The position numbers and the translations under genes are program-made. Shown piece by piece: positions 1 through 64,000 of a stretch of 64,000 nucleotides of DNA. This DNA comes from Eubacteriales bacterium (GTDB lineage Bacteria > Bacillota > Clostridia > Oscillospirales > CAG-272). Where the stretch lies: contig JAZOVV010000002.1 in assembly GCA_045658925.1 (NCBI GenBank), forward strand, positions 5,621 to 69,620, given 5' to 3'. Numbering within the stretch: the first letter of the stretch is position 1; every line of letters starts with the position of its first letter. The notes beneath the pieces are model-generated. The model was not told where the DNA came from. It made no database searches and saw nothing but the letters and a program-made list of their open reading frames with translations.

Positions 1-22
1 TTTCAAAAAGGTTCTCCCACAT
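1..22 (-). CDS. 5' end of a CDS running off the left edge (MWENLFE...)
   Basis: ATG at 22..20 is preceded by GGAGGA (plus-strand tcctcc at 28..33), next to the stop of the upstream gene. Only 7 codons are visible. Confidence 0.3.
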
Positions 23-32
23 CTCGTTCCTC

Positions 33-680
33 CTATTCTAAATACAGAGCATCCGCGTTGAGAAACGCGTGAGCGCTCAAGCGAGAATCGGTGGGGATGG
101 TGCGAAAGGCACCGCACTTTTTGCAGGTGACACGCACACCCTCGGATGTGATTTCCGCCTCATAGGCGCGACCGTTGTCGTCGGCGGAGCACTTGCAATA
201 AATCTTGCCCTCGGCATCCATATCGTTGATGACAAACATCACAATATCCAAAATTTGCGGGTCGGGGAGCATATCCTCATCGTCAAGAATTTCCTCGGGA
301 GGCGTCAGGCCGTTCTTTTCCATCATATCAAGGAGTGCGAGCTCGGAGCGCGCCAACTCTGCCTTAACAAGATTCATCTCGCCAAAGAAAGCGAGCGGAA
401 AATCCGATGCGTAAGGGCAGGAAAGCGAGAAGATATCCTTGCCGTAGAATAGAGAACTATTCACCGTAAAAATATGGGGAGTTGCGCAGAGCATGCAGGG
501 AACAGTCAAACGGATTTTTTCATCCTGCGAGGAAACGATGGACATTTCGCTTTTGCCGCAGGTGCATTTGAGTTTGACCATGTCGGCAGAAAGAGAAAAA
601 ACGTTTACTGCGCTGATAACGCCGGCACCGCAGTGCGGACAACGGTAGGCAACCGTTGTGTGTTTGGAGTCAAGAATCAT
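33..680 (-). CDS. Cys-rich hypothetical protein with two zinc-ribbon-like CxxC pairs
   Basis: Open frame from the ORF track. Motifs CPHCG...CTCG and CKC...CKKCG. The first track codon (683) is GTG and ATG follows at 680; AAGGAA lies upstream. Confidence 0.65.
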   Translation of the reverse strand: MILDSKHTTVAYRCPHCGAGVISAVNVFSLSADMVKLKCTCGKSEMSIVSSQDEKIRLTVPCMLCATPHIFTVNSSLFYGKDIFSLSCPYASDFPLAFFGEMNLVKAELARSELALLDMMEKNGLTPPEEILDDEDMLPDPQILDIVMFVINDMDAEGKIYCKCSADDNGRAYEAEITSEGVRVTCKKCGAFRTIPTDSRLSAHAFLNADALYLE

Positions 681-784
681 CACACAAAATTCCTTTTTTG
701 GTTAGTTTTTGATAGTCAATACAGTATATGTACTCGGTTACAAAATGGCACGGAAGACTCCGTGCCATTTTGCGGATAAATGTT

Positions 785-3700
785 TTATTTGTCGGTAACC
801 GTTTCGGTTACGAGATCCTTAATTTTTGCCAAAGCCTTTTCTCTGATTTCATATCCGCCTTCGGAAATGAGACTTTCGAGATGGCTTGTAAAGGCTTCGT
901 TAACCCAACCGCTCTTTGCGGTACGCTTCCAAGAAATCTCGGAGGAAGCGAAGAGAGCCAAATAGTAGCCGGAGCCGTCTTCTGCCTGAATGATCTTGGT
1001 CTCATATGCTTGACGGCCGTCAGCGAAGAGCCATTCTTTCAGGTTCTTGTCGGAAACGCTGGCTTCGGTCAAATCAATACCAATGGTGGGAGAAGTTGTT
1101 TCAACGTATCCGGGCAGGTGACCGCCGGAGGTGTATTCTTCTACTTCGTTGGTGTGCTTGAGAGCAGTGAAGATATCGAGAAGGGCGAAGCCGGTCTTGC
1201 CGTTCAGCTTCTTGAGAGCCTTTTGAGCTTCTTCTTCGGTTTCAAAGAGCTGGTAAGCCGCGTAAACGGTCTTTTCATCGTCGTAAGTTTGCTTTACTTC
1301 TTCGTCAACGAGATAGAGAGTAATACCGGTAATGCTGCTGGCGTTTTTGCTGTCGGTGGTTGCGATGAAGGTAATATCATTTTCCTTGCGTTCGAAGGTA
1401 CGGGAAGCTGCGGTGTTGCCTTCAGCTGCCTTGTACTCATTCTTGAACAACCACTCTTGATACGAGCCGATTGTGATAGAATCGGGGTACTCGACGGAAG
1501 AAGAATCTTCCTTGAGAGAAGCATCCAGCTTGGATTTGATAGCGCGGAAATAGTAGTAGTAATCGCTGTCTTCAATGGCTTTGTACTCAACGTCGCAGGA
1601 GAGATCATCGTAGACCTTGGTTACCTTGTAAACGTAAGAGGTGCCGTTATCGTCTGCTTGATAGAAGGTGTGAAGTGTTCCTTCAACCTTGGTTGCTTTG
1701 TGAGCAGTGGGGTAGAGCTTGTTGAGGATTGCGCTGGGAATTGTATTGGTGTCGTTCTTTTCAAGGGGTTTGGTAGCCTTAACGGTTTTAATATCTTTGT
1801 CCGTTTCTTTATCCCAAACTTTTGCATTTTCGGTTGCCTTGAGAGCGTTGAGCTCTTCCTTTGCAAGGTCCTCAGCAGACTTTTCTGCGGTGGTGTTCTT
1901 TCTGCCGTCGGCAAGCAGGTCTGCCTTGATGAGCTCTTGGTAAGTCTTGGTTACTTCTTCTTCATCCTTTGTAAAGGTGAGAGTCTTGCTGCCATCCTCA
2001 TATTTGTATTCCTTGATGGCTGCTTCTACAACTGTAGTGTTGGGGGTATGGTCGTGTACGTGATCGGTGTCGCCTTCGCTTGCGGTTTCGGTTTCTTTCT
2101 TAGCATCGGGAACTACGTAAACGAGGAATACGTTGTCATCCTTGCCAACGATTACGCTTGCCTTACCCTTGTTTTGGGAGTTGAAGATATAGCTGTAAAC
2201 CTTGCTGTCAAGTGCATTTTCTACAGAGTAGAGGTCTTCGTAGCATTGTACACCGTTTTCGCCAAACAGTTCGGTCAAAGTGGTTTTCAGCGTATCATTG
2301 CCGCTGTCTGCTATAGCTTCGGTAAGGGTTTCGAGCTCCTTGTTTGCTTGCTTGGTCAAAACGAGTTCCTTAAAGTTTGTCTTCAGCATCCATTCAACAA
2401 CGGAGCTTTCAAACTCTTCGAATTTCCAAGTGTAGGTGGGAGCTTTTATTTTGGAGTTGACCAGGTAGAGATTGAAGGTTTCTTCAAAGGTGCGCCACAG
2501 GAATGTGAAGGGATCATCTACAAGCTCAACGTACATAATGGTGTAGTTGGTGGTGGGCTTGTTGTTCTCATCATTCTTGATTTCGGTAACCTTTACAACG
2601 TAGGACTTGAGCATTTCGGAATCGTCTACATAGAAGGTCATACCGTTATAAACAGTGGTGTTCTTATCGTAGAGCTTATCGAGAATAACCTTGGGAGCTG
2701 TGTTGGTGTCATTCTTATCGAGGGGCTTGGTAGTATCCACTTCTTTAACGGTGCTTTGATCTACTTCAGCGGTGTCCTTTTTCATTTGTTCAAGCAGCTC
2801 TTTTGCTTTCTCGGTAGAGGTCTTCTTGTCGTCAGCATTCTCACCTGCCATAATAGCAGCGGTCAATGCTTCCTTGATAGCCTCAATGCTTGCGAGGTTA
2901 CCGTCTTCCAAATCGGTAACGATCAGGTCTTTGCATGCTTCGTAAGTGTACTTCTTGAATGCAACGGTTGCATCGGTTGCAGTGGAGTCCGCCTTGAAGT
3001 AAACGAGATACGCACAGTTGTCACCTGTAACGGTGATAAAGCTACCTGCTTTATTAGCGGTACCGAAGATATAATCGCCAAGAACCTTGTCATCGCCAAG
3101 ATCGGGGGAGTATGTGGTCTCACCGTCGGTGGTGGTTCTTGTATACTTCTTTGCTTCGTTCAAGCCAAGTTCTGTAAGCTTATCGGTCAGAGGAGTCTCT
3201 GTGTCGGTATTCTTGAGTTTGAAAACATCAATATAATCCTTGTTAGCGTAGTACTTTGCAATAGATGCCTCAAAGCGCTCAGCCATGAATTCATCGGTGA
3301 AGAATTCACGCATCATATCCTTATCTGCACCGGTGTAGGAGAAATACTTGCTTTCAAAGAATCCTGCGGGGTTCTTCCAAATGTAGTCTTGCAGTTCGTC
3401 GTCGGTGGGATCATCCTGCAGATCGAAGGACTTGTAATCGCTGTACTTGGAGTACATAACCATAACCTTTGCAGCGTCTTCGATATCGGATGTCTTAAAG
3501 CCATCGCAAATAACCTCTGTCAAGAAGTTTTTAAAGGGAACGATGTTGGCCTCATCTGCAGCATAGCCAAGGTCTATATAGATGTTTTTCATCCAAGTAA
3601 CAACGCCCTTAGCATCTTCCTTGTCGTGTGCCTCGTATTTCATGCCTGCTTCAAGAATGGCAGCATCTGCACCGGCAACCAACTCGATCAGGTAATCCTT

Positions 3701-4150
3701 GATAAGAGACAGACCGGTATTGAGTTGGCTCTGGGTGTAAAAGGTTGCCATTGCCATAGCGTAATCGTCGGGGGATTGATACGTTTTAAGGTCAACGGTA
3801 GTGCTGCTACCGCCGGTGTAAAGGCTTTGATAGTAAGCGTTTATCCAATCGTTATAGCCTTGTTGATACATAGCTTGCCAAAGAATAAACGTTGCCATTT
3901 GTTGGTTGATATCAAATTTGCCGGTTTTACTCTTGACAATAATGCGACCGCGCAAGAAGGTACCGTTGCTCATTGCAGCAGCAAGAACAATACCTGCCAA
4001 AACGGCTACGAGCAGAGCGATAGCAAGCGCACGCTTTGCCCACTTGGGCCATACGAATTGTTTTTTGTTTTTGTTTTTGGTTTCACGTTTTTGGGGTGCT
4101 CCCATTGTTTCTTCAACGCGGAGCTGTTGGTTTCTTTTTCCTTTTCCCAT
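785..4150 (-). CDS. Large membrane-anchored extracytoplasmic modular protein (1121 aa), function unknown
   Basis: ATG 4150. Basic N-terminus, then one TM helix (ALAIALLVAVLAGIVLAAAM). Internal duplication: TKPLDKNDTNTAPKVILDKLY (2669..2731) versus TKPLEKNDTNTIPSAILNKLY (1715..1777). Four (W/Y)(L/I)F...G...Y/FL..Y/F modules. Confidence 0.85.
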   Translation of the reverse strand: MGKGKRNQQLRVEETMGAPQKRETKNKNKKQFVWPKWAKRALAIALLVAVLAGIVLAAAMSNGTFLRGRIIVKSKTGKFDINQQMATFILWQAMYQQGYNDWINAYYQSLYTGGSSTTVDLKTYQSPDDYAMAMATFYTQSQLNTGLSLIKDYLIELVAGADAAILEAGMKYEAHDKEDAKGVVTWMKNIYIDLGYAADEANIVPFKNFLTEVICDGFKTSDIEDAAKVMVMYSKYSDYKSFDLQDDPTDDELQDYIWKNPAGFFESKYFSYTGADKDMMREFFTDEFMAERFEASIAKYYANKDYIDVFKLKNTDTETPLTDKLTELGLNEAKKYTRTTTDGETTYSPDLGDDKVLGDYIFGTANKAGSFITVTGDNCAYLVYFKADSTATDATVAFKKYTYEACKDLIVTDLEDGNLASIEAIKEALTAAIMAGENADDKKTSTEKAKELLEQMKKDTAEVDQSTVKEVDTTKPLDKNDTNTAPKVILDKLYDKNTTVYNGMTFYVDDSEMLKSYVVKVTEIKNDENNKPTTNYTIMYVELVDDPFTFLWRTFEETFNLYLVNSKIKAPTYTWKFEEFESSVVEWMLKTNFKELVLTKQANKELETLTEAIADSGNDTLKTTLTELFGENGVQCYEDLYSVENALDSKVYSYIFNSQNKGKASVIVGKDDNVFLVYVVPDAKKETETASEGDTDHVHDHTPNTTVVEAAIKEYKYEDGSKTLTFTKDEEEVTKTYQELIKADLLADGRKNTTAEKSAEDLAKEELNALKATENAKVWDKETDKDIKTVKATKPLEKNDTNTIPSAILNKLYPTAHKATKVEGTLHTFYQADDNGTSYVYKVTKVYDDLSCDVEYKAIEDSDYYYYFRAIKSKLDASLKEDSSSVEYPDSITIGSYQEWLFKNEYKAAEGNTAASRTFERKENDITFIATTDSKNASSITGITLYLVDEEVKQTYDDEKTVYAAYQLFETEEEAQKALKKLNGKTGFALLDIFTALKHTNEVEEYTSGGHLPGYVETTSPTIGIDLTEASVSDKNLKEWLFADGRQAYETKIIQAEDGSGYYLALFASSEISWKRTAKSGWVNEAFTSHLESLISEGGYEIREKALAKIKDLVTETVTDK

Positions 4151-4288
4151 GGTTGATGTTCCTTTCTTTTTTGACGGGTATGAACGGAGTCATAACACAT
4201 ATAAAGATATTATAACTTTTTAGTGTGAAAATGTTGTGTCTTGATTATGAACAAAGCAGAAATTTTAAACGTAAAAACGACAATTTTA

Positions 4289-5980
4289 TCAAATATTCAT
4301 CACAACAGGGAGTATCATCGGCTTGCGATGGGTTCTGTTGTAAAGGAATTTGGTAAGGTCATCCTTAACGCGACGTTTGAGCTTGATGCGGTCAACGCGT
4401 TCGCGACGCTCCAAAATGCTCATAATCGAGTCGAAAGCGACAGCGCGCACTTCTTCCATCAGCTCTTCGGCTTCGCGAACGTAAATAAATCCGCGGGAGA
4501 TAATATCGGGGCCCGAAAGTAGCAGGTGTTCTTCGGTGTCGACCGTTGCGACGACTACGATAAGACCGTCCTGCGAAAGGTGACGGCGGTCACGCAAAAC
4601 AATGTTTCCAACGTCGCCAACGCCGTATCCGTCTACCAAAATCTTGCCGGCAGGCACCTCACCGCCAAAGCGAGCACCCTTGGCATCAATTTCAAGCACG
4701 CGGCCGATGTCGGAAATAAAGATGTCTTTTTCTTTCATGCCCATATAGCGTGCCAAATCACGGTTGGCGCAAAGATGGGGGCTTTCGCCGTGAATGGGCA
4801 TATAATAGCGGGGTTTTGTCAGTGCGAGCATCAGCTTAATTTCCTCTTGGCAGGCATGTCCCGAAACGTGGAGCTCGGCACCCGCTTCGTGCAAGACCTC
4901 AACGTTGTTTTTGGAAAGCTCGTTGATAATGCGTCCTATCAGCTTTTCGTTACCCGGAATTGCCGAGGAAGAGAGCACAACAACGTCGCCCTGGTTAAGG
5001 GAGACCTGTGCGTGGTCCGAAAACGCCATGCGATAGAGCGCCGACATCGGTTCGCCTTGGCTACCCGTGGTCACAATGGTTACTTCACCGGGCTTGAATC
5101 GATTGATGTCAGTGATGTCAATCAAAATGCCCGAGGGAATTTTCATATACCCGAGCTCGGTAGCTGCGCTGACAATGTTGAGCATACTGCGTCCCGTAAT
5201 GGCAACCTTGCGTCCGTGTTTGGCGCTGGCATCGATAATTTGTTGTACACGGTGTACGTTTGAAGAGAATGTGGCAATAATGACGCGCTTTTTGGAATGT
5301 GTTGCAAAAACACTTGCAAGAGAGGTTCCAACGGTCTTTTCCGAGGGGGTATGACCGGGACGTTCTGCGTTGGTGGATTCACACATCAGCAACAGAACAC
5401 CGCGACGGCCGAGTTCACCGAGACGAACAATATCCATCATTTCGCCATCAATGGGGGTTGTGTCGAGTTTAAAGTCACCCGTATGCAAAATTGTTCCCAA
5501 GGGTGTGTGCAGGGCAATGGCGCAAGCATCTGCGATGGAGTGGTTGACGTGAATGAATTCCGCAACAATGTTACCCAATTTTACCGTATCTCCTGCGTTT
5601 ACCACACGAAGATCGGCTTTCCAAGGCAGTACGTGCTCTTCGAGCTTGTAACGAATAATTCCAAGCGTGAGCGGTGTGCCGTAAACGGGAGCGTTGATGG
5701 TGCGTAACAAATAGGGGATTGCACCGATGTGATCTTCATGCCCGTGCGTCAAAAGGATAGCGCGCAAGCGATCCTTATTGGCTTCCAAATAGGAGATATC
5801 TTGAATGACAAGGTCAATACCCGGCATATCATCCTCGGGGAATCCGAGACCGCAATCGATTACGACCATGTCATCGTTATATTCGATAACGGTCATGTTT
5901 TTGCCGATCTCGCCGAGTCCGCCCAAGGCGATGATGCGAATTTTACCTGCCACAGCTCCTTTTTTCTGTTTTCTTGGCAT
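4289..5980 (-). CDS. rnj: Ribonuclease J (metallo-beta-lactamase/beta-CASP)
   Basis: IIALGGLGEIGKNMTVIEY, HxHxDH motif LTHGHEDHIGAIPYLL; 563 aa is typical of RNase J. Confidence 0.95.
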   Translation of the reverse strand: MPRKQKKGAVAGKIRIIALGGLGEIGKNMTVIEYNDDMVVIDCGLGFPEDDMPGIDLVIQDISYLEANKDRLRAILLTHGHEDHIGAIPYLLRTINAPVYGTPLTLGIIRYKLEEHVLPWKADLRVVNAGDTVKLGNIVAEFIHVNHSIADACAIALHTPLGTILHTGDFKLDTTPIDGEMMDIVRLGELGRRGVLLLMCESTNAERPGHTPSEKTVGTSLASVFATHSKKRVIIATFSSNVHRVQQIIDASAKHGRKVAITGRSMLNIVSAATELGYMKIPSGILIDITDINRFKPGEVTIVTTGSQGEPMSALYRMAFSDHAQVSLNQGDVVVLSSSAIPGNEKLIGRIINELSKNNVEVLHEAGAELHVSGHACQEEIKLMLALTKPRYYMPIHGESPHLCANRDLARYMGMKEKDIFISDIGRVLEIDAKGARFGGEVPAGKILVDGYGVGDVGNIVLRDRRHLSQDGLIVVVATVDTEEHLLLSGPDIISRGFIYVREAEELMEEVRAVAFDSIMSILERRERVDRIKLKRRVKDDLTKFLYNRTHRKPMILPVVMNI

Positions 5981-6157
5981 TGTAAATATGAGAGTTCCTT
6001 TCTTTAGAATGTTCTCTGTTTAGGAGAGAATATGCAAAAAATGAATTGTCAAAAACACCGTTTTGGGGAGCATTTTGTAAAAAAACGCAACAAAAGGAGA
6101 CCTTGCACCCGACAAAGACCACGCACATCTCAGTCGATCAAGGCATTCCTCAAATTC

Positions 6158-6197
6158 AAAAAAAGCATCCGCCGCACGCAAACGCCGTCGGGCGGAT
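6158..6197 (-). terminator. Rho-independent terminator after the spmAB/small-gene unit
   Basis: Stem ATCCGCC (6167..6173) pairs with GGCGGAT (6191..6197). The plus-strand A-run 6158..6164 gives a U-run on the minus transcript. Confidence 0.55.
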
Positions 6198-6281
6198 AAA
6201 CAAAACGGTCACATATCGACTTGCATATTATATCATATAAATGATATAAAGTCAAGAGAAATCTGTTAAAAAGTTTCGACG

Positions 6282-6557
6282 TTAAAGGATCAAAAGCGTC
6301 ACGATTACACTCAAAACGGCACCGCAAAGTCCGCCTATACCAAAAAAGAACCACTGACGGTTTTGCTTTTTGGTAGTCGGGGCGTTGTCGGGAGTAATTT
6401 CCGACAAAATACGGTTTGCTTCCTTCAAAATATCCGTGCTTTTTTTGCGTTCCTTTTGCGCATCTTCGCGGAGCACAAAATAAGCTTCATCAAAATAGCG
6501 ACTGTTGCCCGTGCGAACAACGATCATTTGCTTGCGTGCACCTTTTATCATTTTCAT
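6282..6557 (-). CDS. Small hypothetical protein with C-terminal TM anchor
   Basis: ATG 6557 with GGAGGA upstream; C-terminal hydrophobic segment WFFFGIGGLCGAVLSVIVTLLIL. Confidence 0.65.
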   Translation of the reverse strand: MKMIKGARKQMIVVRTGNSRYFDEAYFVLREDAQKERKKSTDILKEANRILSEITPDNAPTTKKQNRQWFFFGIGGLCGAVLSVIVTLLIL

Positions 6558-6602
6558 CTATCCTCCGTTTTCGTCTTTGCAAAAGTATTTGACTGTTCTG
6601 CT

Positions 6603-7127
6603 TTAAAAAAACCAAATGCGGCACAAAAAACAGGAAAAAAAGATGCAAAAAAGCATAACGGCGGTGGCAATCGGCAGGGCAGCCCCCGAGCGTTTGAGGT
6701 TTACCGAGGAAAAATAAACCGAAATGATGTAGACCATCGTGTCAGAGGTCGCAAAAATGACCGATGCGCAAAGCCCCGCAAAGCTATCCGCACCAACGTT
6801 TTCCAAGAGTTCAACAAAGGAAGCGGTCGAGGCACTGCCCGAGAAAGGACGTGTGAGCAAAAGCGGCACAATCTCGGCAGGGACGCCGATGGCATTGACG
6901 AGAGGAGAAAGAAGCTTTGATAGTAATTCTATTGCTCCCGAGGCATTTAACATTGAAACCGCTACTATCAAAGCGCAGAGTGTTGGCAGAAGCTGCACCG
7001 CTGTTTGAAGCCCCTGCCGCGCACCCATAAGGAAGGAATCAAAGCCGTTTTGCCTGCCATACAAAAGGATGATTCCCACCGCGGCGAGGATGAGTGGCAT
7101 CGGGAGAGCCGAGAGGATATCAATCAT
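6603..7127 (-). CDS. spmB: Spore maturation protein B (nucleoside-recognition/Gate family membrane protein)
   Basis: MIDILSALPMPLILAAVGIILLYG..., directly after spmA. ATG 7127 gives an 8-nt overlap with the spmA stop; the ORF-track start 7163 would overlap by 44 nt. Confidence 0.8.
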   Translation of the reverse strand: MIDILSALPMPLILAAVGIILLYGRQNGFDSFLMGARQGLQTAVQLLPTLCALIVAVSMLNASGAIELLSKLLSPLVNAIGVPAEIVPLLLTRPFSGSASTASFVELLENVGADSFAGLCASVIFATSDTMVYIISVYFSSVNLKRSGAALPIATAVMLFCIFFSCFLCRIWFF

Positions 7128-7731
7128 CTTTTTTTGAGGCACGTATATGCGAAAAACGCGCACGTATACGCAAAAACGAGGTTAAAAGCAGAGAAAAAGC
7201 TACGCAAGAGAGAGAGGTTATCCATACGGGAAGCATAATCGAAAAGGGATTTTGCGAGCCCGCCGCGCGTCGCAGAGCTAACAGGTTTGCAGGCACAAGT
7301 GTCAGGGATGCCGTACTCAAAACCGCTAAAGTGATTTGCTCATTATCTGCGGTATTTGGGTGCGGATTGTGCCGTTGCATTTTCTGCATTGCGCACAAAG
7401 CAAACGGAGTTGCCGCGTTTCCAACTCCTAAAACATTGGCGCTTAAGGTGGCGCAAATTTCCTCGTAGCCTTCACCTGTTTGATATGCTTTTGGAAACAC
7501 GTGTCGCAAAAAAGGCGCAAGAATGCGCGAAATCTTTCTGATAATACCCGCATCTAACAACACCTGCATGACACCGCTCCAAAGGCACATCATACCAAGC
7601 AGTGTGAGGGTGACCTCTACGGCTTTTGAAGCACCGTCCGGAATGGCAGATGCGACCTCTGTGAGATTGCCGCAAAGTGCGCCAAAAAGCAACGAGAGTG
7701 CACAAAGCACTCCAAAAATTTTACCGAGCAT
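7120..7731 (-). CDS. spmA: Spore maturation protein A
   Basis: MLGKIFGVLCALSLLFGALCGN...; GGAGG lies a few nt upstream of ATG 7731. The ORF-track start 7845 adds 38 implausible residues. Confidence 0.8.
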   Translation of the reverse strand: MLGKIFGVLCALSLLFGALCGNLTEVASAIPDGASKAVEVTLTLLGMMCLWSGVMQVLLDAGIIRKISRILAPFLRHVFPKAYQTGEGYEEICATLSANVLGVGNAATPFALCAMQKMQRHNPHPNTADNEQITLAVLSTASLTLVPANLLALRRAAGSQNPFSIMLPVWITSLSCVAFSLLLTSFLRIRARFSHIRASKKDD

Positions 7732-7775
7732 ATGACCTCCGCGTTTCTGTGAAAAGTGCAAAAATGAAAAAAGGC

Positions 7776-7804
7776 TTGACAAAAACCGAAAAAGGGTATA
7801 TAAT
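7776..7804 (+). promoter_or_regulatory. SigA-type promoter for abrB
   Basis: TTGACA (7776..7781), 17-nt spacer, TATAAT (7799..7804), 66 nt upstream of the abrB ATG. Confidence 0.6.
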
Positions 7805-7870
7805 AATCTTTGCGAAAAAGGTCGAGCACCGTCAAATGGTGCCAAAATACCACGAAAAGAGGATTACGTT

Positions 7871-8113
7871 ATGAAATCAACCGGAATGGTTAGAAAAGTA
7901 GACGAGCTTGGCAGAATCGTTCTGCCTGCCGAAATTCGCCAGAGTATGGACATCAACGTACGCGACGCATTAGAGATTTTTACCGACGAGGGACGCATCA
8001 TCTTGCAAAAATATGAGCCTTCCTGTGTGTTCTGCACCAAAGTTGATGGTATCACCCTTTATAAGAACAAACGTATCTGCACAGACTGTCTTGCAGAACT
8101 GAAAGGCATCTAA
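7871..8113 (+). CDS. abrB: AbrB/SpoVT-family transition-state regulator with C-terminal CxxC-x15-CxxC
   Basis: MKSTGMVRKVDELGRIVLPAEIRQSMDI matches the AbrB swapped-hairpin N-domain. The C-terminus is SCVFC...ICTDC. Confidence 0.9.
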   Translation: MKSTGMVRKVDELGRIVLPAEIRQSMDINVRDALEIFTDEGRIILQKYEPSCVFCTKVDGITLYKNKRICTDCLAELKGI

Positions 8114-8170
8114 CCAAACAAAACCGCTCTCTGTTGCGTTATATTTTATGAAGCGCAACGAGAGAATATG

Positions 8171-8220
8171 AAAAAGCCCCGGGGGCACCGTGCAAAAAGC
8201 ACGGTGCCCCCGGGGCTTAT
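8171..8220. terminator. Bidirectional terminator shared by abrB and the convergent mini-ORF
   Basis: Perfect 18-bp stem GCCCCGGGGGCACCGTGC (8176..8193) with GCACGGTGCCCCCGGGGC (8199..8216), loop AAAAA, A/T runs on both flanks. Confidence 0.75.
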
Positions 8221-8229
8221 GCGTTCACA

Positions 8230-8322
8230 TTAGTGGCCGCAGCAGCAGGAAAGCAGAATGATGGCAATGATGATCAACCAAAGGGTGCTGTTGTCAAACA
8301 GATTGCAAAAACAGTTATTCAT
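8230..8322 (-). CDS. 30-aa Cys-rich hydrophobic peptide MNNCFCNLFDNSTLWLIIIAIILLSCCCGH (below ORF-track cutoff)
   Basis: ATG 8322..8320, TAA 8232..8230. GGAGG (plus-strand cctcc 8330..8334) lies 7 nt upstream; the terminator is 10 nt downstream. Confidence 0.55.
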   Translation of the reverse strand: MNNCFCNLFDNSTLWLIIIAIILLSCCCGH

Positions 8323-8547
8323 AGTCGTTCCTCCATAAAATCGCTCAAGAAGCATCTTTTTGCTTCTCTGTTATCATATTATGACGAAAGGGGAGAAATG
8401 TGAAAAGAAACTGTCAGCTTTTGCTGAATTTTGCTAAAATTTCTCTGTTTCGGGTCGCTTACGGAACGCTTTGTGAGGGAAGCATGAAAAGTAACTGAAA
8501 ATTGGCACTAAAAATTAAAAAATATGCACAAAAATTCCAAAAAGGTA

Positions 8548-8576
8548 TAGACAAATGATGGGAGTTGTGCTATAAT
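8548..8576 (+). promoter_or_regulatory. Candidate promoter for the isomerase/oxidoreductase/lipoprotein unit
   Basis: TAGACA (8548..8553), 17 nt, TGc-TATAAT (8571..8576). An imperfect GC-rich palindrome lies in the leader (8596..8637). Confidence 0.45.
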
Positions 8577-8649
8577 AAATTATCTACGATTAAATTCGCG
8601 CGCGCTCACGTACGCATTATAGCGTATACGCGCGTGTAAGGAGGCTCCT

Positions 8650-9504
8650 ATGTATCAGTTTCCCATTGGTGTTGTGGTCGAATCCTTCCGTAAGGAGATT
8701 CACGAGGCCATCCAAGAGGCGAGCAAGCTCGGTCTTGACGGTATCCAAATGTACGGTACCAGAGGCGATTTTGTTCCCGAAAAATTCACGGCTGAACGCC
8801 GTCGCGAGCTTTTGAATTTTGCAAAAGATAACGGCGTTAAGTTTTCCGCTATTTGCGGAGACTTCGGTCACGGTTTTATGAGTGTTGAATCCAACAAGAT
8901 CTATGTGGAACGCTCCAAGAGAGTGGTTGATCTTGCTTTGGAAATGGAGACAAACATCATTACTACACACATTGGTGTAGTTCCCGAGGATAAAACCTCC
9001 GAGCGATACAAAATTATGCAAGAGGCTTGCCACGAGTTGGCACAGTATGCAGATAGCGTAAACGCTCATTTCGCGGTTGAGACCGGTCCCGAGACCTCGG
9101 CAGTGCTCGGTGACTTCCTCGATTCGCTCGGTTCTTGCGGCGTAGGAGTCAACCTTGACCCCGCAAACCTTGTAATGGTTACGGGAGACGATCCCGCAAA
9201 GGCCGTTCACCGTTTGAAGAAATACATCGTTCATACCCACGCAAAGGACGGTGTTATGCTCAAACGAACCAATCCCGAATATATCTATCGGGTCATTCCC
9301 ATGCCCGAGGATATGGCAGGCATTACCGCCTTCCGCGAAACGCCCTTGGGAGAGGGAAGCGTAGATTTTGCAGCCTACCTCAAAGCACTTGAGGATATTG
9401 GCTACCGCGGCTTCCTTACCATTGAGCGTGAGGCGGGCGCAACCCCTGCCGACGATATTACTCTTGCAGCAAATTATTTGAGAAAAATAATAAAGGAGAA
9501 CTAA
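8650..9504 (+). CDS. Sugar phosphate isomerase/epimerase (xylose isomerase-like TIM barrel)
   Basis: AAGGAGG RBS; 284 aa. The pattern of conserved His/Asp/Glu segments (THIGVVPED, AVETGPE, NLDPANL, HTHAKDG) is typical of the family. Confidence 0.8.
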   Translation: MYQFPIGVVVESFRKEIHEAIQEASKLGLDGIQMYGTRGDFVPEKFTAERRRELLNFAKDNGVKFSAICGDFGHGFMSVESNKIYVERSKRVVDLALEMETNIITTHIGVVPEDKTSERYKIMQEACHELAQYADSVNAHFAVETGPETSAVLGDFLDSLGSCGVGVNLDPANLVMVTGDDPAKAVHRLKKYIVHTHAKDGVMLKRTNPEYIYRVIPMPEDMAGITAFRETPLGEGSVDFAAYLKALEDIGYRGFLTIEREAGATPADDITLAANYLRKIIKEN

Positions 9505-9508
9505 AACC

Positions 9509-10561
9509 ATGCAAAAGACCATTGCCATTATCGGATGCGGTAGAATTGCAAACTTCGCACATCTGCCGGCACTTTCCAAAATGGAAGACGTACGCATCAA
9601 ATATGCGTGCGACCTGCTCATCGAAAAGGCAAACGCCGTAGTTGAAAAGTACGGTGCAGAGCAAGCCATTACCGATTACAAAATCGCGTTGGCCGACCCC
9701 GAGGTGCAAACCGTATTCGTTCTTACTCCCAACTATGCGCACTACGTTATCACAATGGATGCGCTCAAGGCAGGCAAGAACGTTATGTGCGAAAAGCCCA
9801 TCACTGTTAACTATGCACTCTCCAAGGAGATGGCAGACGAAGCAGAAAAGCAGGGCAAGCTGCTCAACATTGGCGTGTGCAACCGTTTCCAAGAGTCGGT
9901 TTGCCGCATTGCCGATATGAATAAGAGAGGCGAGCTCGGTAACATCTATCACGTTTACTGCTCCTTCCGTGCTCACCGCAGTATCCCCGGTCTTGGTGGC
10001 TCCTTTACCAACAAGGCAGAGTCGGGCGGCGGCGTTCTCATCGACTGGGGCGTTCACTACCTCGACCTCATCCTTTACATCCTCGGCGGAGCCGAGCTCA
10101 AAACCGTTAGTGCCAACACGTATAGCGAAATGGCAAAGGATATGAAGGCGTACAAGTACACCGGCATGTGGGCAGAAGAAACCAAGAACCTCGAGACCGG
10201 CGTTAACGACGTTGACGATTTCGTAACCGGTTTCATTCGCACAAACAAGGCATCCATTTCCTTCAACGGTGCGTGGGCACAAAACATTGCAAAGAGAGAC
10301 ACTTACATCGACTTCCTTGGTGACAAGGGTGGCGTTAGACTTGATTACTGCGGACATTTCACCTTCTTTAAGGATGATTTGACCGAGGAACGCCCCGAGT
10401 TTGACATTCCGGATATGTACTACCGCGAAGACTCCGACTTCCTGGATGCTTGCGAGACCGGCCGTCGTAACCGCAGCCACATCAGTAACATCCTCGAGAG
10501 CGCAAAGCTGCTTGATGCAATTTACCAATCGGCAGAAGAAAAGCGCGAAATTAATTTCTAA
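9509..10561 (+). CDS. Gfo/Idh/MocA family oxidoreductase
   Basis: Rossmann N-terminus IAIIGCGRIANFAHLPAL and the CEKP motif (NVMCEKPIT). Confidence 0.9.
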   Translation: MQKTIAIIGCGRIANFAHLPALSKMEDVRIKYACDLLIEKANAVVEKYGAEQAITDYKIALADPEVQTVFVLTPNYAHYVITMDALKAGKNVMCEKPITVNYALSKEMADEAEKQGKLLNIGVCNRFQESVCRIADMNKRGELGNIYHVYCSFRAHRSIPGLGGSFTNKAESGGGVLIDWGVHYLDLILYILGGAELKTVSANTYSEMAKDMKAYKYTGMWAEETKNLETGVNDVDDFVTGFIRTNKASISFNGAWAQNIAKRDTYIDFLGDKGGVRLDYCGHFTFFKDDLTEERPEFDIPDMYYREDSDFLDACETGRRNRSHISNILESAKLLDAIYQSAEEKREINF

Positions 10562-10647
10562 TCCTCAAAAGAGAAAATCAAACTCATATATATTCCAAAG
10601 TCGCACTTTGGGCTTATATAAACCTTTTTAATCAAGGAGAAAAAACA

Positions 10648-12201
10648 ATGAAAACAGTAGCTAGATTTTTGGTTTTGTTACTTGTTGTTGCAATGATGAT
10701 TTCTTGCTTTGCTGCCTGCGACAAAAAAGACGACAAAAAGAAGAAACCCACCAGCAACAACAATACCAGTACCGGCGTTGATATGCCCGATATCGTAGAT
10801 TTGGGCGATTACATCTACCGTGCATACGTTCGTTCCAATGCAGCAACCGGCGGCGACACACTGGCTGACGGTAACCCTGCCTTCTATTGCGAAGACTTTT
10901 GGGTAAACCCCGAAGAGGGTGAACCCGAGGATGCGTTGGCATTTTCCGTTTACGAGCGTAACAATCAAATCGAAGCAGATTACAACTGCAAAATCAGACA
11001 GGTTTCCCAAACCATCAATATGGTGCAGGAGCTTGCAAGATATATACAAAACGGTGATACGTTTGATTTGACCATCATTTTGGCAAAATCCGCTGCGAGT
11101 GCCGCAACCCAAAACCTGCTCAAAGAGATGAACGGTCTCTCTTCGCTGAATTTGCAGCACGAAGCGATTGACCAAAACGCACGCAAGGAGCTTTCCATTG
11201 CCGGCAAACTCTATTACGTCAGCGGTGATATGAATATTTCTGCGCTCGATAGCGTTGCTCCCACGATTGTTAACCTCGACCGTTACGAGGAATACAGCGA
11301 TGCTATCGTAGAGGCATTCGACGGAAATCAGCTTTACTCTAACATCTATAATATTGTTCGCGCCGGTGAATGGACGATCGAGAACATGCTGAAGATTGCC
11401 GAAAAGGCTTCTGTTGATGCAGATAAGGCTGACGGTGACCTCGGTGCTAATCCGAATGATGCAATCGGTTATTTCCAATATGACCAAAATGCGGTTTACT
11501 ACTTCTACGGTACAGGCGGACGTATTACGCAAATAAACGAGGAAGGCGTTCCTGAGTTTGTTATCAAAGAAGATCAAGATTTGTTCGACTACATCTTTGA
11601 TAAGCTTCACCCCACAAAACGTACAACACAAAAATATCCTCACGGCTTTTCCGTAGACAGACAAAAGCACTTTATTAGCAACGCAGATACGCTTCTTACA
11701 GATATGACTCTGTGGGACGTTCGCAAAAGCCTTTACAAAGATGCTACCTTCAAATACGGTCTGTTGCCTAACCCTGTAAAGGAGTCGGGTGATTCCTACA
11801 ATTCGGTAGTATACTTCTACAACACCGTTCACCTGTGGGCAATTCCCAACAACGTTGAGGATGTTGAGACGGCACAGCTTATGTTCAACGTAATGGCGGC
11901 TTACTCTAACCTCAACAGAGAAAAGTCTACAATGGATGCTTACTATACCAGAACCATTTGCTTCTTGGCAGCAACTGACCCCGACGCACGTGACATGATG
12001 GATATGATCAAGAAGGCTACCGTTTATGATATCGCACTCCTCTACGACTGGGGTGGATGGGCAACTGAGCTTTCTGAGTTGTGGTTTAGAAGAACTACCA
12101 ACAACCACGGTAGTCTTGTTCTCCTGCTTCCTGCTGCGCAGGAAGAGCTTGATGCAACCATTGCAAAGTTCAAGAACCCCGAGGCTGACGTTGTTCCGTA
12201 A
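10648..12201 (+). CDS. Lipoprotein, ABC solute-binding-protein-like (paralog 1 of 3)
   Basis: Signal peptide plus lipobox (ISCFAAC), K/D/N linker. Blocks shared with the next two genes: NCKIRQVS, LTIILAKSAA, SGDMNIS, YFYGTGGRITQ, KYGLLPNP, HLWAIPN, DAYYTRT. Confidence 0.8.
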   Translation: MKTVARFLVLLLVVAMMISCFAACDKKDDKKKKPTSNNNTSTGVDMPDIVDLGDYIYRAYVRSNAATGGDTLADGNPAFYCEDFWVNPEEGEPEDALAFSVYERNNQIEADYNCKIRQVSQTINMVQELARYIQNGDTFDLTIILAKSAASAATQNLLKEMNGLSSLNLQHEAIDQNARKELSIAGKLYYVSGDMNISALDSVAPTIVNLDRYEEYSDAIVEAFDGNQLYSNIYNIVRAGEWTIENMLKIAEKASVDADKADGDLGANPNDAIGYFQYDQNAVYYFYGTGGRITQINEEGVPEFVIKEDQDLFDYIFDKLHPTKRTTQKYPHGFSVDRQKHFISNADTLLTDMTLWDVRKSLYKDATFKYGLLPNPVKESGDSYNSVVYFYNTVHLWAIPNNVEDVETAQLMFNVMAAYSNLNREKSTMDAYYTRTICFLAATDPDARDMMDMIKKATVYDIALLYDWGGWATELSELWFRRTTNNHGSLVLLLPAAQEELDATIAKFKNPEADVVP

Positions 12202-12219
12202 TCTTACATACTGTTATTG

Positions 12220-12253
12220 GTTATCAACGCACGTACTTGCGTGCGTTGATAAC
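12220..12253 (+). terminator. Hairpin terminator between lipoprotein paralogs 1 and 2
   Basis: 14-bp perfect stem GTTATCAACGCACG/CGTGCGTTGATAAC, loop TACTTG, followed by TGTTGATGTTTTT. Confidence 0.6.
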
Positions 12254-12313
12254 TGTTGATGTTTTTGCAACATAGCACAATAAAAGAAGAACATTTTAAG
12301 GAGAATGAACTAT

Positions 12314-13900
12314 ATGAAGCATTCTGCGCGACTAATCGCTCTTTTGTTGATGTTTGCATGTTTGCTTGCCTGTATGATGGCTTGCGGTAAGCGTGATGAC
12401 AACAAGAACAAGCCAAACACAAACAACAACAATAATAATATCTTGGATGACGATGCCGGCATTCCGATGCCCGAAATCCGAGATTTCGGTGCACCCGGTG
12501 AACCTTACGTTTACAAGGCTCTCGTGCGCACCGGTGACCCTGATGTAAGCGAAGAGGAGCAAATTGCCGGTGTTGGTAACAACGGATATGCGGCAATCGA
12601 CTTTTGGGTAGACGAAAATGCCGATACCGCAACAGATGCGATTGCTCTGGCGGTTTATTTGAGAAACTCTCAAATCGAGACCAGTTTTAACTGCCGCATC
12701 GAGCAGGTTTCGCAATCGGGTGAAATGACCTCTCAGTTAAGAGACTTTTATATGAACGGTACAAAGTTGGATCTTACCGTTATTCTTGCAAAATCGGCAG
12801 CTAATGCGGCTATGCAAAATCTTTTGTGCAATTTGAACGCAATGCCCACGTTGGATCTTTTGCACCCCTCTTATGACCAAAAATCCATCAAAGAGCTTGC
12901 TTTAGGTGATTCTTTGTATTACCTCAGCGGCGACATGAACGTTTCCACTCTCGAGGTTTGCGGACCTACCGTTGTCAATTTGGAGCTTTACGATGAGTAC
13001 GTAGATACCTTTGTAACTCTTTTTGATGACCCAATGTATGCCGATATTTACAATCTCGTTCTGGCAAAAAAGTGGACCATTGACACAATGCTGACAATGG
13101 CAACCACCATTAACGTCGACGTTGATGAATCAGACGGAAAAGCGGTTGGTTCACAACCCGGTGACGTTTTGGGCTACTTTGCATACACCGGCATGGGAGT
13201 TTATTATTTCTACGGTTCAGGTGGACGCTTGACCGAAATTGACGAAGAGGGCAATGCCTCGCTGGTAATTGAAAAGTATAACGACCTGTTTGACTATCTC
13301 TACGATAAATTTAACGTTGCCGAAGGTTCCAACGCAGGCTGGATGCCGCACGGATATTCCGGACCAAGATGGCAGATCTTTTCCTCGAACCGTTGTCTTT
13401 TCACCGAAATGACGTTGTTCGATATTAGAACAGACCTCTACAATAAAAGACCCTTTAAATACGGTATTTTGCCCAATCCCATCTACGAGGAGGGCAATGA
13501 TTACCATAGCGTAGTTTACTTTACCAACTGTAATCATTTGTGGGCAATCCCCAATATGACAAACAACTCTGAGGTTGCGCAGTATATGATGAACGTCTTT
13601 GCGGCGTATTCCAACGCACAGCTGACATCCTCAACAATGTACGCATATTACACAAGAACCCTCTATTACACCACAGCACCCGATGCAGGCTCCCGTGAGG
13701 TTATGGATACCATCAAAAACTCTATGGTTTATGATATTGCCCTGCTTTACGATTGGGAGAAGTTGGGTTCCGTTGTTCTTGGTGAGTTGACCGTCAGAGC
13801 GCGCGGCATGTATGCTAGCGCGGTAACAAAACAAGAAGAAATTAACAAAAACCTGCAAGACACCGTTGAAAAACTTAAAAATCCTTTAGAAATCAAATAA
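12314..13900 (+). CDS. Lipoprotein, solute-binding-protein-like (paralog 2 of 3)
   Basis: MKHSARLIALLLMFACLLACMMAC lipobox. AAGGAG at 12298..12303 favours ATG 12314 over the track start 12305. Shares the conserved blocks of paralog 1. Confidence 0.8.
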   Translation: MKHSARLIALLLMFACLLACMMACGKRDDNKNKPNTNNNNNNILDDDAGIPMPEIRDFGAPGEPYVYKALVRTGDPDVSEEEQIAGVGNNGYAAIDFWVDENADTATDAIALAVYLRNSQIETSFNCRIEQVSQSGEMTSQLRDFYMNGTKLDLTVILAKSAANAAMQNLLCNLNAMPTLDLLHPSYDQKSIKELALGDSLYYLSGDMNVSTLEVCGPTVVNLELYDEYVDTFVTLFDDPMYADIYNLVLAKKWTIDTMLTMATTINVDVDESDGKAVGSQPGDVLGYFAYTGMGVYYFYGSGGRLTEIDEEGNASLVIEKYNDLFDYLYDKFNVAEGSNAGWMPHGYSGPRWQIFSSNRCLFTEMTLFDIRTDLYNKRPFKYGILPNPIYEEGNDYHSVVYFTNCNHLWAIPNMTNNSEVAQYMMNVFAAYSNAQLTSSTMYAYYTRTLYYTTAPDAGSREVMDTIKNSMVYDIALLYDWEKLGSVVLGELTVRARGMYASAVTKQEEINKNLQDTVEKLKNPLEIK

Positions 13901-13933
13901 TTAAAAAAAAATAAAAAACAAAAAGGAGAAAGT

Positions 13934-15541
13934 ATGAAACGCATTACAAAAGTACTTATCTTGCTTTTGGCTCTTTGCATGATCCTTCCTTGCATGGCTG
14001 CCTGCGGCGAGAAAAAGGACAACAACAAAAACAAGGGCAACGGCCCCGGCAATTCCCAAAATTCCGGAATTGATATGCCTGAAATCGTCGATATGGACGG
14101 TTATACCTACAAGGCATACGTTCGTGATTTTGCGGGAACCGACCCCGATGCTCACAACGCACAGGTTAACAACGGTAACAATGACTACCGCTGTGTTGAC
14201 TTCTGGGTAGAAGAAGCAAACAGCAACGTAGACGTTATTTCCTATGCCGTATACGGCAGAAACCAACAAATCGAGAATGACTACAACTGCAAAATCAGAC
14301 AGGTAGCATCCGATGGAGACCAAATAGAATTTTTGGTTTCGGCACTTCAAAACGGTACCGGCTACGACTTGACCATTATGATGGCAAAGCGTGCAGCACA
14401 GGCGGCAACGCAAAATCTCTTGAAGAATTTGAAGGCTTCCACTTATATGGACCTTACAAGAGAATCCTTTGACCAAAACGCTATCAAGGAGCTTTCTGTA
14501 AAGGATAAGCTCTACTTCATCAGCGGTGATATGAACATCTCCACCATGGACGTTGCAGGTCTTTCTATTGTTAATATGGCTTTGTATGAGGATTACGCCC
14601 AGGATATTGTAGACGAGTTGTATGGTGGCGACCAAATGTACAGCAACATTTACAACGTTGTTTTGGCTAAAAAATGGACGATGGAAACTCTCTTGACCAT
14701 TGCAACCAAAGCAAACATCGATATCGACAAAACCGACGGTGCACTTCACGCTACCGGTCACGGTACGAACTCTAACCACGAGGTTGTAGAGAACAAGTAT
14801 AAAGGCGGTGACACTGTTGGTTATCACCAATATCTTTACTCCGCACTTTGGTACTTCTACGGCTCCGGCGGTCGTATCACCCAAATGAGCGAGGAGGGCG
14901 TTCCCGAATTTGTAGTTAACACCACCTCTGCCAACACGCTTTACGATTACATCTACAATCATTTTAACCGTAAGCACAACGCAACCTGGATTCCTCACGA
15001 GTCCTCCGACGTTCTGAACTTTAACTTCTTGTCCGGTCAGGTTCTCTTCGCAGACTGCTCTTTGTTCAACGTAAGAACCGAGATTTATCCCTCTGCTCAA
15101 TTCGAGTATGGTATTCTTCCTATTCCTACCCTTGAGGCAGGTATGGATTCCCGCAGTGTTATTTACTTTAACAACTGGGCACACCTTTGGGCGATTCCCC
15201 AAACGACAGAGAATGATGAGTATGCTGAGCGTATGATGGAAATTATGGCTGTTTACTCCAGCCTGCCCGGTTCCACCATGGACGCTTACTACGAAAGAAC
15301 CATCTACCTGCAAGCCGCTAAGGATAACGGCTCTCGCGAGGTTATGGATATGATCAAGGGTTCCTTGGTTTATGACTTTGCTCTCCTGTATGCTTGGGGT
15401 GGTATTGAAACCAACCTTATTCAAAACGTCAACGAAGAGTATGCATACGATAAGATCCAACAAGGCACTATCGACAACGAGACTGCGATGGAAACAACCA
15501 TCAATCAGCTTCTCAATCCCGAAGGAGAAGAAGAGGAATAA
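13934..15541 (+). CDS. Lipoprotein, solute-binding-protein-like (paralog 3 of 3)
   Basis: MKRITKVLILLLALCMILPCMAAC lipobox, AAGGAGA RBS. It is 33 nt after paralog 2 with no hairpin between them and carries the same conserved blocks. Confidence 0.8.
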   Translation: MKRITKVLILLLALCMILPCMAACGEKKDNNKNKGNGPGNSQNSGIDMPEIVDMDGYTYKAYVRDFAGTDPDAHNAQVNNGNNDYRCVDFWVEEANSNVDVISYAVYGRNQQIENDYNCKIRQVASDGDQIEFLVSALQNGTGYDLTIMMAKRAAQAATQNLLKNLKASTYMDLTRESFDQNAIKELSVKDKLYFISGDMNISTMDVAGLSIVNMALYEDYAQDIVDELYGGDQMYSNIYNVVLAKKWTMETLLTIATKANIDIDKTDGALHATGHGTNSNHEVVENKYKGGDTVGYHQYLYSALWYFYGSGGRITQMSEEGVPEFVVNTTSANTLYDYIYNHFNRKHNATWIPHESSDVLNFNFLSGQVLFADCSLFNVRTEIYPSAQFEYGILPIPTLEAGMDSRSVIYFNNWAHLWAIPQTTENDEYAERMMEIMAVYSSLPGSTMDAYYERTIYLQAAKDNGSREVMDMIKGSLVYDFALLYAWGGIETNLIQNVNEEYAYDKIQQGTIDNETAMETTINQLLNPEGEEEE

Positions 15542-15570
15542 TTCCACCTTGCTTTTGTGATTGAATAATG

Positions 15571-15599
15571 AACCCCACCGCTATGGCGGTGGGGTTTTT
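15571..15599 (+). terminator. Rho-independent terminator after lipoprotein 3
   Basis: ACCCCACCGC (15572..15581) pairs with GCGGTGGGGT (15586..15595), followed by TTTTT. Confidence 0.8.
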
Positions 15600-15610
15600 C
15601 TGTTAACCTC

Positions 15611-15639
15611 TTGATTTTTCTTTTCAAAGATGTTATAAT
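15611..15639 (+). promoter_or_regulatory. Candidate promoter for metF
   Basis: TTGATT (15611..15616), 17 nt, TATAAT (15634..15639). Confidence 0.5.
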
Positions 15640-15669
15640 AATGAAAGAAAAAGAAAGGTAGGGAAGCGT

Positions 15670-16545
15670 ATGAAACTGACAAAGCTTTTTGAGAGGGAGA
15701 AGTTCTCGCTCTCGTTTGAGGTCTTTCCACCCAAAACAGATACGTCGTTTGAGAGCGTCAAGAATGCCACCGAAGAGATTGCAAGACTGCACCCTTCGTT
15801 TATGAGCGTTACCTACGGTGCCGGTGGTGGAACGAGCCAATATACGCTTGAAATCGCGCAGAATATCAAAAAGAACTACGGTGTGCCGACGCTTGCGCAC
15901 TTAACTTGCGTTTCTTCCACCAAAGAGACGGTTAAGAGAAAAATTGAAGAGCTCAAAGTAGCCGGAATTGAGAACGTTATGGCTCTGCGCGGTGACCTTA
16001 CTCCCGAGCTTGCCGCTTCGGATCGCTCCGATTGGGCATACCGCCACGCGGTCGACCTTGTACGTGAGCTGAAGGAAAGCGGAGCAGATTTTTGCATCGG
16101 CGGTGCTTGCTATCCCGAAATCCACCCCGAGAGTGCCAACCAAAAGGAAGATATTAGGTATCTCAAGGAAAAGGTCGACGCAGGCTGCGATTTCCTTACT
16201 ACGCAAATGTTTTTTGATAACAATTTGCTTTATAACTTCCTTTACAAAATTCGTGAGGCGGGCATTACCGTTCCCGTCATTCCGGGCATTATGCCCATCA
16301 CAAACGGCAACCAAATCGAGCGCGCTATCAAACTTTCAGGCTCGTTTATGCCGCAACGTTTCAAAACACTCGTCGATAAATTTGGCACAACGCCCGCCGC
16401 TATGAAGCAGGCAGGCATCGCTTACGCGACAGACCAAATCATCGACCTCTTTGCCAACGGCATTACAAACGTGCACGTTTATTCCATGAACAAACCCGAC
16501 GTCGCCAAGGCGATTCAAAACAATTTGTCTGATATTTTAGGATAA
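15670..16545 (+). CDS. metF: 5,10-methylenetetrahydrofolate reductase
   Basis: FSLSFEVFPPKT..., SVTYGAGGGT, LAHLTC; 291 aa. Confidence 0.9.
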   Translation: MKLTKLFEREKFSLSFEVFPPKTDTSFESVKNATEEIARLHPSFMSVTYGAGGGTSQYTLEIAQNIKKNYGVPTLAHLTCVSSTKETVKRKIEELKVAGIENVMALRGDLTPELAASDRSDWAYRHAVDLVRELKESGADFCIGGACYPEIHPESANQKEDIRYLKEKVDAGCDFLTTQMFFDNNLLYNFLYKIREAGITVPVIPGIMPITNGNQIERAIKLSGSFMPQRFKTLVDKFGTTPAAMKQAGIAYATDQIIDLFANGITNVHVYSMNKPDVAKAIQNNLSDILG

Positions 16546-16547
16546 AG

Positions 16548-16585
16548 CAATAGACCGCAAATGCATTGCATTTGCGGTCTTATTG
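16548..16585. terminator. Bidirectional terminator between convergent metF and the radical SAM gene
   Basis: About 16-bp stem CAATAGACCGCAAATG/CATTTGCGGTCT(T)ATTG with one bulged T, placed between the two stop codons. Confidence 0.7.
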
Positions 16586-19204
16586 TTATCTAAATTCCGT
16601 CTCACCGTCATCGGTGTAAACGTTTGTGCGCAGAATCGAGTAGGATTCTTGTGTGGGGTTACCCGAAAGGATGCCCAAACGTTCTTTTGCAACGCCAATG
16701 AGCATTTCGGGGTTGAGGTTTTCGGTGTTGCCTGCGCGCAGAATTGCGGTAATGGCAATTTTGCCATCCTCGGTGCAAATTGCATCGAGCTGACGAATCA
16801 TTTGTGTCAAATCAACTTCTTTCTCGCCCGATTTGGATTTCTTCATTACCAAGAGGGGAGAGGTGGTAAAGAGAGCTTGCAGCTTTTCTGCCGTTTCTGC
16901 ATTGGCATCTGCAAAGTTGAGGCCGATCTCATATCTCGCCCACGCAATGTCGGCGAATTTGCCGGTTGGCTCGTAAGCGTCAAGCACTTGCATCTCGTCG
17001 GTCAACTCGCGGTTGAGCAGATTTTTGACATCCTCACAGGGGATATTTCTATCAACACGCAAATCGATGAATTCACATTCGCTTTGTGTTCCAACCGAGA
17101 GGGGGAGTCCAAACACGACCTTTGCGTGCGGATTGAAGCCTTGCGTGTACCACATGGGGATGTTTGCACGCACAAGCACGCGGGAGACGGTGCGTTGTAA
17201 ATCGAGGTGCGATATGTATTGCAAATCTCCCACCTTGCGGAACTTAATACGCACGATACGAGAGCCCTCGGTAATGGGTTCCCAAACCTTCTTATCTTGC
17301 TTTTGGGGGAGCGGCTCGTCACTTTCGGTCTGTGCCATTTCACGGCAACCGGGGCAAACGGCACGCACGCCGCCCAATTTGTTCGCACCGCACGCCGAGC
17401 AATGCTCGCGGCAGTTGGGGGTGGTCGTCTCGCCGTAAGCCTTTGCCTGCTCGCGCAGGAAGAATTCCTTGCTCACGCCGCAGTCAATAATATCCCAAGG
17501 CAAAACTTCGTCATTACCAAACTTGCGGTTGGCATAGAACGCGGGATCCACACCCGTGCGTTCAAATACGGAGAGCCATTTGTCGTAGTCGAAATATTCA
17601 TCCCAGGCATCAAACATAAAGCCTTCTTGGCAAGCAAGCTCAAGAGCGTCACCGAGGCGACGGTCGCCACGGGCGAGAACCGCCTCAATACGCGATACCT
17701 TTGCATCGTGATGCACGTATCTGATATGTTTGCTCTTAATCTTTGATTTAAGGTATTCTTGCTTTTCGGCAAGCATTTCCATCGTATCCTGCGCTTCCCA
17801 TTGGAAGGGGGTAAAGGGCTTGGGAATGAAGCAAGAAACGCTGACCGTTACTTGAACGGGGCGAGCACGGTTTCTGTTGGGGTTTTGATAGTAAGCATCC
17901 ACAACGTGCTCGGCAAGGGTAGCGATACCCTCGATATCCTCAAGCGTTTCGGTGGGAAGACCATTCATAAAATAAAGCTTGACCGAGTTTTTGCGTGCAT
18001 CAAACGCCACGTTTACGGCGCGCATAACCTCTTCCTCAGTTACGTTCTTGTTGATAACGTCGCGCAGTCTTTGCGTGCCCGCCTCGGGGGCAAAGGTCAG
18101 GGAAGAGGAACGTACCGACTCGATGCGGCGCATCAAATCCTTGTTAAAGCTGTCCACGCGGAGCGAGGGAAGAGAAAGGCTGACCATGTTGTCATCGGTC
18201 CAATTTAGGAGCTTGTCGCACAAAGGCTCAAGCGAGGTGTAGTCACTGATAGAAAGAGAGGAAAGCGAAATCTCTTCGTATCCCGTCGAGTTATAAAGGG
18301 CTTTTGCTTGGCGATTGAGCACGTCGGCACTCTTTTCGCGCACAGGGCGGTAAATCATACCCGCCTGGCAGAAGCGGCAACCGCGAATGCAACCGCGATA
18401 GACCTCAAGCATAATGCGGTCGTGCACGGTTTCAATGTAGGGCATAACCACCTTATCGGGGAAGTAGACCTTATCCAAATCCTTGATGATTTGCTTGGTT
18501 ACCTGCTTTGGAATATCATCGTACACGGGTGTATAAGCCTTGATGGTTCCGTCCTCGTTGTAGGTTACCTCATAAAGAGAGGGAACGTAGACACCGGGAA
18601 TGGTCTTGGCAGCCTCGTGCAAAAAGTCCTTTCGTGTATAGCGGCCTTCTTCCTTCATTTGAATGTAAAGGCGGGTGATAGCGGGGAGCATATCCTCGCC
18701 CTCGCCAATGTTGAAAAGGTCGAAGAAATCCGCAATCGGCTCGGCGTTGTAAGAGCAGGGGCCACCGCCAATGATGATAGGATCATTGGCGGCACGGTCT
18801 TTTGTGCGCAAGGGGAGCTTTGCCAAGGAAAGCATTTTGAGCACGTTTGTGTAGCACATTTCGTACTGCAGGGTAAAGCCGATAAAGTCGAAAGCCGAAA
18901 GGGGATCTCCGCTTTCAAGTGCGGTCAGGGGCAGGTCGTGCTCACGCATTTTCTCTTGCATATCCGTCCAAGGAGTGAACACACGCTCACACCAAATGTC
19001 GGGATGTGCATTGAGAGCACCGTAAAGCAGACGCATACCCAAGTTCGACATACCGATTTCGTACGTGTCGGGGAAGCAAAAGGCAAAGCGCGCCTTGATA
19101 TCTTCTTTATTTTTGATAATCTCACCGTACTCGCCGCCCGAATATCTGCCGGGCTTGGAGACCGATTTGAGAATGGTACTGTTGAGTTTGGTAGAATGGT
19201 TCAT
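16586..19204 (-). CDS. Radical SAM protein, TIGR03960-like N-part fused to a DUF2344/TIGR03936-like C-part
   Basis: CxxxCxxC cluster motif YRGCIRGCRFCQAG; 872 aa two-part architecture recalled for this family. Confidence 0.85.
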   Translation of the reverse strand: MNHSTKLNSTILKSVSKPGRYSGGEYGEIIKNKEDIKARFAFCFPDTYEIGMSNLGMRLLYGALNAHPDIWCERVFTPWTDMQEKMREHDLPLTALESGDPLSAFDFIGFTLQYEMCYTNVLKMLSLAKLPLRTKDRAANDPIIIGGGPCSYNAEPIADFFDLFNIGEGEDMLPAITRLYIQMKEEGRYTRKDFLHEAAKTIPGVYVPSLYEVTYNEDGTIKAYTPVYDDIPKQVTKQIIKDLDKVYFPDKVVMPYIETVHDRIMLEVYRGCIRGCRFCQAGMIYRPVREKSADVLNRQAKALYNSTGYEEISLSSLSISDYTSLEPLCDKLLNWTDDNMVSLSLPSLRVDSFNKDLMRRIESVRSSSLTFAPEAGTQRLRDVINKNVTEEEVMRAVNVAFDARKNSVKLYFMNGLPTETLEDIEGIATLAEHVVDAYYQNPNRNRARPVQVTVSVSCFIPKPFTPFQWEAQDTMEMLAEKQEYLKSKIKSKHIRYVHHDAKVSRIEAVLARGDRRLGDALELACQEGFMFDAWDEYFDYDKWLSVFERTGVDPAFYANRKFGNDEVLPWDIIDCGVSKEFFLREQAKAYGETTTPNCREHCSACGANKLGGVRAVCPGCREMAQTESDEPLPQKQDKKVWEPITEGSRIVRIKFRKVGDLQYISHLDLQRTVSRVLVRANIPMWYTQGFNPHAKVVFGLPLSVGTQSECEFIDLRVDRNIPCEDVKNLLNRELTDEMQVLDAYEPTGKFADIAWARYEIGLNFADANAETAEKLQALFTTSPLLVMKKSKSGEKEVDLTQMIRQLDAICTEDGKIAITAILRAGNTENLNPEMLIGVAKERLGILSGNPTQESYSILRTNVYTDDGETEFR

Positions 19205-19225
19205 AGTGTTCCTTTTTGCCTATTT

Positions 19226-21589
19226 TTATTTTTCGCGACCCAAATAGAGTGTGCGTCGGTTGATGAGTGCAAAGGAGAGAATGGCAGATGCCACTGTCCA
19301 ACCTAAGTAATACAGGCCAAACGTCATGGGAGTGAGGTAGGAAGAGAGGGAGAGGAGCATCAAAACAAGCGTTCCTACAAAGGAAATAGCCGATGCTGCA
19401 AGCTGTAAACAGAAGCTGATGCGTTTGACCTCATTCACTCTTTTTGCCGCATAGAGCGGATTGACAATGTGTTTTTCACCTCCAAGAGCGACGGCACCTG
19501 TATCCGAAATTTCAAGCAAAGCATCCGACTCATATTTACCGGGCTTGATTACACGTACGGGAATGGCATCCGCATGGCGAATGTCTTGCAAAAATTCCTC
19601 AGTGAGGTTGGGGTTGTAGGATTGAATGGCAACAGAGGTGGTGGAGTCAGCTAAACGCTCGGCAATAATCTCAAATTTGGGGTCAAGGCCATATTCAATA
19701 TCGTAGGTCAATTTGAGAATGCCGTCAACGGCAAAGTACAAAAGCCCTACGTTGTCGGCGCGGCGCAAAGCGCGGTCGGCAGTCTCTTTTGGAATACGGA
19801 TACCGCTCTTCTTCAGAAAGATAGCATCCCCCGCGATCACGTGGTATTGATTGTCGATAATCGCTTCCACCCCCGTATCTGCAATACGAACAAAAGCAAC
19901 GTTGGGGTCGGCAGATTTGGTAGCGGTTGCCTTGCCGATTTCTTCCAAGCTACCGCCAATTTTGCGGAAGAGGATGCCCGCCAGCTTCAAATCGCGGCGC
20001 AGATCGTCGCTCTTATCGCGAACCGCCAATTCCGAGCAGTTCAGGGCGCGGCAGAGACGGTAATCGTTGAAAATAACGGTTTTGGATTCGTTGTATTCTT
20101 CTACGGCTTCTTCACCAAGCAGGGCGCAGTTCTTGCGCGTGAGCAGATTGTTTGCGTGACTGAGGGGGAAGAAGAAGCCAAAGCAAGCGGCTCCGGGCAA
20201 ACCGAGCACAGTTACCGTTGCAAATGCGTTGAGCGCATCACCGAGACCGTTGGTCAGGGCAAGCACAAAGCCTGCCAAAAATCCAAGGATGAGCGGGAGC
20301 GTCAGCAGTATACGGAAAGGTGCGTTGGCGGCTTCCATTTCGTTAAAACGGCGGAAGAAGCCCATCGTCAGCTGGGCATTGTGAACGTGATAGAAGTTTT
20401 CATCAAGGTCATCGTTGATGATCTTAATCAGCTTTTTGCCCTGACGGAGCTTCTTTTTGCGAAGCTCGGTGGGGTCAAGCACGGTTTTTGGCGCATCGGT
20501 TGCCAAAAGGCGGAAGACACGCATTTCACTTGTCAGGCGGAAGATATCGCATATGCAAATGAGGAGCAGAGCACCCGTTGCCACACAGTTGAGGTGAACC
20601 AAGGGGATTTGCCCTATCATTGCTACGATGTCGTAGAAAAGGACAAAGGGGACAATGACTGATAGTGTTGAATAGGGCGTGGGACGAAGCTTGAAATAGC
20701 TACGAATGCCCGCATTGAATTGCTTGTAGGAAAGCACGGTTGCCGCCACCATAACAACGGTAGAGAGAATGGGGAAGAAGAGCGGCACAGATGCATCGAA
20801 TGCCTCGTATCCACCGCCGATGAGAGCGGGATAGTCCAAAAGCACTACCAAGAAGAGTGCGAGGAACGTGAGCAGTGTGCGCAGGATCAAATAACGGCGG
20901 TCGTGCATATATTTTGCAATCGATCGCGTTTTGTTTTGGGGTGTGATCGAATCTTGACCGCAATAACCAAAAGCTGTGCGGTAACGCTTGCTGCTCTCGC
21001 GCGACATACGGTGCAAGTGATCATATTTCAGCTTTTTGAGGTTATCGTATCCAACAAGACGGCCGAATTCGTTTTCGTAGCCAAGCTCAAAGATCATTTC
21101 AATGTCGTCATCCGAAAATCCGCTGCGGCGGCGAATGATCTCCATGGCAGTCATTTTCTTTTCTGCCAAAGCCTCGCGGCGCATTTTCATGCGTTGCAAA
21201 AGGTTTGTCGGCTTGGGGGGGCGCTGAATTTCCTCGGGAGCGTCTACGGGAATCTCCTCGGGAACCGAGAAATCGGCATCTATAAACTCGTCAAATGCTT
21301 CATCGAGTGCCTCGTCCAAGTTTTCATCACGAGAGCGTTGCGTTTGCCCAATGGTTTGCAAAGGACGAACACGCTTGCGCGGCGGAACCTTTTTCGCACT
21401 CGCAGAGGAAGTGCCGGATGCAGCCTTTTGCGTTGTTCCTTCCGCCTTTTGCGAGGTGGGAAGCGATGTGTTTGCCGGCTTTTTATGTATATTCGATTTT
21501 GCTTGCGACGTCGGGGGAGTCGTCTTTTTTTGTTCGGATGCTACCGCATTTTTTGCTTTCGAGAGCTCCGAATTTTGATTCTCTTTCAT
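19226..21589 (-). CDS. P1B-type-ATPase-like membrane protein with degenerate catalytic motifs and a disordered N-terminal extension
   Basis: LGEEAVEEYNESKTVIFNDYRL aligns to GG.ALE......VVFDKTGTLT. GVEAIIDNQYHVIAGDAIFLKKSGI aligns to the N-domain G.GV.a.v.g..v.vGn..l. QSYNPN replaces TGDN, GGEKHIVNP replaces GDGxNDxP, and LPG replaces CPC. Confidence 0.8.
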   Translation of the reverse strand: MKENQNSELSKAKNAVASEQKKTTPPTSQAKSNIHKKPANTSLPTSQKAEGTTQKAASGTSSASAKKVPPRKRVRPLQTIGQTQRSRDENLDEALDEAFDEFIDADFSVPEEIPVDAPEEIQRPPKPTNLLQRMKMRREALAEKKMTAMEIIRRRSGFSDDDIEMIFELGYENEFGRLVGYDNLKKLKYDHLHRMSRESSKRYRTAFGYCGQDSITPQNKTRSIAKYMHDRRYLILRTLLTFLALFLVVLLDYPALIGGGYEAFDASVPLFFPILSTVVMVAATVLSYKQFNAGIRSYFKLRPTPYSTLSVIVPFVLFYDIVAMIGQIPLVHLNCVATGALLLICICDIFRLTSEMRVFRLLATDAPKTVLDPTELRKKKLRQGKKLIKIINDDLDENFYHVHNAQLTMGFFRRFNEMEAANAPFRILLTLPLILGFLAGFVLALTNGLGDALNAFATVTVLGLPGAACFGFFFPLSHANNLLTRKNCALLGEEAVEEYNESKTVIFNDYRLCRALNCSELAVRDKSDDLRRDLKLAGILFRKIGGSLEEIGKATATKSADPNVAFVRIADTGVEAIIDNQYHVIAGDAIFLKKSGIRIPKETADRALRRADNVGLLYFAVDGILKLTYDIEYGLDPKFEIIAERLADSTTSVAIQSYNPNLTEEFLQDIRHADAIPVRVIKPGKYESDALLEISDTGAVALGGEKHIVNPLYAAKRVNEVKRISFCLQLAASAISFVGTLVLMLLSLSSYLTPMTFGLYYLGWTVASAILSFALINRRTLYLGREK

Positions 21590-21627
21590 AATGGCTCCTT
21601 TCCGATAAAAGTTAGGAAAACAAAGTA

Positions 21628-22506
21628 TCAGGAATGATGCTGACGTGCGGCTTCGGCCAAAAGGATAGCCGCCGCAGTAGAGACGTTAAAGGAATTCACC
21701 TGTCCGTACATGGGAATAGAAACGATTGCATCACAGGTCTTTTGAACAATTTGAGAGACACCGTTGCCCTCGCTGCCAAGCACGATAGCGCATGCCCCCT
21801 TGAGGTTGGTGGCATAAACGCTCTCACCGCCTGCCTCTGCGGCAAACGTCCAAACGCCTTTTTCTTTCAGGGCTTCAACGGTAGATGCAATATTGGCAAC
21901 CTTTGCCACGGCAAGATGCTCAATAGCGCCTGCCGATGCCTTGGTGACAAGGGGAGTCAGCCCTACGGCGCGACGCTTGGAAATGATGAGTCCGTGTGCA
22001 CCGCAGCACTCGGCGCAACGAATGATGGCACCGAGATTGTAAGGGTCAGTAATGCCATCGCAAATCACAATGAGGGGGTCCTCACCGCGTTCTTTTGCAA
22101 TGTCAAGGATGTCTTCCACTGTGCAGTAGTCCTTTTCTGCCGCAAAAGCGATAACGCCTTGGTGGGGAGCATAGCCCGAAATGGCATCGAGCTTTGGTTT
22201 TTCGGTTTCGATTACGGGAATGCCGCGCTCAATCGCCTGTGCTACAAGCACAACGATAGAGCCCGTGCGCTCGCCCTTTTGAACGAGCAATTTATCAATG
22301 TCGCGTCCCGATTTGAGGAGCTCGCCAACGGCATTTCGACCGATAACGGCACCGTTTTCGTAGTCACCGTGAATGCCGGCTTCCTCATCCTTGGGGGCAT
22401 TATTTTCTTTTTTGTAATCATAACGCGGTGCGCGATTTTGCTTATTGCTGTTTTTGCGCGTTTTGTCAAAGTCGCGACGGGGCGCGCCACTCTTTTTCTT
22501 TTCCAT
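21628..22506 (-). CDS. rlmB: 23S rRNA (guanosine-2'-O)-methyltransferase, RlmB/TrmH (SpoU) family
   Basis: GITDPYNLGAIIRCAECCGAHG, IVLGSEGNGVS, IPMYGQVNSFNVSTAAAI; basic N-terminal extension. Confidence 0.9.
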   Translation of the reverse strand: MEKKKSGAPRRDFDKTRKNSNKQNRAPRYDYKKENNAPKDEEAGIHGDYENGAVIGRNAVGELLKSGRDIDKLLVQKGERTGSIVVLVAQAIERGIPVIETEKPKLDAISGYAPHQGVIAFAAEKDYCTVEDILDIAKERGEDPLIVICDGITDPYNLGAIIRCAECCGAHGLIISKRRAVGLTPLVTKASAGAIEHLAVAKVANIASTVEALKEKGVWTFAAEAGGESVYATNLKGACAIVLGSEGNGVSQIVQKTCDAIVSIPMYGQVNSFNVSTAAAILLAEAARQHHS

Positions 22507-22648
22507 ATGTAAAGAGCCTGTCCTTTCTTGTGACGTAGAACTTTCTTACCTATAATTATATCACAATAAATGATTTTTGTATAGAGGATTTTGAAAAAAT
22601 GTCGTCTTTTCGGGAATTTTTCGCTCGACAAAAGATGACAGAAAGCCA

Positions 22649-22677
22649 AAATGGGAGCGACAATGTCGCTCCCATTT
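22649..22677 (-). terminator. Terminator after the TM/TPR-like gene
   Basis: GGGAGCGAC (22653..22661), loop AAT, GTCGCTCCC (22665..22673), with an AAAT/ATTT extension. Confidence 0.55.
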
Positions 22678-22678
22678 C

Positions 22679-23479
22679 TTATTCCATTTCCAAAAGTAAT
22701 CTTTTTGCCTCTTTTGTAATATACAAATCGGGGTTAGAAGCTGCCACGCGTTCCAAATGAATTTTGGCAGAATGGATATCATTTTGTGCCAAGTAAATTT
22801 CGGAGAGCAACCAAGCGGTTTCTATTTCGCCGTATTTGCTTGGTGGAGACAAGCGGTTTGCATAGGATAGCGCACCAATGGGATCGCCGGCTCGCAGGCA
22901 AGCAGAGGCTTGCGAGGAGAGTAGGGTAAACTCCAACCCCTTTTTCTGTTTGCCCTCTTTGAGTGCATTATACATCGTTAACGCCTTATTGTGCAAAAGG
23001 TCTGCGGCATCATTCTTTTTGAGTATATGTGCAAAATATCCCAAATTGTTATAGTATACGATTTTTACAACCGGTAACGTGCCGGCGTATTTATCTATGC
23101 TGATTTCGGATAATTGTCGATATGCAAATTCGTGCTCGCCCAAAGCGCTGAGTGCAGTTGCATAATCGATGATGTAAATTTGACGGTCGACGCCTTTTTT
23201 GACATACTTCAATCCATCTAAGGTTTCCTCTAAAAGAGGTTTGGGATCACAATTTTCTTGCAGTTCTTTTGTAGCATATAGAATTAACAGATTTGCACAT
23301 GTTCTGCAAAAGATATTGCATAAAAGGAGAAAGAATAAAGCCACTATAACATATGCCCCCGGACCTGCCGAAACAGTTGCAAGTGCAAATGCACAAATCG
23401 AAAAGGACAGCATGGTAAATAGAACGGTGCATAGCAAGCGGTGATGTGAAACAAATCTGTAAAATCTAAAAAATTTCAT
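22679..23479 (-). CDS. Hypothetical membrane protein with TPR-like helical C-terminal region
   Basis: Two N-terminal hydrophobic helices, then helical repeats. The track start 23518 is TTG with no RBS and overlaps the upstream gene; ATG 23479 follows GAAAGG. Confidence 0.6.
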   Translation of the reverse strand: MKFFRFYRFVSHHRLLCTVLFTMLSFSICAFALATVSAGPGAYVIVALFFLLLCNIFCRTCANLLILYATKELQENCDPKPLLEETLDGLKYVKKGVDRQIYIIDYATALSALGEHEFAYRQLSEISIDKYAGTLPVVKIVYYNNLGYFAHILKKNDAADLLHNKALTMYNALKEGKQKKGLEFTLLSSQASACLRAGDPIGALSYANRLSPPSKYGEIETAWLLSEIYLAQNDIHSAKIHLERVAASNPDLYITKEAKRLLLEME

Positions 23480-23496
23480 AAAGATAGGCCTTTCTT

Positions 23497-25083
23497 TTAT
23501 GATTTTTTGAACACCCAATCCCCGGGGTCAGCACCAAAATCCTGTTCTTCGGGGAGATAGTGTTGTTCCTCTTTCCAATAAATTTTGCGCTCGTTGACGT
23601 CCTTGTAGAACGCACGCGCTTTTTCAGGGTCGGGACGAACCATCAGGGAGACGTAGGTCCATTGCAAACGGGAGCGTTTGACGTTGTCAAGCTTGTCACC
23701 CGCATCGCGCTCGGCGGCATCCCACCAAGCCTCAATGGCATCGTAAACGACCTCATACATCTCACGAGGAACGGTTTGGAATGGACGCTCATAAATGTTG
23801 ATATGTCTTGCTTTTGCCGCACCGTTGAACCAATCGAGAAAGGCACGAATATTGCGCCATCCCTTGCCGTAGTAAGCCTCAAGGAAGCGGTTAATGTGCA
23901 TATGATAGACCGATTCAGCCATCATCGGCTCCCAAGCAAGGCGCGCTAAAAGATAGGCACGTAGCTCGGCAAATTCACCTGAAAATGATTGATAGTTACC
24001 CTCGGGATACATTCCCTTAACACCATGCTCCGCATAAAAACGCATATTGTCGCGTAGAACGTGGAAGTTCGGATAGGGTGCGAGATAGTGTGCAAAATTG
24101 GTGACGTAATCCCAAATGTAGATGCGGTCGCAAATGCTATTCCAATCTTCAAGATCTTTTACAAATTTGCGGTTGCGCGAACAAGCACCGCCTGAAAGAG
24201 GATGTGTAAAGCAAGCTTCAAAGGGGCAGAGGCGAATAACAACGTTTGGCAAAGGCCTTGTGATTTTGGGAATATTGCGTGTGTGACGGTAAGCGAGCGT
24301 TTCAATAGCAACGTCGGGGTAGTCGTCCTTGATGTCAGCGGCAACGGCATTGACCACGCGCAAGAGGGTGCCCATATGGCTACCTTCTTCGGCATCAATC
24401 GCAGCACAGCGCTCGCATTTGCAGTATCTTTCGTTGTCGTTTTGGGAGATGGAAACAAGCTTTACCATCGGGTCTTTTTTCAAGACGTTGCGTGTGTATT
24501 CAATGGCTTTTTTTGTTACCTCGGGGTCGGAAAGACAGGGCTGCAGGTGTTGCGGACATCCCGTAACCTCTTCCATCGTGTGCACAAAGCGCCCCGCCCA
24601 CTTCATATATCCGCCGTGGCGGGGATCCTCACTTTTGTGCGTGTTGACACGGTTTGCAATGCGCCATTCGAGGTCGTCCTCACCAAGGTAAAAACTATCT
24701 TGACGGTATTCAAAAATAGGGGAGAAGGACTCGTTGAACTCACCGATTTCGGCACCTTCGCCGAAGGTTGTTACACCGGGGGCAAAATGATGTACGTCGA
24801 GATATTTTTCCAAAAATCCATACACGCCATACAGAATTCCGCGCGGTCCGTGACCGATAATCGAGAGTTTTCCGGGCGTATTTTGAATAGAATATCCCTC
24901 GCAATCATTGATGTCATCTTCAATATGAAGATCAATCACACCCTTGCCACCGACCATTTTCTCGCCTGCGATTTTCTCAATCCAACGGCGCATAATGCTG
25001 CCCGCGTTCTCCTCAGCAGGCGCCGCGCCACAGATAATATCATATTCCAGAGCGGATACACCGCAAAGAAAAATATTTCCCAT
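23497..25083 (-). CDS. DUF4838-like (glycoside-hydrolase-like) protein
   Basis: ATG 25083 follows GGAGG. CKCERC motif and overall length/composition recalled for DUF4838; no signal peptide is obvious. Confidence 0.6.
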   Translation of the reverse strand: MGNIFLCGVSALEYDIICGAAPAEENAGSIMRRWIEKIAGEKMVGGKGVIDLHIEDDINDCEGYSIQNTPGKLSIIGHGPRGILYGVYGFLEKYLDVHHFAPGVTTFGEGAEIGEFNESFSPIFEYRQDSFYLGEDDLEWRIANRVNTHKSEDPRHGGYMKWAGRFVHTMEEVTGCPQHLQPCLSDPEVTKKAIEYTRNVLKKDPMVKLVSISQNDNERYCKCERCAAIDAEEGSHMGTLLRVVNAVAADIKDDYPDVAIETLAYRHTRNIPKITRPLPNVVIRLCPFEACFTHPLSGGACSRNRKFVKDLEDWNSICDRIYIWDYVTNFAHYLAPYPNFHVLRDNMRFYAEHGVKGMYPEGNYQSFSGEFAELRAYLLARLAWEPMMAESVYHMHINRFLEAYYGKGWRNIRAFLDWFNGAAKARHINIYERPFQTVPREMYEVVYDAIEAWWDAAERDAGDKLDNVKRSRLQWTYVSLMVRPDPEKARAFYKDVNERKIYWKEEQHYLPEEQDFGADPGDWVFKKS

Positions 25084-25201
25084 AAGGTTCCTCCTAAAGA
25101 TAAAAGAGTTAGTCACGTCTTTTCCTTTATTATAGCATATATCAAGGCACGTGTCAACGAAAAACAAAGAGAAAAGGAAGGCAAAAGCCTTCCTTTTTTT
25201 A

Positions 25202-25984
25202 TCAGTTCAACTTATACTTAAGCCTCAAATTATCGGCAATCATGGCAATAAACTCGGAGTTGGTGGGCTTGCCGCGGTTGTTTTGAATGGTATAGCCAAA
25301 ATAGGAATTGAGCGTATCGACGTCGCCTCTATCCCAAGCAACCTCAATGGCGTGACGGATAGCACGCTCCACGCGGCTGGTAGTGGTGGCGTACTTCTTG
25401 GCAACGCTGGGGTAGAGCACCTTTGTTACCGAGTTGATAATATCCGAATCCTTAATGGTCAAAAGAATTGCCGTGCGCAAATACTGATAACCCTTGATAT
25501 GTGCGGGAACACCGATTTGATGAATGATTTGCGTGACTTGCGATTCGATATCAGGACCTTTTTCAACCTCTTGCATCGCCACAGCGGGAATATCCTGCAC
25601 GCGACGGGTAGCAATGTTTTGAATGTGTTCGGCAAGGCTGACGAGATTAACGGGCTTGAGTAAACAAAGCTCCGCGCCCGCCTCGGATGCCTGAATAAAA
25701 ACGTTTTGGTTGGAAACGGAGGATACTACAATAAAGGAAGGTGCTTTGTCGCTGCCCCAATCCATTGTACGTGCGTTGCGAAGAACGCCAATACCGTCGA
25801 GCTTAGAGAGCCAAACGTCAAGAAGAACCACCTCGGGGTGAATTTGCGACATTTTGAGTACGGCTTCTTCACCGTTGACCGCTTCCTCTATGTTTCTGTA
25901 TCCTGCGCGCATTAACCCTTCACGCACCTGTGCACGCCAAATGGGGCTTTCATCGGCAATTAAAAGTTTTGTTTTGTATTCCAT
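25202..25984 (-). CDS. spo0A: Sporulation master regulator Spo0A
   Basis: Receiver domain (LLDVWL...LDG, LLKPV) plus Spo0A-specific effector motifs [32 protein letters not shown] and [18 protein letters not shown]. Confidence 0.95.
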
Positions 25985-26059
25985 AAGTCAATTATTCCTC
26001 CAACTTTCATTTTGTTATGACAGTAATATTTTACCATAAATGTAATAATTTTACAATAT

Positions 26060-26100
26060 AAAACAAGAAAAAATATTCCCCAAAAATTTTGGGGAATATT
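26060..26100 (-). terminator. Terminator upstream of the spo0A promoter region
   Basis: AATATTCCCC (26072..26081) pairs with GGGGAATATT (26091..26100); U-run on the minus transcript (plus-strand A-run about 26061..26071). Confidence 0.6.
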
Positions 26101-26136
26101 TGGTAAATTTTACCAAGTTGGTAGTCGATTTATCGC

Positions 26137-26526
26137 TCAATGAGAGTGTTTACAGGGTTCTTTGAAGAAATCTGTCAAATCCATCTCAAATCTGCCGTCG
26201 GCATTGCGCGAAAAACCGATGGCTTTTACAAGCGTTTCATTGTCGCATTTTGCGTCAAAATAGGCGCGGTGAACACCGCAGAGGTCAATAAAATTGAGTG
26301 CGGCGCGCCCCATAACGAACATTGGCTCAAACTCATACTTTTCGGGAACGTTTGCAAAATCAACGATAGAGCCGCCATCCTTGTTCATTGTGAACTGACA
26401 CATGCCAAAGAGTTCTCCGTCCACCAAAGCCTTGTAAGCCAAGAGCTCGGTGCGATAGGGTATGCCGCAAAGGTTGGCAATCGCTTCTTGTTCGCTTTTA
26501 TCTTGAATCGGTAATACTTCCAGCAT
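26137..26526 (-). CDS. Hypothetical protein (129 aa)
   Basis: ATG 26526 with AAAGGA upstream; 5 nt after the rluB stop. I recognise no motif. Confidence 0.65.
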   Translation of the reverse strand: MLEVLPIQDKSEQEAIANLCGIPYRTELLAYKALVDGELFGMCQFTMNKDGGSIVDFANVPEKYEFEPMFVMGRAALNFIDLCGVHRAYFDAKCDNETLVKAIGFSRNADGRFEMDLTDFFKEPCKHSH

Positions 26527-26531
26527 AGTCT

Positions 26532-27242
26532 TTATCCTTTCTTTTTACCTGTTGTCAGGTACTGTACTTCGTCGGAGGTCAGCTCGCGCCACTTGCCAAG
26601 AGGGAGCTCACCCAATCTCAAATCTCCAATGGCGATGCGTTGCAGGCGGATGACTTTGAGTCCCGCGGCCTCGCACATGCGGCGGATTTGACGGTTTCGC
26701 CCCTCATAGAGATTCATTTGAACCGTGTCGGGAGCTAATTTTTTAACGGTGACGGGCTGCAAACGGTAGCCGTCAAGCTCCATCGGGGCGCGAAGCGCCG
26801 AAACCTCTTCCTTGGAGAGCACCTTGGAGAGCGTTACGTGATAAATTTTGGGAATTTCGTGGCGAGGATGCGTGAGTTGATTGGCGAATTCGCCGTCGTC
26901 GGTCAAAAGGAGCAAGCCCTCGGAGTCCATATCAAGACGGCCGACAGGGTAGACACGCACACCGACGCCCGATGTGAGGTCGGCAACGGTAGGGCGTCCT
27001 TTTTCGTCCTGCATCGTGGTCACGTATCCGCGCGGCTTGTTGAGCATAATATAGCGGCGTTTTGCGCTCGTGCGAGGCAAAATGCGCTTGCCTTTGTATT
27101 CGACAATATCAACCTCAGGGTCAACAGAGTCGCCGATTTGAGCGACAGCGCCGTTCACTTTGACTTTACCCGCGGCAATTTCAGCCTCGGCGGCTCTGCG
27201 CGAAAGTATGCCACAGTCCGAAAAGAATTTTTGCAACCGCAT
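26532..27242 (-). CDS. rluB: Pseudouridine synthase, RsuA/RluB family
   Basis: S4 N-domain (MRLQKFFSDCGILSRRAAE) and catalytic-Asp motif GRLDMDSEGLLLLTDDG. Confidence 0.9.
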   Translation of the reverse strand: MRLQKFFSDCGILSRRAAEAEIAAGKVKVNGAVAQIGDSVDPEVDIVEYKGKRILPRTSAKRRYIMLNKPRGYVTTMQDEKGRPTVADLTSGVGVRVYPVGRLDMDSEGLLLLTDDGEFANQLTHPRHEIPKIYHVTLSKVLSKEEVSALRAPMELDGYRLQPVTVKKLAPDTVQMNLYEGRNRQIRRMCEAAGLKVIRLQRIAIGDLRLGELPLGKWRELTSDEVQYLTTGKKKG

Positions 27243-27307
27243 TCTGTCGCCTCCTTTGTTTTATATGTTAGTGAGTTATTTTCTTCCTTAATTATATGTG
27301 CTCTTTA

Positions 27308-28477
27308 TCAAGAGAACAGTCTTTGCCACCAAAGCAAAAAGCGTTGCCACAGAGTCAGACGTGATGGATGCTTTGAAATGCCGTATTGGGCAATGAGCGG
27401 AACGTCACCGACTGTTTCTTTGATGCCGTCATTGTTTGTGTCACAATAAAAGAGCATTCGTCCGCAAACGTCTCCTTCCTTTACAGGCGCGAAAAGATGA
27501 CGCGGACATTGGATGGTTTGTTCAATTACGCCCGCCCCGTTGGGAAGCGTGGCAGAAACTCCTTGCGCCACTCCAAGAGTAACGTAAGCTTCCTTGCCGC
27601 CCACAACGGGCAGGCAAAGGTGAAAATCGGCAGGGCAGAGCTCTACCGAACGGTAATTGGAAAATCCAAAATCCAAAAGCTTGGTATGGTCATTCCAATC
27701 GTCGGGGGAATCAATGGTTACCGCAATCATCACAACACCGTCTCGCTCGGCGGCAGACACCAAGCAACGGCCGCTTTTTTGCGTGTATCCGGTTTTCACA
27801 CCGATGCACCCATCATAAAGGCGGAGCATTTTGTTGTGGTTTACCAACAAACGCACGCCATCGGTATTTTGATGTGAAATCGTCGTTTTTCTTGTTGAAA
27901 CAATGGTTTTGAGTAAAGGATTTTTCAAAGCCTCTCGCGCGATGACAGCCAGCTCGTAGGCTGTGGTATAATGCGCCTCTGCATCCAATCCGTGTGGATT
28001 GGCAAAGTGTGTGTCAGAGAGGCCAAGAGCAGTTGCTTTGGTGTTCATCGCATCCACAAAGGCATCAAGGCTTCCCGATACGCCAATCGCAATGGCAACG
28101 GCGGCATCGTTCGCCGATTCAAGCATTAGGGCATACAAAAGCTCCTCAAGTGTTAGCTCCTCGCCTTCACATAAATAAATGGAAGACCCCTCTGTGCCAA
28201 CCGCACTCCCATCCACCGCAATGACAGTATCGGGAGCTGCAAGCTCGAGAGCCACAAGAGCGGTCATAATTTTGGTGGTGCTTGCCATGGGCAGACGCGT
28301 ATGGGCGTTTTTTTCGTATACGGTCGTGCCGTTCTCGGCCTCCATTAAAAAAGCACTTTGTGCAGAAAGGGAAGGGGGAGAGGTTATTGCTTCTTGCGCA
28401 TTTGTTGGAAGAATAAGTGCACCAAAAGCCAAAAGCAATGCCCCCAAAAGGCTTAAAATCTTGCGAATTTTCATCAT
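27308..28477 (-). CDS. dacB: D-alanyl-D-alanine carboxypeptidase (peptidase S11, DacB/DacF-like)
   Basis: SxxK ASTTKIMT, SxN ESANDAA, KTG VKTGYT. Signal peptide from MMKIRKILSLLGALLLAF; GGAGGG lies upstream of ATG 28477. Confidence 0.9.
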   Translation of the reverse strand: MMKIRKILSLLGALLLAFGALILPTNAQEAITSPPSLSAQSAFLMEAENGTTVYEKNAHTRLPMASTTKIMTALVALELAAPDTVIAVDGSAVGTEGSSIYLCEGEELTLEELLYALMLESANDAAVAIAIGVSGSLDAFVDAMNTKATALGLSDTHFANPHGLDAEAHYTTAYELAVIAREALKNPLLKTIVSTRKTTISHQNTDGVRLLVNHNKMLRLYDGCIGVKTGYTQKSGRCLVSAAERDGVVMIAVTIDSPDDWNDHTKLLDFGFSNYRSVELCPADFHLCLPVVGGKEAYVTLGVAQGVSATLPNGAGVIEQTIQCPRHLFAPVKEGDVCGRMLFYCDTNNDGIKETVGDVPLIAQYGISKHPSRLTLWQRFLLWWQRLFS

Positions 28478-28570
28478 AAATAACACCCTCCGGAAAAAAT
28501 ACATTTGGTAATGTATATTTTTCCGGAGTGCGTTTTATGTCATTTTAGCGGATGATTTCTTCCAAGCGGA

Positions 28571-31500
28571 TTATTTTACCGTACCGCTGTCAAGCGTCTT
28601 TTCGGAAATCTTACCGCGCTTGTTGTGAGGAACAGGAGCCTGTTCAGCAGCCTGTTTCTTAGCAAGCTTGCGAGCCTTTCTTTCGGCGCGCTTGTTAACC
28701 TTAGCGGGCTTCATAGGCTCAATGGATACCTTAGCGAGATTAACCTCACCCTCGGCAATAATACCTTCGGCTTGAGCAACCTGCTTCTTAACTTCGATAA
28801 GGGCATCCTTTTCAGCATCAATAACAGCATGCTTTTCTGCTTCGCTTGTAGCCTGTGCCAAAGCAACCTTCAAAACGTCGAGCTCTTGCTCCAGAGCGTT
28901 GAGTCTCTCTTGTTGAGCTGTGAGAATCTTGCCGGTTTGAGCAGCCTTTTGAGCCTTGGTTACACCCTTCTTCTTTGCCTTGACAATAGCTTGCTTTTGA
29001 GCTTCGAGGATAGAGAGCTTTTCAAGATCGCTTTGGGCTGCGGCGTAAGCCTCGTCGTAACCGACCATTTCAGCCTCGAATACTTCTTGTTCTGCCTTCT
29101 TTACAAGGATATCCTTTTGCTCCTTGAGCATATTCTGTCTTTCGGCATCGATGAGTTCTTGCTTTTGTCTTGCTGTTTCAGCAGCCAAGAGGGCAGAATT
29201 GAATGCAGCAACCTCTGCCATCAGCTTTGCATAATCCTCACCGGACTTGGTTACGCCGCGCTTCTTAGCCTTGATAACGGCTTTTTCTTGAGCATCAAGC
29301 AGTTCGTTTTGCTCTTTGCGCGTTTTTGCATTGGCAAGGGCGGTATTGAGAGAGGACATCTCTGCTTCAAACGCAGCTTGTTCTTGGCTTACAACGGGAG
29401 CCTGATATTCGGGAGTGAGGAGCAATGCCTTTTCGGCATCGATGAGCGCCTGCTTCTCTTGTGCGGTGCGAGCCGCAAGGAGAGCTGCATTGAATGCTGC
29501 AACTTCGGCCAAGAGCTTTTCGTTGCCTTCGTATGCGCTGGTGCGACCCTTCTTTGCTTTCTTTTCCTTAACAATAGTTTGCTTTTCTGCATCCAGAATA
29601 GCGGTTTGTTGTTCAGCAGATTTTGCATTGGAGAGAGCAACGTTCAAAGCTTCCATCTCAGCCTCAAAGCGAGCCAATTCTGCGGAATCCTTATCGGTCT
29701 TCAGCTTGGTGGGCTTGAGCATAGCAACCTTTTCGGCTTTGATGATGCTCTTTTGCTCTTGCAGAGTTTCTGCGGCAGCGAGAGCAGCGTTGAATGCTTC
29801 GATTTCCTTGATGATTTGACTGTCGTCGAACTTTGTTAAGCCCTTCTTCTTTGCATCAACAATGGTTTTAGCTTCTGCATCAATAATGGATTTCTTTTGA
29901 GCGGGAGTTGTTGCACTTACCATAGCGGCAAGGAGTGCGCTCATCTCATCATTGAATTGAGATTGCTGTGCGAAAGGCTGAGTTGCTCTGGGCGTAACCA
30001 TAGCTTTTGCTTCGGTTTGAATAATCGCCTGTTGTTGCGGAGCAGTATTTGCAGCGGCGAGAGCAGCGTTGAATGCGGCGATTTCTTCCATTGCGGTGGT
30101 CATGTCGCCGGACTTGGTCAAGCCGCGTCTCTTTGCATTTACGATAGTTTGCTTTTGCTTCTCTACAACGGTTTGCTGTTCTGCGGGAGTTCTTGCATAC
30201 AGCATCATGTTGTTGAGAGATGCCATTTCAGCTTCAAATTGAAGCTGCTCGGGAGTTTTACCATCTGCTTGAGAAACCGTAGGTTGAGTCATAACCTTGG
30301 TTTCGGTTTGAATGATAGCTTGTTGTTGGGGAGCAGAGGTAGCAGCAGCGAGGGCAGCATTGAATGCGGCAACCTCAGCCATAGCGGTAGCTATGCTGCG
30401 AGAATTGGTAACGCCTTTTTGCTTAGCCTTAACAACGGATTTCTTTTGCTTTTCAGTAACAACCTTTTCCTGTGCGGGAGTTTTAGCAGCGAGGAGCTCT
30501 TTGTTCAGAGCTTCCATTTCGGCCTCGAAAGCGAGTTGTTCAGCAGACTTACCGGTGGGTTCTGCTGCAGGTTCGAGCATAGCTCTTGTTTCGGCTTGAA
30601 TGATAGCTTGTTGTTGAGAAACAGTAGTTGCAGCAGCGAGGGCAGCATTGAAAGCGGCAACCTCAGCCATAGCGGTGGTTACAGCACGAGACTTGGTAAC
30701 ACCCTTTTGCTTAGCATTAACAACAGCTTGTTTTTGTTTTTCAACAACTGCTTGTTGTTGTGCAGGAGTCTTGGCAGCTTTGAGTTCCTTGTTCAAAGCT
30801 TCCATTTCAGCTTCGAAAGCGAGTTGCTCTGCGGTCTTACCTGCGGAAGGTTCAACCATAGTCTTTGCTTCTGCTTGGATGATAACCTGCTGTTGGGAAG
30901 CGGTGGTAGCAGCGGCGAGGGCGGCATTGAAAGCGGCAACCTCAGCCATAGCGGTGGCAATTCTGCGAGAATTGGTAACGCCTTTCTGCTTAGCCTTAAC
31001 AACGGTTTGTTTTTGTTGTTCAACAATTTCTTGTTGCTGTGCAGGGGATTTAGCGGCGAGGAGTGCTTTGTTCAAAGCATCCATTTCAGCCTCAAAAGCG
31101 ATTTGCTCTGCGGTCTTACCAACAGATTCTTCTGTCTTGGGATCGATCATAGCCTTCGCTTCGGTTTGGATAACAGCTTGTTGCTGTTGAGCGGTAGTAG
31201 CCGCGTTGAGAGCCGCGGTGAAGGCAGCAACTTCAGCCATGGCATTTGCTATGTTGCCGGACTTGGTGACGCCTTGTCTCTTTGCCTTAATGATAGATTG
31301 TGCTTGCTTTTCTGCAACGATTTGTTGTTGCTCGGGAGTTTTAGCTGCCAGGAGTGCCTTGTTGAGAGCATCCATTTCTGCCTCAAAGGCGATCTGTTCT
31401 GCAGTTTTGCCTGCAAATTCAGAGGGAGCAAGCATAGCTTCTGTTTCAGCTCGAATGATAGCTTGTTGTTGAGGAACAGAAGACGCAGCGTTGAGAGCGG

Positions 31501-34500
31501 CGGTGAAAGCAGTAACTTCTGCCATCAACTGAGCCATTTCCTTGTCGGATTTGGTAACGCCGCGCTTTTTAGCCTTAACAACAGCTTGTTGTTGTTTTTG
31601 AATAACAGTTTGTTGTTGTGCAGGAGTCTTAGCAGCGAGGAGCTCTTTATTCAGAGCGGCCATCTCAGCCTCGAAAGCGAGTTGCTCAGCGGTCTTGCCA
31701 ACGGGTTGAGCAGGCTCAACCATAGCCTTTGTTTCGGCTTGAATAATGGTTTGTTGTTGAGCAGCAGAGGTAGCAGCGGCGAGGGCAGCATTGAAAGCGG
31801 CAACCTCAGCCATAGCGGTAGTTACGCTACGAGAGTTGGTAACACCCTTTTGCTTAGCATTAACAACAGCTTGTTGTTGCTTTTGAATAACAGTTTGTTG
31901 CTGTGCAGGAGTCTTAGCGGCGAGGAGCTCTTTATTCAGAGCGGCCATCTCAGCTTCGAAAGCGAGTTGCTCAGCGGTCTTGCCAACGGGTTGAACGGTG
32001 GGGTCAACCATAGCATTTGCTTCGGATTGGATGATAACTTGTTGTTGGGAAGCGGAGGTAGCAGCGGCGAGGGCAGCATTGAAAGCGGCAACCTCAGCCA
32101 TAGCGGTAGCAATACTGCGGGACTTGGTAACACCCTTTTGCTTAGCATTAACAACAGTTTGTTGTTGCTTTTGAATAACAGTTTGTTGCTGTGCAGGAGT
32201 CTTAGCGGCGAGGAGCTCTTTATTCAGAGCAGCCATCTCAGCCTCGAAAGCGAGCTGCTCAGCGGTCTTACCAGCGGGTTGAGTTGCAGGTTCAACCATA
32301 GCCTTGGTTTCGGATTGGATGATAACTTGTTGTTGAGCAGCAGAGGTAGCAGCGGCGAGGGCAGCGTTGAAAGCGGCAACCTCAGCCATAGCGGTAGCTA
32401 TGCTGCGAGAGTTGGTAACACCTTGCTTCTTTGCCTTAACGACGGTTTGCTTTTGCTTTTCGATGACTGCTTGTTGTTGCGCAGGAGTCTTAGCGGCGAG
32501 GAGCTCTTTATTCAGAGCGGCCATCTCAGCCTCGAAAGCGAGCTGTTCGGCGGTCTTAACAGTTTTGATTTGTGCAGGAGCAGCCTTTGTCATTGCATTC
32601 TTTTCGGCAATGATAACAGCCTGTTTTTGTTCGGCTGTTTTTGCTGCAGCGAGAGCAGCATTGAAAGCGGCGATTTCTGCCATCAGAGCCTTATTGCGCG
32701 CATCATTGCGAGAAACGCCTTGCTTCTTGGCCTTTACAATGGTCTGCTTTTGCTTTTCGATAATAGCTTTTTGTTGCTCGGGAGTCTTAGCGGTGGAGAG
32801 GGCAGAGTCAAGTGCGTTCATTTCGGACTCAAACTTTGCTTGCTCTCTGGTCTTGGTAGCAGTTTTTTCTGCTGCGGGACCAACCATAGCCTGCTTTTCG
32901 GAACGGATCACAGCATATTTTGCCTGAGGAGTCTTGGCGTTGTTGTAAGCGGCATTAAAAGCAGCGATTTCTGCACGGAGTTGGTCATCGTTAGAAGCTT
33001 TAGCAGCGCGTTGCTTCTTTGCTTTGATAATAGCTTGCTTTTCAGCCTCGATAACAACCTGCTTTTGTTCCTCTGTCTTTGCAGTCTTGAGCTCGGCGCC
33101 AAGAGTATTCATCTCGGCTTGGAATTGGGTTTGCTCTGCAGTAAGAACAGGAGCCTGTTTTGCAGGCTTAAGCATAGCCTTCTTTTCTGCTTGAATTACA
33201 GTATGCTTTTGCTTGGGAGTTTGTGCCATTGCAAGAGCAGTGTTGAATGCCAAAATTTCTGCGTCGATAGACTCGGGAGTAGCAGTCTTTGCCATGCGTT
33301 GCTTCTTTGCCTTGATAACAGTCTGCTTTTGAACGTCGAGAATAGCTTTCTTTTCTTCCTCGGACTTAGCGGACTTCAGTGCGGTATCGAGCGTATTCAT
33401 ATCGGACTCGAACTGCATTTGTTCCTGGGTCTTAACGGTTGCACGGGCAGGTTGAAGCATAGCTTTCTTTTCTGCCTCGATAATAGTCTGCTTTTCTTCG
33501 GGAGTTCTTGCAGCCTGAACAGCAGCATTGAACTCTGCGATTTCAGCATCGACAACGGTGGGAGCGGTGGAGTAGGAAGCGAGAATTTCTTTTTCTGCTT
33601 CGATAATAGCCTGCTTTTCTGCAGGAGTGCTTGCTGCGAGAAGGGCAGCGTTAAATGCCATAATTTCGGCTTGAATTTGAGCTTCTCTCTCTTCGGGAGT
33701 CATAGCGGCAACACGTCCGCTCTTCTTGCCGCCAACGACAATGGAGGTAGAATCGTATTGAACGGGAGCAGTAGCTGCGAGAGCCTGTTGTTCAAATGCG
33801 ATTTGAGCTTGCTTTTCGCCCTCAAGCTGAGCGTCGACCTGAGCCTCGGCAAGAGCAGTTTGGAGATATGCTCTTTCTTCGGGAGTTTGAGCAGCTTCCA
33901 GAGCCATATTGATGGCCATGATATCTGCTTGGATTCTTGCCATCTTTGCTGCGCTCTTGTCTGCTTTCTTTTGCAGCTTTGCAGCTTCTTTTTCTCTCTT
34001 CTTTTGTGCTTTGATTTCAAGCTTCATTTGCTTGCGACCAACTCTGGACTCGGCATATGCCTCACCCTCGTCGGAGGAGAGGATCTGCTCGGTTGCCATA
34101 GCGGCGTCATCGGCGAACATAGGAGCCACTGCAACGTCTGCATCGGCAATGAGTTGTTCCTCGTATTCTTGGGCAAGTTCAGGCTGAACGTCGACATCGA
34201 CATCCACACTTGCCGAAGATTCCTGATAACCGTTCATCAACACGTTCTTGATACGGCCGACGATGTCGGGAGAGTTGTAGATAAGGTCTGCAACGACCTC
34301 TACGGGGGAGAGCTTTTCCGACGTCATGGGGATCATATCCACCTTGCCCTCGGGGGTGATGGTCAAAAAGCCAACGGGAATGACGCTAACGCCGGTTCCA
34401 CCAACACCGCCAAAGTTTTTCTTTCCGCCCTCAATAGCAACTTTTGTGGGCAGATCCAAGCCACCTGTTGCGATACCCATAGAGAGCTTGGAAATCGGAA

Positions 34501-34621
34501 TAATCACCATGCCGCTAGAGGTAACGATCTGCTTACCAACAATAGTGTCCGCATCAATAATGGTGCGCACTTGTTCCAGCGAATTCCGGATTATTTCCTT
34601 GATCGAAGATTCGTTTTCCAT
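28571..34621 (-). CDS. ytfJ: YtfJ/GerW-domain sporulation protein fused to an about 1850-aa tandem-repeat tail (2016 aa)
   Basis: N-terminal 130 aa: EQVRTIIDADTIVGKQIVTSSGMVIIPISKLSMGIATGG...FGGVGGTGVSVIPVGFLTI, a YtfJ family match. The rest is A/Q/E/K-rich repeats with no stop codon. Confidence 0.85.
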   Translation of the reverse strand: MENESSIKEIIRNSLEQVRTIIDADTIVGKQIVTSSGMVIIPISKLSMGIATGGLDLPTKVAIEGGKKNFGGVGGTGVSVIPVGFLTITPEGKVDMIPMTSEKLSPVEVVADLIYNSPDIVGRIKNVLMNGYQESSASVDVDVDVQPELAQEYEEQLIADADVAVAPMFADDAAMATEQILSSDEGEAYAESRVGRKQMKLEIKAQKKREKEAAKLQKKADKSAAKMARIQADIMAINMALEAAQTPEERAYLQTALAEAQVDAQLEGEKQAQIAFEQQALAATAPVQYDSTSIVVGGKKSGRVAAMTPEEREAQIQAEIMAFNAALLAASTPAEKQAIIEAEKEILASYSTAPTVVDAEIAEFNAAVQAARTPEEKQTIIEAEKKAMLQPARATVKTQEQMQFESDMNTLDTALKSAKSEEEKKAILDVQKQTVIKAKKQRMAKTATPESIDAEILAFNTALAMAQTPKQKHTVIQAEKKAMLKPAKQAPVLTAEQTQFQAEMNTLGAELKTAKTEEQKQVVIEAEKQAIIKAKKQRAAKASNDDQLRAEIAAFNAAYNNAKTPQAKYAVIRSEKQAMVGPAAEKTATKTREQAKFESEMNALDSALSTAKTPEQQKAIIEKQKQTIVKAKKQGVSRNDARNKALMAEIAAFNAALAAAKTAEQKQAVIIAEKNAMTKAAPAQIKTVKTAEQLAFEAEMAALNKELLAAKTPAQQQAVIEKQKQTVVKAKKQGVTNSRSIATAMAEVAAFNAALAAATSAAQQQVIIQSETKAMVEPATQPAGKTAEQLAFEAEMAALNKELLAAKTPAQQQTVIQKQQQTVVNAKQKGVTKSRSIATAMAEVAAFNAALAAATSASQQQVIIQSEANAMVDPTVQPVGKTAEQLAFEAEMAALNKELLAAKTPAQQQTVIQKQQQAVVNAKQKGVTNSRSVTTAMAEVAAFNAALAAATSAAQQQTIIQAETKAMVEPAQPVGKTAEQLAFEAEMAALNKELLAAKTPAQQQTVIQKQQQAVVKAKKRGVTKSDKEMAQLMAEVTAFTAALNAASSVPQQQAIIRAETEAMLAPSEFAGKTAEQIAFEAEMDALNKALLAAKTPEQQQIVAEKQAQSIIKAKRQGVTKSGNIANAMAEVAAFTAALNAATTAQQQQAVIQTEAKAMIDPKTEESVGKTAEQIAFEAEMDALNKALLAAKSPAQQQEIVEQQKQTVVKAKQKGVTNSRRIATAMAEVAAFNAALAAATTASQQQVIIQAEAKTMVEPSAGKTAEQLAFEAEMEALNKELKAAKTPAQQQAVVEKQKQAVVNAKQKGVTKSRAVTTAMAEVAAFNAALAAATTVSQQQAIIQAETRAMLEPAAEPTGKSAEQLAFEAEMEALNKELLAAKTPAQEKVVTEKQKKSVVKAKQKGVTNSRSIATAMAEVAAFNAALAAATSAPQQQAIIQTETKVMTQPTVSQADGKTPEQLQFEAEMASLNNMMLYARTPAEQQTVVEKQKQTIVNAKRRGLTKSGDMTTAMEEIAAFNAALAAANTAPQQQAIIQTEAKAMVTPRATQPFAQQSQFNDEMSALLAAMVSATTPAQKKSIIDAEAKTIVDAKKKGLTKFDDSQIIKEIEAFNAALAAAETLQEQKSIIKAEKVAMLKPTKLKTDKDSAELARFEAEMEALNVALSNAKSAEQQTAILDAEKQTIVKEKKAKKGRTSAYEGNEKLLAEVAAFNAALLAARTAQEKQALIDAEKALLLTPEYQAPVVSQEQAAFEAEMSSLNTALANAKTRKEQNELLDAQEKAVIKAKKRGVTKSGEDYAKLMAEVAAFNSALLAAETARQKQELIDAERQNMLKEQKDILVKKAEQEVFEAEMVGYDEAYAAAQSDLEKLSILEAQKQAIVKAKKKGVTKAQKAAQTGKILTAQQERLNALEQELDVLKVALAQATSEAEKHAVIDAEKDALIEVKKQVAQAEGIIAEGEVNLAKVSIEPMKPAKVNKRAERKARKLAKKQAAEQAPVPHNKRGKISEKTLDSGTVK
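28790..33950 (-). repeat. In-frame coding tandem repeats: about 35 half-modules (45-50 aa) arranged as about 16 A+B double units
   Basis: A module is MAEVAAFNAALAAA.S..QQQ.IIQ.E.KAM. B module is AEQLAFEAEMAALNKELLAAKTPAQQQ.VI.KQ.Q.VV.AK.KGVT. GK(T/S)(A/P)EQ recurs at aa 785, 880, 975, 1071, 1168, 1261, 1357 and 1454. Confidence 0.9.
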
Positions 34622-35424
34622 AATGAATGATCCTTTCGTATACGTGTTAATATATTTTTTAAATCAAATCGAGGTTTGTTGCGCTTTTCGCGTTTACGGA
34701 GAGCCGCTTTGCGATAGGCGATTTTCTTTTCTGCATCGTAGGCGTTTACCATATCTATAAAGATGAAGATTGCACGCCAAATTTTTGCAGAGAGGACGAT
34801 ATCAACATCTGCACTGCATTCGGAGGATGCATAATCGGGATCCACCGAAAGGTCACCGTCCCGTCTTTCAAGGGCGGTGTAGTTGTCTTCTACGTATGCA
34901 ACAATGCGATAAACGAGTTGAGCCACAACACCGTAAAGGATTGCGGTGTGTGCCGCCTCATCGGCGGATACGCGAATGTGCAGCTTGTTTACTTTGATTC
35001 TGATCTTGCCGCGTGTTTTATGATAAAACTTTTTGAGCAATGCCAAAATCATTTCGAGGTTTTCTTTTAGATTGGGAACAGGGCAATACTTTTGCGGAAT
35101 ACCGATTTTTTTCTCGGCACGCTTTGCCGCACGCTTTGCCGCTTTTTCCTTTTTGCGCTCGGCTTTTTCCTTTGCGCGTTGTTGCCGTTTCAATTCCCGT
35201 CGCAAAACAGCCTCGGGATTACGGCATCGGGCAAGATTTCTCGGTTTTTTCGGGGCATCCTTTTTATCCGGATAGATTGTAAAGGAAATACCGCAGATCG
35301 AAGCCACAACGCGTATCCGATCCTTGCTGATAACGCGAAGCTTTGCGTTACCAAAGAAGAAGATCAGTACGGCTGAGACGAGAAGCACGCCGAGTATAAT
35401 TAATATAGTAATCAATGCAGTCAA
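34591..35424 (-). CDS. ytfI: DUF2953/YtfI-like sporulation membrane protein
   Basis: TTG start 35424 lies 7 nt after AAGGAGGAA and overlaps the scpB TGA. N-terminal TM helix; position directly upstream of ytfJ as in B. subtilis ytfI-ytfJ. Confidence 0.7.
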   Translation of the reverse strand: MTALITILIILGVLLVSAVLIFFFGNAKLRVISKDRIRVVASICGISFTIYPDKKDAPKKPRNLARCRNPEAVLRRELKRQQRAKEKAERKKEKAAKRAAKRAEKKIGIPQKYCPVPNLKENLEMILALLKKFYHKTRGKIRIKVNKLHIRVSADEAAHTAILYGVVAQLVYRIVAYVEDNYTALERRDGDLSVDPDYASSECSADVDIVLSAKIWRAIFIFIDMVNAYDAEKKIAYRKAALRKREKRNKPRFDLKNILTRIRKDHSLWKTNLRSRK

Positions 35425-36185
35425 GGCAGTTCCTCCTTATCATCGGAGTCAGCCGTGGGAGGCGGTGCTGCGGAGAGTGCCTCAATGGCAACGTCTTCCT
35501 CTTCGCCGTCAACCGGTTCGGTGTATTCACTCGGGATTGCCTCGTCATCCACCTCAAATGCCAGTTGTTCTGCCTCTTCGGTTTCTTGATTTGTCTCCGA
35601 TCCTTCTGCCTGTGCGGCTGCCACACTCAAAGCCTCGGTTTCGGGGAGCTCGTCAAGAGCATTGAGCCCGAATACGCGAAGGAATTTGTCTGTGGTGACG
35701 TAGAGCATTGGACGACCGGGTGCATCAAGACGTCCGGCGGCTTCTATCAGACCCTTATCGAGAAGAGAGTTGACGGCATAAGAGCTATCCACACCGCGCA
35801 CCAAATCGATATACGATCTTGTTACGGGTTGGTTGTAGGCGACCACCGCAAGCACTTCCATAGAAGATGCCGAGAGGTTTCCGCCGCGGCGAATGCCGAG
35901 TGCTTCTCGGATGTAGGGGGCGTAACGCTCCTTGGTAGCAAGCTGACAGGTGGTGGGATAAAGCAAGAGTTGAATGCCGTGGTGTGTATCTTCAAGAGCG
36001 AAATGCTCCGACATAGAACGCACCAAGGTTTTAACGTCTTTCGTGCTCAAGCCCAAAAGCTCACCCAGCTTATCATATCGCATCGGGTAACCGGCTGCAT
36101 ACAGGATGGCTTCGATTGCCTGTTTTAAATCCTGTTCGCTTGTCAGCTGCTCGAGGAATGGAGCGGCTTCTTTCTTTTGTTCCAT
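35421..36185 (-). CDS. scpB: Segregation and condensation protein B
   Basis: IEAILYAAGYPM, EVLAVVAYNQPVTRSYIDLVRGV, GRPMLYVTTDKFL; acidic C-terminal tail. Confidence 0.9.
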   Translation of the reverse strand: MEQKKEAAPFLEQLTSEQDLKQAIEAILYAAGYPMRYDKLGELLGLSTKDVKTLVRSMSEHFALEDTHHGIQLLLYPTTCQLATKERYAPYIREALGIRRGGNLSASSMEVLAVVAYNQPVTRSYIDLVRGVDSSYAVNSLLDKGLIEAAGRLDAPGRPMLYVTTDKFLRVFGLNALDELPETEALSVAAAQAEGSETNQETEEAEQLAFEVDDEAIPSEYTEPVDGEEEDVAIEALSAAPPPTADSDDKEELP

Positions 36186-36215
36186 AATATCTGCGCTAAA
36201 TCCTTTCGGGAATTT

Positions 36216-37349
36216 TTAGTTACTGTCATCGGGCAGGTTTTTTGCCTGCTGTGCCATCGATTTGATAATATCGTTCATATCTAAGCCGATATCGTCCAAG
36301 ATGTCCTCGTCATCCTCAGAGAGTTGATCGTCAAGCATCTGTGCAATCTTGGCTTCGGCTTCAAGGTCGCTGTCGTCCTCGGGAATAATATCAGCCTCGA
36401 TCAAGGTCTGACCCATTGCCTCTTCCTTGGCACGGCGGCGTTCCTCGGCACGGCGAGCGCGCTCTTCGGCACGCAAACGCTTCTTTTCGGCAAGCTTTGC
36501 TTCGCGAATGATGCGTCTTTGCTCGCGGTGCATTTCCGCCTTGGAGGAGAGGGGAATAGGCTCGTCTCCGTGAACGGCGGGATTGTATTCTTTTTCTTCC
36601 TCACCCTCGGCGGGGGGCGCATCGTTTACAACAAAGCGCGTATCAACGCCGTGAATAACGGTGTAGGAATCGGGATCTTCATCAATCAAAATTTTGCGAA
36701 CCTTAACAAGCTCCAAAATACCCAAGAAAATGGCGATCATATCATTCAGCGATACGGCGTCGTGCAAGAGCTCCTGCATCGAGGTATCTCTCTTGCGGGA
36801 CATTCTGTGAAGAATACCCACAATTTTCACGTCAACGGGAATAATGGGCTTGGCAACCAAGGGTGCAAAGGTTTGTCTTTCCGCGCGCGGGCGCGATTCG
36901 TTTGCCGCAATGATGCGGCGGACAGCGGCACAAAGCTGCGTCACTTCTTGGTCGGCAACGTAGGTGGTATCCACCGAAATTTCGTCGGTGTCCTTGACCA
37001 TACGGCCGCTATAGGTTTGGTAAAGGGGAATCATTTTTGCCACAGCCTGCTTTGCTTGCTGATAACGCAAGAGGGCTTCGGCAAGGTCGGCACGGGGATC
37101 CTTCTCGTCTTCCTCAACCTTGGGGAGGAGCAAGCGGCTCTTGATGAGCATCAGTTCGCTCGCCATAACGATGAATTCGCCCGCGATCTCCATATCCATA
37201 TCTTGCGCCGCCTTGAGATACTCAAGGTATTGGTCGCAGATGAGCGCGATGGGAATATCGATAATATTCACTTTGTTCTTTTGGATCAGCATCAAAAGCA
37301 GGTCAAGAGGACCTTCAAACTGATCCAATCGGTAGGTGAGTGCTTCCAT
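36216..37349 (-). CDS. scpA: Segregation and condensation protein A (kleisin) with long charged C-terminal extension
   Basis: LDQFEGPLDLLLMLIQKNKVNIIDIPIA N-terminal kleisin motif; 377 aa versus about 250 typical. Confidence 0.9.
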   Translation of the reverse strand: MEALTYRLDQFEGPLDLLLMLIQKNKVNIIDIPIALICDQYLEYLKAAQDMDMEIAGEFIVMASELMLIKSRLLLPKVEEDEKDPRADLAEALLRYQQAKQAVAKMIPLYQTYSGRMVKDTDEISVDTTYVADQEVTQLCAAVRRIIAANESRPRAERQTFAPLVAKPIIPVDVKIVGILHRMSRKRDTSMQELLHDAVSLNDMIAIFLGILELVKVRKILIDEDPDSYTVIHGVDTRFVVNDAPPAEGEEEKEYNPAVHGDEPIPLSSKAEMHREQRRIIREAKLAEKKRLRAEERARRAEERRRAKEEAMGQTLIEADIIPEDDSDLEAEAKIAQMLDDQLSEDDEDILDDIGLDMNDIIKSMAQQAKNLPDDSN

Positions 37350-37387
37350 AAGGTGAGGTAGGATCCTTTCTGTGTTTTGTCGGGGGA

Positions 37388-38107
37388 TTAGACGTTAAAA
37401 CCGAAAATTCTCATGAAAACTTTCCAGAAAAATCCGGCTACTGTATCGGTCAGCTCGTAGGCTATCCAAGAGAAGGGCGAAAATCCCAAGCGAGAGAGTA
37501 ACAGGAGTGCGATGAGCAGACCGAACATAATCTGTCTCTCATATTTCATAATCCCAAAGTAAGCCTTGGGCGGCAAAAATACAAACGCGATGCGCGAGCC
37601 GTCAAAGGGAGGAATGGGAATGAGATTAAATGCCATAAAAATGAGGTTGTACAACGCGGAGAGTTCAAAGAGCAGGCTCGTGTAAGAAAGGCAGGTCATA
37701 GCAAAACCGGAAACGCCCGAGGCTGCAAGGTAGTAGTAAAAAGCCATTGAAAAACCGAGCAAAACCGCACTGATCAGTCCCATAATGGCATTTGCCAGAG
37801 GACCGGCAAGAGCCGAGAGAGCCATCCCGCGCTTGGGGTTGCGGAAGTTACGGGTGTTAATCGGTACGGGCTTTGCCCAACCAAAGCCGAGCAAAAGCAT
37901 ACAGACAAATCCCGTTGGGTCGATGTGCTTCATAGGATTGAGCGTCAAACGCCCGAGATTGTATGCAGTATAGTCACCGCATTTGTATGCCACGTATCCG
38001 TGCGCAGTCTCGTGCAAGGAGAGAGCGAGGAGAATGATGGGCATACTGAACACGAGCGAGATGATAATATCGCGGATATTACCGCCGGAAAGAATATCAA
38101 GTAACAT
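37388..38107 (-). CDS. Site-2 protease family (peptidase M50) membrane protein
   Basis: HExxH in LHETAHGYVAY; multiple TM helices. Confidence 0.85.
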   Translation of the reverse strand: MLLDILSGGNIRDIIISLVFSMPIILLALSLHETAHGYVAYKCGDYTAYNLGRLTLNPMKHIDPTGFVCMLLLGFGWAKPVPINTRNFRNPKRGMALSALAGPLANAIMGLISAVLLGFSMAFYYYLAASGVSGFAMTCLSYTSLLFELSALYNLIFMAFNLIPIPPFDGSRIAFVFLPPKAYFGIMKYERQIMFGLLIALLLLSRLGFSPFSWIAYELTDTVAGFFWKVFMRIFGFNV

Positions 38108-38139
38108 TTCGAAAAACGGTTCTCACTTTCGGGAAAAAA

Positions 38140-38748
38140 TTATAGCTTCAAGCCCGTGTATTCGGCTATCAGCTTCCAAAGATCGGCTCTGCCATCACCC
38201 TTGAGTGCCGAATAGAACACAATGGGTGTATCGGCGGGGATGTCGGGGTGGCTCTTCAGCATCTCCTCGGATTTTCTGCGCTCGGTGGCGTTGAGCTTAT
38301 CCGACTTGGTGGCAACCACCAAGAAGGGGATATCCGCTTCGCGCAAGAAGGAGAGCATCATTTCGTCGTCGGCGGTAGGGCCGATGCGGCTATCTACCAA
38401 CTGAATGACGAGCTTGAGCAGATCGATGTTGGGGTTTTGCGTAAAGTAGCCATCGGTCAAGGCAGACCATTGCGCCTTGTCGGCAGGGGCTCTTTTTGCA
38501 AAGCCGTAGCCGGGCAGGTCAACCAGGAAGAGCGTTTTGTCAACGTCGTAAAAGTTGATGGTGATGGTCTTACCGGGAGAGGAGCTGACACGCGCCAAGG
38601 ACTTGCGGCCGAGCAGGGAATTGATCAGCGAGCTTTTGCCCACGTTCGATCTGCCCGAAAAGGCGATCTGTACCATCGCATCGCGAGGGAATTGCTTGGG
38701 AAGTCCCGCACTGATGCGAAGCTCGGTCTTATTGAGGTTGAGTGCCAT
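38140..38748 (-). CDS. engB: Ribosome biogenesis GTPase YihA/YsxC
   Basis: G1 [13 protein letters not shown]3 DLPGYG, G4 ATKSDK; sits downstream of lon as in Bacillus. Confidence 0.92.
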   Translation of the reverse strand: MALNLNKTELRISAGLPKQFPRDAMVQIAFSGRSNVGKSSLINSLLGRKSLARVSSSPGKTITINFYDVDKTLFLVDLPGYGFAKRAPADKAQWSALTDGYFTQNPNIDLLKLVIQLVDSRIGPTADDEMMLSFLREADIPFLVVATKSDKLNATERRKSEEMLKSHPDIPADTPIVFYSALKGDGRADLWKLIAEYTGLKL

Positions 38749-38775
38749 ATCTTCGTCTCCTCTCTGTGGGATAGC

Positions 38776-41199
<2,424 letters not shown>

Positions 41200-41497
41200 T
41201 CTAAAATCCTTTCAAACGGGTAACAAACGATACTTTTCACTATTTCATCTTATTATAGCACACTCTTTTCAAAATTTCCATAGTTTTTCAAAAAAAAGTT
41301 GCACAATTTTCAATCTTTTTTTCACTTTTTTCGGCAGAAATCCATTTATTTCCAACATCGCAACAAAAGGGCAACAAAAAGTGACCGAGGAAAATGCAAA
41401 AAGCCCTTTACTTGGCGCAAAAAATGTGGTATACTGTAAAGTACGAGAAAATTTTGACCGAGAAGAAAACTTTTCGAGTGAGATTGCGAGGTAAAAA

Positions 41498-42118
41498 ATG
41501 AACGGCAAGAAATTCGATATCGAGAGAGATGGAAAAGAATATTTTATCGGCCTTTCTTGGAGTGATTGGGAAGGCTCCTTTTCACCACGTGTGAAATTTA
41601 CGCTGACTGTGAATGATGAGCTTGTTGAGGAAGGCGTTATGAATTGGCAGCTTTACCATTGGGTATACGGCTTTGAGAGAGACGGACACCAATTCACTTT
41701 AGTTGCTCAAAATTCCATATTTGATTACAAGACCAATGCCGATTCCATTGAGGTTTCTTGTTACGCGGATGGCATTTCTCAAACCGATGGGAGCGATTTG
41801 GATGCGCTTTGCGAGAGGTTGGAGAAGATGCGTTGGTGGCAGAGGTTGTTTGGAATTTTTAACAGCGAAGACCGCAAATATCATCTGCGCGGAGCGTGGA
41901 TTTGCCTTGTTGCTTTTCTCGCATCGGGAACAGTATCATTCTTTCTCAGATTGGGGAAAGGGATAACTCCGTGGGAAGCCTTAAGCGATGCATTTATTAA
42001 CTTGTTGATATATTCTGTCGCAATTTGTATCGGTTGGTCTATCGTGCATAGTAAATGCGGACAGAGGCGAAAATTGATACGGCAATTGAAAGAACATTCA
42101 AAAATCTCCAAAAGGTGA
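41498..42118 (+). CDS. Hypothetical membrane protein (206 aa)
   Basis: ATG with GCGAGGT upstream; soluble N-part plus two hydrophobic helices. I recognise no family. Confidence 0.55.
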   Translation: MNGKKFDIERDGKEYFIGLSWSDWEGSFSPRVKFTLTVNDELVEEGVMNWQLYHWVYGFERDGHQFTLVAQNSIFDYKTNADSIEVSCYADGISQTDGSDLDALCERLEKMRWWQRLFGIFNSEDRKYHLRGAWICLVAFLASGTVSFFLRLGKGITPWEALSDAFINLLIYSVAICIGWSIVHSKCGQRRKLIRQLKEHSKISKR

Positions 42119-42145
42119 CTTACATAACGAATTTTAGGAGGACGT

Positions 42146-44170
<2,025 letters not shown>

Positions 44171-44224
44171 AATCGCTATACGTCCATCAAAATCCACCAA
44201 AATCCACCCAATTTAGGAGTTTTT

Positions 44225-47047
44225 ATGCCCAATCAAATCACCATCCGCGGTGTGCGGGTGCATAACTTGAAAAATATAGACGTCGAAATTCCGCGCGACC
44301 AACTCGTGGTCGTTACGGGTCTTTCGGGCTCGGGTAAATCCTCGCTCGCCTTTGATACCATTTATGCCGAGGGACACCGTCGCTTCGTTGAGTCGCTGTC
44401 CTCTTACGCTCGTATGTTCTTGGGTCAGCTCGATAAGCCCGATATCGACTCTATCGAGGGACTTTCACCCGCCATTTCCATCGACCAAAAAACCACCTCG
44501 CGTAACCCGCGCTCCACGGTGGGAACGGTTACCGAAATATACGATTATCTGCGCTTGCTTTACGCTCGCGTAGGCATTCCGCATTGCCCGATTTGCGGCA
44601 AGGAAATCCGTCAGCAAACCGTCGATCAAATCATCGACCGCATACTGACGTTCCCCGAAGGGGAACGCTTTATGGTGCTCGCCCCCGTTGTCAGAGCGCA
44701 AAAGGGTATGCACGAAAAGGTTTTTGCCGATGCGCGCAAGCGCGGATACGTCCGTGTGCGTGTCAATGGAAATATGTATGACCTTTCCGAGGAAATCAAG
44801 CTTGATAAGAACAAAAAGCACACCATTGATATCGTTGTCGACCGTCTTGTTATGCGCGAGGGAATTGCATCCCGTCTTTCCGATTCAGTAGAGAACGCAC
44901 TCGGCGCGGCGGACGGACACGTAACCATTGTTACCGTTCCGCGAGAGGGAGAGCCCAAAGAGCTTGAATTCTCTCAAAACTATGCCTGCGAAGAGCACGG
45001 TATCTCTTTTGGCGAGCTCGAACCCCGTATGTTTTCCTTTAATAATCCCGCGGGCGCGTGTGCGCACTGCGCAGGACTTGGAGAGATGCAGACCATCGCG
45101 GTCAACCGCATCATTCCCAATAAGAAAATTTCACTTTCGCAAGGTGCAATCGCGGTAAACGGCTTTAAAACATTGGAAGAAGAAAGCTGGAACGGCCCTC
45201 TCTTTGCGGCAGTCGGTCAACGTCACGGCTTTGACCTTGATACCCCTATTGAGAACTTTACCGAGGAGCAGTACCAAATGCTTTTATACGGTACAGGTGA
45301 CGAAAAATACGAGGTTCACCGCTGGTTCGGCAAGGAAGACCACCATCAGCTCGTCAAATTTGACGGCATTGTTCCCATGATTGAAAACCGTATGAAAATG
45401 TACGGTAACGAATATTACGCACAGTTTATCGAAGAGGCTCCTTGCCCCGAATGTCACGGTCAACGACTTTCTCCAACCTCTCTCTCCGTTACGGTAGGAG
45501 GGAAGAACATTCACGAGCTTTGCTCGCTTTCCATCGTTGATGCGCTCAACTTTGTAAACGCGTTGGAGCTGAATGAAACCGAAGCACAGATTGCGGGAGA
45601 AATCCTTAAGGAAATTCGCTCGCGTCTTGGGTTTTTGGTCAGCGTAGGACTCAATTATCTCACTCTTTCCCGCAAAGCGGGGACCCTTTCGGGCGGTGAG
45701 GCACAGCGTATCCGCCTCGCAACGCAAATCGGTTCGGCACTCGTTGGCGTGCTTTACATTCTCGACGAGCCCAGCATCGGTCTGCACCAGCGCGACAATT
45801 CCAAGCTCATTGCCACTCTTAAACGCCTGCGCGATCTCGGCAACACCGTTATCGTAGTCGAGCACGACGAGGAGACGATGGAGAGCGCCGATTACATTCT
45901 CGATATCGGTCCCGGCGCGGGCATTCACGGCGGCGAGGTGGTTGCCGCAGGAACACCCGAGGAGATTATGAAGGATGAAAAATCCATTACAGGTGCGTAT
46001 TTGTCTGGCAAAAAGGCCATCGACATTCCCAAATACCGCCGCGAGGGCAACGGTGCATTCCTGCAAATTAAGGGAGCTCGCCATAACAATTTGAAGAATA
46101 TTGACGTCGACATTCCGCTCGGTAAGTTCGTTTGCGTCACGGGTGTTTCGGGCTCGGGCAAGTCCTCTCTTATCAACGGCATTTTGCATCCCGTTTTGGC
46201 GGACAAGCTCAACCGCGCCATCACATACCCCGGCAAGCACGATGAAATTACCGGTCTCGAACATCTCGATAAGGTTATATGCATCGACCAAAGCCCCATC
46301 GGGCGTATGCCGAGCTCCAACCCCGCAACCTATACGGGACTTTTTACCGATATTCGCTCGCTTTTTGCCCAAACCAAGGATGCAAAAGCGCGCGGTTACG
46401 GCCCCGGACGTTTTTCCTTTAACGTAAAAGGTGGTCGTTGCGAGGCGTGTGAGGGAGACGGTGTGAAAAAGATAGAAATGCACTTCTTGCCCGATGTTTA
46501 CGTCACGTGTGACGTGTGTAAAGGCAAGCGATACAACCGCGACACCCTTGAGGTGCAATATAAAGGAAAGAACATTTTTGAAGTTCTCGATATGACGGTA
46601 GAGGAGGGTGTACGCTTCTTTGACGGTATTCCCTCTATTAGCCGTAAGCTCCAAACGCTCTACGATGTTGGTCTTGGATATATCAAAATAGGTCAGCCTG
46701 CTACTACCATTTCGGGCGGTGAAGCACAGCGTGTCAAGCTTGCAACCGAGCTTTCCAAGCGTGCCACGGGCAGAACGGTCTATATTCTCGACGAACCCAC
46801 CACGGGTTTGCACACTGCCGACGTAGCCAAGCTGCTTGAGGTTCTGCAACGCCTTTGCGATACGGGCAACACCGTTATTGTCATCGAACATAACCTCGAC
46901 GTTATCAAATGTGCCGATTACGTCATCGACCTCGGTCCCGAAGGCGGAGACGGCGGCGGAACGGTAATCGCTACGGGAACACCTGAAGAAATCGCTCAGG
47001 TTGAGCATTCTCATACGGGAAGATATCTCAAAAAGTATTTGCAATAA
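44225..47047 (+). CDS. uvrA: Excinuclease ABC subunit A
   Basis: Two ABC modules ([25 protein letters not shown]; LSGGEAQR twice) and zinc-finger cysteines. Confidence 0.97.
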
Positions 47048-47059
47048 CCGCAAAAAGGG

Positions 47060-47100
47060 CGGGGGAGACGTGTTTTTGACGCGTTCTCTCCCGTTTTTTT
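47060..47100 (+). terminator. Terminator after uvrA
   Basis: CGGGGGAGACG pairs with CGTTCTCTCCCG (about 11 bp, one bulge, one G-U), followed by TTTTTTT (47094..47100). Confidence 0.55.
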
Positions 47101-47142
47101 AGAAAAAAATGAAAAAAGCAGGAAAAAAATTTGGAAAACCTC

Positions 47143-47171
47143 TTGACAACAGCACTTTAGCGTGGTAAAAT
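47143..47171 (+). promoter_or_regulatory. Promoter for the amino-acid ABC operon
   Basis: TTGACA (47143..47148), 17 nt, TGg-TAAAAT (47166..47171). Confidence 0.55.
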
Positions 47172-47221
47172 GGTAAAGCGCTAAAACATACGCAAAAAAT
47201 TCCACAAAGGAGATTTCTATT

Positions 47222-48118
47222 ATGAAAAAGATTATTTCTCTCGCACTCGCACTTATTATGATGCTTGGCTGCATCGCAGCATTCGCTTCTTGTCAAAAGC
47301 CTGAAGAAGATAACGGCCTCAATTTCGGTAAAGAGCTTCTTTCTGTCGGCTCTCAGCTCGACGCTCTCAACGGTCTCGTGAAAGGCGATGCAGATATTGC
47401 TGTTATCGACTCTGTTATGGCAGGCTACTATATGAACGGCGTTGACACTTTCAAGGATTATCAAATCCTTCCCGGTGTTATTCTTGCAGAAGAGCAATAC
47501 GGTATTGCCGCAAAGAAGGGCAATGCAGCTCTCATCGGCAAAATCAACGAGGCTATGATTGCTCTCGCTGACACCGAATATAAGAACGTTGCAACTAATT
47601 ACGGTCTTGCAAGCGAAACCCTCGTAACCGCAACCACCGCTAACCCCAATGCAAATGCTACCGACGAATCTTGGAACAACGTTGTTGCCGCAAAGAAATT
47701 GGTCGTTGGCTACACCCTGTTTGCTCCCATCGCATACAAAGACGGTGACGGAGCAGATGCAGAGCTCATTGGCTTTGATATCGACCTTGCAAAGGCAGTT
47801 GTTAACTACCTCAACGCAACATACTCCACAGAAGTAGAAGTTGAATTTATCGTAATTGAATGGAACGAAAAGGAAGCACTGCTTGCAAACGGTACTATTG
47901 ACCTTGTTTGGAACGGTATGACCATTACCGAAGAGCGTTTGGCAGAGATGGAAATTTCTGTACCTTACCTTGCAAACAAGCAAGTAGCAGTTGTTAAAAA
48001 GGCAGATGCATCCAAATACGGTGCTACCAAGGATGAATTTTTTGCAAAGACCGCAGATGCTATCATCATTGCAGAAAAAGGCTCCGCAGGCGAAGAGCTT
48101 GTACAACCCGTTGAGTAA
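47222..48118 (+). CDS. Amino-acid ABC transporter substrate-binding lipoprotein (family 3), circularly permuted
   Basis: Lipobox LGC/FASC. aa 158-295 align to the N-half of E. coli GlnH (KKLVV...GFD.DLA...TIT.ER...PY). aa 36-129 align to the GlnH C-half (..DAV..D......EQYGIA..KG...L..IN.A...). Confidence 0.9.
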   Translation: MKKIISLALALIMMLGCIAAFASCQKPEEDNGLNFGKELLSVGSQLDALNGLVKGDADIAVIDSVMAGYYMNGVDTFKDYQILPGVILAEEQYGIAAKKGNAALIGKINEAMIALADTEYKNVATNYGLASETLVTATTANPNANATDESWNNVVAAKKLVVGYTLFAPIAYKDGDGADAELIGFDIDLAKAVVNYLNATYSTEVEVEFIVIEWNEKEALLANGTIDLVWNGMTITEERLAEMEISVPYLANKQVAVVKKADASKYGATKDEFFAKTADAIIIAEKGSAGEELVQPVE

Positions 48119-48155
48119 TTTCAACCACTAAAACGAAAAAAGGACATTTAATTTT

Positions 48156-48845
48156 ATGAATTTTTGGTCAGTTATCTATGACCTGTGTGAGGGCTTCGGC
48201 ATGACGCTGAAGCTCTTTGCACTTACTTTGGTTATTGCAATTCCGTTAGGACTTTTGTTCTGTTTCTGCTCTATGTCCAAATTCAAGCCGCTTTCGTGGT
48301 TGATGAAGGGCATTATTTGGGTGGTGCGAGGCACACCTCTGCTTTTGCAGTGTGTCATCGTCACTTTTATCCCTTCTGTTCTTCTTAAAATCCCGAACAA
48401 GGATTTTGCCGCAATGCTGAACTTGGATAAAATGGCAGATTTGCAGTTCATTTTTGTACTGTTTGCTTTTTCTGTCAACTATGCTTGCTATTTTGCCGTT
48501 ATTTTTGAAGGCGGAATCAAGAACGTCCCCAAGGGACAACGCGAGGCAGGGCAGGTTCTCGGTATGACCAAGTGGCAGATTTTCTTCCACGTTGTACTTA
48601 TGCAGGTTATCCGCAAGATTATGGCGCCTATGAGTAACGAGGTCATTACACTCGTCAAGGATACCGCTTTGGCAAGAGCGCTCAGTATTACCGAAATTAT
48701 TTTGGTAGCGTACGAAAAGGTAAACAAATATGCAGTTCTGTCTCCGCTCTTCTACGCAGGTGCATTCTACCTTGCTTTCAGCGGCATTTTGACGCTTCTG
48801 TTCCACCTCTTGGAAAAGAAAATCTGCTACTACGAAGTCACATAA
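48156..48845 (+). CDS. Amino-acid ABC transporter permease
   Basis: Polytopic; EAA-type loop EAGQVLGMTKWQIFFHVVLMQVIRKIMAP. Confidence 0.9.
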   Translation: MNFWSVIYDLCEGFGMTLKLFALTLVIAIPLGLLFCFCSMSKFKPLSWLMKGIIWVVRGTPLLLQCVIVTFIPSVLLKIPNKDFAAMLNLDKMADLQFIFVLFAFSVNYACYFAVIFEGGIKNVPKGQREAGQVLGMTKWQIFFHVVLMQVIRKIMAPMSNEVITLVKDTALARALSITEIILVAYEKVNKYAVLSPLFYAGAFYLAFSGILTLLFHLLEKKICYYEVT

Positions 48846-48855
48846 GGAGGCGCGT

Positions 48856-49626
48856 ATGGAAGATAGCAAATATTTAGAAGTGCGCGGCCTTTGTAAGAGC
48901 TTTGGCAACGTTAACGTGCTCAAGGGAGTGGATTTTTCACTCGGGCGCGGCGAAATTTTAACCATTATCGGTTCATCCGGTAGCGGCAAGACGACATTGC
49001 TCCGTTGCTTAAACTTTTTGGAGCTTGCCGATGCAGGTACAATCTCCGTCGCCGGTGAAGAACTCTTTGACGGAGAACGATTCAAGCAGAAGAAAATCAA
49101 AGAGTCGCAGCTGCGTGATAAACGCTTGCGTTTTGGCTTGGTGTTCCAATCCTTCAACCTGTTTCCGCAATACACGGTGCTCAAAAACGTAATGCTCGCC
49201 CCCAAATTGCTCAAAAAGGGAAGCAAGCAAGAGCTTGAAGAAAAGGCAAAACAACTCATTGCCAGCGTAGGACTTTCTGATAAGGTCGATGCCTATCCTT
49301 TCCAACTTTCGGGCGGTCAGCAGCAGCGTGTTTCCATCGCTCGAGCATTGGCACTCGAACCCGACATCCTCTGCTTTGACGAGCCGACCTCAGCGCTCGA
49401 TCCCGAGCTCACGGTTGAGGTTTTGCGCGTTATCAAGGATTTGAAAAAGACGGGTAAAACAATGGTTATCGTTACCCACGAAATGGAATTTGCCCGCAAT
49501 GTTTCCGACCGTGTAATTTACATGCGCGATGGCATTATTGAGGCACAGGGGACTCCCGAGGAAGTCTTTGACAATCCCAAAAACGAGCATCTGCAGCAGT
49601 TTCTCAATAGTGGAAAGGCGATTTAA
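48856..49626 (+). CDS. Amino-acid ABC transporter ATP-binding protein
   Basis: Walker A GSSGSGKTT, signature LSGGQQQRV, Walker B ILCFDEPTSALD. Confidence 0.92.
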   Translation: MEDSKYLEVRGLCKSFGNVNVLKGVDFSLGRGEILTIIGSSGSGKTTLLRCLNFLELADAGTISVAGEELFDGERFKQKKIKESQLRDKRLRFGLVFQSFNLFPQYTVLKNVMLAPKLLKKGSKQELEEKAKQLIASVGLSDKVDAYPFQLSGGQQQRVSIARALALEPDILCFDEPTSALDPELTVEVLRVIKDLKKTGKTMVIVTHEMEFARNVSDRVIYMRDGIIEAQGTPEEVFDNPKNEHLQQFLNSGKAI

Positions 49627-49632
49627 AAGTAA

Positions 49633-49673
49633 AAATGCAAAAAGCTCTTACGTGAGCTTTTTGCATTTTTTTT
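49633..49673 (+). terminator. Terminator after the ABC operon
   Basis: AAATGCAAAAAGCTC/GAGCTTTTTGCATTT stem, loop TTACGT, T-run. Confidence 0.75.
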
Positions 49674-49716
49674 GAAAAAAACACGCAAAAAATATGCAAA
49701 AATTATGAAAAAACTC

Positions 49717-49745
49717 TTGACAAATCAAAAAAACAAGCGTATAAT
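49717..49745 (+). promoter_or_regulatory. Consensus SigA promoter P1 driving the aromatic mini-ORF
   Basis: TTGACA (49717..49722), exactly 17 nt, TATAAT (49740..49745). Confidence 0.6.
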
Positions 49746-49778
49746 GTGACACAACAAATCACAAAAGGAGGCACAGCC

Positions 49779-49853
49779 ATGTTTGCAAGCAAGTTTTATT
49801 ACTTTTATATGTTTCATATGGGCTGCCCGAATTTTGTGAAGGTCGAAAAATAA
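49779..49853 (+). CDS. 24-aa Phe/Tyr-rich mini-ORF MFASKFYYFYMFHMGCPNFVKVEK (candidate leader peptide)
   Basis: GGAGG (49767..49771) lies 7 nt before the ATG. 5 Phe and 3 Tyr; FYYFYMF run. An 8-bp hairpin TCGAAAAA/TTTTTCGA spans the TAA. Confidence 0.5.
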   Translation: MFASKFYYFYMFHMGCPNFVKVEK

Positions 49854-49884
49854 TCAATTTTTTCGAAAACAAAAATACGGACAG

Positions 49885-49937
49885 TCCGCATCTGTTATGC
49901 TTTTTAGCATAAATAGAGTGCGGATTTTTTGTTTTTT
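49885..49937 (+). terminator. Intrinsic terminator downstream of the mini-ORF (candidate attenuator)
   Basis: TCCGCA/TGCGGA, TCT/AGA and TTATGCT/AGCATAA stems (49885..49924), followed by TTTTTTGTTTTTTG. Confidence 0.65.
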
Positions 49938-49970
49938 GTGATGGTTGATATCATTTTTCTTTCAATCTAC

Positions 49971-50000
49971 TTGACAATCGCACGTACACACGTGTATAAT
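49971..50000 (+). promoter_or_regulatory. Second consensus promoter P2 immediately upstream of the aro operon
   Basis: TTGACA (49971..49976), 18 nt, TATAAT (49995..50000). The spacer contains the inverted repeat CACGT-acac-ACGTG (49981..49994). Confidence 0.55.
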
Positions 50001-50040
50001 ATAACTAACTATATCTTATTTTACAATAAGCGAGGATGCT

Positions 50041-51234
50041 ATGGTAAACGAAAAAATGAGAGGCCTTGGCGCGTGTCGCTCGGTCATCAGAGAATTATTT
50101 GAATACGGCAAAAAGAGAAAAGCAGAGATTGGAGCTGAAAACGTTTTTGATTTCAGTATTGGCAACCCGAGCGTTCCGTCTCCCGCTATTGTAAACGAAA
50201 CCTTGACAAAGTTGATTGCCGAACGTGATGCCGTCTCTCTGCACGGCTACACGAGTGCGCAAGGCGATGCAGGTGTTCGCGCAGCGATTGCCGACTATAT
50301 CAATGCCACTCACAACGCTCATGCAGATTCCAATTTGATTTATCTCACCGTCGGCGCGGCGGCTTCCTTAACGATTTCGCTTTCCGCTCTTACCGAGGCA
50401 GGGGATGAGGTCATCTTACTCGCTCCTTTCTTCCCGGAGTACCGCGTGTTTGTGGAGCGCAACGGTGCTGTTGCCGTTCCCGTTTTGTGCAACACCAAGA
50501 CCTTCCAACCCGACCTTGACGCCATCCGCGCGGCCATCACACCCAAAACACGTGCCATTATCGTCAACTCTCCCAACAATCCCACGGGTGCGGTGATGAC
50601 AAAAGAGAGCATTGAGGGACTTTCCGCACTTCTCTGTGAAGCATCCAAAGAGAACGGACAACCCATCTACCTCATCGCAGATGAACCTTACCGCGAGCTT
50701 GTTTACGGGGACACCGAGGTTCCGTATTTGCCGCATTATTATGCAAATACGCTCATTTGCTATTCCTTCAGTAAGTCGCTCTCGCTTCCCGGTGAGCGCA
50801 TCGGTTACATTCTTGTCAATCCCGAAGCCGAGGATGCAATCTCTGTTTACCAAGCCGTTTGCGGAGCGGGCAGAGCACTTGGCTTTGTGTGTGCGCCTGC
50901 GCTGTTCCAATATATGATTCCCGCAGTCATTGGCAAGACTGCCGATATTTCCGTTTACGATACCAACCGCCGTTTGCTTTCCGACGCATTGACCTCTTAC
51001 GGCTATGAGGTGGTCAAGCCCGACGGCGCGTTCTATCTTTTCGTTAAGGCACTCGAAGAGAACGCAACGGCATTCTGCGAGAGAGCCAAAGAGTATGAGC
51101 TCCTGCTCGTTGCAAGCGATAGCTTCGGCTGTCCCGGGTACGTGCGCATTTCTTATTGCGTCACCACCGAACAAATTCAAAAATCTCTGCCTGCCTTCAA
51201 GGCTTTGGCAGAATCCTACCAAACGGAGAAATAA
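50041..51234 (+). CDS. PLP-dependent (aspartate/aromatic) aminotransferase, class I
   Basis: 397 aa; SFSKSLSLPGERIGY contains the PLP lysine motif (SxSK). First gene of the aro cluster. Confidence 0.88.
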   Translation: MVNEKMRGLGACRSVIRELFEYGKKRKAEIGAENVFDFSIGNPSVPSPAIVNETLTKLIAERDAVSLHGYTSAQGDAGVRAAIADYINATHNAHADSNLIYLTVGAAASLTISLSALTEAGDEVILLAPFFPEYRVFVERNGAVAVPVLCNTKTFQPDLDAIRAAITPKTRAIIVNSPNNPTGAVMTKESIEGLSALLCEASKENGQPIYLIADEPYRELVYGDTEVPYLPHYYANTLICYSFSKSLSLPGERIGYILVNPEAEDAISVYQAVCGAGRALGFVCAPALFQYMIPAVIGKTADISVYDTNRRLLSDALTSYGYEVVKPDGAFYLFVKALEENATAFCERAKEYELLLVASDSFGCPGYVRISYCVTTEQIQKSLPAFKALAESYQTEK

Positions 51235-51236
51235 AA

Positions 51237-52352
51237 ATGTCCAAGAACAATCAAAACGACCTCTTGACAAAGGCGAGAAACGAAATCAACGAAATCGATG
51301 CCCAAATGGCAGAGCTTTTCGTCCGCCGTATGCGCGCCGCCGCGGAGGTAGCCGCCTATAAAAAGGAGCACGCGCTCCCCATTTTGGATGCCGCTCGCGA
51401 AGAACAGGTCGTACAGAACAACGCAAAGCTCGTTGAGGACGAGACCTTGCGTGAATATTACGTTAATTTCATACGCAACAATATGGCAGTCTCCCGGGCT
51501 TATCAAAGCAGACTGATGGATGGGATGCGTATTGCTTACTGTGGAACAGAGGGCGCATTCGCACATATTGCCGCGGGCAAAATGTTCGTGGGAGCCATTC
51601 GCGTTCCGTACGGCGATTTTACCTCTGCATACCGCGCGGTTGAAGCGGGAGAATGCGACGCCGCTGTTTTGCCGATTGAAAACAGCTACAACGGCGAGGT
51701 AGGGCAGGTTACCGACCTTTTGTTCTCGGGCTCGCTCTACGTCAGCGAAGTCATAGACCTTGCCGTATCGCACGACCTTTTGGTTGTTCCCGGTACACGC
51801 ATCGAGGATATTTGTGAGGTAGTCAGCCATCCGCAGGCACTTGCACAGTGTGCCGAGTACATTCGCAATAACGGTTGGAATACTGCCGAGTATTCTAACA
51901 CGGCACTTGCCGCCAAATACGTGGCGGAAAAGAAAGAAAAAACCGTTGCCGCGATTGCCAGTGAGGAGGCCGCTGAGGTTTTCGGTCTTGAGGTGTTGGC
52001 ACGCAATATCAATGCAAGCCGCAATAATACCACACGCTTTGCCGCACTCTCGCGTGTGGAAAGTCACCGCCATTCCAAACGAATGGGCGAGCATTTCATT
52101 TTGCTCTTTACCGTAAAGCACGAGGCAGGCGCGCTTGCAAAGGCAATAGACATTATCGGTCGATACGGTTTTAATATGCGTACTCTGCGCTCGCGCCCGA
52201 TGAAAGACCTTTTGTGGCAATACTATTTCTACGTAGAAGCCGAGGGCGACGTTTACACCGAAGCGGGTGAATGGATGATGCGTGAATTGGGACTGTTCTG
52301 TGACCGCCTCAAGCTCGCAGGAACCTATTTTAAAGAAAAAAGCAATTCGTAA
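51237..52352 (+). CDS. pheA: Bifunctional chorismate mutase / prephenate dehydratase (P-protein)
   Basis: CM_2 N-domain (NEINEIDAQMAELFVRRM), PDT (IAYCGTEGAFAH), ACT (GALAKAIDIIGRYGFNMRTLRSRP). ATG 51237 lies 2 nt after the upstream stop; the track start 51156 is rejected. Confidence 0.9.
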   Translation: MSKNNQNDLLTKARNEINEIDAQMAELFVRRMRAAAEVAAYKKEHALPILDAAREEQVVQNNAKLVEDETLREYYVNFIRNNMAVSRAYQSRLMDGMRIAYCGTEGAFAHIAAGKMFVGAIRVPYGDFTSAYRAVEAGECDAAVLPIENSYNGEVGQVTDLLFSGSLYVSEVIDLAVSHDLLVVPGTRIEDICEVVSHPQALAQCAEYIRNNGWNTAEYSNTALAAKYVAEKKEKTVAAIASEEAAEVFGLEVLARNINASRNNTTRFAALSRVESHRHSKRMGEHFILLFTVKHEAGALAKAIDIIGRYGFNMRTLRSRPMKDLLWQYYFYVEAEGDVYTEAGEWMMRELGLFCDRLKLAGTYFKEKSNS

Positions 52353-52369
52353 AGAAAGGAGAGAAAACG

Positions 52370-53380
52370 ATGACCTTAAATCTCAATCTGCCAAACGGCG
52401 GATATCCCATTTTTATTGAGCGCGGTGCTATCGACCGTGCGGGTGAGTTGTTTTCTCTTGACCGCCGCGTGCTTATCGTTACCGATAGCGGAGTTCCCGC
52501 AAGCTATGCCAAGCGTGTTGCAGAGCAATGCCAAACGGCACACGTTGTTACTGTTCCCGAAGGGGAGGGAAGCAAAAGCCTTGCAACTCTCGAGCTTCTC
52601 TTGAATGAGATGCTGAAGAACGGCTTTGACCGCACTGATTGTGTTGTGGCGGTTGGCGGCGGTGTTGTAGGTGACCTATCCGGCTTTGCCGCATCCACCT
52701 TTATGCGCGGCATTGATTTTTACAATATTCCCACCACCGTGCTCTCGCAGGTGGATTCATCCATCGGTGGCAAGGTTGCCGTTAATTTTGGCGGTGTCAA
52801 GAACATCGTAGGTGCGTTTTATCAACCCAAAGCGGTTATTGTTGACCCCGAAGTGCTTTCCACACTTCCCAAAAGACAAATTGCCAACGGACTTGCTGAG
52901 GCACTCAAAATGGCTTTGACATCCGATGCAGAGCTTTTTGAAATTTTCGAGCGAGGAGAAGCCCTCGAAAGCGTCGATACTGTGATTGAACGCTCGCTCC
53001 GCATCAAAAAAGCCGTTGTGGAAGAGGACGAAAGGGAGAGCGGCATTCGTCGCATCCTAAACTTTGGTCACACCCTCGGTCACGGAATCGAGGGGGCAAG
53101 CGAGGGAGCACTTTACCACGGCGAATGCGTTGCTATTGGGATGCTCCCAATGTGTTCTCCTGACGTGCGCGCGCGTTTGACTTCCGTTTTGCAATCTCTT
53201 GGACTCCCGACCAAATTCGAGGGAGATATTGAAACTGTTTTGCATTTGACTACACACGATAAAAAATGCGAGGGAACCTCGGTCAACGCAGTGTTCGTTG
53301 ATGCTGTGGGTTCTTACCGCATCCAAAAAATGCCGCTTGCGGAGTGGCAGCAGCACATCCGCGAGCAGATTGGGGGATAA
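52370..53380 (+). CDS. aroB: 3-dehydroquinate synthase
   Basis: VAVGGGVVGDLSGFAA, VDSSIGGKVAVN, HTLGHGIE. Confidence 0.93.
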   Translation: MTLNLNLPNGGYPIFIERGAIDRAGELFSLDRRVLIVTDSGVPASYAKRVAEQCQTAHVVTVPEGEGSKSLATLELLLNEMLKNGFDRTDCVVAVGGGVVGDLSGFAASTFMRGIDFYNIPTTVLSQVDSSIGGKVAVNFGGVKNIVGAFYQPKAVIVDPEVLSTLPKRQIANGLAEALKMALTSDAELFEIFERGEALESVDTVIERSLRIKKAVVEEDERESGIRRILNFGHTLGHGIEGASEGALYHGECVAIGMLPMCSPDVRARLTSVLQSLGLPTKFEGDIETVLHLTTHDKKCEGTSVNAVFVDAVGSYRIQKMPLAEWQQHIREQIGG

Positions 53381-53384
53381 AGCA

Positions 53385-54467
53385 ATGAAAAATACGTTTG
53401 GACAAAGCGTAGCTATCACACTTTTCGGTGAGAGTCACGGTGAATATATCGGCGCGGTGCTGGACGGTCTTGCGCCCGGACTTGCGGTTGACGAAGCCTT
53501 TATCCGCCATCAGCTTTCTCTGCGCCGTCCGCAGGGCAAAATCTCGACCTCGCGCGTCGAGGCAGATGAGTTCCGAATTGTTAGCGGTGTGTTTGAAGGC
53601 AAGACGACGGGAACGCCTTTGTGCATTCTCATTCCCAACACCAACACACGCTCGGGAGATTATACCCACAATATTCCGCGTCCGGGGCACGCCGACTACG
53701 CGGCAGAATGTAAATATCACGGCTACCAAGACTGGCGCGGTGGCGGACATTTTTCCGGTCGCATTACTGCAGCCCTCGTAGCCGCAGGTGCTATTGCAAT
53801 TTCCGTATTGCGACAAAACGGCATTCTTATCGGCACGCATATTTCCCGCATTTCGGATATTTGCGACCGCAAGTTCCATTCTTACGAATCGGATATCGAA
53901 ACCCTTGCCGACCTTACGTTCCCGGTACTCGATTCCGCAAAGGCAGACCTGATGCGCGCTTGCATTGAAGATGCCGCAAGTGAGGGCGACAGTGTTGGCG
54001 GCATTTTGGAGACCGCTATCACAGGACTTCCCGCAGGCATTGGCGAGCCTTGGTTCGATACCGTAGAGGGAATGCTTTCGCACGCGCTTTTCTCCATCCC
54101 CGCAATTAAGGGAGTGGAGTTTGGCACGGGCTTTGGTATGGCAGATTTGCGCGGCAGTCAAGCCAATGACGGCTTGCGTATGCAAAACGGTCGAGTAGTG
54201 ACTACCACCAACCACAACGGCGGCATTAACGGCGGCATTACAAACGGAATGCCCGTTATCTTCCGCTGTGCCGTTAAGCCTACACCGTCCATTTTCGGGG
54301 AGCAGGAAAGTGTTGACCTGACAAGCGGTCAAGACACCACGTTGACTCTTGCAGGCAGACACGACCCCGCCATTATCCACCGTGCACGCGTGGTTGTCGA
54401 TAGCGTGGCCGCACTCGTTTTGTGCGATTTGCTCGCGCTCCGCTTCGGAACGGATTTTCCGAAATAA
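53385..54467 (+). CDS. aroC: Chorismate synthase
   Basis: FGESHG motif (ITLFGESHGEYIGAVLDG), GRHDP; ATG 53385 lies 4 nt after the aroB stop. Confidence 0.93.
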   Translation: MKNTFGQSVAITLFGESHGEYIGAVLDGLAPGLAVDEAFIRHQLSLRRPQGKISTSRVEADEFRIVSGVFEGKTTGTPLCILIPNTNTRSGDYTHNIPRPGHADYAAECKYHGYQDWRGGGHFSGRITAALVAAGAIAISVLRQNGILIGTHISRISDICDRKFHSYESDIETLADLTFPVLDSAKADLMRACIEDAASEGDSVGGILETAITGLPAGIGEPWFDTVEGMLSHALFSIPAIKGVEFGTGFGMADLRGSQANDGLRMQNGRVVTTTNHNGGINGGITNGMPVIFRCAVKPTPSIFGEQESVDLTSGQDTTLTLAGRHDPAIIHRARVVVDSVAALVLCDLLALRFGTDFPK

Positions 54468-54502
54468 ATCCCAATCGAAAACACAGGAAAGGAGGTCACA
54501 GT

Positions 54503-55747
54503 ATGCAGTACGGTCTTATCGGTCAAAAATTGGGGCATAGCTTTTCAAAAGAGATACACGAAATGCTCAAAAGCAACCCCTATGCGCTTATCGAGCTCTC
54601 TCCCAATCAAATCGAAGCGTTTTTGAAGCAAAAGGATTTTTCTGCTATCAACGTGACCATTCCTTACAAAACCGCAGTTATCCCATACCTTTCGCATATC
54701 GACGAGAGTGCAAAAGAAATCGGCGCAGTCAATACGATTGTCAACCGCGATGGGGAACTGTGGGGATACAATACCGATTTTTACGGTCTGTGCGCTCTTA
54801 TCAAGCACGCAAAAATCACACTCCAAAATAAAAAGGTTGCCATTCTCGGCACGGGCGGAACGTCCAAAACCGCTCTTGCGGTTTCCAATTTTCTTGGCGC
54901 AAAAGAGATTTTGGTTGTCAGCCGCCGAGAGGGGAATGGCGTTATCACCTATCAAGAGCTGACAGAGGCACATACCGACGTAGAGGTGCTTATCAACACC
55001 ACTCCCGTAGGAATGTACCCCAATACCGAGGCCACACCCGTCGATATTTCTCGGTTTTTAAATCTTTCGGGTGTTATTGATGCTATCTATAATCCCTTGC
55101 GCACGCAACTTGTTTTGGATGCAAAAAGGCGCGGCATTCCCGCCGAAGGCGGACTGTATATGCTCGTGGCGCAAGCGGTGCGCGCATCCGAACTCTTTTT
55201 GGGCTGCACCTATGAGCCCGATACCGCAGAGCGCATCTATCTCGAGCTTTTCAAAAACACAGAAAACATCGTTCTTTCGGGTATGCCCGGTGCGGGAAAG
55301 AGCACCGTGGGTAAGCTCTTGGCAAACCAAATGGAACGCGCGTTTTTTGACCTTGACGAAGAGATTGTCCGCGTCTCGGGACGTACCATTCCCGAAATTT
55401 TTGCAACCGACGGTGAGCCCGCTTTCCGCGAGTTGGAAACAAGGGTTTTATGCGAGGTTCTTGCCAATCAAAAGGGAATCGTGATTGCCACCGGCGGCGG
55501 TGCTATTTTGAAGGATGAGAATATCGACCTTTTACATCGCAACGGCAAAATCTATTTTATCGACCGACCGTTGGGAGAGCTTCTTCCTACCGAGGACCGA
55601 CCGTTAGCTTCCTCAAAAGAGGACATTTGCAAACGTTACAGGGAACGCTACGAGCGTTACTGTGCAACTGCAGATTATCGCATTGATGCAGATGCAACCG
55701 CACAAGAGGTTGCCCATCGCATCAGAAAGGAGTTTTTAAATCTATGA
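54503..55747 (+). CDS. aroE/aroK: Fused shikimate dehydrogenase / shikimate kinase
   Basis: N-part NVTIPYK, GAVNTIV, GYNTDFYG, GTGGTSK. C-part Walker A GMPGAGKSTVGKLLA. AGGAGG lies before ATG 54503. Confidence 0.9.
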   Translation: MQYGLIGQKLGHSFSKEIHEMLKSNPYALIELSPNQIEAFLKQKDFSAINVTIPYKTAVIPYLSHIDESAKEIGAVNTIVNRDGELWGYNTDFYGLCALIKHAKITLQNKKVAILGTGGTSKTALAVSNFLGAKEILVVSRREGNGVITYQELTEAHTDVEVLINTTPVGMYPNTEATPVDISRFLNLSGVIDAIYNPLRTQLVLDAKRRGIPAEGGLYMLVAQAVRASELFLGCTYEPDTAERIYLELFKNTENIVLSGMPGAGKSTVGKLLANQMERAFFDLDEEIVRVSGRTIPEIFATDGEPAFRELETRVLCEVLANQKGIVIATGGGAILKDENIDLLHRNGKIYFIDRPLGELLPTEDRPLASSKEDICKRYRERYERYCATADYRIDADATAQEVAHRIRKEFLNL

Positions 55748-56193
55748 AACTCTATATCATCAACGGGCCAAGCCTGAACTTTCTGGGCATTCGTGAGCCC
55801 GAGCATTATGGAAATACGACCTACCAAGGTCTGCTCGACCTGATTCATACCCACGCCAATGAATTGGGTATTGTTGTAGAATGTTATCAATCCAATCACG
55901 AGGGAGACCTCGTCGACAAAATACAAGAGGCCTATCTGCAAAAGGCGGATGGCATCATCATCAATCCCGGTGCTTATACGCACACAAGCATAGCACTGTT
56001 GGATGCCGTCAAATCGGTTGGTATTCCCACAGTCGAGGTGCATATCTCCAAGGTGGAACAAAGAGAAGCGTTCCGCCAAATCAGTTATATTCGCGCCGCC
56101 TGTCAAAAGACGATTACAGGAGAAGGACTTGCAGGATATTTGCAGGCGATGGATTTTCTCTGTGAATCACTTTGTCAAGGAGAAAACCAATGA
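55744..56193 (+). CDS. aroQ: Type II 3-dehydroquinate dehydratase
   Basis: INGPSLNFLGIREPEHYG, SNHEGD, INPGAYTHTS; ATGA overlap with the upstream gene. Confidence 0.93.
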   Translation: MKLYIINGPSLNFLGIREPEHYGNTTYQGLLDLIHTHANELGIVVECYQSNHEGDLVDKIQEAYLQKADGIIINPGAYTHTSIALLDAVKSVGIPTVEVHISKVEQREAFRQISYIRAACQKTITGEGLAGYLQAMDFLCESLCQGENQ

Positions 56194-57401
56194 GAGTTCG
56201 CATTTATCCGTCCGTCGCACGCGGATGCGTGAGTGCACCGCCCTCAAAGAGTATGGCACACCGTCTTTTGATTTGTGGCGCCTTGGCGAGCGGTGTGAGC
56301 CGCATTTGCGGTGTATCTGATTGCGAGGACGTACAGGCAACGATTGATTGCTTGCGTGCACTCGGTGCAGAATGTAAAATTGACGATAACACAGTTACTG
56401 TCAAAGGAATTGGTTTCAACAAAATTCCAAGCGCGATATTGCCTTGCCGAGAGAGCGGTAGCACAATGCGTTTTTTGTTGCCTTTGTGCTTGGCTTTCGG
56501 CAAAGAGACCACTCTTGTGGGAGCGCCGTCTCTTTTGAAGCGCCCTATGACCGTTTACCAAGACCTTTTTCGTTCACACAATTTGTCTTTTGAACAAACC
56601 GAGAGCGGTATCACGGTAAAGGGGCAATTAAAAGGAGCGGAATACACACTTCCCGGGGACGTTAGCAGTCAGTTTATCAGCGGTATGCTGTTTGCCCTGA
56701 CACAAGTCGCAGGGGAGAGCGTTTTGCGTATTCTCCCGCCGTTTGAGAGCCGGTCGTACGTTCTTCTCACACTGCAAGCACTCAGCACCTTTGGTGCAGA
56801 GATAGTATGGTTGGATGAAAACACCTTGCGCATTGTGGGTGGCAAGCCGCTGGTGGCGCAAAGCCTTTGCGTTGAGGGAGACTACTCAAACGCCGCGTTT
56901 CTTTCGGCACTCAACGTTTTGGGCGGAGAGGTAAGCGTTACAAATTTGAACCCTGCATCCCTGCAAGGAGACCGCGTTTATACAAAACACTTTGCAAGCC
57001 TTGAGGAAGGGTTTGCCACAATATCCGTTGCCGATTGTCCCGACCTTGCCCCCATTCTGTTTGCTCTTGCGGCAAGGGGAAAGGGAGCAAGATTTATGGA
57101 TACCCGTCGCCTTGCTATCAAGGAGAGTAATCGCGCCGAGGCGATGGCAACCGAGCTTCGCAAATTCGGAACAACCGTCGAGGTGTGCGAGAACGAAGTC
57201 ATTATCACGCCCACCGCATTTGACACCCCCACACAACCCCTTATGGGACACAACGACCATCGCATCGTTATGTCGCTAGCTGTTCTTGCAACCCAAACGG
57301 GTGGCGAAATAGATGGGGCAGAAGCGGTTGCCAAGAGCTATCCCGACTTCTTTGAGCGTTTTGCTTCGCTCGGTATTCAAATACAAGAAATTATCCCCTA
57401 A
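56190..57401 (+). CDS. aroA: 3-phosphoshikimate 1-carboxyvinyltransferase (EPSP synthase)
   Basis: PPSKSMAHR, ESNRAEAM, DHRIVMSLAVLA; ATG 56190 overlaps the aroQ TGA. Confidence 0.93.
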   Translation: MRVRIYPSVARGCVSAPPSKSMAHRLLICGALASGVSRICGVSDCEDVQATIDCLRALGAECKIDDNTVTVKGIGFNKIPSAILPCRESGSTMRFLLPLCLAFGKETTLVGAPSLLKRPMTVYQDLFRSHNLSFEQTESGITVKGQLKGAEYTLPGDVSSQFISGMLFALTQVAGESVLRILPPFESRSYVLLTLQALSTFGAEIVWLDENTLRIVGGKPLVAQSLCVEGDYSNAAFLSALNVLGGEVSVTNLNPASLQGDRVYTKHFASLEEGFATISVADCPDLAPILFALAARGKGARFMDTRRLAIKESNRAEAMATELRKFGTTVEVCENEVIITPTAFDTPTQPLMGHNDHRIVMSLAVLATQTGGEIDGAEAVAKSYPDFFERFASLGIQIQEIIP

Positions 57402-57415
57402 AGGAACGAACCCAA

Positions 57416-58285
57416 ATGAAGCCCTTAGATAAAAACACTAACATATTGATTGTCGGCTTAGGAGTTATCGGCGGCAGCTATGCCCGAGCGCTCAGCCGCA
57501 GCGGTTACTCCGTCCGTTGCATTACAAAGGAGCAAAAGGATATCGACTACGCGCTCTCGCTCGGTATGATCGAGTCGGGCAGCACCGAGGTTACCAAAGA
57601 GACTGTCGAATGGGCGGATCTCGTCATTTTTGCGCTTTACCCTCATGTTTTCGTCGAATGGATCAAGGAATATCAGCATCTTTTCCGTGCGGGAACGCTC
57701 GTCACCGACGTAACGGGCGTTAAGAGCCGCATCGTTGACGAGGTGCAGACTCTCTTGCGCGCCGACGTCGAATTTATTGCCGCGCATCCTATGGCAGGAC
57801 GCGAGAGCAGTGGTGTTGAATATAGCGATGACCATGTATTTCTTGGTGCAAACTATATTATTACGCCTACTGAACGGAATACTCCGGAGGCTATCGAGAC
57901 CTGTCGGTGTCTTGGCGAGGTTCTCGGTTTTGCCCGCATTTGTGAGCTTTCTCCTCAAGAGCACGACCGTATGATTGCTTTTCTTTCACAGCTGACGCAC
58001 TGTATTGCCGTTACGCTGATGACCTCTAATGACTCCCCGATGATGGAACAGTATACGGGAGACTCTTTCCGCGATTTGACGCGCATTGCAAAAATCAACG
58101 ACGTGATGTGGTCGGAGCTGTTCCTTCTCAACCGCGAGGCACTCCTTGCAGAAATGGATGCCTTTGCCAATGAGTTTGACCGTTTTCGCACAATGCTACG
58201 CGAAGAAGACGGGGAAGGAATGCGCGAAACGATGCGTCGCGCAACCGCTCGCCGTATGCTTTTTGATAAACCCAAAACAAAGTAA
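57416..58285 (+). CDS. tyrA: Prephenate dehydrogenase
   Basis: Rossmann ILIVGLGVIGGSYA, AAHPMAG. Confidence 0.88.
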   Translation: MKPLDKNTNILIVGLGVIGGSYARALSRSGYSVRCITKEQKDIDYALSLGMIESGSTEVTKETVEWADLVIFALYPHVFVEWIKEYQHLFRAGTLVTDVTGVKSRIVDEVQTLLRADVEFIAAHPMAGRESSGVEYSDDHVFLGANYIITPTERNTPEAIETCRCLGEVLGFARICELSPQEHDRMIAFLSQLTHCIAVTLMTSNDSPMMEQYTGDSFRDLTRIAKINDVMWSELFLLNREALLAEMDAFANEFDRFRTMLREEDGEGMRETMRRATARRMLFDKPKTK

Positions 58286-58329
58286 TCAGTCTAACCAACG
58301 TTTTTATATACCGAAAGGAGTCCAATATT

Positions 58330-59361
58330 ATGAATATGGAATTCTACCGCAAGCTCCCCATTCCAAAGGATATCAAGGAGGAGTACCCCGTTACCGCATC
58401 TCTCAAGGCAGTAAGAGATGCGTCGGTTGTGGAGTTAAAAAATATATTTGAAGGCAAAAGTGATAAATTTGTTCTCGTGATCGGTCCCTGCTCGGCTGAC
58501 CGCGAGGATGCCGTTATCGATTATATTTCGCGCCTGCGCACCGTACAGGATAAGGTTGCCGACAAGATTATGATCGTTCCGCGTATTTATACGAACAAGC
58601 CCCGCACTACGGGTGCAGGATATAAGGGAATGCTTCATCAACCCGACCCCAATGCCGATCCCGATTTGCTGAAGGGTATTATTGCTATTCGTCGTTTGCA
58701 CCTGCGTGCTCTTTCTGAAACGGGCTTTGGATGTGCCGATGAAATGCTCTATCCCGAAAATCACCGCTATCTTTCCGACCTATTGGCGTATGTTGCGGTT
58801 GGCGCTCGCTCGGTCGAAAATCAACAGCACCGCCTGACGGCAAGCGGCTTGGATATTCCCGTGGGTATGAAAAATCCCACTTGCGGTGACTTGACCGTTA
58901 TGATGAATGCCATCACCGCGGCGCAGAATTCGCATATGTTCCTCTACCGCGGTTGGGAAGTTAAGAGTGCGGGTAACCCTTATGCGCACGCTATTCTGCG
59001 CGGATATGTGGATACAAACGGGCATAGTGCTCCCAACTATCACTTTGAAGATTTGAACCGCACGGCGGATATGTACGCAAAGAGTGGATTGCAAAACCCC
59101 GCAGTCATCGTGGATACAAACCATGCAAACTCGGGTAAGCAGTGCCTTGAGCAGGTGCGTATCGCAAAAGAGGTTATGCACGCTTACCGCTATTCAAACG
59201 ACGTTAAAAAGCTTGTTAAGGGACTGATGATTGAGAGTTATATCGAAGATGGCGCACAAAAGATAGGTGCCAACGAGGTATACGGCAAGTCTATTACCGA
59301 CCCTTGCTTGGGTTGGGAAAAGACCGAGCGTCTCATCTATGACATTGCCGACTTGCTTTAA
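58330..59361 (+). CDS. aroG: 3-deoxy-7-phosphoheptulonate (DAHP) synthase, class I
   Basis: VIGPCS, IYTNKPRTTGAGYKGM, VDTNHANS. Confidence 0.92.
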   Translation: MNMEFYRKLPIPKDIKEEYPVTASLKAVRDASVVELKNIFEGKSDKFVLVIGPCSADREDAVIDYISRLRTVQDKVADKIMIVPRIYTNKPRTTGAGYKGMLHQPDPNADPDLLKGIIAIRRLHLRALSETGFGCADEMLYPENHRYLSDLLAYVAVGARSVENQQHRLTASGLDIPVGMKNPTCGDLTVMMNAITAAQNSHMFLYRGWEVKSAGNPYAHAILRGYVDTNGHSAPNYHFEDLNRTADMYAKSGLQNPAVIVDTNHANSGKQCLEQVRIAKEVMHAYRYSNDVKKLVKGLMIESYIEDGAQKIGANEVYGKSITDPCLGWEKTERLIYDIADLL

Positions 59362-59391
59362 TTCAAAATACTAATTCAGGAGATAAATAAA

Positions 59392-60675
59392 ATGGCAGAT
59401 TATAAAATCGAAACAAAATGCGTGCAGGGAGGATATACCCCCGGCAATGGCGAACCCCGTCAAATCCCGATCGTGCAAAGTACGACCTTCCATTACGACA
59501 CAAGTGAAGATATGGCAAAGCTCTTTGACCTTGAGGCATCGGGCTATTTCTATTCTCGCCTGCAAAATCCCACCTGCGACACCGTTGCGGCTAAGATTTG
59601 TGAGCTTGAGGGCGGAACTGCCGCAATGTTGACCTCGTCGGGTCAGGCGGCAAACTTCTATGCCGTATTCAACATTGCCACCTGCGGCGACCACATCGTA
59701 TCGGCTTCCACCATCTACGGTGGAACCTTCAACCTTTTCTCGGTTACTATGAAGAAAATGGGTATTGATTTTACCTTTGTTTCTCCCGATTGCACCGAGG
59801 AGGAGCTTGCGGCTGCTTTCCGTCCCAACACGAAAGCCGTGTTTGGCGAAACCATTGCAAACCCCGCACTCACCGTTCTTGATATCGAAAAATTTGCCAA
59901 GGCGGCTCACGCACACGGTGTACCGCTGATTATCGATAATACCTTTGCTACTCCCATCAACTGCCGTCCATTCGAATGGGGAGCCGACATCGTTACGCAC
60001 TCCACCACCAAGTATATGGACGGTCACGGTGCAGCAGTTGGCGGTTGCATCGTTGATTCCGGCAAGTTTGATTGGATGGCAAATAAAGAAAAATTCCCCG
60101 GACTCTGCACCCCCGACGATAGCTATCACGGTATCGTTTATGCCGAAAAGTTCGGTCAGGGTGGGGCATTCATCACCAAAGCCACCGCACAACTGATGCG
60201 TGACTTCGGCTCTACCCCCGCACCGCAGAGTGCATTTTTGCTGGGACTTGGTCTTGAGAGCCTGCACGTCCGTATGGAACGCCACTGTGCAAACGGTCTT
60301 GCCGTAGCAACATTCCTTAAGAGCCATCCCAACGTCACTTGGGTAACTTACGCAAGCCTTGAGGGCGACAAATACTACGACCTTGCTCAAAAGTATATGC
60401 CGGGGGGCACCTGCGGCGTTGTCAGCTTTGGTGTTAAGGGTGGCAGAAGCGCGGCAGAAAAGTTTATGAAGCACCTTAAGGTTGCCGCAATCGAGACGCA
60501 CGTTGCCGATGCACGCACCTGCTGCCTGCATCCCGCAAGCGCAACCCACAGACAGATGAGCGACGAAGAGCTCCTCGCGGCAGGCGTATCAGGCGACCTT
60601 GTCCGTTACTCCTGCGGCCTTGAAAATGCCGAGGACCTCATCGCAGACCTCAAGCAAGCGCTCGAATCCATCTAA
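59392..60675 (+). CDS. metY: O-acetylhomoserine sulfhydrylase (aminocarboxypropyltransferase)
   Basis: Cys/Met-metabolism PLP family; PLP lysine in HSTTKYMDGHG. 30 nt after aroG with no hairpin. Confidence 0.9.
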   Translation: MADYKIETKCVQGGYTPGNGEPRQIPIVQSTTFHYDTSEDMAKLFDLEASGYFYSRLQNPTCDTVAAKICELEGGTAAMLTSSGQAANFYAVFNIATCGDHIVSASTIYGGTFNLFSVTMKKMGIDFTFVSPDCTEEELAAAFRPNTKAVFGETIANPALTVLDIEKFAKAAHAHGVPLIIDNTFATPINCRPFEWGADIVTHSTTKYMDGHGAAVGGCIVDSGKFDWMANKEKFPGLCTPDDSYHGIVYAEKFGQGGAFITKATAQLMRDFGSTPAPQSAFLLGLGLESLHVRMERHCANGLAVATFLKSHPNVTWVTYASLEGDKYYDLAQKYMPGGTCGVVSFGVKGGRSAAEKFMKHLKVAAIETHVADARTCCLHPASATHRQMSDEELLAAGVSGDLVRYSCGLENAEDLIADLKQALESI

Positions 60676-60711
60676 TTTTTATTTATCATACACGAAGAGG
60701 AGTAGGACAGA

Positions 60712-61659
60712 ATGCCTATTAAAATTCCAAACCAACTGCCTGCAACCAAAACGCTCGCCGAGGAAAACATCTTTGTAATGACCGACGCGCGCGCCGTTGC
60801 GCAAGATATCCGTCCCTTACAGATTCTGATGTTGAATCTGATGCCTACCAAAATTGATACCGAAACTCAGCTCTCCCGTCTTTTGGGTAACACCCCCTTG
60901 CAGGTAGAGTTGACGCTGATGCATACAAGCTCTCACAAATCCAAAAACACCTCTGCCGATCATCTTTTGGCGTTCTATACAACCTTTGATAAGGTCAAGG
61001 AACGCTACTTCGACGGTCTTGTCATCACGGGCGCACCTGTTGAAATGATGGAATTTGAAGAGGTAGAGTATTGGAACGAGCTCTGCGAGATTATGGAGTG
61101 GAGCACTACGCACGTTCATAGCACCTTCCACATTTGTTGGGGCGCGCAGGCAGGACTTTATTACCATTTTGGTGTACAAAAGAAAACGCTCGACAAAAAA
61201 ATGTTTGGCGTATTTCCGCATATTGCCGACTACAAGCGTTCTATGCTGTTCCGTGGCTTTGACGACGTCTTTATGGTGCCGCACTCCCGCCACACCACCA
61301 TCGACCGCGAAGACCTCGAGGGCATTCCCGGTCTCAAAATTCTCGCATCCTCACCCGAGGCAGGGGTTTTTGCACTTTCGACCAAAAAGGGAAGACAGAT
61401 ATTCATCACAGGGCATCCCGAATACGATGCCGAAACCTTGGGGCGTGAATATTGGCGTGACGTAAATGCGGGCAAACCCATCGAAATTCCCAAAAATTAC
61501 TATCCCGATAATGACCCCAATAAGGCACCTGTATCCACTTGGCGTTCCTCTGCCAATCTCCTTTATTGCAACTGGCTCAACTACTTCGTCTACCAGACGA
61601 CACCCTTTGATCTTAACAAAATCAAGGAATCTCACGCCGCCACCGAAGAGCCTGTATAA
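60712..61659 (+). CDS. metA: Homoserine O-acyltransferase (MetA family)
   Basis: LNLMPTK; catalytic Cys in [16 protein letters not shown]. Confidence 0.92.
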
Positions 61660-61880
61660 GACTGCCTGAATTTGCGCAGAACAAAAGCCACATCAAAGGT
61701 CGAATTCGATGCAAATTGAATTCTAAACAAGCTTAATAAAAGGTTGAAATCCACCGAAAGTATCGGTGGATTTCTTCATTATATATAAGTGGCTTTTTAG
61801 ACGCGCTCAACCCCTCTGCCGTACCTTTGTCCGGCGACGAGCGGTCGATCGCGCCTTCTGCATCAAATTGAGGCAGTCTT
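61658..61880. repeat. 24/25-bp imperfect inverted repeat pair flanking about 175 bp
   Basis: Left arm AAGACTGCCTGAATTTGCGCAGAA (61658..61681). The reverse complement of the right arm (61856..61880) is AAGACTGCCTCAATTTGATGCAGAA. The pair encloses the metA terminator hairpin and a GC-rich stretch. Confidence 0.5.
61746..61774 (+). terminator. Hairpin terminator after metA
   Basis: GAAATCCACCGA/TCGGTGGATTTC stem with a weak T tract. Confidence 0.5.
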
Positions 61881-61978
61881 TGTTTTCAAGGTTCTTTTTT
61901 GCCCTCAACAAACCGCAATTTTTGACCGAAAAAGCAACATTTGTCGCATCTTTGTCAAAAAAATAACTTGTCGAAAAA

Positions 61979-62026
61979 CCACAAAATATTGTGTTTTGCC
62001 CTTGACAAAAACACAAAATATGGTAT
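61979..62026 (+). promoter_or_regulatory. Tandem NrdR boxes overlapping the nrdD promoter
   Basis: CCACAAAATATTGTGT (61979..61994) and ACACAAAATATGGTAT (62011..62026), offset 32 bp. Both resemble the NrdR-box palindrome acaCwAtATaTwgTgt. Confidence 0.6.
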
Positions 62027-62029
62027 AAT
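62002..62029 (+). promoter_or_regulatory. nrdD promoter
   Basis: TTGACA (62002..62007), 16 nt, TGg-TATAAT (62024..62029). Confidence 0.6.
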
Positions 62030-62084
62030 ATATGTACCCCTTAGGCATATTAGCAAATGCGTTGTTCAATGTGACAAATTTGCT

Positions 62085-62100
62085 TACACATATTTTGTAA
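62085..62100 (+). promoter_or_regulatory. Possible third NrdR-like box in the nrdD leader
   Basis: TACACATATTTTGTAA; its reverse complement contains ACAAAATATGTGT. Confidence 0.35.
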
Positions 62101-62123
62101 ATTATAAACAAAAGGAGGAGAAA

Positions 62124-64000
62124 ATGAAGGTTATTAAGAGAAACAGCTCCGAAGTTACGTTTGATATCAGTAAGATCATTACCGCCATTACGAAGGCAAA
62201 CGAAGCTGTTGAAGAAGACGCAAGAATGACACCCATGCAGATCAAACGCATCGCTGAAGCAGTAGAGCTCAGCTGTATCCGCATGAACCGCGCCCCCGAG
62301 GTAGAGGAGATTCAGGACCTGGTCGAATCTCAAATTATGGCACACGGTGCTTACGAGGTAGCAAAGAAGTATATTACCTACCGCTACACAAGAGCCTTGG
62401 TTCGCCGCTCCAACACCACCGATGAAAAGATTTTGAGCCTGATTGAGTGCTGCAACGAAGAAGCCAAGCAGGAAAACGCAAATAAAAACCCCACCGTTAA
62501 CAGCGTTCAACGTGACTATATGGCAGGTGAGGTCAGCCGTGATATTACCACCCGCCTCCTTCTACCCGAGGATATCGTGCAGGCGCACGAAGAGGGTATT
62601 ATCCACTTCCACGACGCGGACTACTACGCTCAGCACATGCACAACTGCGACCTCGTTAACCTCGAGGATATGCTGCAAAACGGCACGGTCATCTCCGGCA
62701 CGATGATCGAACGTCCCCACAGCTTCTCCACAGCCTGCAACATCGCAACCCAAATCATTGCGCAGGTAGCAAGTAATCAGTATGGCGGTCAGAGCATCTC
62801 GCTCACACATCTCGCACCTTTTGTACAGGTAAGCCGCGAAAAGATTACAAGAGCCGTTAAGGAAGAAATGGAATCCATCGGTACTGTTCTCACCGAGGAG
62901 CAACTTTCCAAAATTGTTGAAAAGCGTCTGCGCGAAGAGATCAGCAAGGGCGTTCAAACCATTCAGTATCAGGTTGTAACCCTTCTCACCACCAACGGTC
63001 AAGCACCCTTTGTCACCGTGTTTATGTACCTTGGCGAGGCAAGAAACGAGCAAGAAAAGAAAGACCTTGCTATTATCATTGAAGAAACTTTGCTCCAACG
63101 TTACGAGGGTGTTAAGAATGAAGAGGGCGTTTACGTTACCCCCGCATTCCCCAAGCTCATTTACGTTTTGGAAGAGCAAAATATTCACGAAGATTCTCCC
63201 TATTACTATCTTACTAAGCTTTCGGCAAAATGCACCGCGCGCCGTATGGTTCCGGACTACATTTCCGAAAAGAAAATGCTTGAGCTCAAGGTTGACAAAA
63301 ACGGGGAAGGACACTGCTACACCTGCATGGGTTGCCGCAGCTTCCTGACTCCTTACGTTGACGAGGATGGCAAGCCGAAGTATTACGGTCGCTTCAATCA
63401 GGGTGTTGTTACCATCAACCTGCCCGACGTAGCTCTTTCTTCCGGTGGAAATATCGAAAAATTCTGGAAGATTTTTGATGAGAGACTCGAGCTCTGCTAC
63501 AAGGCTCTTATGTGCCGTCACGAGCGCCTCAAGGGCACTCGCTCCGACGTTGCTCCCATTCTGTGGCAATATGGCGCACTTGCAAGACTGAAGAAGGGCG
63601 AGCCCATTGATAAGCTCCTCTTTGGCGGATATTCCACCATCTCTCTGGGTTATGCAGGTCTTTACGAGTGTGTTAAGTATATGACCGGCAAGAGCCACAC
63701 CGATCCTGCCGCTACACCTTTTGCACTCAGCGTTATGCAGTACCTCAACGATGCTTGCAAAAAGTGGAAGGCAAAGCACAACATCGACTTCAGTCTTTAC
63801 GGCACGCCTCTGGAATCCACCACCTACAAGTTTGCAAAATGCCTGCAAAAGAGATTCGGCGTGGTTCCCGGCATCAACGATAAGGGTTATATCACCAATA
63901 GCTACCACATTCACGTAACCGAAGAGATCGACGCTTTCTCGAAGCTGGCGTTCGAGGCACAGTTCCAACAACTTTCTCCCGGTGGCGCTATCAGCTACGT
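62124..64000 (+). CDS. nrdD: Anaerobic ribonucleoside-triphosphate reductase (class III), 3'-truncated by the window end
   Basis: AGGAGG RBS. Translation MKVIKRNSSEVTFDISKII (ATP-cone) ... HFHDADYY ... NCDLVNLEDMLQNGTVISG ... TQIIAQVASNQYGGQS. Open to position 64000; not in the ORF track because there is no stop. Confidence 0.93.
   Translation, partial: MKVIKRNSSEVTFDISKIITAITKANEAVEEDARMTPMQIKRIAEAVELSCIRMNRAPEVEEIQDLVESQIMAHGAYEVAKKYITYRYTRALVRRSNTTDEKILSLIECCNEEAKQENANKNPTVNSVQRDYMAGEVSRDITTRLLLPEDIVQAHEEGIIHFHDADYYAQHMHNCDLVNLEDMLQNGTVISGTMIERPHSFSTACNIATQIIAQVASNQYGGQSISLTHLAPFVQVSREKITRAVKEEMESIGTVLTEEQLSKIVEKRLREEISKGVQTIQYQVVTLLTTNGQAPFVTVFMYLGEARNEQEKKDLAIIIEETLLQRYEGVKNEEGVYVTPAFPKLIYVLEEQNIHEDSPYYYLTKLSAKCTARRMVPDYISEKKMLELKVDKNGEGHCYTCMGCRSFLTPYVDEDGKPKYYGRFNQGVVTINLPDVALSSGGNIEKFWKIFDERLELCYKALMCRHERLKGTRSDVAPILWQYGALARLKKGEPIDKLLFGGYSTISLGYAGLYECVKYMTGKSHTDPAATPFALSVMQYLNDACKKWKAKHNIDFSLYGTPLESTTYKFAKCLQKRFGVVPGINDKGYITNSYHIHVTEEIDAFSKLAFEAQFQQLSPGGAISY

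Follow-up and report, generated by a model that had tools for sequence, protein, structure and literature searches.

Proteins of the YtfJ/GerW family usually have ~140–240 residues, and no function or mutant phenotype is known for them (PMC4366231). In the window (the whole 64,000-nucleotide stretch analysed here), a gene of this family encodes 2016 residues. Is such a gene real, what is its long tail made of, and what could the tail do?

A giant YtfJ/GerW orthologue at a conserved locus

The gene is located at 28571..34621 on the minus strand as a single ORF of 2016 codons plus stop, which starts with ATG and stays open in frame across 6 kb; the ORF list and the translation bear out the extent given, without a strand, in a sequence-only reading of this DNA. 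The product (215 kDa, pI 8.6) contains 0 Cys, 0 Trp, and 3 His, so the absence of Cys and Trp claimed for the tail holds for the entire protein. Gly content is 2.1% and GRAVY –0.32; the tail has 22% Ala, with Lys, Gln, and Glu at ~10% apiece. A plus-strand ORF (29897..34630, 1577 aa) lies codon-for-codon opposite ytfJ and was rejected as an antisense artefact.

We found that residues 1–135 (34217..34621, minus strand) constitute a YtfJ/GerW domain, as defined by Pfam, TIGR02874, an AF2 model, and identity among orthologues. PF09579 (Spore_YtfJ) matches residues 33–114 (E 1.2e–13, 51.5 bits versus a cutoff of 25), and NCBIfam TIGR02874 matches residues 6–129 over model positions 3–122 of 125. 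The TIGR02874 score is below the equivalog cutoff (75.4 versus 116.3 bits), as it is for all short YtfJ proteins of the clade that were tested. The Pfam check called for by the sequence-only reading thus shows the N-terminal domain to be genuine. Its layout is a helix, beta-hairpins with the Gly-rich loop FGGVGGTG, and a helix (AF2 model, pLDDT 72), and it is 91–93% identical to the domain of more distant giant orthologues and 100% identical to that of the nearest genome, L006. The protein is an orthologue of the sporulation protein YtfJ/GerW in a clade of uncultured ruminant-gut Clostridia, represented by MAGs of Oscillospiraceae/Eubacteriales type.

In 31 of 31 loci the genes follow one order, lon-ysxC-M50-scpA-scpB-ytfI-ytfJ-dacB-rluB-orf129-spo0A, as far as contigs extend, and YtfJ length across these loci ranges from 137 to 2333 aa. 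In the window, where all these features are on the minus strand, scpA (36216–37349, Pfam SMC_ScpA) and scpB (35421–36185, Pfam SMC_ScpB) are directly upstream of a ytfI-like gene (34591..35424). Downstream of ytfJ are a dacB-like S11 carboxypeptidase gene (27308–28504), a rluB-like gene (26532–27242), orf129 (26137–26526), and spo0A (25202–25984), with a terminator hairpin (26071–26101) between the last two. From scpA to orf129, the intergenic stretches of the minus strand showed no terminator-like site. The ytfI-like product has an N-terminal TM helix, a Lys/Arg-rich region, and a DUF2953 match just under the cutoff (20.2 versus 22 bits), which is passed by ytfI orthologues in 7 of the 8 loci tested. 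Because the orthologues pass and the TM helix is present, the ytfI-ytfJ pair is preserved, as had been read from the sequence. The two genes overlap by 31 nt. The TTG start of the ytfI-like gene, which has the Shine-Dalgarno sequence AGGAGG, overlaps the scpB stop codon (TTGA), and this overlap couples ytfI translationally to scpB.

The window protein shares with B. subtilis YtfJ/GerW an N-terminal domain homologous over its whole length, a gene position immediately after a ytfI/DUF2953 membrane-protein gene, and a conserved housekeeping/sporulation neighbourhood with dacB, rluB, and spo0A. It differs in being ~13 times longer, in scoring below the TIGR02874 equivalog cutoff, and in the coupling of its gene to scpB. 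In B. subtilis, GerW is a soluble protein that depends on sigmaF and is specific to the forespore (PMC4366231). The forespore location first proposed for the window protein was carried over from Bacillus only: no sigmaF/G-type sporulation promoter was found for the giant ytfJ, and ytfI is coupled to scpB. In addition, vegetative cultures of Ruminococcaceae that do not sporulate have yielded YtfJ (PMC3672088, PMC13020158). The proposal of a spore-envelope protein is not supported: inspection of the sequence revealed neither a signal peptide nor a TM segment or wall anchor, and sequence and Pfam comparison revealed no LPXTG motif and no S-layer or cell-wall-binding domain.

The tail as an array of helical hairpins

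On the minus strand, the YtfJ domain is followed by an acidic linker (~residues 136–195, 34037..34216; net charge –12 over residues 136–200) and a Lys-rich basic stretch starting with RKQMKLEIKAQKKREKEAAKLQKKADK (residues 196–232, 33926..34036; net charge +10), which is 81–92% identical in more distant giants and 100% identical in L006. Layout and hmmsearch segmentation place degenerate proximal hairpins and a non-repeat spacer at residues 233–354 (33560..33925). The array of 16 A+B double units, delimited by anchors, layout, alignment, AF2, and hhalign, covers residues 355–1893 (28943..33559). A last degenerate hairpin, a spacer, and a second Lys/Arg-rich stretch (residues 1894–1995, 28637..28942; from layout, charge, and identity) lead to the C-terminal peptide PVPHNKRGKISEKTLDSGTVK (residues 1996–2016, 28574..28636), conserved across orthologues. 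The degenerate copies expected at both array ends and the basic C-terminus are therefore both present; the last 56 aa have a pI of 10.7 and a net charge of +11. The array carries almost no net charge (+6 over 1728 aa) and is flanked on both sides by the two Lys/Arg-rich segments, net ~+10 each.

Anchors of module A and of module B were each counted 16 times. The ~16 alternations of A and B in the sequence-only reading thus stand, while its period of 93–97 aa has to be widened to the measured 93–100 aa. Module A (~43 aa) is acidic in the core and module B (~53 aa) is basic; each corresponds to a helix-turn-helix hairpin, with ~36 hairpins in the tail in total, and the two modules are homologous (hhalign probability 97.5%, E 7e–12). 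The repeat alignment reveals position-specific conservation of F, M, and a TP turn. TRF, paralogue identity, and unit indels together define a recently amplified core at 30300..32558 (~residues 689–1441, minus strand), where TRF reports a 288-nt period, 7.9 copies, and a score of 2176.

For three units, AF2 predicts twelve helices of 15–20 residues paired as hairpins (pLDDT 71.6, pTM 0.65), with low-confidence Pro/Gly linkers of 8–10 residues after every hairpin. The model and the A/B layout agree with the alpha-helical, modular tail envisaged earlier, but such short helices, hairpins, and intervening linkers, with no long coiled coil, do not fit the term 'fibrous' used for it. Dozens of copies of a ~45–50 aa hairpin unit recall HEAT/TPR alpha-solenoids; in contrast to these, the tail matches no Pfam family and has low-confidence linkers, and its hairpins may be either stacked as a solenoid or strung like beads. 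Pfam returned no family for the tail even at E ≤ 10 (including LEA, FIVAR, GA, and collagen), PDB sequences gave no match, and the fold search with the AF2 tail model matched no solved fold. As the earlier reading held, the tail lies outside described families by these comparisons, and we regard the predicted helical-hairpin repeat as previously undescribed.

Distribution and authenticity of the repeats

In an exhaustive HMMER scan of 1.84 billion representative proteins, the repeat was confined to orthologues of the giant ytfJ, and a search with the C-terminal 112 aa retrieved no protein outside this group. Giant forms do occur in related Clostridia, a point left for checking before: they are present in nine species, all ruminant-gut MAGs. 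Six complete orthologues (953, 1157, 1248, 1405, 1828, and 2333 aa) have their start and C-terminus in common with the window protein. Their arrays contain roughly 5–20 A+B units versus 16 here, copy numbers which in short-read MAGs may be under-assembled.

The two ends of the protein are much more conserved than the array. The C-terminal peptide is 90–100% identical in all complete giants, whereas the array parts scored are 55–75% identical to more distant giants; in L006, identity is 94–100% throughout. Even relatives of only 235–300 aa have recognisable counterparts of both ends. Neighbouring Oscillospiraceae-type MAGs carry short-tailed YtfJ (range 180–300 aa; among them L010 with 300, L011 with 265, and P0018 with 235 aa) at the same locus, with the same domain, acidic linker, Lys-rich stretch KKRLKKEEKERKKQEK, and C-terminal ...KRGKISEKTLxxGxxK/R, where the peptide is 57–81% identical. 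Where the array sits in the giants, an Ala-rich helical segment, TEEELAEAIAAIEAAQAAAE, is already present in L010 and L011. Unlike the giants, which are longer by ~650–2000 residues, the short-tailed proteins contain 0 A/B anchors.

One could suspect that the repeats have expanded out of control and without function, that the gene is on its way to becoming a pseudogene, or that repetitive DNA has been mis-assembled. Copy number is indeed highly variable (953–2333 aa), many metagenomic contigs end inside the gene, and the exact window protein is absent from a collection of ~15 billion proteins. However, the 6 kb are in frame, and complete orthologues reach the same conserved C-terminus. The 15 regular units share at most 91% DNA identity, with a longest exact shared stretch of 72 nt, so a simple collapse or duplication artefact is unlikely. 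Their divergence is mainly synonymous (median dN/dS 0.22). L006, whose flanking proteins are 96–100% identical, differs in the array by exactly two whole-unit indels, both within the amplified core. Given the differences between units, the dN/dS, and the whole-unit copy-number change, we consider an artefact or pseudogene very improbable: the giant ytfJ is a real gene with repeats under purifying selection. Terminal units have positional orthologues across species, and central units are most similar to their own paralogues (76–90% aa identity in the core).

Possible functions of the tail

Gram-positive surface proteins typically have giant helical arrays that vary in copy number, and the tail might be taken for a secreted fibrillar protein like Ebh/Embp, M protein, or the BclA exosporium nap. 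BclA of Bacillus anthracis/cereus has glycosylated GXX collagen triple-helix repeats, is made by the mother cell, and is located on the spore exterior, where repeat number sets physical length. Ebh/Embp-type proteins are secreted and wall- or membrane-anchored. The window protein resembles BclA in its putative spore association, conserved ends, and internal tandem repeats with copy number varying among close relatives, but has alpha-helical hairpins and a YtfJ domain and lacks an export signal. With Ebh/Embp (FIVAR-GA) and spectrin-like rods it shares very long arrays of short alpha-helical modules (~45–130 aa) and a local motif resemblance (F-N-A-x-x-x-A-K-T-x-E-E), but its tail has no FIVAR or GA match at E ≤ 10, no PDB or fold match, and no anchor signals; collagen is likewise unmatched. 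YtfJ is listed in the R. flavefaciens extracellular proteome (PMC3672088), a detection compatible with cell lysis, and the family of the N-terminal domain is reported to be soluble and to reside inside the cell (PMC4366231). Together with the missing signal peptide, TM segment, LPXTG, and S-layer or cell-wall-binding domain, this makes a surface location barely credible.

The tail could also be a bulk protectant or reserve of the dehydrating spore core that acts by mass, not length, and might take the form of an LEA-like 'molecular shield', a crowding or matrix component, or a SASP-like Ala/Gln/Glu/Lys store degraded at germination. Group 3 LEA proteins and hydrophilins are likewise helical and repetitive, rich in Ala/Lys/Glu/Gln/Thr, and devoid of Cys and Trp. 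One can imagine the tail at work in a compartment that loses water; YtfJ/GerW itself is a soluble protein of the spore (PMC4366231), and a large, variable copy number would simply set how much material there is. We nevertheless think such a role, in any of these forms, unlikely. The period is 48/96 aa versus 11, low Gly (2.1%) and a GRAVY of –0.32 fall outside the usual hydrophilin criteria, very low hydrophobic moments (0.03–0.24) are unlike those of class-A amphipathic LEA or apolipoprotein helices, and neither LEA nor any other Pfam family is matched. The conserved F, M, and TP-turn positions and dN/dS of 0.22 indicate a defined fold, and a protectant leaves the strongly conserved C-terminal peptide without explanation. 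Similarly doubtful is a nucleic-acid or nucleoid scaffold with basic ends binding RNA or DNA, the array bridging them, and a functional link to ScpA/ScpB (SMC). The coupling of ytfI to scpB, the terminator-free stretch from scpA to orf129, the Lys/Arg-rich segments, and the recovery of GerW among the RNA-binding proteins of B. subtilis late in sporulation (bioRxiv 10.1101/2025.03.21.644579) are in line with it, but the scpAB-ytfIJ synteny is uninformative about the tail because it is equally present where YtfJ has 137 aa. The array itself is near-neutral, Pfam detects no known nucleic-acid-binding domain, and the top fold matches of the YtfJ-domain model, SSB/PriB OB folds, are non-significant (E 0.2–1, TM ~0.2).

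Overall, we put the chances as about even that the tail is a helical spacer or scaffold, specific to this lineage and variable in length, set between conserved ends and located in the cytoplasm or forespore; the 'spacer-like' protein proposed earlier fits the two strongly conserved ends around an array of variable length. The YtfJ of neighbouring species has a short tail with an acidic linker, a Lys-rich stretch, and the conserved C-terminal peptide. In the giants' clade, hairpins of ~45–53 aa may have arisen between the latter two and settled into an alternation of acidic A with basic B, after which the 96-aa A+B unit would have been duplicated in tandem to give the 16 copies here. The giant YtfJ would then be cytoplasmic, or in the forespore if regulated as in Bacillus, and its YtfJ domain would work with the co-translated membrane protein YtfI. 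The array, as an elongated alpha-helical spacer or scaffold whose length can be adjusted and which by simple geometry we would guess to span tens of nm, might keep the basic C-terminal peptide and its putative binder away from the YtfJ domain.

The giant ytfJ gene and its N-terminal domain

The giant ytfJ/gerW gene (28571-34621, minus strand) is a single ORF of 2016 codons with an ATG start. The sequence-only reading had described this frame without stating a strand; the 2016-codon frame stands, and it lies on the minus strand. The other elements of that description, an N-terminal YtfJ/GerW domain and a tail free of Cys and Trp with 16 alternating A/B repeats, were all found. The domain occupies residues 1-135. 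Residues 33-114 match Spore_YtfJ (PF09579) in Pfam at 51.5 bits (E 1.2e-13; gathering threshold 25 bits), and residues 6-129 align to positions 3-122 of the 125 in NCBIfam TIGR02874, 'GerW family sporulation protein'. The TIGR02874 score is 75.4 bits versus an equivalog cutoff of 116.3. Other YtfJ proteins of the clade that were tested are also below this cutoff (the 235-aa P0018, 94.5 bits; the 137-aa form of locus L026, 86.9 bits; the giant P0001, 86.6 bits). Since short clade members fall below it too, the low score is a property of the lineage and not an effect of the tail. As judged from these profile scores, the YtfJ proteins of these loci form a divergent clade within the YtfJ/GerW family.

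The conserved core of the family, with its Gly-rich loop F-G-G-G-G-G-T-G, was compared over 81 aligned sequences. Giant YtfJ retains all 23 columns that are invariant there and departs at three nearly invariant positions (F50I, S52T and G73V). F50I and S52T are common to the longest-tailed sub-clade. G73V alters a GGGGG loop that hardly varies otherwise and is found only here, in the nearest genome (L006) and at one further related locus (L001). By the motif of their N-terminal domain the giants fall into two sub-clades, MGFASGG (L003, L008 and L009; 953-1248 aa) versus MGIATGG (the window, L001, L002 and L004-L007; complete members 1405-2333 aa). At 2016 aa, the protein breaks with the family norm of a small single-domain protein of about 130-240 aa; the best 120 of 205 homologues from a search with the domain alone are 116-237 aa long. 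No significant PDB sequence match to the domain was obtained, either with the single sequence or with the 81-sequence profile, and Foldseek found no solved fold in PDB for its model (best E 0.22, SSB/PriB, TM about 0.2). The AF2 monomer is only moderately confident (pLDDT 72, pTM 0.41), which may point to oligomerization of the domain.

An ORF of 1577 aa on the opposite strand (29897-34630, plus strand) was rejected as an alternative gene: it is codon-for-codon antisense, a Leu/Ser/Gly/Phe/Cys-rich nonsense product. The frame stays open solely because TTA, CTA and TCA together account for one of the 2016 sense codons, and it could be mis-annotated by gene callers. Long antisense ORFs also accompany other genes of the window. 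Three predicted lipoproteins, tandem paralogues 517, 531 and 535 aa long (10648-12201, 12305-13900 and 13934-15541, plus strand), each have one; they are 43-47% identical to each other, each carries a linker rich in Asn and Lys as well as a lipobox Cys, and Pfam gave no match to any of them at E<=1e-5. A Lys/Glu/Asp/Thr-rich ORF of 1121 aa with one N-terminal TM segment (785-4150, minus strand) lies opposite a 1142-aa nonsense ORF (728-4156, plus strand) that has no Pfam match. A further 787-aa protein (19226-21589, minus strand) has a Ser/Thr/Pro/Lys-rich N-terminus, several hydrophobic, probably TM, segments and no NCBIfam or Pfam match.

Layout and predicted fold of the repeat tail

After the YtfJ domain come an acidic linker with a net charge of -12, a Lys-rich stretch of net charge +10 at residues 196-232 and a few degenerate hairpins. 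The array proper consists of 16 A+B double units (residues 355-1893). One further degenerate hairpin follows, then a second stretch rich in Lys/Arg, and the chain ends with the peptide PVPHNKRGKISEKTLDSGTVK. The tail is 22% Ala, with Lys, Gln and Glu at about 10% each and 52 Pro; Cys and Trp are absent from the entire protein, which contains 3 His. The anchors, A[FI][NT][AST]A for module A and F[EQN][ASD][ED]M for module B, are each present 16 times, 93-100 aa apart, and at the DNA level Tandem Repeats Finder reports a 288-nt period in 7.9 copies (30300-32558). The two modules are homologous (hhalign probability 97.5%, E 7e-12, 36 columns), hence the elementary unit is a module of about 45-53 aa present in about 36 copies. 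In the array core, A modules have a net charge of -2 to -3 and B modules of +2 to +4. The tail also contains peptides unique to it, such as AEVAAFNAALAAATSAAQQQ and TAEQLAFEAEMAALNK.

We modeled three double units with AF2, using an alignment of 13 three-unit windows from the window protein and two orthologues. The model (mean pLDDT 71.6, pTM 0.65) has twelve helices of 15-20 residues and 74% helix. The helices pair as hairpins via 3-residue turns, Thr-Pro caps the second helix of B hairpins, and low-confidence linkers of 8-10 residues containing Pro or Gly separate the hairpins. This outcome of a check proposed in the sequence-only reading is consistent with the alpha-helical modules suspected there. 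The predicted tail is thus a series of hairpins on flexible links or a loose solenoid. A long coiled coil of the M protein or SMC-arm type, which would need heptad-repeat helices running unbroken for hundreds of residues, is ruled out by the short, proline-punctuated helices. Helix hydrophobic moments are very low (0.03-0.24) and, together with composition, disfavor LEA-like or apolipoprotein-like amphipathic helices. A member of LEA group 3 or the hydrophilins would be expected to match a LEA model in Pfam, to combine more than 6% Gly with high hydrophilicity, and to show amphipathic 11-mer repeats. We found no LEA Pfam match, Gly at 2.1% with GRAVY -0.32, and a period set by the 48-aa hairpin and the 93-100-aa double unit instead of an 11-mer.

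A homology search with the tail had also been proposed, and it returned no described family in Pfam, PDB sequences or the fold search. Tail pieces match no Pfam family even at E<=10, apart from noise far below cutoffs (PLRV_ORF5, T7 capsid assembly, etc.). The tail motif FNAxxxAKTxEE had suggested a resemblance to FIVAR/GA modules; membership in these Ebh/Embp-type families was rejected, as a two-unit segment drew neither Pfam model at E<=10. Against PDB sequences, neither this segment nor the AB-unit profile gave anything significant; the best hits of all PDB sequence searches, those with the domain included, were low-complexity alignments to MIS12 and SIN3. The three-unit model likewise has no solved-fold match by Foldseek against PDB (best E 0.81, TM<=0.2); non-significant matches included designed helical-repeat proteins, 14-3-3 and MO25. 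The predicted tandem helix-turn-helix units may suit an alpha-solenoid of the HEAT/TPR-like kind, in which such units stack as a continuous superhelix; neither Pfam nor the fold search gave a match to that kind. Conceptually, the nearest analogues are BclA, a repeat-length-variable spore protein, and Ebh, a giant helical-module rod. Both are exported, whereas the giant YtfJ sequence has no signal peptide and no wall anchor. Overall, the tail is a new repeat family of predicted helical hairpins with no Pfam or PDB relative, carried by a variant of YtfJ/GerW.

Distribution and growth of the array

A word-index search with the full protein returned two orthologues (1248 and 1157 aa), among them MBE6566466.1, a 'hypothetical protein' of a Ruminococcaceae/Oscillospiraceae MAG. 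An exhaustive HMMER search of 1.84 billion representative proteins with the A+B profile gave 15 matches at E<=1e-3, one of them a complete 1054-aa form. Those inspected are giant-ytfJ orthologues or fragments, except for two unrelated repeat proteins (P0140 and P0141); other low-scoring matches are short pieces on small contigs. Hence the repeat is confined to this one gene lineage. A search with the C-terminal 112 aa retrieved 8 orthologues, all fragmentary, and nothing else; the peptide is therefore no general targeting signal as far as that tool reaches. Look-ups for identical copies of the window's YtfJ and DacB proteins in public assemblies had no match. We then translated 31 loci found by scanning GTDB species, each represented by one genome. 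The complete giants (953, 1157, 1248, 1405, 1828 and 2333 aa) and three further giants cut by contig ends answer the question, raised in the sequence-only reading, of whether giant forms occur in related Clostridia. Non-giant YtfJ proteins in the scan are 137-300 aa long. The carriers of the giant form are all uncultured ruminant-gut or faecal MAGs (e.g. from water-buffalo caecum), which is a practical limit. The giant repeat-tailed YtfJ is real and not already described.

Just outside the giant clade, YtfJ proteins are 179-300 aa long (189-300 aa for those with the C-terminal peptide). The layout of the short form is domain, acidic linker, KK-rich stretch and a C-terminal ...KRGKISEKTLxxGxxK/R peptide. 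In the closest short forms, at loci L010 (300 aa) and L011 (265 aa), a helical, Ala-rich segment TEEELAEAIAAIEAAQAAAE already stands directly before PVPHNKRGKISEKT. Compared in this way, the giant form is the short architecture with a hairpin array lying after the Lys-rich stretch and ahead of the terminal peptide. One fixed locus provides a natural tail-length series of forms with 137 aa, 180-300 aa and 953-2333 aa, in which the domain and the short C-terminal peptide are conserved while an in-frame array under selection adds as many as about 2000 residues between them.

Any two of the 15 regular array units share at most 91% DNA identity and an exact run of no more than 72 nt. They differ mainly at synonymous sites of this frame (median pairwise dN/dS 0.22). 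Unit divergence and this ratio argue against both an assembly duplication and a decaying pseudogene. The first four and last five units are positional orthologues across species; central units are closest to paralogues in the same protein (76-90% identity versus 41-70% to other species), which marks the array's centre as the site of tandem amplification specific to the lineage. In L006, flanking proteins are 96-100% identical to those of the window and the YtfJ domain is 100% identical. Its 1828-aa protein, 94-100% identical throughout, differs by two indels, of 96 and 95 aa, each cleanly one whole unit. Against the more distant giants (L006 excluded), identity is 91-93% in the YtfJ domain and 90-100% in the C-terminal peptide, versus 55-75% in the array parts scored. 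In sum, the gene is intact, under selection and restricted to its lineage, varies by whole units and has two conserved ends.

Genomic context and possible roles of the array

The gene order lon-ysxC-M50 peptidase-scpA-scpB-ytfI-ytfJ-dacB-rluB-orf129-spo0A is identical in 31 loci, as far as contigs extend, and only the length of ytfJ changes. The ytfI-ytfJ pair is thus kept, as the sequence-only reading had stated. Window ytfI (34591-35424, minus strand) encodes an N-terminal TM helix and a Lys/Arg-rich region, and its DUF2953 score is just below the cutoff (20.2 versus 22 bits), while 7 of 8 orthologues pass (22.9-29.4 bits). Its TTG start overlaps the scpB TGA stop (TTGA, 35421-35424, minus strand) with an AGGAGG Shine-Dalgarno in front, and ytfI overlaps ytfJ by 31 nt (34591-34621, minus strand). 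These overlaps suggest that scpA-scpB-ytfI-ytfJ is co-transcribed and translationally coupled rather than containing a separate ytfIJ sporulation operon. No sigmaF/G/E/K promoter pattern, strict or loose, was found from scpB to ytfJ, although the consensus may not be that of this clade. Sigma70 and terminator scans gave background levels, and no terminator-like hairpin was found on this strand between genes from scpA to orf129 (26137-26526, minus strand). The strongest such hairpin downstream of scpA on the minus strand is in the orf129-spo0A gap (26071-26101, both strands); with its perfect 14-bp stem AAATATTCCCCAAAA...TTTTGGGGAATATTT and the T-rich sequence that comes after it on either strand, it is probably a bidirectional terminator.

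In Bacillus, gerW/ytfJ is sigmaF-dependent and forespore-specific, with no known function or mutant phenotype for YtfJ/GerW (PMC4366231), and it is among the conserved sporulation genes of most endospore formers (bioRxiv 10.1101/2022.02.25.481979). Cultures of Ruminococcus flavefaciens and of Faecalibacterium duncaniae, which does not sporulate, have also yielded YtfJ (PMC3672088, PMC13020158). Given this detection, the absence of a match to sigmaF-type promoter patterns and the coupling to scpB, forespore expression of giant YtfJ is an assumption by analogy. Just downstream lies spo0A (TIGR02875, 261.7 bits), and a dacB-like gene is also in the window; no further sporulation-specific genes were recognized among roughly 40 ORFs scanned in the 64 kb. 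A 241-aa protein (7120-7845, minus strand) has a 'Gate' nucleoside-recognition domain (PF07670, 31 bits), presumably of the type found in the spore maturation proteins SpmA/SpmB.

We suggest that giant YtfJ is a repeat-amplified YtfJ whose array forms a helical spacer or scaffold between two ends, a reading that as a whole we hold with about even confidence. What it says on architecture and evolution is near-certain; the role as a spacer is offered tentatively, as rather less likely than not. Conserved ends around a growing, selected array point to the tail and terminal peptide as functional parts of YtfJ. The array would be a structural element for which length or valency matters, separating or linking the YtfJ domain and the C-terminal basic peptide, and the domain would probably act with the co-translated membrane protein YtfI. 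We estimate a length of about 35 nm if 36 hairpins stack at ~1 nm each and well over 100 nm if they are strung out. Among the alternatives, functionless expansion or artefact is very improbable given units of at most 91% DNA identity with dN/dS of 0.22, and a surface fibril, for a protein with no signal peptide or anchor, is hardly credible. A giant repeat expansion is unusual in such an apparently intracellular, not surface, protein.

Two other intracellular roles are unlikely, one about as much as the other. A bulk protectant or reserve protein is disfavored by the low hydrophobic moments (0.03-0.24), the Gly content of 2.1% and the lack of a LEA match. For a nucleic-acid or nucleoid scaffold speaks the recovery of GerW among the RNA-binding proteins of B. 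subtilis in late sporulation (bioRxiv 10.1101/2025.03.21.644579), but the SSB/PriB hit of the YtfJ domain (E 0.22, TM about 0.2) amounts to no match. A bolder form of the spacer reading, which we consider unlikely, takes the array as a new alpha-helical repeat fold serving as a genetically tunable intracellular ruler or tether. A YtfJ-YtfI membrane anchor would hold the C-terminal peptide and its partner (RNA, nucleoid or protein as candidates) at a set distance, which whole-unit copy changes would tune between strains. If true, this would be the first functional handle on the YtfJ/GerW family. The terminal peptide, the Lys-rich stretches and the hairpin units are concrete reagents for experiments.

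Follow-up and report, generated by a model that had tools for sequence, protein, structure and literature searches.

The window, a 64-kb stretch of DNA from a member of the Clostridia, contains a short open reading frame rich in Phe and Tyr codons directly upstream of an operon for the biosynthesis of both amino acids. This leader open reading frame (ORF) is located between its own promoter and an intrinsic terminator, and its RNA contains segments that can form mutually exclusive hairpins. As judged from these features and their conservation in related loci, the element is probably a ribosome-mediated transcription attenuator that reports a shortage of charged tRNA-Phe and tRNA-Tyr. It belongs to a family of proposed ribosome-stalling attenuators from uncultured Clostridia of the gut, which is apparently undescribed but would be ordinary in its mechanism. 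An earlier note on this DNA had recognized the architecture of leader-peptide attenuation for Phe and Tyr; the proposal gained support from the conserved aromatic run, the constant operon, and the alternative pairings.

Leader region and downstream operon

The features of the region outside of the alternative RNA pairings were as follows:

49717 to 49745, plus strand: promoter P1, with TTGACA at 49717 to 49722, a 17-nt spacer, and TATAAT at 49740 to 49745
49765 to 49771, plus strand: ribosome-binding site AAGGAGG of the leader, which ends 7 nt upstream of the ATG at 49779
49779 to 49853, plus strand: leader ORF of 24 codons plus the stop codon, encoding MFASKFYYFYMFHMGCPNFVKVEK
49794 to 49814, plus strand: regulatory codons 6 to 12, UUU UAU UAC UUU UAU AUG UUU, encoding F Y Y F Y M F
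49883 to 49937, plus strand: intrinsic terminator, with the stem at 49883 to 49926 and the U-run at 49925 to 49937 (T6-G-T6)
49971 to 50000, plus strand: promoter P2 downstream of the terminator, with TTGACA at 49971 to 49976, an 18-nt spacer, and TATAAT at 49995 to 50000
50041 to 59361, plus strand: operon under the proposed regulation, assigned by Pfam and NCBIfam scans

P1 agreed with the consensus at 12 of 12 positions, both when read from the sequence and in a promoter scan, with a predicted transcription start at about 49751 to 49753. An A-rich tract is located upstream of P1. The leader peptide contains five Phe and three Tyr residues among its 24 residues, six of them in the seven positions of FYYFYMF; codon 2 is also a Phe codon, and there are no Trp codons. 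Its N terminus is hydrophobic and its C terminus is charged. Codons 6 to 12 are the proposed stall site of a ribosome when Phe-tRNA or Tyr-tRNA is scarce, and one peptide appears to read two amino acids. To judge how often such an ORF occurs by chance, small ORFs of 10 to 50 codons were collected from both strands of the 64-kb window. Of the resulting 2,870 ORFs, 410 possessed a ribosome-binding site, and the leader ORF was the only one of the 2,870 that combined such a site with an aromatic run of six in seven residues.

The terminator segment from 49860 to 49945 folded to −31.3 kcal/mol, with a z score of −6.6 compared to shuffled sequences. The ATG of the first gene at 50041 follows the U-run by 103 nt. 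The operon starts with the gene for an aminotransferase (50041 to 51234), followed by those for chorismate mutase/prephenate dehydratase, aroB, aroC, an aroE-aroK fusion, aroQ, aroA, prephenate dehydrogenase (57416 to 58285), and 3-deoxy-D-arabino-heptulosonate-7-phosphate (DAHP) synthase (58330 to 59361). An exact look-up of the aminotransferase of the window returned no record. The gene products cover the full route from DAHP to Phe and Tyr and the Trp branch is absent, in keeping with a leader whose codons include those for Phe and Tyr but none for Trp.

These results agree with what the earlier note had read from the region: a perfect TTGACA-17-TATAAT promoter, a GGAGG ribosome-binding site in front of the mini-ORF (now AAGGAGG), 8 aromatic residues in 24 with 6 of 7 in FYYFYMF, and an operon beginning about 100 nt downstream of the terminator. 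The strong terminator with a U-run had been placed at 49885 to 49937, which was essentially right, with the stem beginning two positions earlier.

A family of leaders in gut metagenomes

A pattern scan of metagenomes yielded 51 matches, about half of which were discarded as chance matches without the downstream elements. The leader family comprises 38 loci with 32 distinct sequences, the window included, and the loci come from animal-gut and human-gut metagenomes. All members possess a near-consensus promoter, a ribosome-binding site, an ORF of 20 to 26 codons, and an intrinsic terminator; 6 to 10 of the codons specify Phe or Tyr, and none specifies Trp. A TTGACA-16/17-TAnAAT promoter is located 31 to 35 nt upstream of the leader start codon in 32/32 distinct members. 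For each of the 21 metagenome copies whose sequence extends beyond the leader, the gene directly downstream encodes the aminotransferase, and pheA and aro genes follow wherever the available sequence reaches far enough (aminotransferase-pheA-aroB-aroC-aroEK-aroQ and onward). The ribosome-binding site of the first gene follows immediately on the terminator in 36 of the 38 loci, which leaves no space for another promoter.

The comparative alignment that had been suggested as a check revealed homologous ORFs at the equivalent place in the 37 other loci, with the aromatic run kept as amino acids across five sequence subtypes while the order of the residues and the nucleotides varied. The variants were KFYYFYMF in the window, KFSYYFYYF in locus L004, and YFRFYYF, NYRFYYF, KFRFFYY, and YVFKFYFF. 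Insertions and deletions within the aromatic stretch are multiples of 3, and this core is the best-conserved stretch of the leader ORF. The peptide downstream of the run is not conserved as a protein; the conserved nucleotides on the 3' side of the run use two frames and translate to D-C-L-Y, G-C-P, or G-L-S-V-C. The length of the leader peptide varies between 20 and 26 residues.

Competing pairings of the leader RNA

Four RNA elements were defined in the leader:

49759 to 49778, plus strand: element A, UCACAAAAGGAGGCACAGCC, 5' strand of the anti-antiterminator hairpin, containing AAGGAGG at 49765 to 49771
49818 to 49839, plus strand: element B, AUGGGCUGCCCGAAUUUUGUGA, with A (anti-antiterminator) or C (antiterminator) as partner
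49843 to 49866, plus strand: hairpin S, formed by UCGAAAAA (49843 to 49850) and UUUUUCGA (49859 to 49866)
49869 to 49887, plus strand: element C, ACAAAAAUACGGACAGUCC, 3' strand of the antiterminator, with its last 5 nt (49883 to 49887) being the base of the 5' arm of the terminator

In the minimum-energy fold, element A, which reaches up to the start codon of the leader, pairs with 49821 to 49839. The resulting A:B hairpin (49759 to 49839) encloses the aromatic codons and sequesters the leader's own ribosome-binding site. Across the 32 sequences, 91.7% of the A:B positions were paired and four pairs were changed on both sides, a level of pairing reached by 0 of 500 shuffles, and RNAalifold recovered this hairpin independently. 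The base of the terminator stem showed compensatory changes in five pairs across the family. Both the 5' hairpin and the terminator are backed by covariation among the aligned sequences. The core of element B, GGnCUGnCnG, is invariant in 32/32 sequences and is read in two frames among the subtypes, indicating that it is conserved as RNA.

Hairpin S is the hairpin across the stop codon that had been described before. The UAA at 49851 to 49853 provides the first three bases of its loop, its 5' arm consists of the last three sense codons, and S as a whole forms the apical part of the antiterminator. RNAalifold did not recover S on MAFFT alignments because S is too divergent for a sequence alignment. 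When assessed sequence by sequence, a hairpin containing or abutting the stop codon was present in 31 of the 32 sequences, with at least eight different stem sequences.

In contrast to the earlier note, which had found no convincing antiterminator helix by eye, a candidate for such a helix was located at 49820 to 49887, in an equal register in 32/32 sequences. It became visible through truncated co-transcriptional folds and the comparative alignment. The hairpin has a folding energy of −24.9 kcal/mol (z score of −4.6) and is mutually exclusive with both the A:B hairpin (49759 to 49839) and the base of the terminator (49883 to 49926). This three-way competition was found in all 32 sequences, and the B-S-C hairpins, at −17 to −27 kcal/mol in every one of them, are comparable to the terminators at −17 to −29 kcal/mol. 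Pairing of B with C reached 77.9% in the 32 sequences compared to 19 to 36% when the register was slid by 1 to 3 columns, a comparison biased in favor of the actual register because that register was derived from one family member. RNAalifold recovered the B:C pairing on a separate alignment. Only two B:C pairs were changed on both sides, and 499 of 500 partner shuffles reached the observed pairing; the columns are nearly invariant and consequently hold no covariation signal beyond conservation. The argument for the antiterminator is therefore one of conserved complementarity and energy.

The B-S-C hairpin was part of the minimum-energy fold when the 5' region was masked as by a ribosome at the aromatic codons up to about codon 10. 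Folding with the leader masked had been proposed as a check; the terminator was retained in every full-length equilibrium fold of the window leader with ribosome-sized masks. The antiterminator and the terminator stem overlap by just 5 to 7 nt, and by 5 nt in the window. Thermodynamics of the full-length RNA cannot alone show a switch, and the attenuation model needs co-transcriptional kinetics.

Proposed mechanism

What was observed are the leader parts and how they are conserved, the pairings that exclude one another, and the constant operon downstream. From these we infer, for the following model, that ribosomes stall, in what order the RNA folds, and how strongly the operon is regulated. 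Transcription from P1 would start a leader RNA of about 180 nt. With Phe and Tyr being plentiful, the first ribosome should pass the Phe and Tyr codons, reach the stop codon, melt hairpin S, and reside between B and C. Behind this ribosome, A:B would close, leaving C free to pair with D, and transcription would terminate at 49925 to 49937. A ribosome at the stop codon covers little of B, so that blocking of the B:C pairing by this ribosome would have to be a steric effect. If the leader were not translated, A:B would also form and termination would again be the default.

Under a shortage of Phe or Tyr, the ribosome should stall at codon 2 or at codons 6 to 12, within the loop of the would-be A:B hairpin. 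The A:B pairing is present in the leader, and from the geometry a stalled ribosome would be expected to prevent it. B, S, and C could then fold as one long hairpin (49820 to 49887) before D is made. With the antiterminator formed, the terminator would lose its G/C-rich base beside the U-run, and RNA polymerase could continue into the operon.

The second promoter and leaderless relatives

Promoter P2 agrees with the consensus at 12 of 12 positions, and its spacer indeed holds the CACGT-n4-ACGTG palindrome reported before, as CACGT-ACAC-ACGTG at 49981 to 49994. The earlier note had cautioned that P2 could bypass the terminator, and this caveat turned out to be stronger than stated: P2 was kept in all five close relatives aligned to the window, and the module of P1, leader, and terminator was missing in 10 of the 12 closest relatives fetched. 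No leader module was present in L001 to L003, L081 to L087, and L139, which share 80 to 93% aminotransferase identity. In a tree of the aminotransferases, the window and L004 were the only leader-bearing tips of their clade, and the family spans two distant clades. The presence of the module is patchy among operons that are 91 to 93% identical, and the module is located upstream of a retained promoter.

It is conceivable, although not likely, that the family consists of real attenuators but the copy in the window is a bypassed add-on. The operon would then be transcribed essentially from P2, and the module would contribute little or may merely insulate P2 against transcription arriving from upstream. 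The consensus quality of P2 and its position after the terminator agree with this explanation, as do its conservation in L001 to L004, the similar promoters ahead of the operon in the leaderless loci L081, L084, L085, and L086, the relatives that manage without the module, and the isolated position of the window and L004 in their clade. On the other hand, the module of the window is intact, with a perfect P1, the ribosome-binding site, the ORF, and the A:B, B-S-C, and terminator pairings, and no terminator is located between P1 read-through and the operon. Moreover, between the window and L004 the aromatic run survived a 3-nt indel, the fold of hairpin S was kept with a different sequence, and the A:B pairing was kept through G-U changes, which points to continued selection. 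The probable role of the attenuator here is to supply P1 read-through under starvation, in addition to transcription from P2.

The switch could be set otherwise than by stalling for lack of charged tRNA, either by a nascent peptide that arrests the ribosome upon sensing free Phe or Tyr in the exit tunnel, similar to the response of TnaC to Trp, or by a protein or an uncharged tRNA that binds to the leader RNA. Three of the five subtypes share an unchanging R-F-Y-Y sequence with a fixed CGA codon for Arg, conserved down to the third codon positions, and the aromatic core being the most conserved stretch of the ORF would fit such a sensor. Nevertheless, the window, L004, and L070 possess neither the Arg residue nor the RFYY order and are still rich in aromatic residues, synonymous changes occurred at F2 and Y11, and no T-box or other known RNA family matched the leader in the searches described below. 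An operon for biosynthesis has to be induced when its product runs short, and stalling for want of charged tRNA provides this directly. TnaC-like sensing or a binding switch is unlikely. An independent small gene for a 24-residue peptide or a small RNA, incidentally positioned beside the operon, may be suggested by the strong promoter, strong terminator, and second promoter and by the hydrophobic N-terminal and charged C-terminal parts of the peptide, but it is very unlikely: the aromatic operon follows in equal orientation in all 38 loci, which span two distant clades, the first gene's ribosome-binding site comes directly after the terminator in 36 loci and no second promoter intervenes, the C-terminal half is not conserved as protein with the B nucleotides read in two frames, the length varies between 20 and 26 residues, and the conserved alternative pairings would serve no simple peptide gene.

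Comparison with known leaders

Leader-peptide attenuators are textbook examples of regulation in Proteobacteria. From Firmicutes, reports of them are sporadic (His, Leu), since control by T-boxes, TRAP, or protein repressors prevails there. The earlier note had remarked that T-box or TRAP control is usual for aromatic operons in Firmicutes, but no T-box was found here: the T-box covariance model had no match in the window at the gathering threshold, around the leader at E values up to 10, or in the 28 related loci searched, of which 12 carry the leader and 16 do not. The search against Rfam leader families, also proposed as a check, matched no known family. At the gathering threshold, no Rfam family matched the leader or operon in the window or in the 28 loci, and no leader, T-box, or riboswitch family appeared when the search was extended to E values of up to 10 for the leader region of the window and up to 1 for that of L044. 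Weak matches to mir-4520, to Phe_leader on the minus strand, and to U12 were rejected as hairpin or low-complexity artifacts. The only match to Phe_leader (RF01859) had 21.4 bits and an E value of 1.2, compared to a gathering score of 55, at 49635 to 49707 on the minus strand. At this position, outside of the leader, the upstream gene has its A/T-rich terminator. A search for extra copies in the window and 1.05 Mb of loci with a regular expression for B-C-D returned known leader sites only. The copy in the window itself fails the last term of this pattern, with CGGA instead of CRGG.

In the E. coli systems pheL-pheA and pheM-pheST, stalling upon shortage of charged tRNA leads to read-through via the 1:2, 2:3, and 3:4 pairings (summarized in PMC11802643). 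The leader of the window resembles pheL and pheM in having a short ORF rich in Phe codons before a gene of the Phe pathway, an intrinsic terminator, and predicted mutually exclusive pairings. It differs from them in the host, which belongs to the Clostridia and is not a proteobacterium, in the lack of sequence or model similarity, and in the mixture of Phe and Tyr codons. Furthermore, its regulatory codons are in the loop of the first hairpin instead of the 5' strand, the ribosome-binding site of the leader itself is sequestered in this hairpin, and the antiterminator carries the stop codon in its apical hairpin.

In Corynebacterium glutamicum, the aroR leader precedes aroF, contains Phe-Tyr-Phe, and acts by attenuation (Neshat et al. 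2014, summarized in PMC11802643), with a reported response to Phe but not to Tyr. Compared by description, both leaders use mixed Phe and Tyr codons to attenuate shikimate-pathway genes; however, aroR belongs to the Actinobacteria, precedes only a DAHP synthase gene instead of a nine-gene operon, and has a much shorter aromatic run. The uORFC-13-1 motif upstream of aroF, from Acholeplasma and some environmental sequences, is described as a U-run that encodes one Phe or more (PMC8632094). Also compared by description, it shares with the window an upstream ORF, predicted in its case, that contains Phe codons, has a promoter and a ribosome-binding site, and is located just upstream of an intrinsic terminator and a shikimate-pathway gene, in a Firmicutes-related lineage, but it is restricted to Acholeplasma and those environmental sequences and precedes aroF only. 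Since no Rfam model matched in the window or its relatives, identity with uORFC-13-1 is not supported. Leader-peptide attenuators reported from Firmicutes concern His (PMC2965389, PMC9413887) and Leu (PMC5314783; Rfam leu/phe leader of Lactococcus). They share with the leader of the window the mechanism and the phylum, in which amino-acid operons are usually under RNA control by T-boxes, and their distribution is sporadic and lineage specific. The amino acids and operons are others, and no sequence relationship was detected.

Meaning of the leader family

To the sporadic attenuators of Firmicutes, these data add a well-populated family that would control the whole pathway from DAHP to Phe and Tyr in abundant uncultured gut Clostridia. 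The family is absent from Rfam 15 and is therefore missed by current annotation pipelines, and gene callers also skip ORFs as short as the leader ORF. In practical terms, the element may be used as a compact Phe/Tyr-responsive part for the engineering of anaerobic Firmicutes.

As a tentative reading of its history, the unit of promoter, leader, and terminator might be a self-contained transferable cassette, a dual sensor of Phe and Tyr with an anti-antiterminator that also sequesters the leader's own ribosome-binding site. It might be ancestral in the Acutalibacteraceae and allies as the sole promoter of the operon and might have been acquired secondarily in the lineage of the window, upstream of the pre-existing P2. 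If this is true, the operon of the window would be under parallel dual control, with P2 being constitutive or repressor controlled and the read-through from P1 being gated by starvation. The patchy occurrence of the module among operons with 91 to 93% identity is a natural experiment on the gain or loss of an attenuator.

Leader region and its parts

The earlier note had described a Phe/Tyr-rich mini-ORF between a consensus promoter and a terminator ahead of the aromatic operon. Its promoter P1, ribosome-binding site, stop-codon hairpin and terminator, and the second promoter P2 downstream, were all found as described by sequence reading, scanning and folding, which confirms the observation.

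Features of the leader region (position, strand, feature, basis)
49631-49670, +, terminator of the ABC ATPase gene; scan
49717-49745, +, P1: TTGACA 49717-49722, 17-nt spacer, TATAAT 49740-49745; sequence reading and scan
49765-49771, +, leader ribosome-binding site AAGGAGG; sequence reading
49779-49853, +, leader ORF MFASKFYYFYMFHMGCPNFVKVEK with 5 Phe and 3 Tyr, ATG at 49779, stop codon 49851-49853; sequence reading
49843-49866, +, stop-codon hairpin S: 49843-49850 pairs with 49859-49866, first three loop bases are the stop codon; folding
49883-49937, +, intrinsic terminator: stem 49883-49926, then T6-G-T6 at 49925-49937; folding
49971-50000, +, P2, 12/12 consensus, CACGT-ACAC-ACGTG within the spacer; sequence reading and scan
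50041, +, start of the first operon gene; sequence reading

The whole leader (49752-49945) folded at -60.3 kcal/mol (z = -6.4 versus dinucleotide shuffles). The two strands of the 64-kb window contain 2870 small ORFs, of which the leader ORF alone combined a ribosome-binding site with an aromatic run of 6/7 residues.

Operon and neighborhood

The upstream neighbor is a polar amino-acid ABC transporter (binding protein, permease, and ATPase ending at 49626). Nine operon genes follow the leader.

Genes of the operon, in order
1, class I/II aminotransferase (NCBIfam PRK06836)
2, chorismate mutase/prephenate dehydratase
3-5, aroB, aroC, aroE-aroK fusion
6-7, aroQ, aroA
8-9, prephenate dehydrogenase, DAHP synthase

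Judged from the gene annotations, they provide the complete pathway leading from DAHP to Phe and Tyr but none of the Trp branch. The aroE-aroK fusion is one ORF (54422-55747) with an N-terminal shikimate dehydrogenase domain and a shikimate kinase, an arrangement also present in related loci. The mechanical ORF of the second gene starts with TTG at 51156 and overlaps the aminotransferase gene by 79 nt (51156-51234); the true start is probably near 51237, because gene calls in relatives begin 3-5 nt after the aminotransferase stop and give 370-375 aa. After DAHP synthase and a 30-nt gap follow metY (O-acetylhomoserine sulfhydrylase, 59392-60675) and metA (60712-61659). The next plus-strand terminator-like site is at 61746-61774, and Rfam revealed neither a SAM riboswitch nor a T-box between 59392 and 61774; metY and metA may share a transcript with the aromatic operon.

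Immediately upstream of P1 is an A/T-rich triple repeat of TGCAAAAA (49631-49702), the third copy of which (49686-49702) is an alternative partner for the 3' arm of the ABC ATPase terminator. This repeat produced two spurious Rfam matches, mir-4520 (E = 0.00035) and a minus-strand Phe_leader.

A leader family

Homologues of the aminotransferase are numerous in uncultured Clostridia of animal and human guts. One genome per GTDB species was scanned, which gave 80 loci (L numbers). In 16 of them, a short ORF preceded by a ribosome-binding site and containing an aromatic run lay shortly before the aminotransferase gene, encoding for instance MFANKFSYYFYYFAKGCPTFVKSEM (L004), MFVKSYFRFYYFTKADCLYTCEA (L031), MFGCVNYRFYYFKTDCLYACKA (L044), MLRNIKFRFFYYKKGLSVCRNCF (L054) or MFNYVFKFYFFTKGLSVCRESCLNFK (L070). 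A DNA pattern from only the 5' part of the leader ORF gave 51 matches on metagenome contigs, 22 of them with the full downstream anatomy; the others were chance hits. The association with the Phe/Tyr operon was strict: the aminotransferase gene came next in 21/21 metagenome copies having downstream sequence, followed by pheA, aroB, aroC, aroEK and aroQ wherever the contig was long enough. The family comprised 38 loci with 32 distinct sequences.

Every member possessed TTGAC(A/T) and, after a 16- to 17-nt spacer, TAnAAT ending 31-35 nt upstream of the start codon, a ribosome-binding site, an ATG, GTG or TTG start, and an ORF of 20-26 codons with 6-10 Phe plus Tyr and no Trp. Only 74-115 nt lay between the stop codon and the aminotransferase ATG in 36/38 loci; there the terminator directly joins the aminotransferase ribosome-binding site, which leaves no space for a second promoter.

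Alternative pairings of the leader RNA

Four elements are common to all family members. Element A, the ribosome-binding site region immediately upstream of the start codon, pairs with element B, a conserved stretch past the aromatic codons, into a hairpin surrounding these codons (49759-49839). The A:B pairs were 91.7% formed across the alignment, with 4 pairs changed on both sides, a level reached by 0/500 column shuffles (slid registers, 27-50%), and RNAalifold recovered the outer helix independently. For the terminator, formed by element C and the 3' arm D, the RNAalifold alignment showed compensatory changes in 5 basal pairs.

Between B and C is hairpin S, with the stop codon inside or abutting it in 31/32 sequences. 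It used at least 8 different stem sequences across the family, among them UCGAAAAA/UUUUUCGA, AAAGCUU/AAGCUUU, AAUUGUUU/AAACAAU, AAGCA/UGCUU and AAAGCAUAAU/AUUGUGUUU, and its fold energies were mostly 1.5-5 SD below those of shuffles. Element C, which runs from a point ahead of the terminator stem into the 5' arm of that stem, is complementary to B. In a fixed register taken from one family member, 12/15 positions paired in most sequences (77.9% of cells, versus 19-36% with registers slid by 1-3 columns), and RNAalifold recovered the helix from a separate alignment of the B-to-C region only. The resulting long B-S-C hairpin reached -17 to -27 kcal/mol in 32/32 sequences, comparable to the terminators (-17 to -29). 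In the window (49820-49887; -24.9 kcal/mol, z = -4.6) its helices are GGGCUG:CAGUCC, CCG:CGG and UUUUGU:ACAAAA, capped by S; for nascent RNA cut at 49905, this hairpin is the fold of lowest energy. A:B, B-S-C and C:D are mutually exclusive.

Judged from these folds, B-S-C is the predicted antiterminator that the earlier note had missed by eye. The pairing was found and is conserved in 32/32 sequences; the covariation signal for B:C in these sequences was essentially nil because the columns are almost invariant.

Conservation as peptide or as RNA

The aromatic run was kept at the amino-acid level while its order and nucleotides varied among subtypes; indels within it were multiples of three, and synonymous changes occurred at F2 and Y11. 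A CGA Arg codon inside the run (F/Y-R-F-Y-Y; columns 57-70 of the family alignment A3) is invariant in most subtypes (L022-L135) and missing in the window, L004 and L070; possible roles are a rare-codon pause, a structural part, or an effect of the nascent peptide.

The core of element B just past the run, GGnCUGnCnG, is invariant in 32/32 sequences. Its translation gives G-C-P in the window and D-C-L-Y in most members; in L054, L058 and L070 the frame is shifted by one base and gives G-L-S-V-C. Since an invariant core is read in two frames, this stretch is conserved as RNA and not as peptide, which argues against a plain small-protein gene.

Proposed mechanism

Ribosome-mediated leader-peptide attenuation, as first proposed from the sequence, is supported by the family, the conserved alternative pairings and the operon association. 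We infer the following folding sequence. As long as charged tRNA-Phe and tRNA-Tyr are abundant, the leading ribosome would reach the stop codon, melt S and sit between B and C; A:B would close behind it, C would pair with D, and RNA polymerase would terminate at 49925-49937. Without translation, A:B would form and hide the leader's own ribosome-binding site, with termination again the default. When Phe or Tyr is scarce, a ribosome stalled at codon 2 or codons 6-12, within the A:B loop, would block A:B so that B-S-C forms, the terminator base is lost and transcription proceeds into the operon. In ribosome-masked folds of 32/32 sequences, B-S-C formed as long as the stall lay no later than about codon 10. 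Full-length equilibrium folds of the window retained the terminator under every mask; antiterminator and terminator stem overlap there by only 5 nt (49883-49887), the G/C-rich pairs beside the U-run. The mix of Phe and Tyr codons without Trp codons matches an operon making Phe and Tyr, not Trp.

P2 and the patchy presence of the module

The closest relatives fetched had aminotransferase identities of 93% (L001-L003), 92% (L139), 91% (L084) and 80-85% (L081-L083, L085, L086-L087). All of these share the gene order, and their intergenic region measures just 141-222 nt, with a P2-like promoter directly following the ABC gene terminator. The module of about 250 nt (P1, leader and terminator) was carried only by the window and L004, in both upstream of P2. 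The whole module shows a presence/absence polymorphism (window 49627-49970 versus L001-L003, L081-L087 and L139) between loci with 80-93% identical aminotransferases. The indel spans terminator to terminator, because the sequence after the leader terminator aligns with that after the relatives' ABC terminator. In a neighbor-joining aminotransferase tree, the other leader-bearing loci formed one clade with the leader in 14/16 tips; the window and L004 were the only leader-bearing tips in a distant, otherwise leaderless clade. The two exceptions in the leader clade, L021 (691) and L056 (4001), have a rearranged context with the aminotransferase gene about 15 nt after another gene.

The caveat that P2 could bypass the terminator holds, in that a P2-like promoter alone precedes the operon in close leaderless relatives. 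Because these have such a promoter and the module lies upstream of P2 in the window and L004, the attenuator here most likely adds starvation-gated read-through from the very strong P1 on top of P2. The patchy pattern may reflect either a gain of the module in this lineage or repeated losses among the relatives. The module is not in decay: when the window is compared with L004, the aromatic run survived a codon indel, S retained its fold despite a changed sequence, and A:B pairing persisted through G-U changes.

The P2 spacer (window 49977-49994) contains CACGT-ACAC-ACGTG. Spacers of several close relatives (L004, CACGCATGCGTG; L001, ACACGCACGTGT; L002, TCGCACGCGA; also L003 and L084) are GC-rich, alternating purine-pyrimidine and partly palindromic with other sequences; those of L081, L085 and L086 are AT-rich instead. 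This spacer may serve as the operator of a repressor that acts on P2.

Comparison with known systems

The Rfam search proposed earlier was run against Rfam 15, and none of its families, T-box included, matched the leader in the window or 28 related loci. Membership in Phe_leader was rejected, the best match (21.4 bits; gathering score, 55) falling beyond the leader and on the opposite strand. Leader peptides, described as rare in Firmicutes (PMC2965389, PMC9413887, PMC5314783), have been reported there for His (PMC2965389, PMC9413887) and Leu (PMC5314783). The closest functional parallels are the aroR leader (Phe-Tyr-Phe) before aroF in C. glutamicum (PMC11802643) and, in Acholeplasma, the predicted uORFC-13-1 motif upstream of aroF (PMC8632094). 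A full-text literature search of incomplete coverage yielded no account of a Clostridia Phe/Tyr leader preceding this operon, which does not prove novelty.

In mechanism, the element resembles the classical leader-peptide attenuators pheL-pheA and pheM-pheST of E. coli. In contrast to textbook attenuators, the first hairpin carries the regulatory codons in its loop instead of its 5' strand and also sequesters the ribosome-binding site of the leader itself, and the stop codon resides inside the hairpin at the tip of the antiterminator. The element thus represents a new family of a regulator type that is well known. What is locally odd about it is the tandem arrangement with a conserved promoter downstream, together with its patchy presence among very close relatives.
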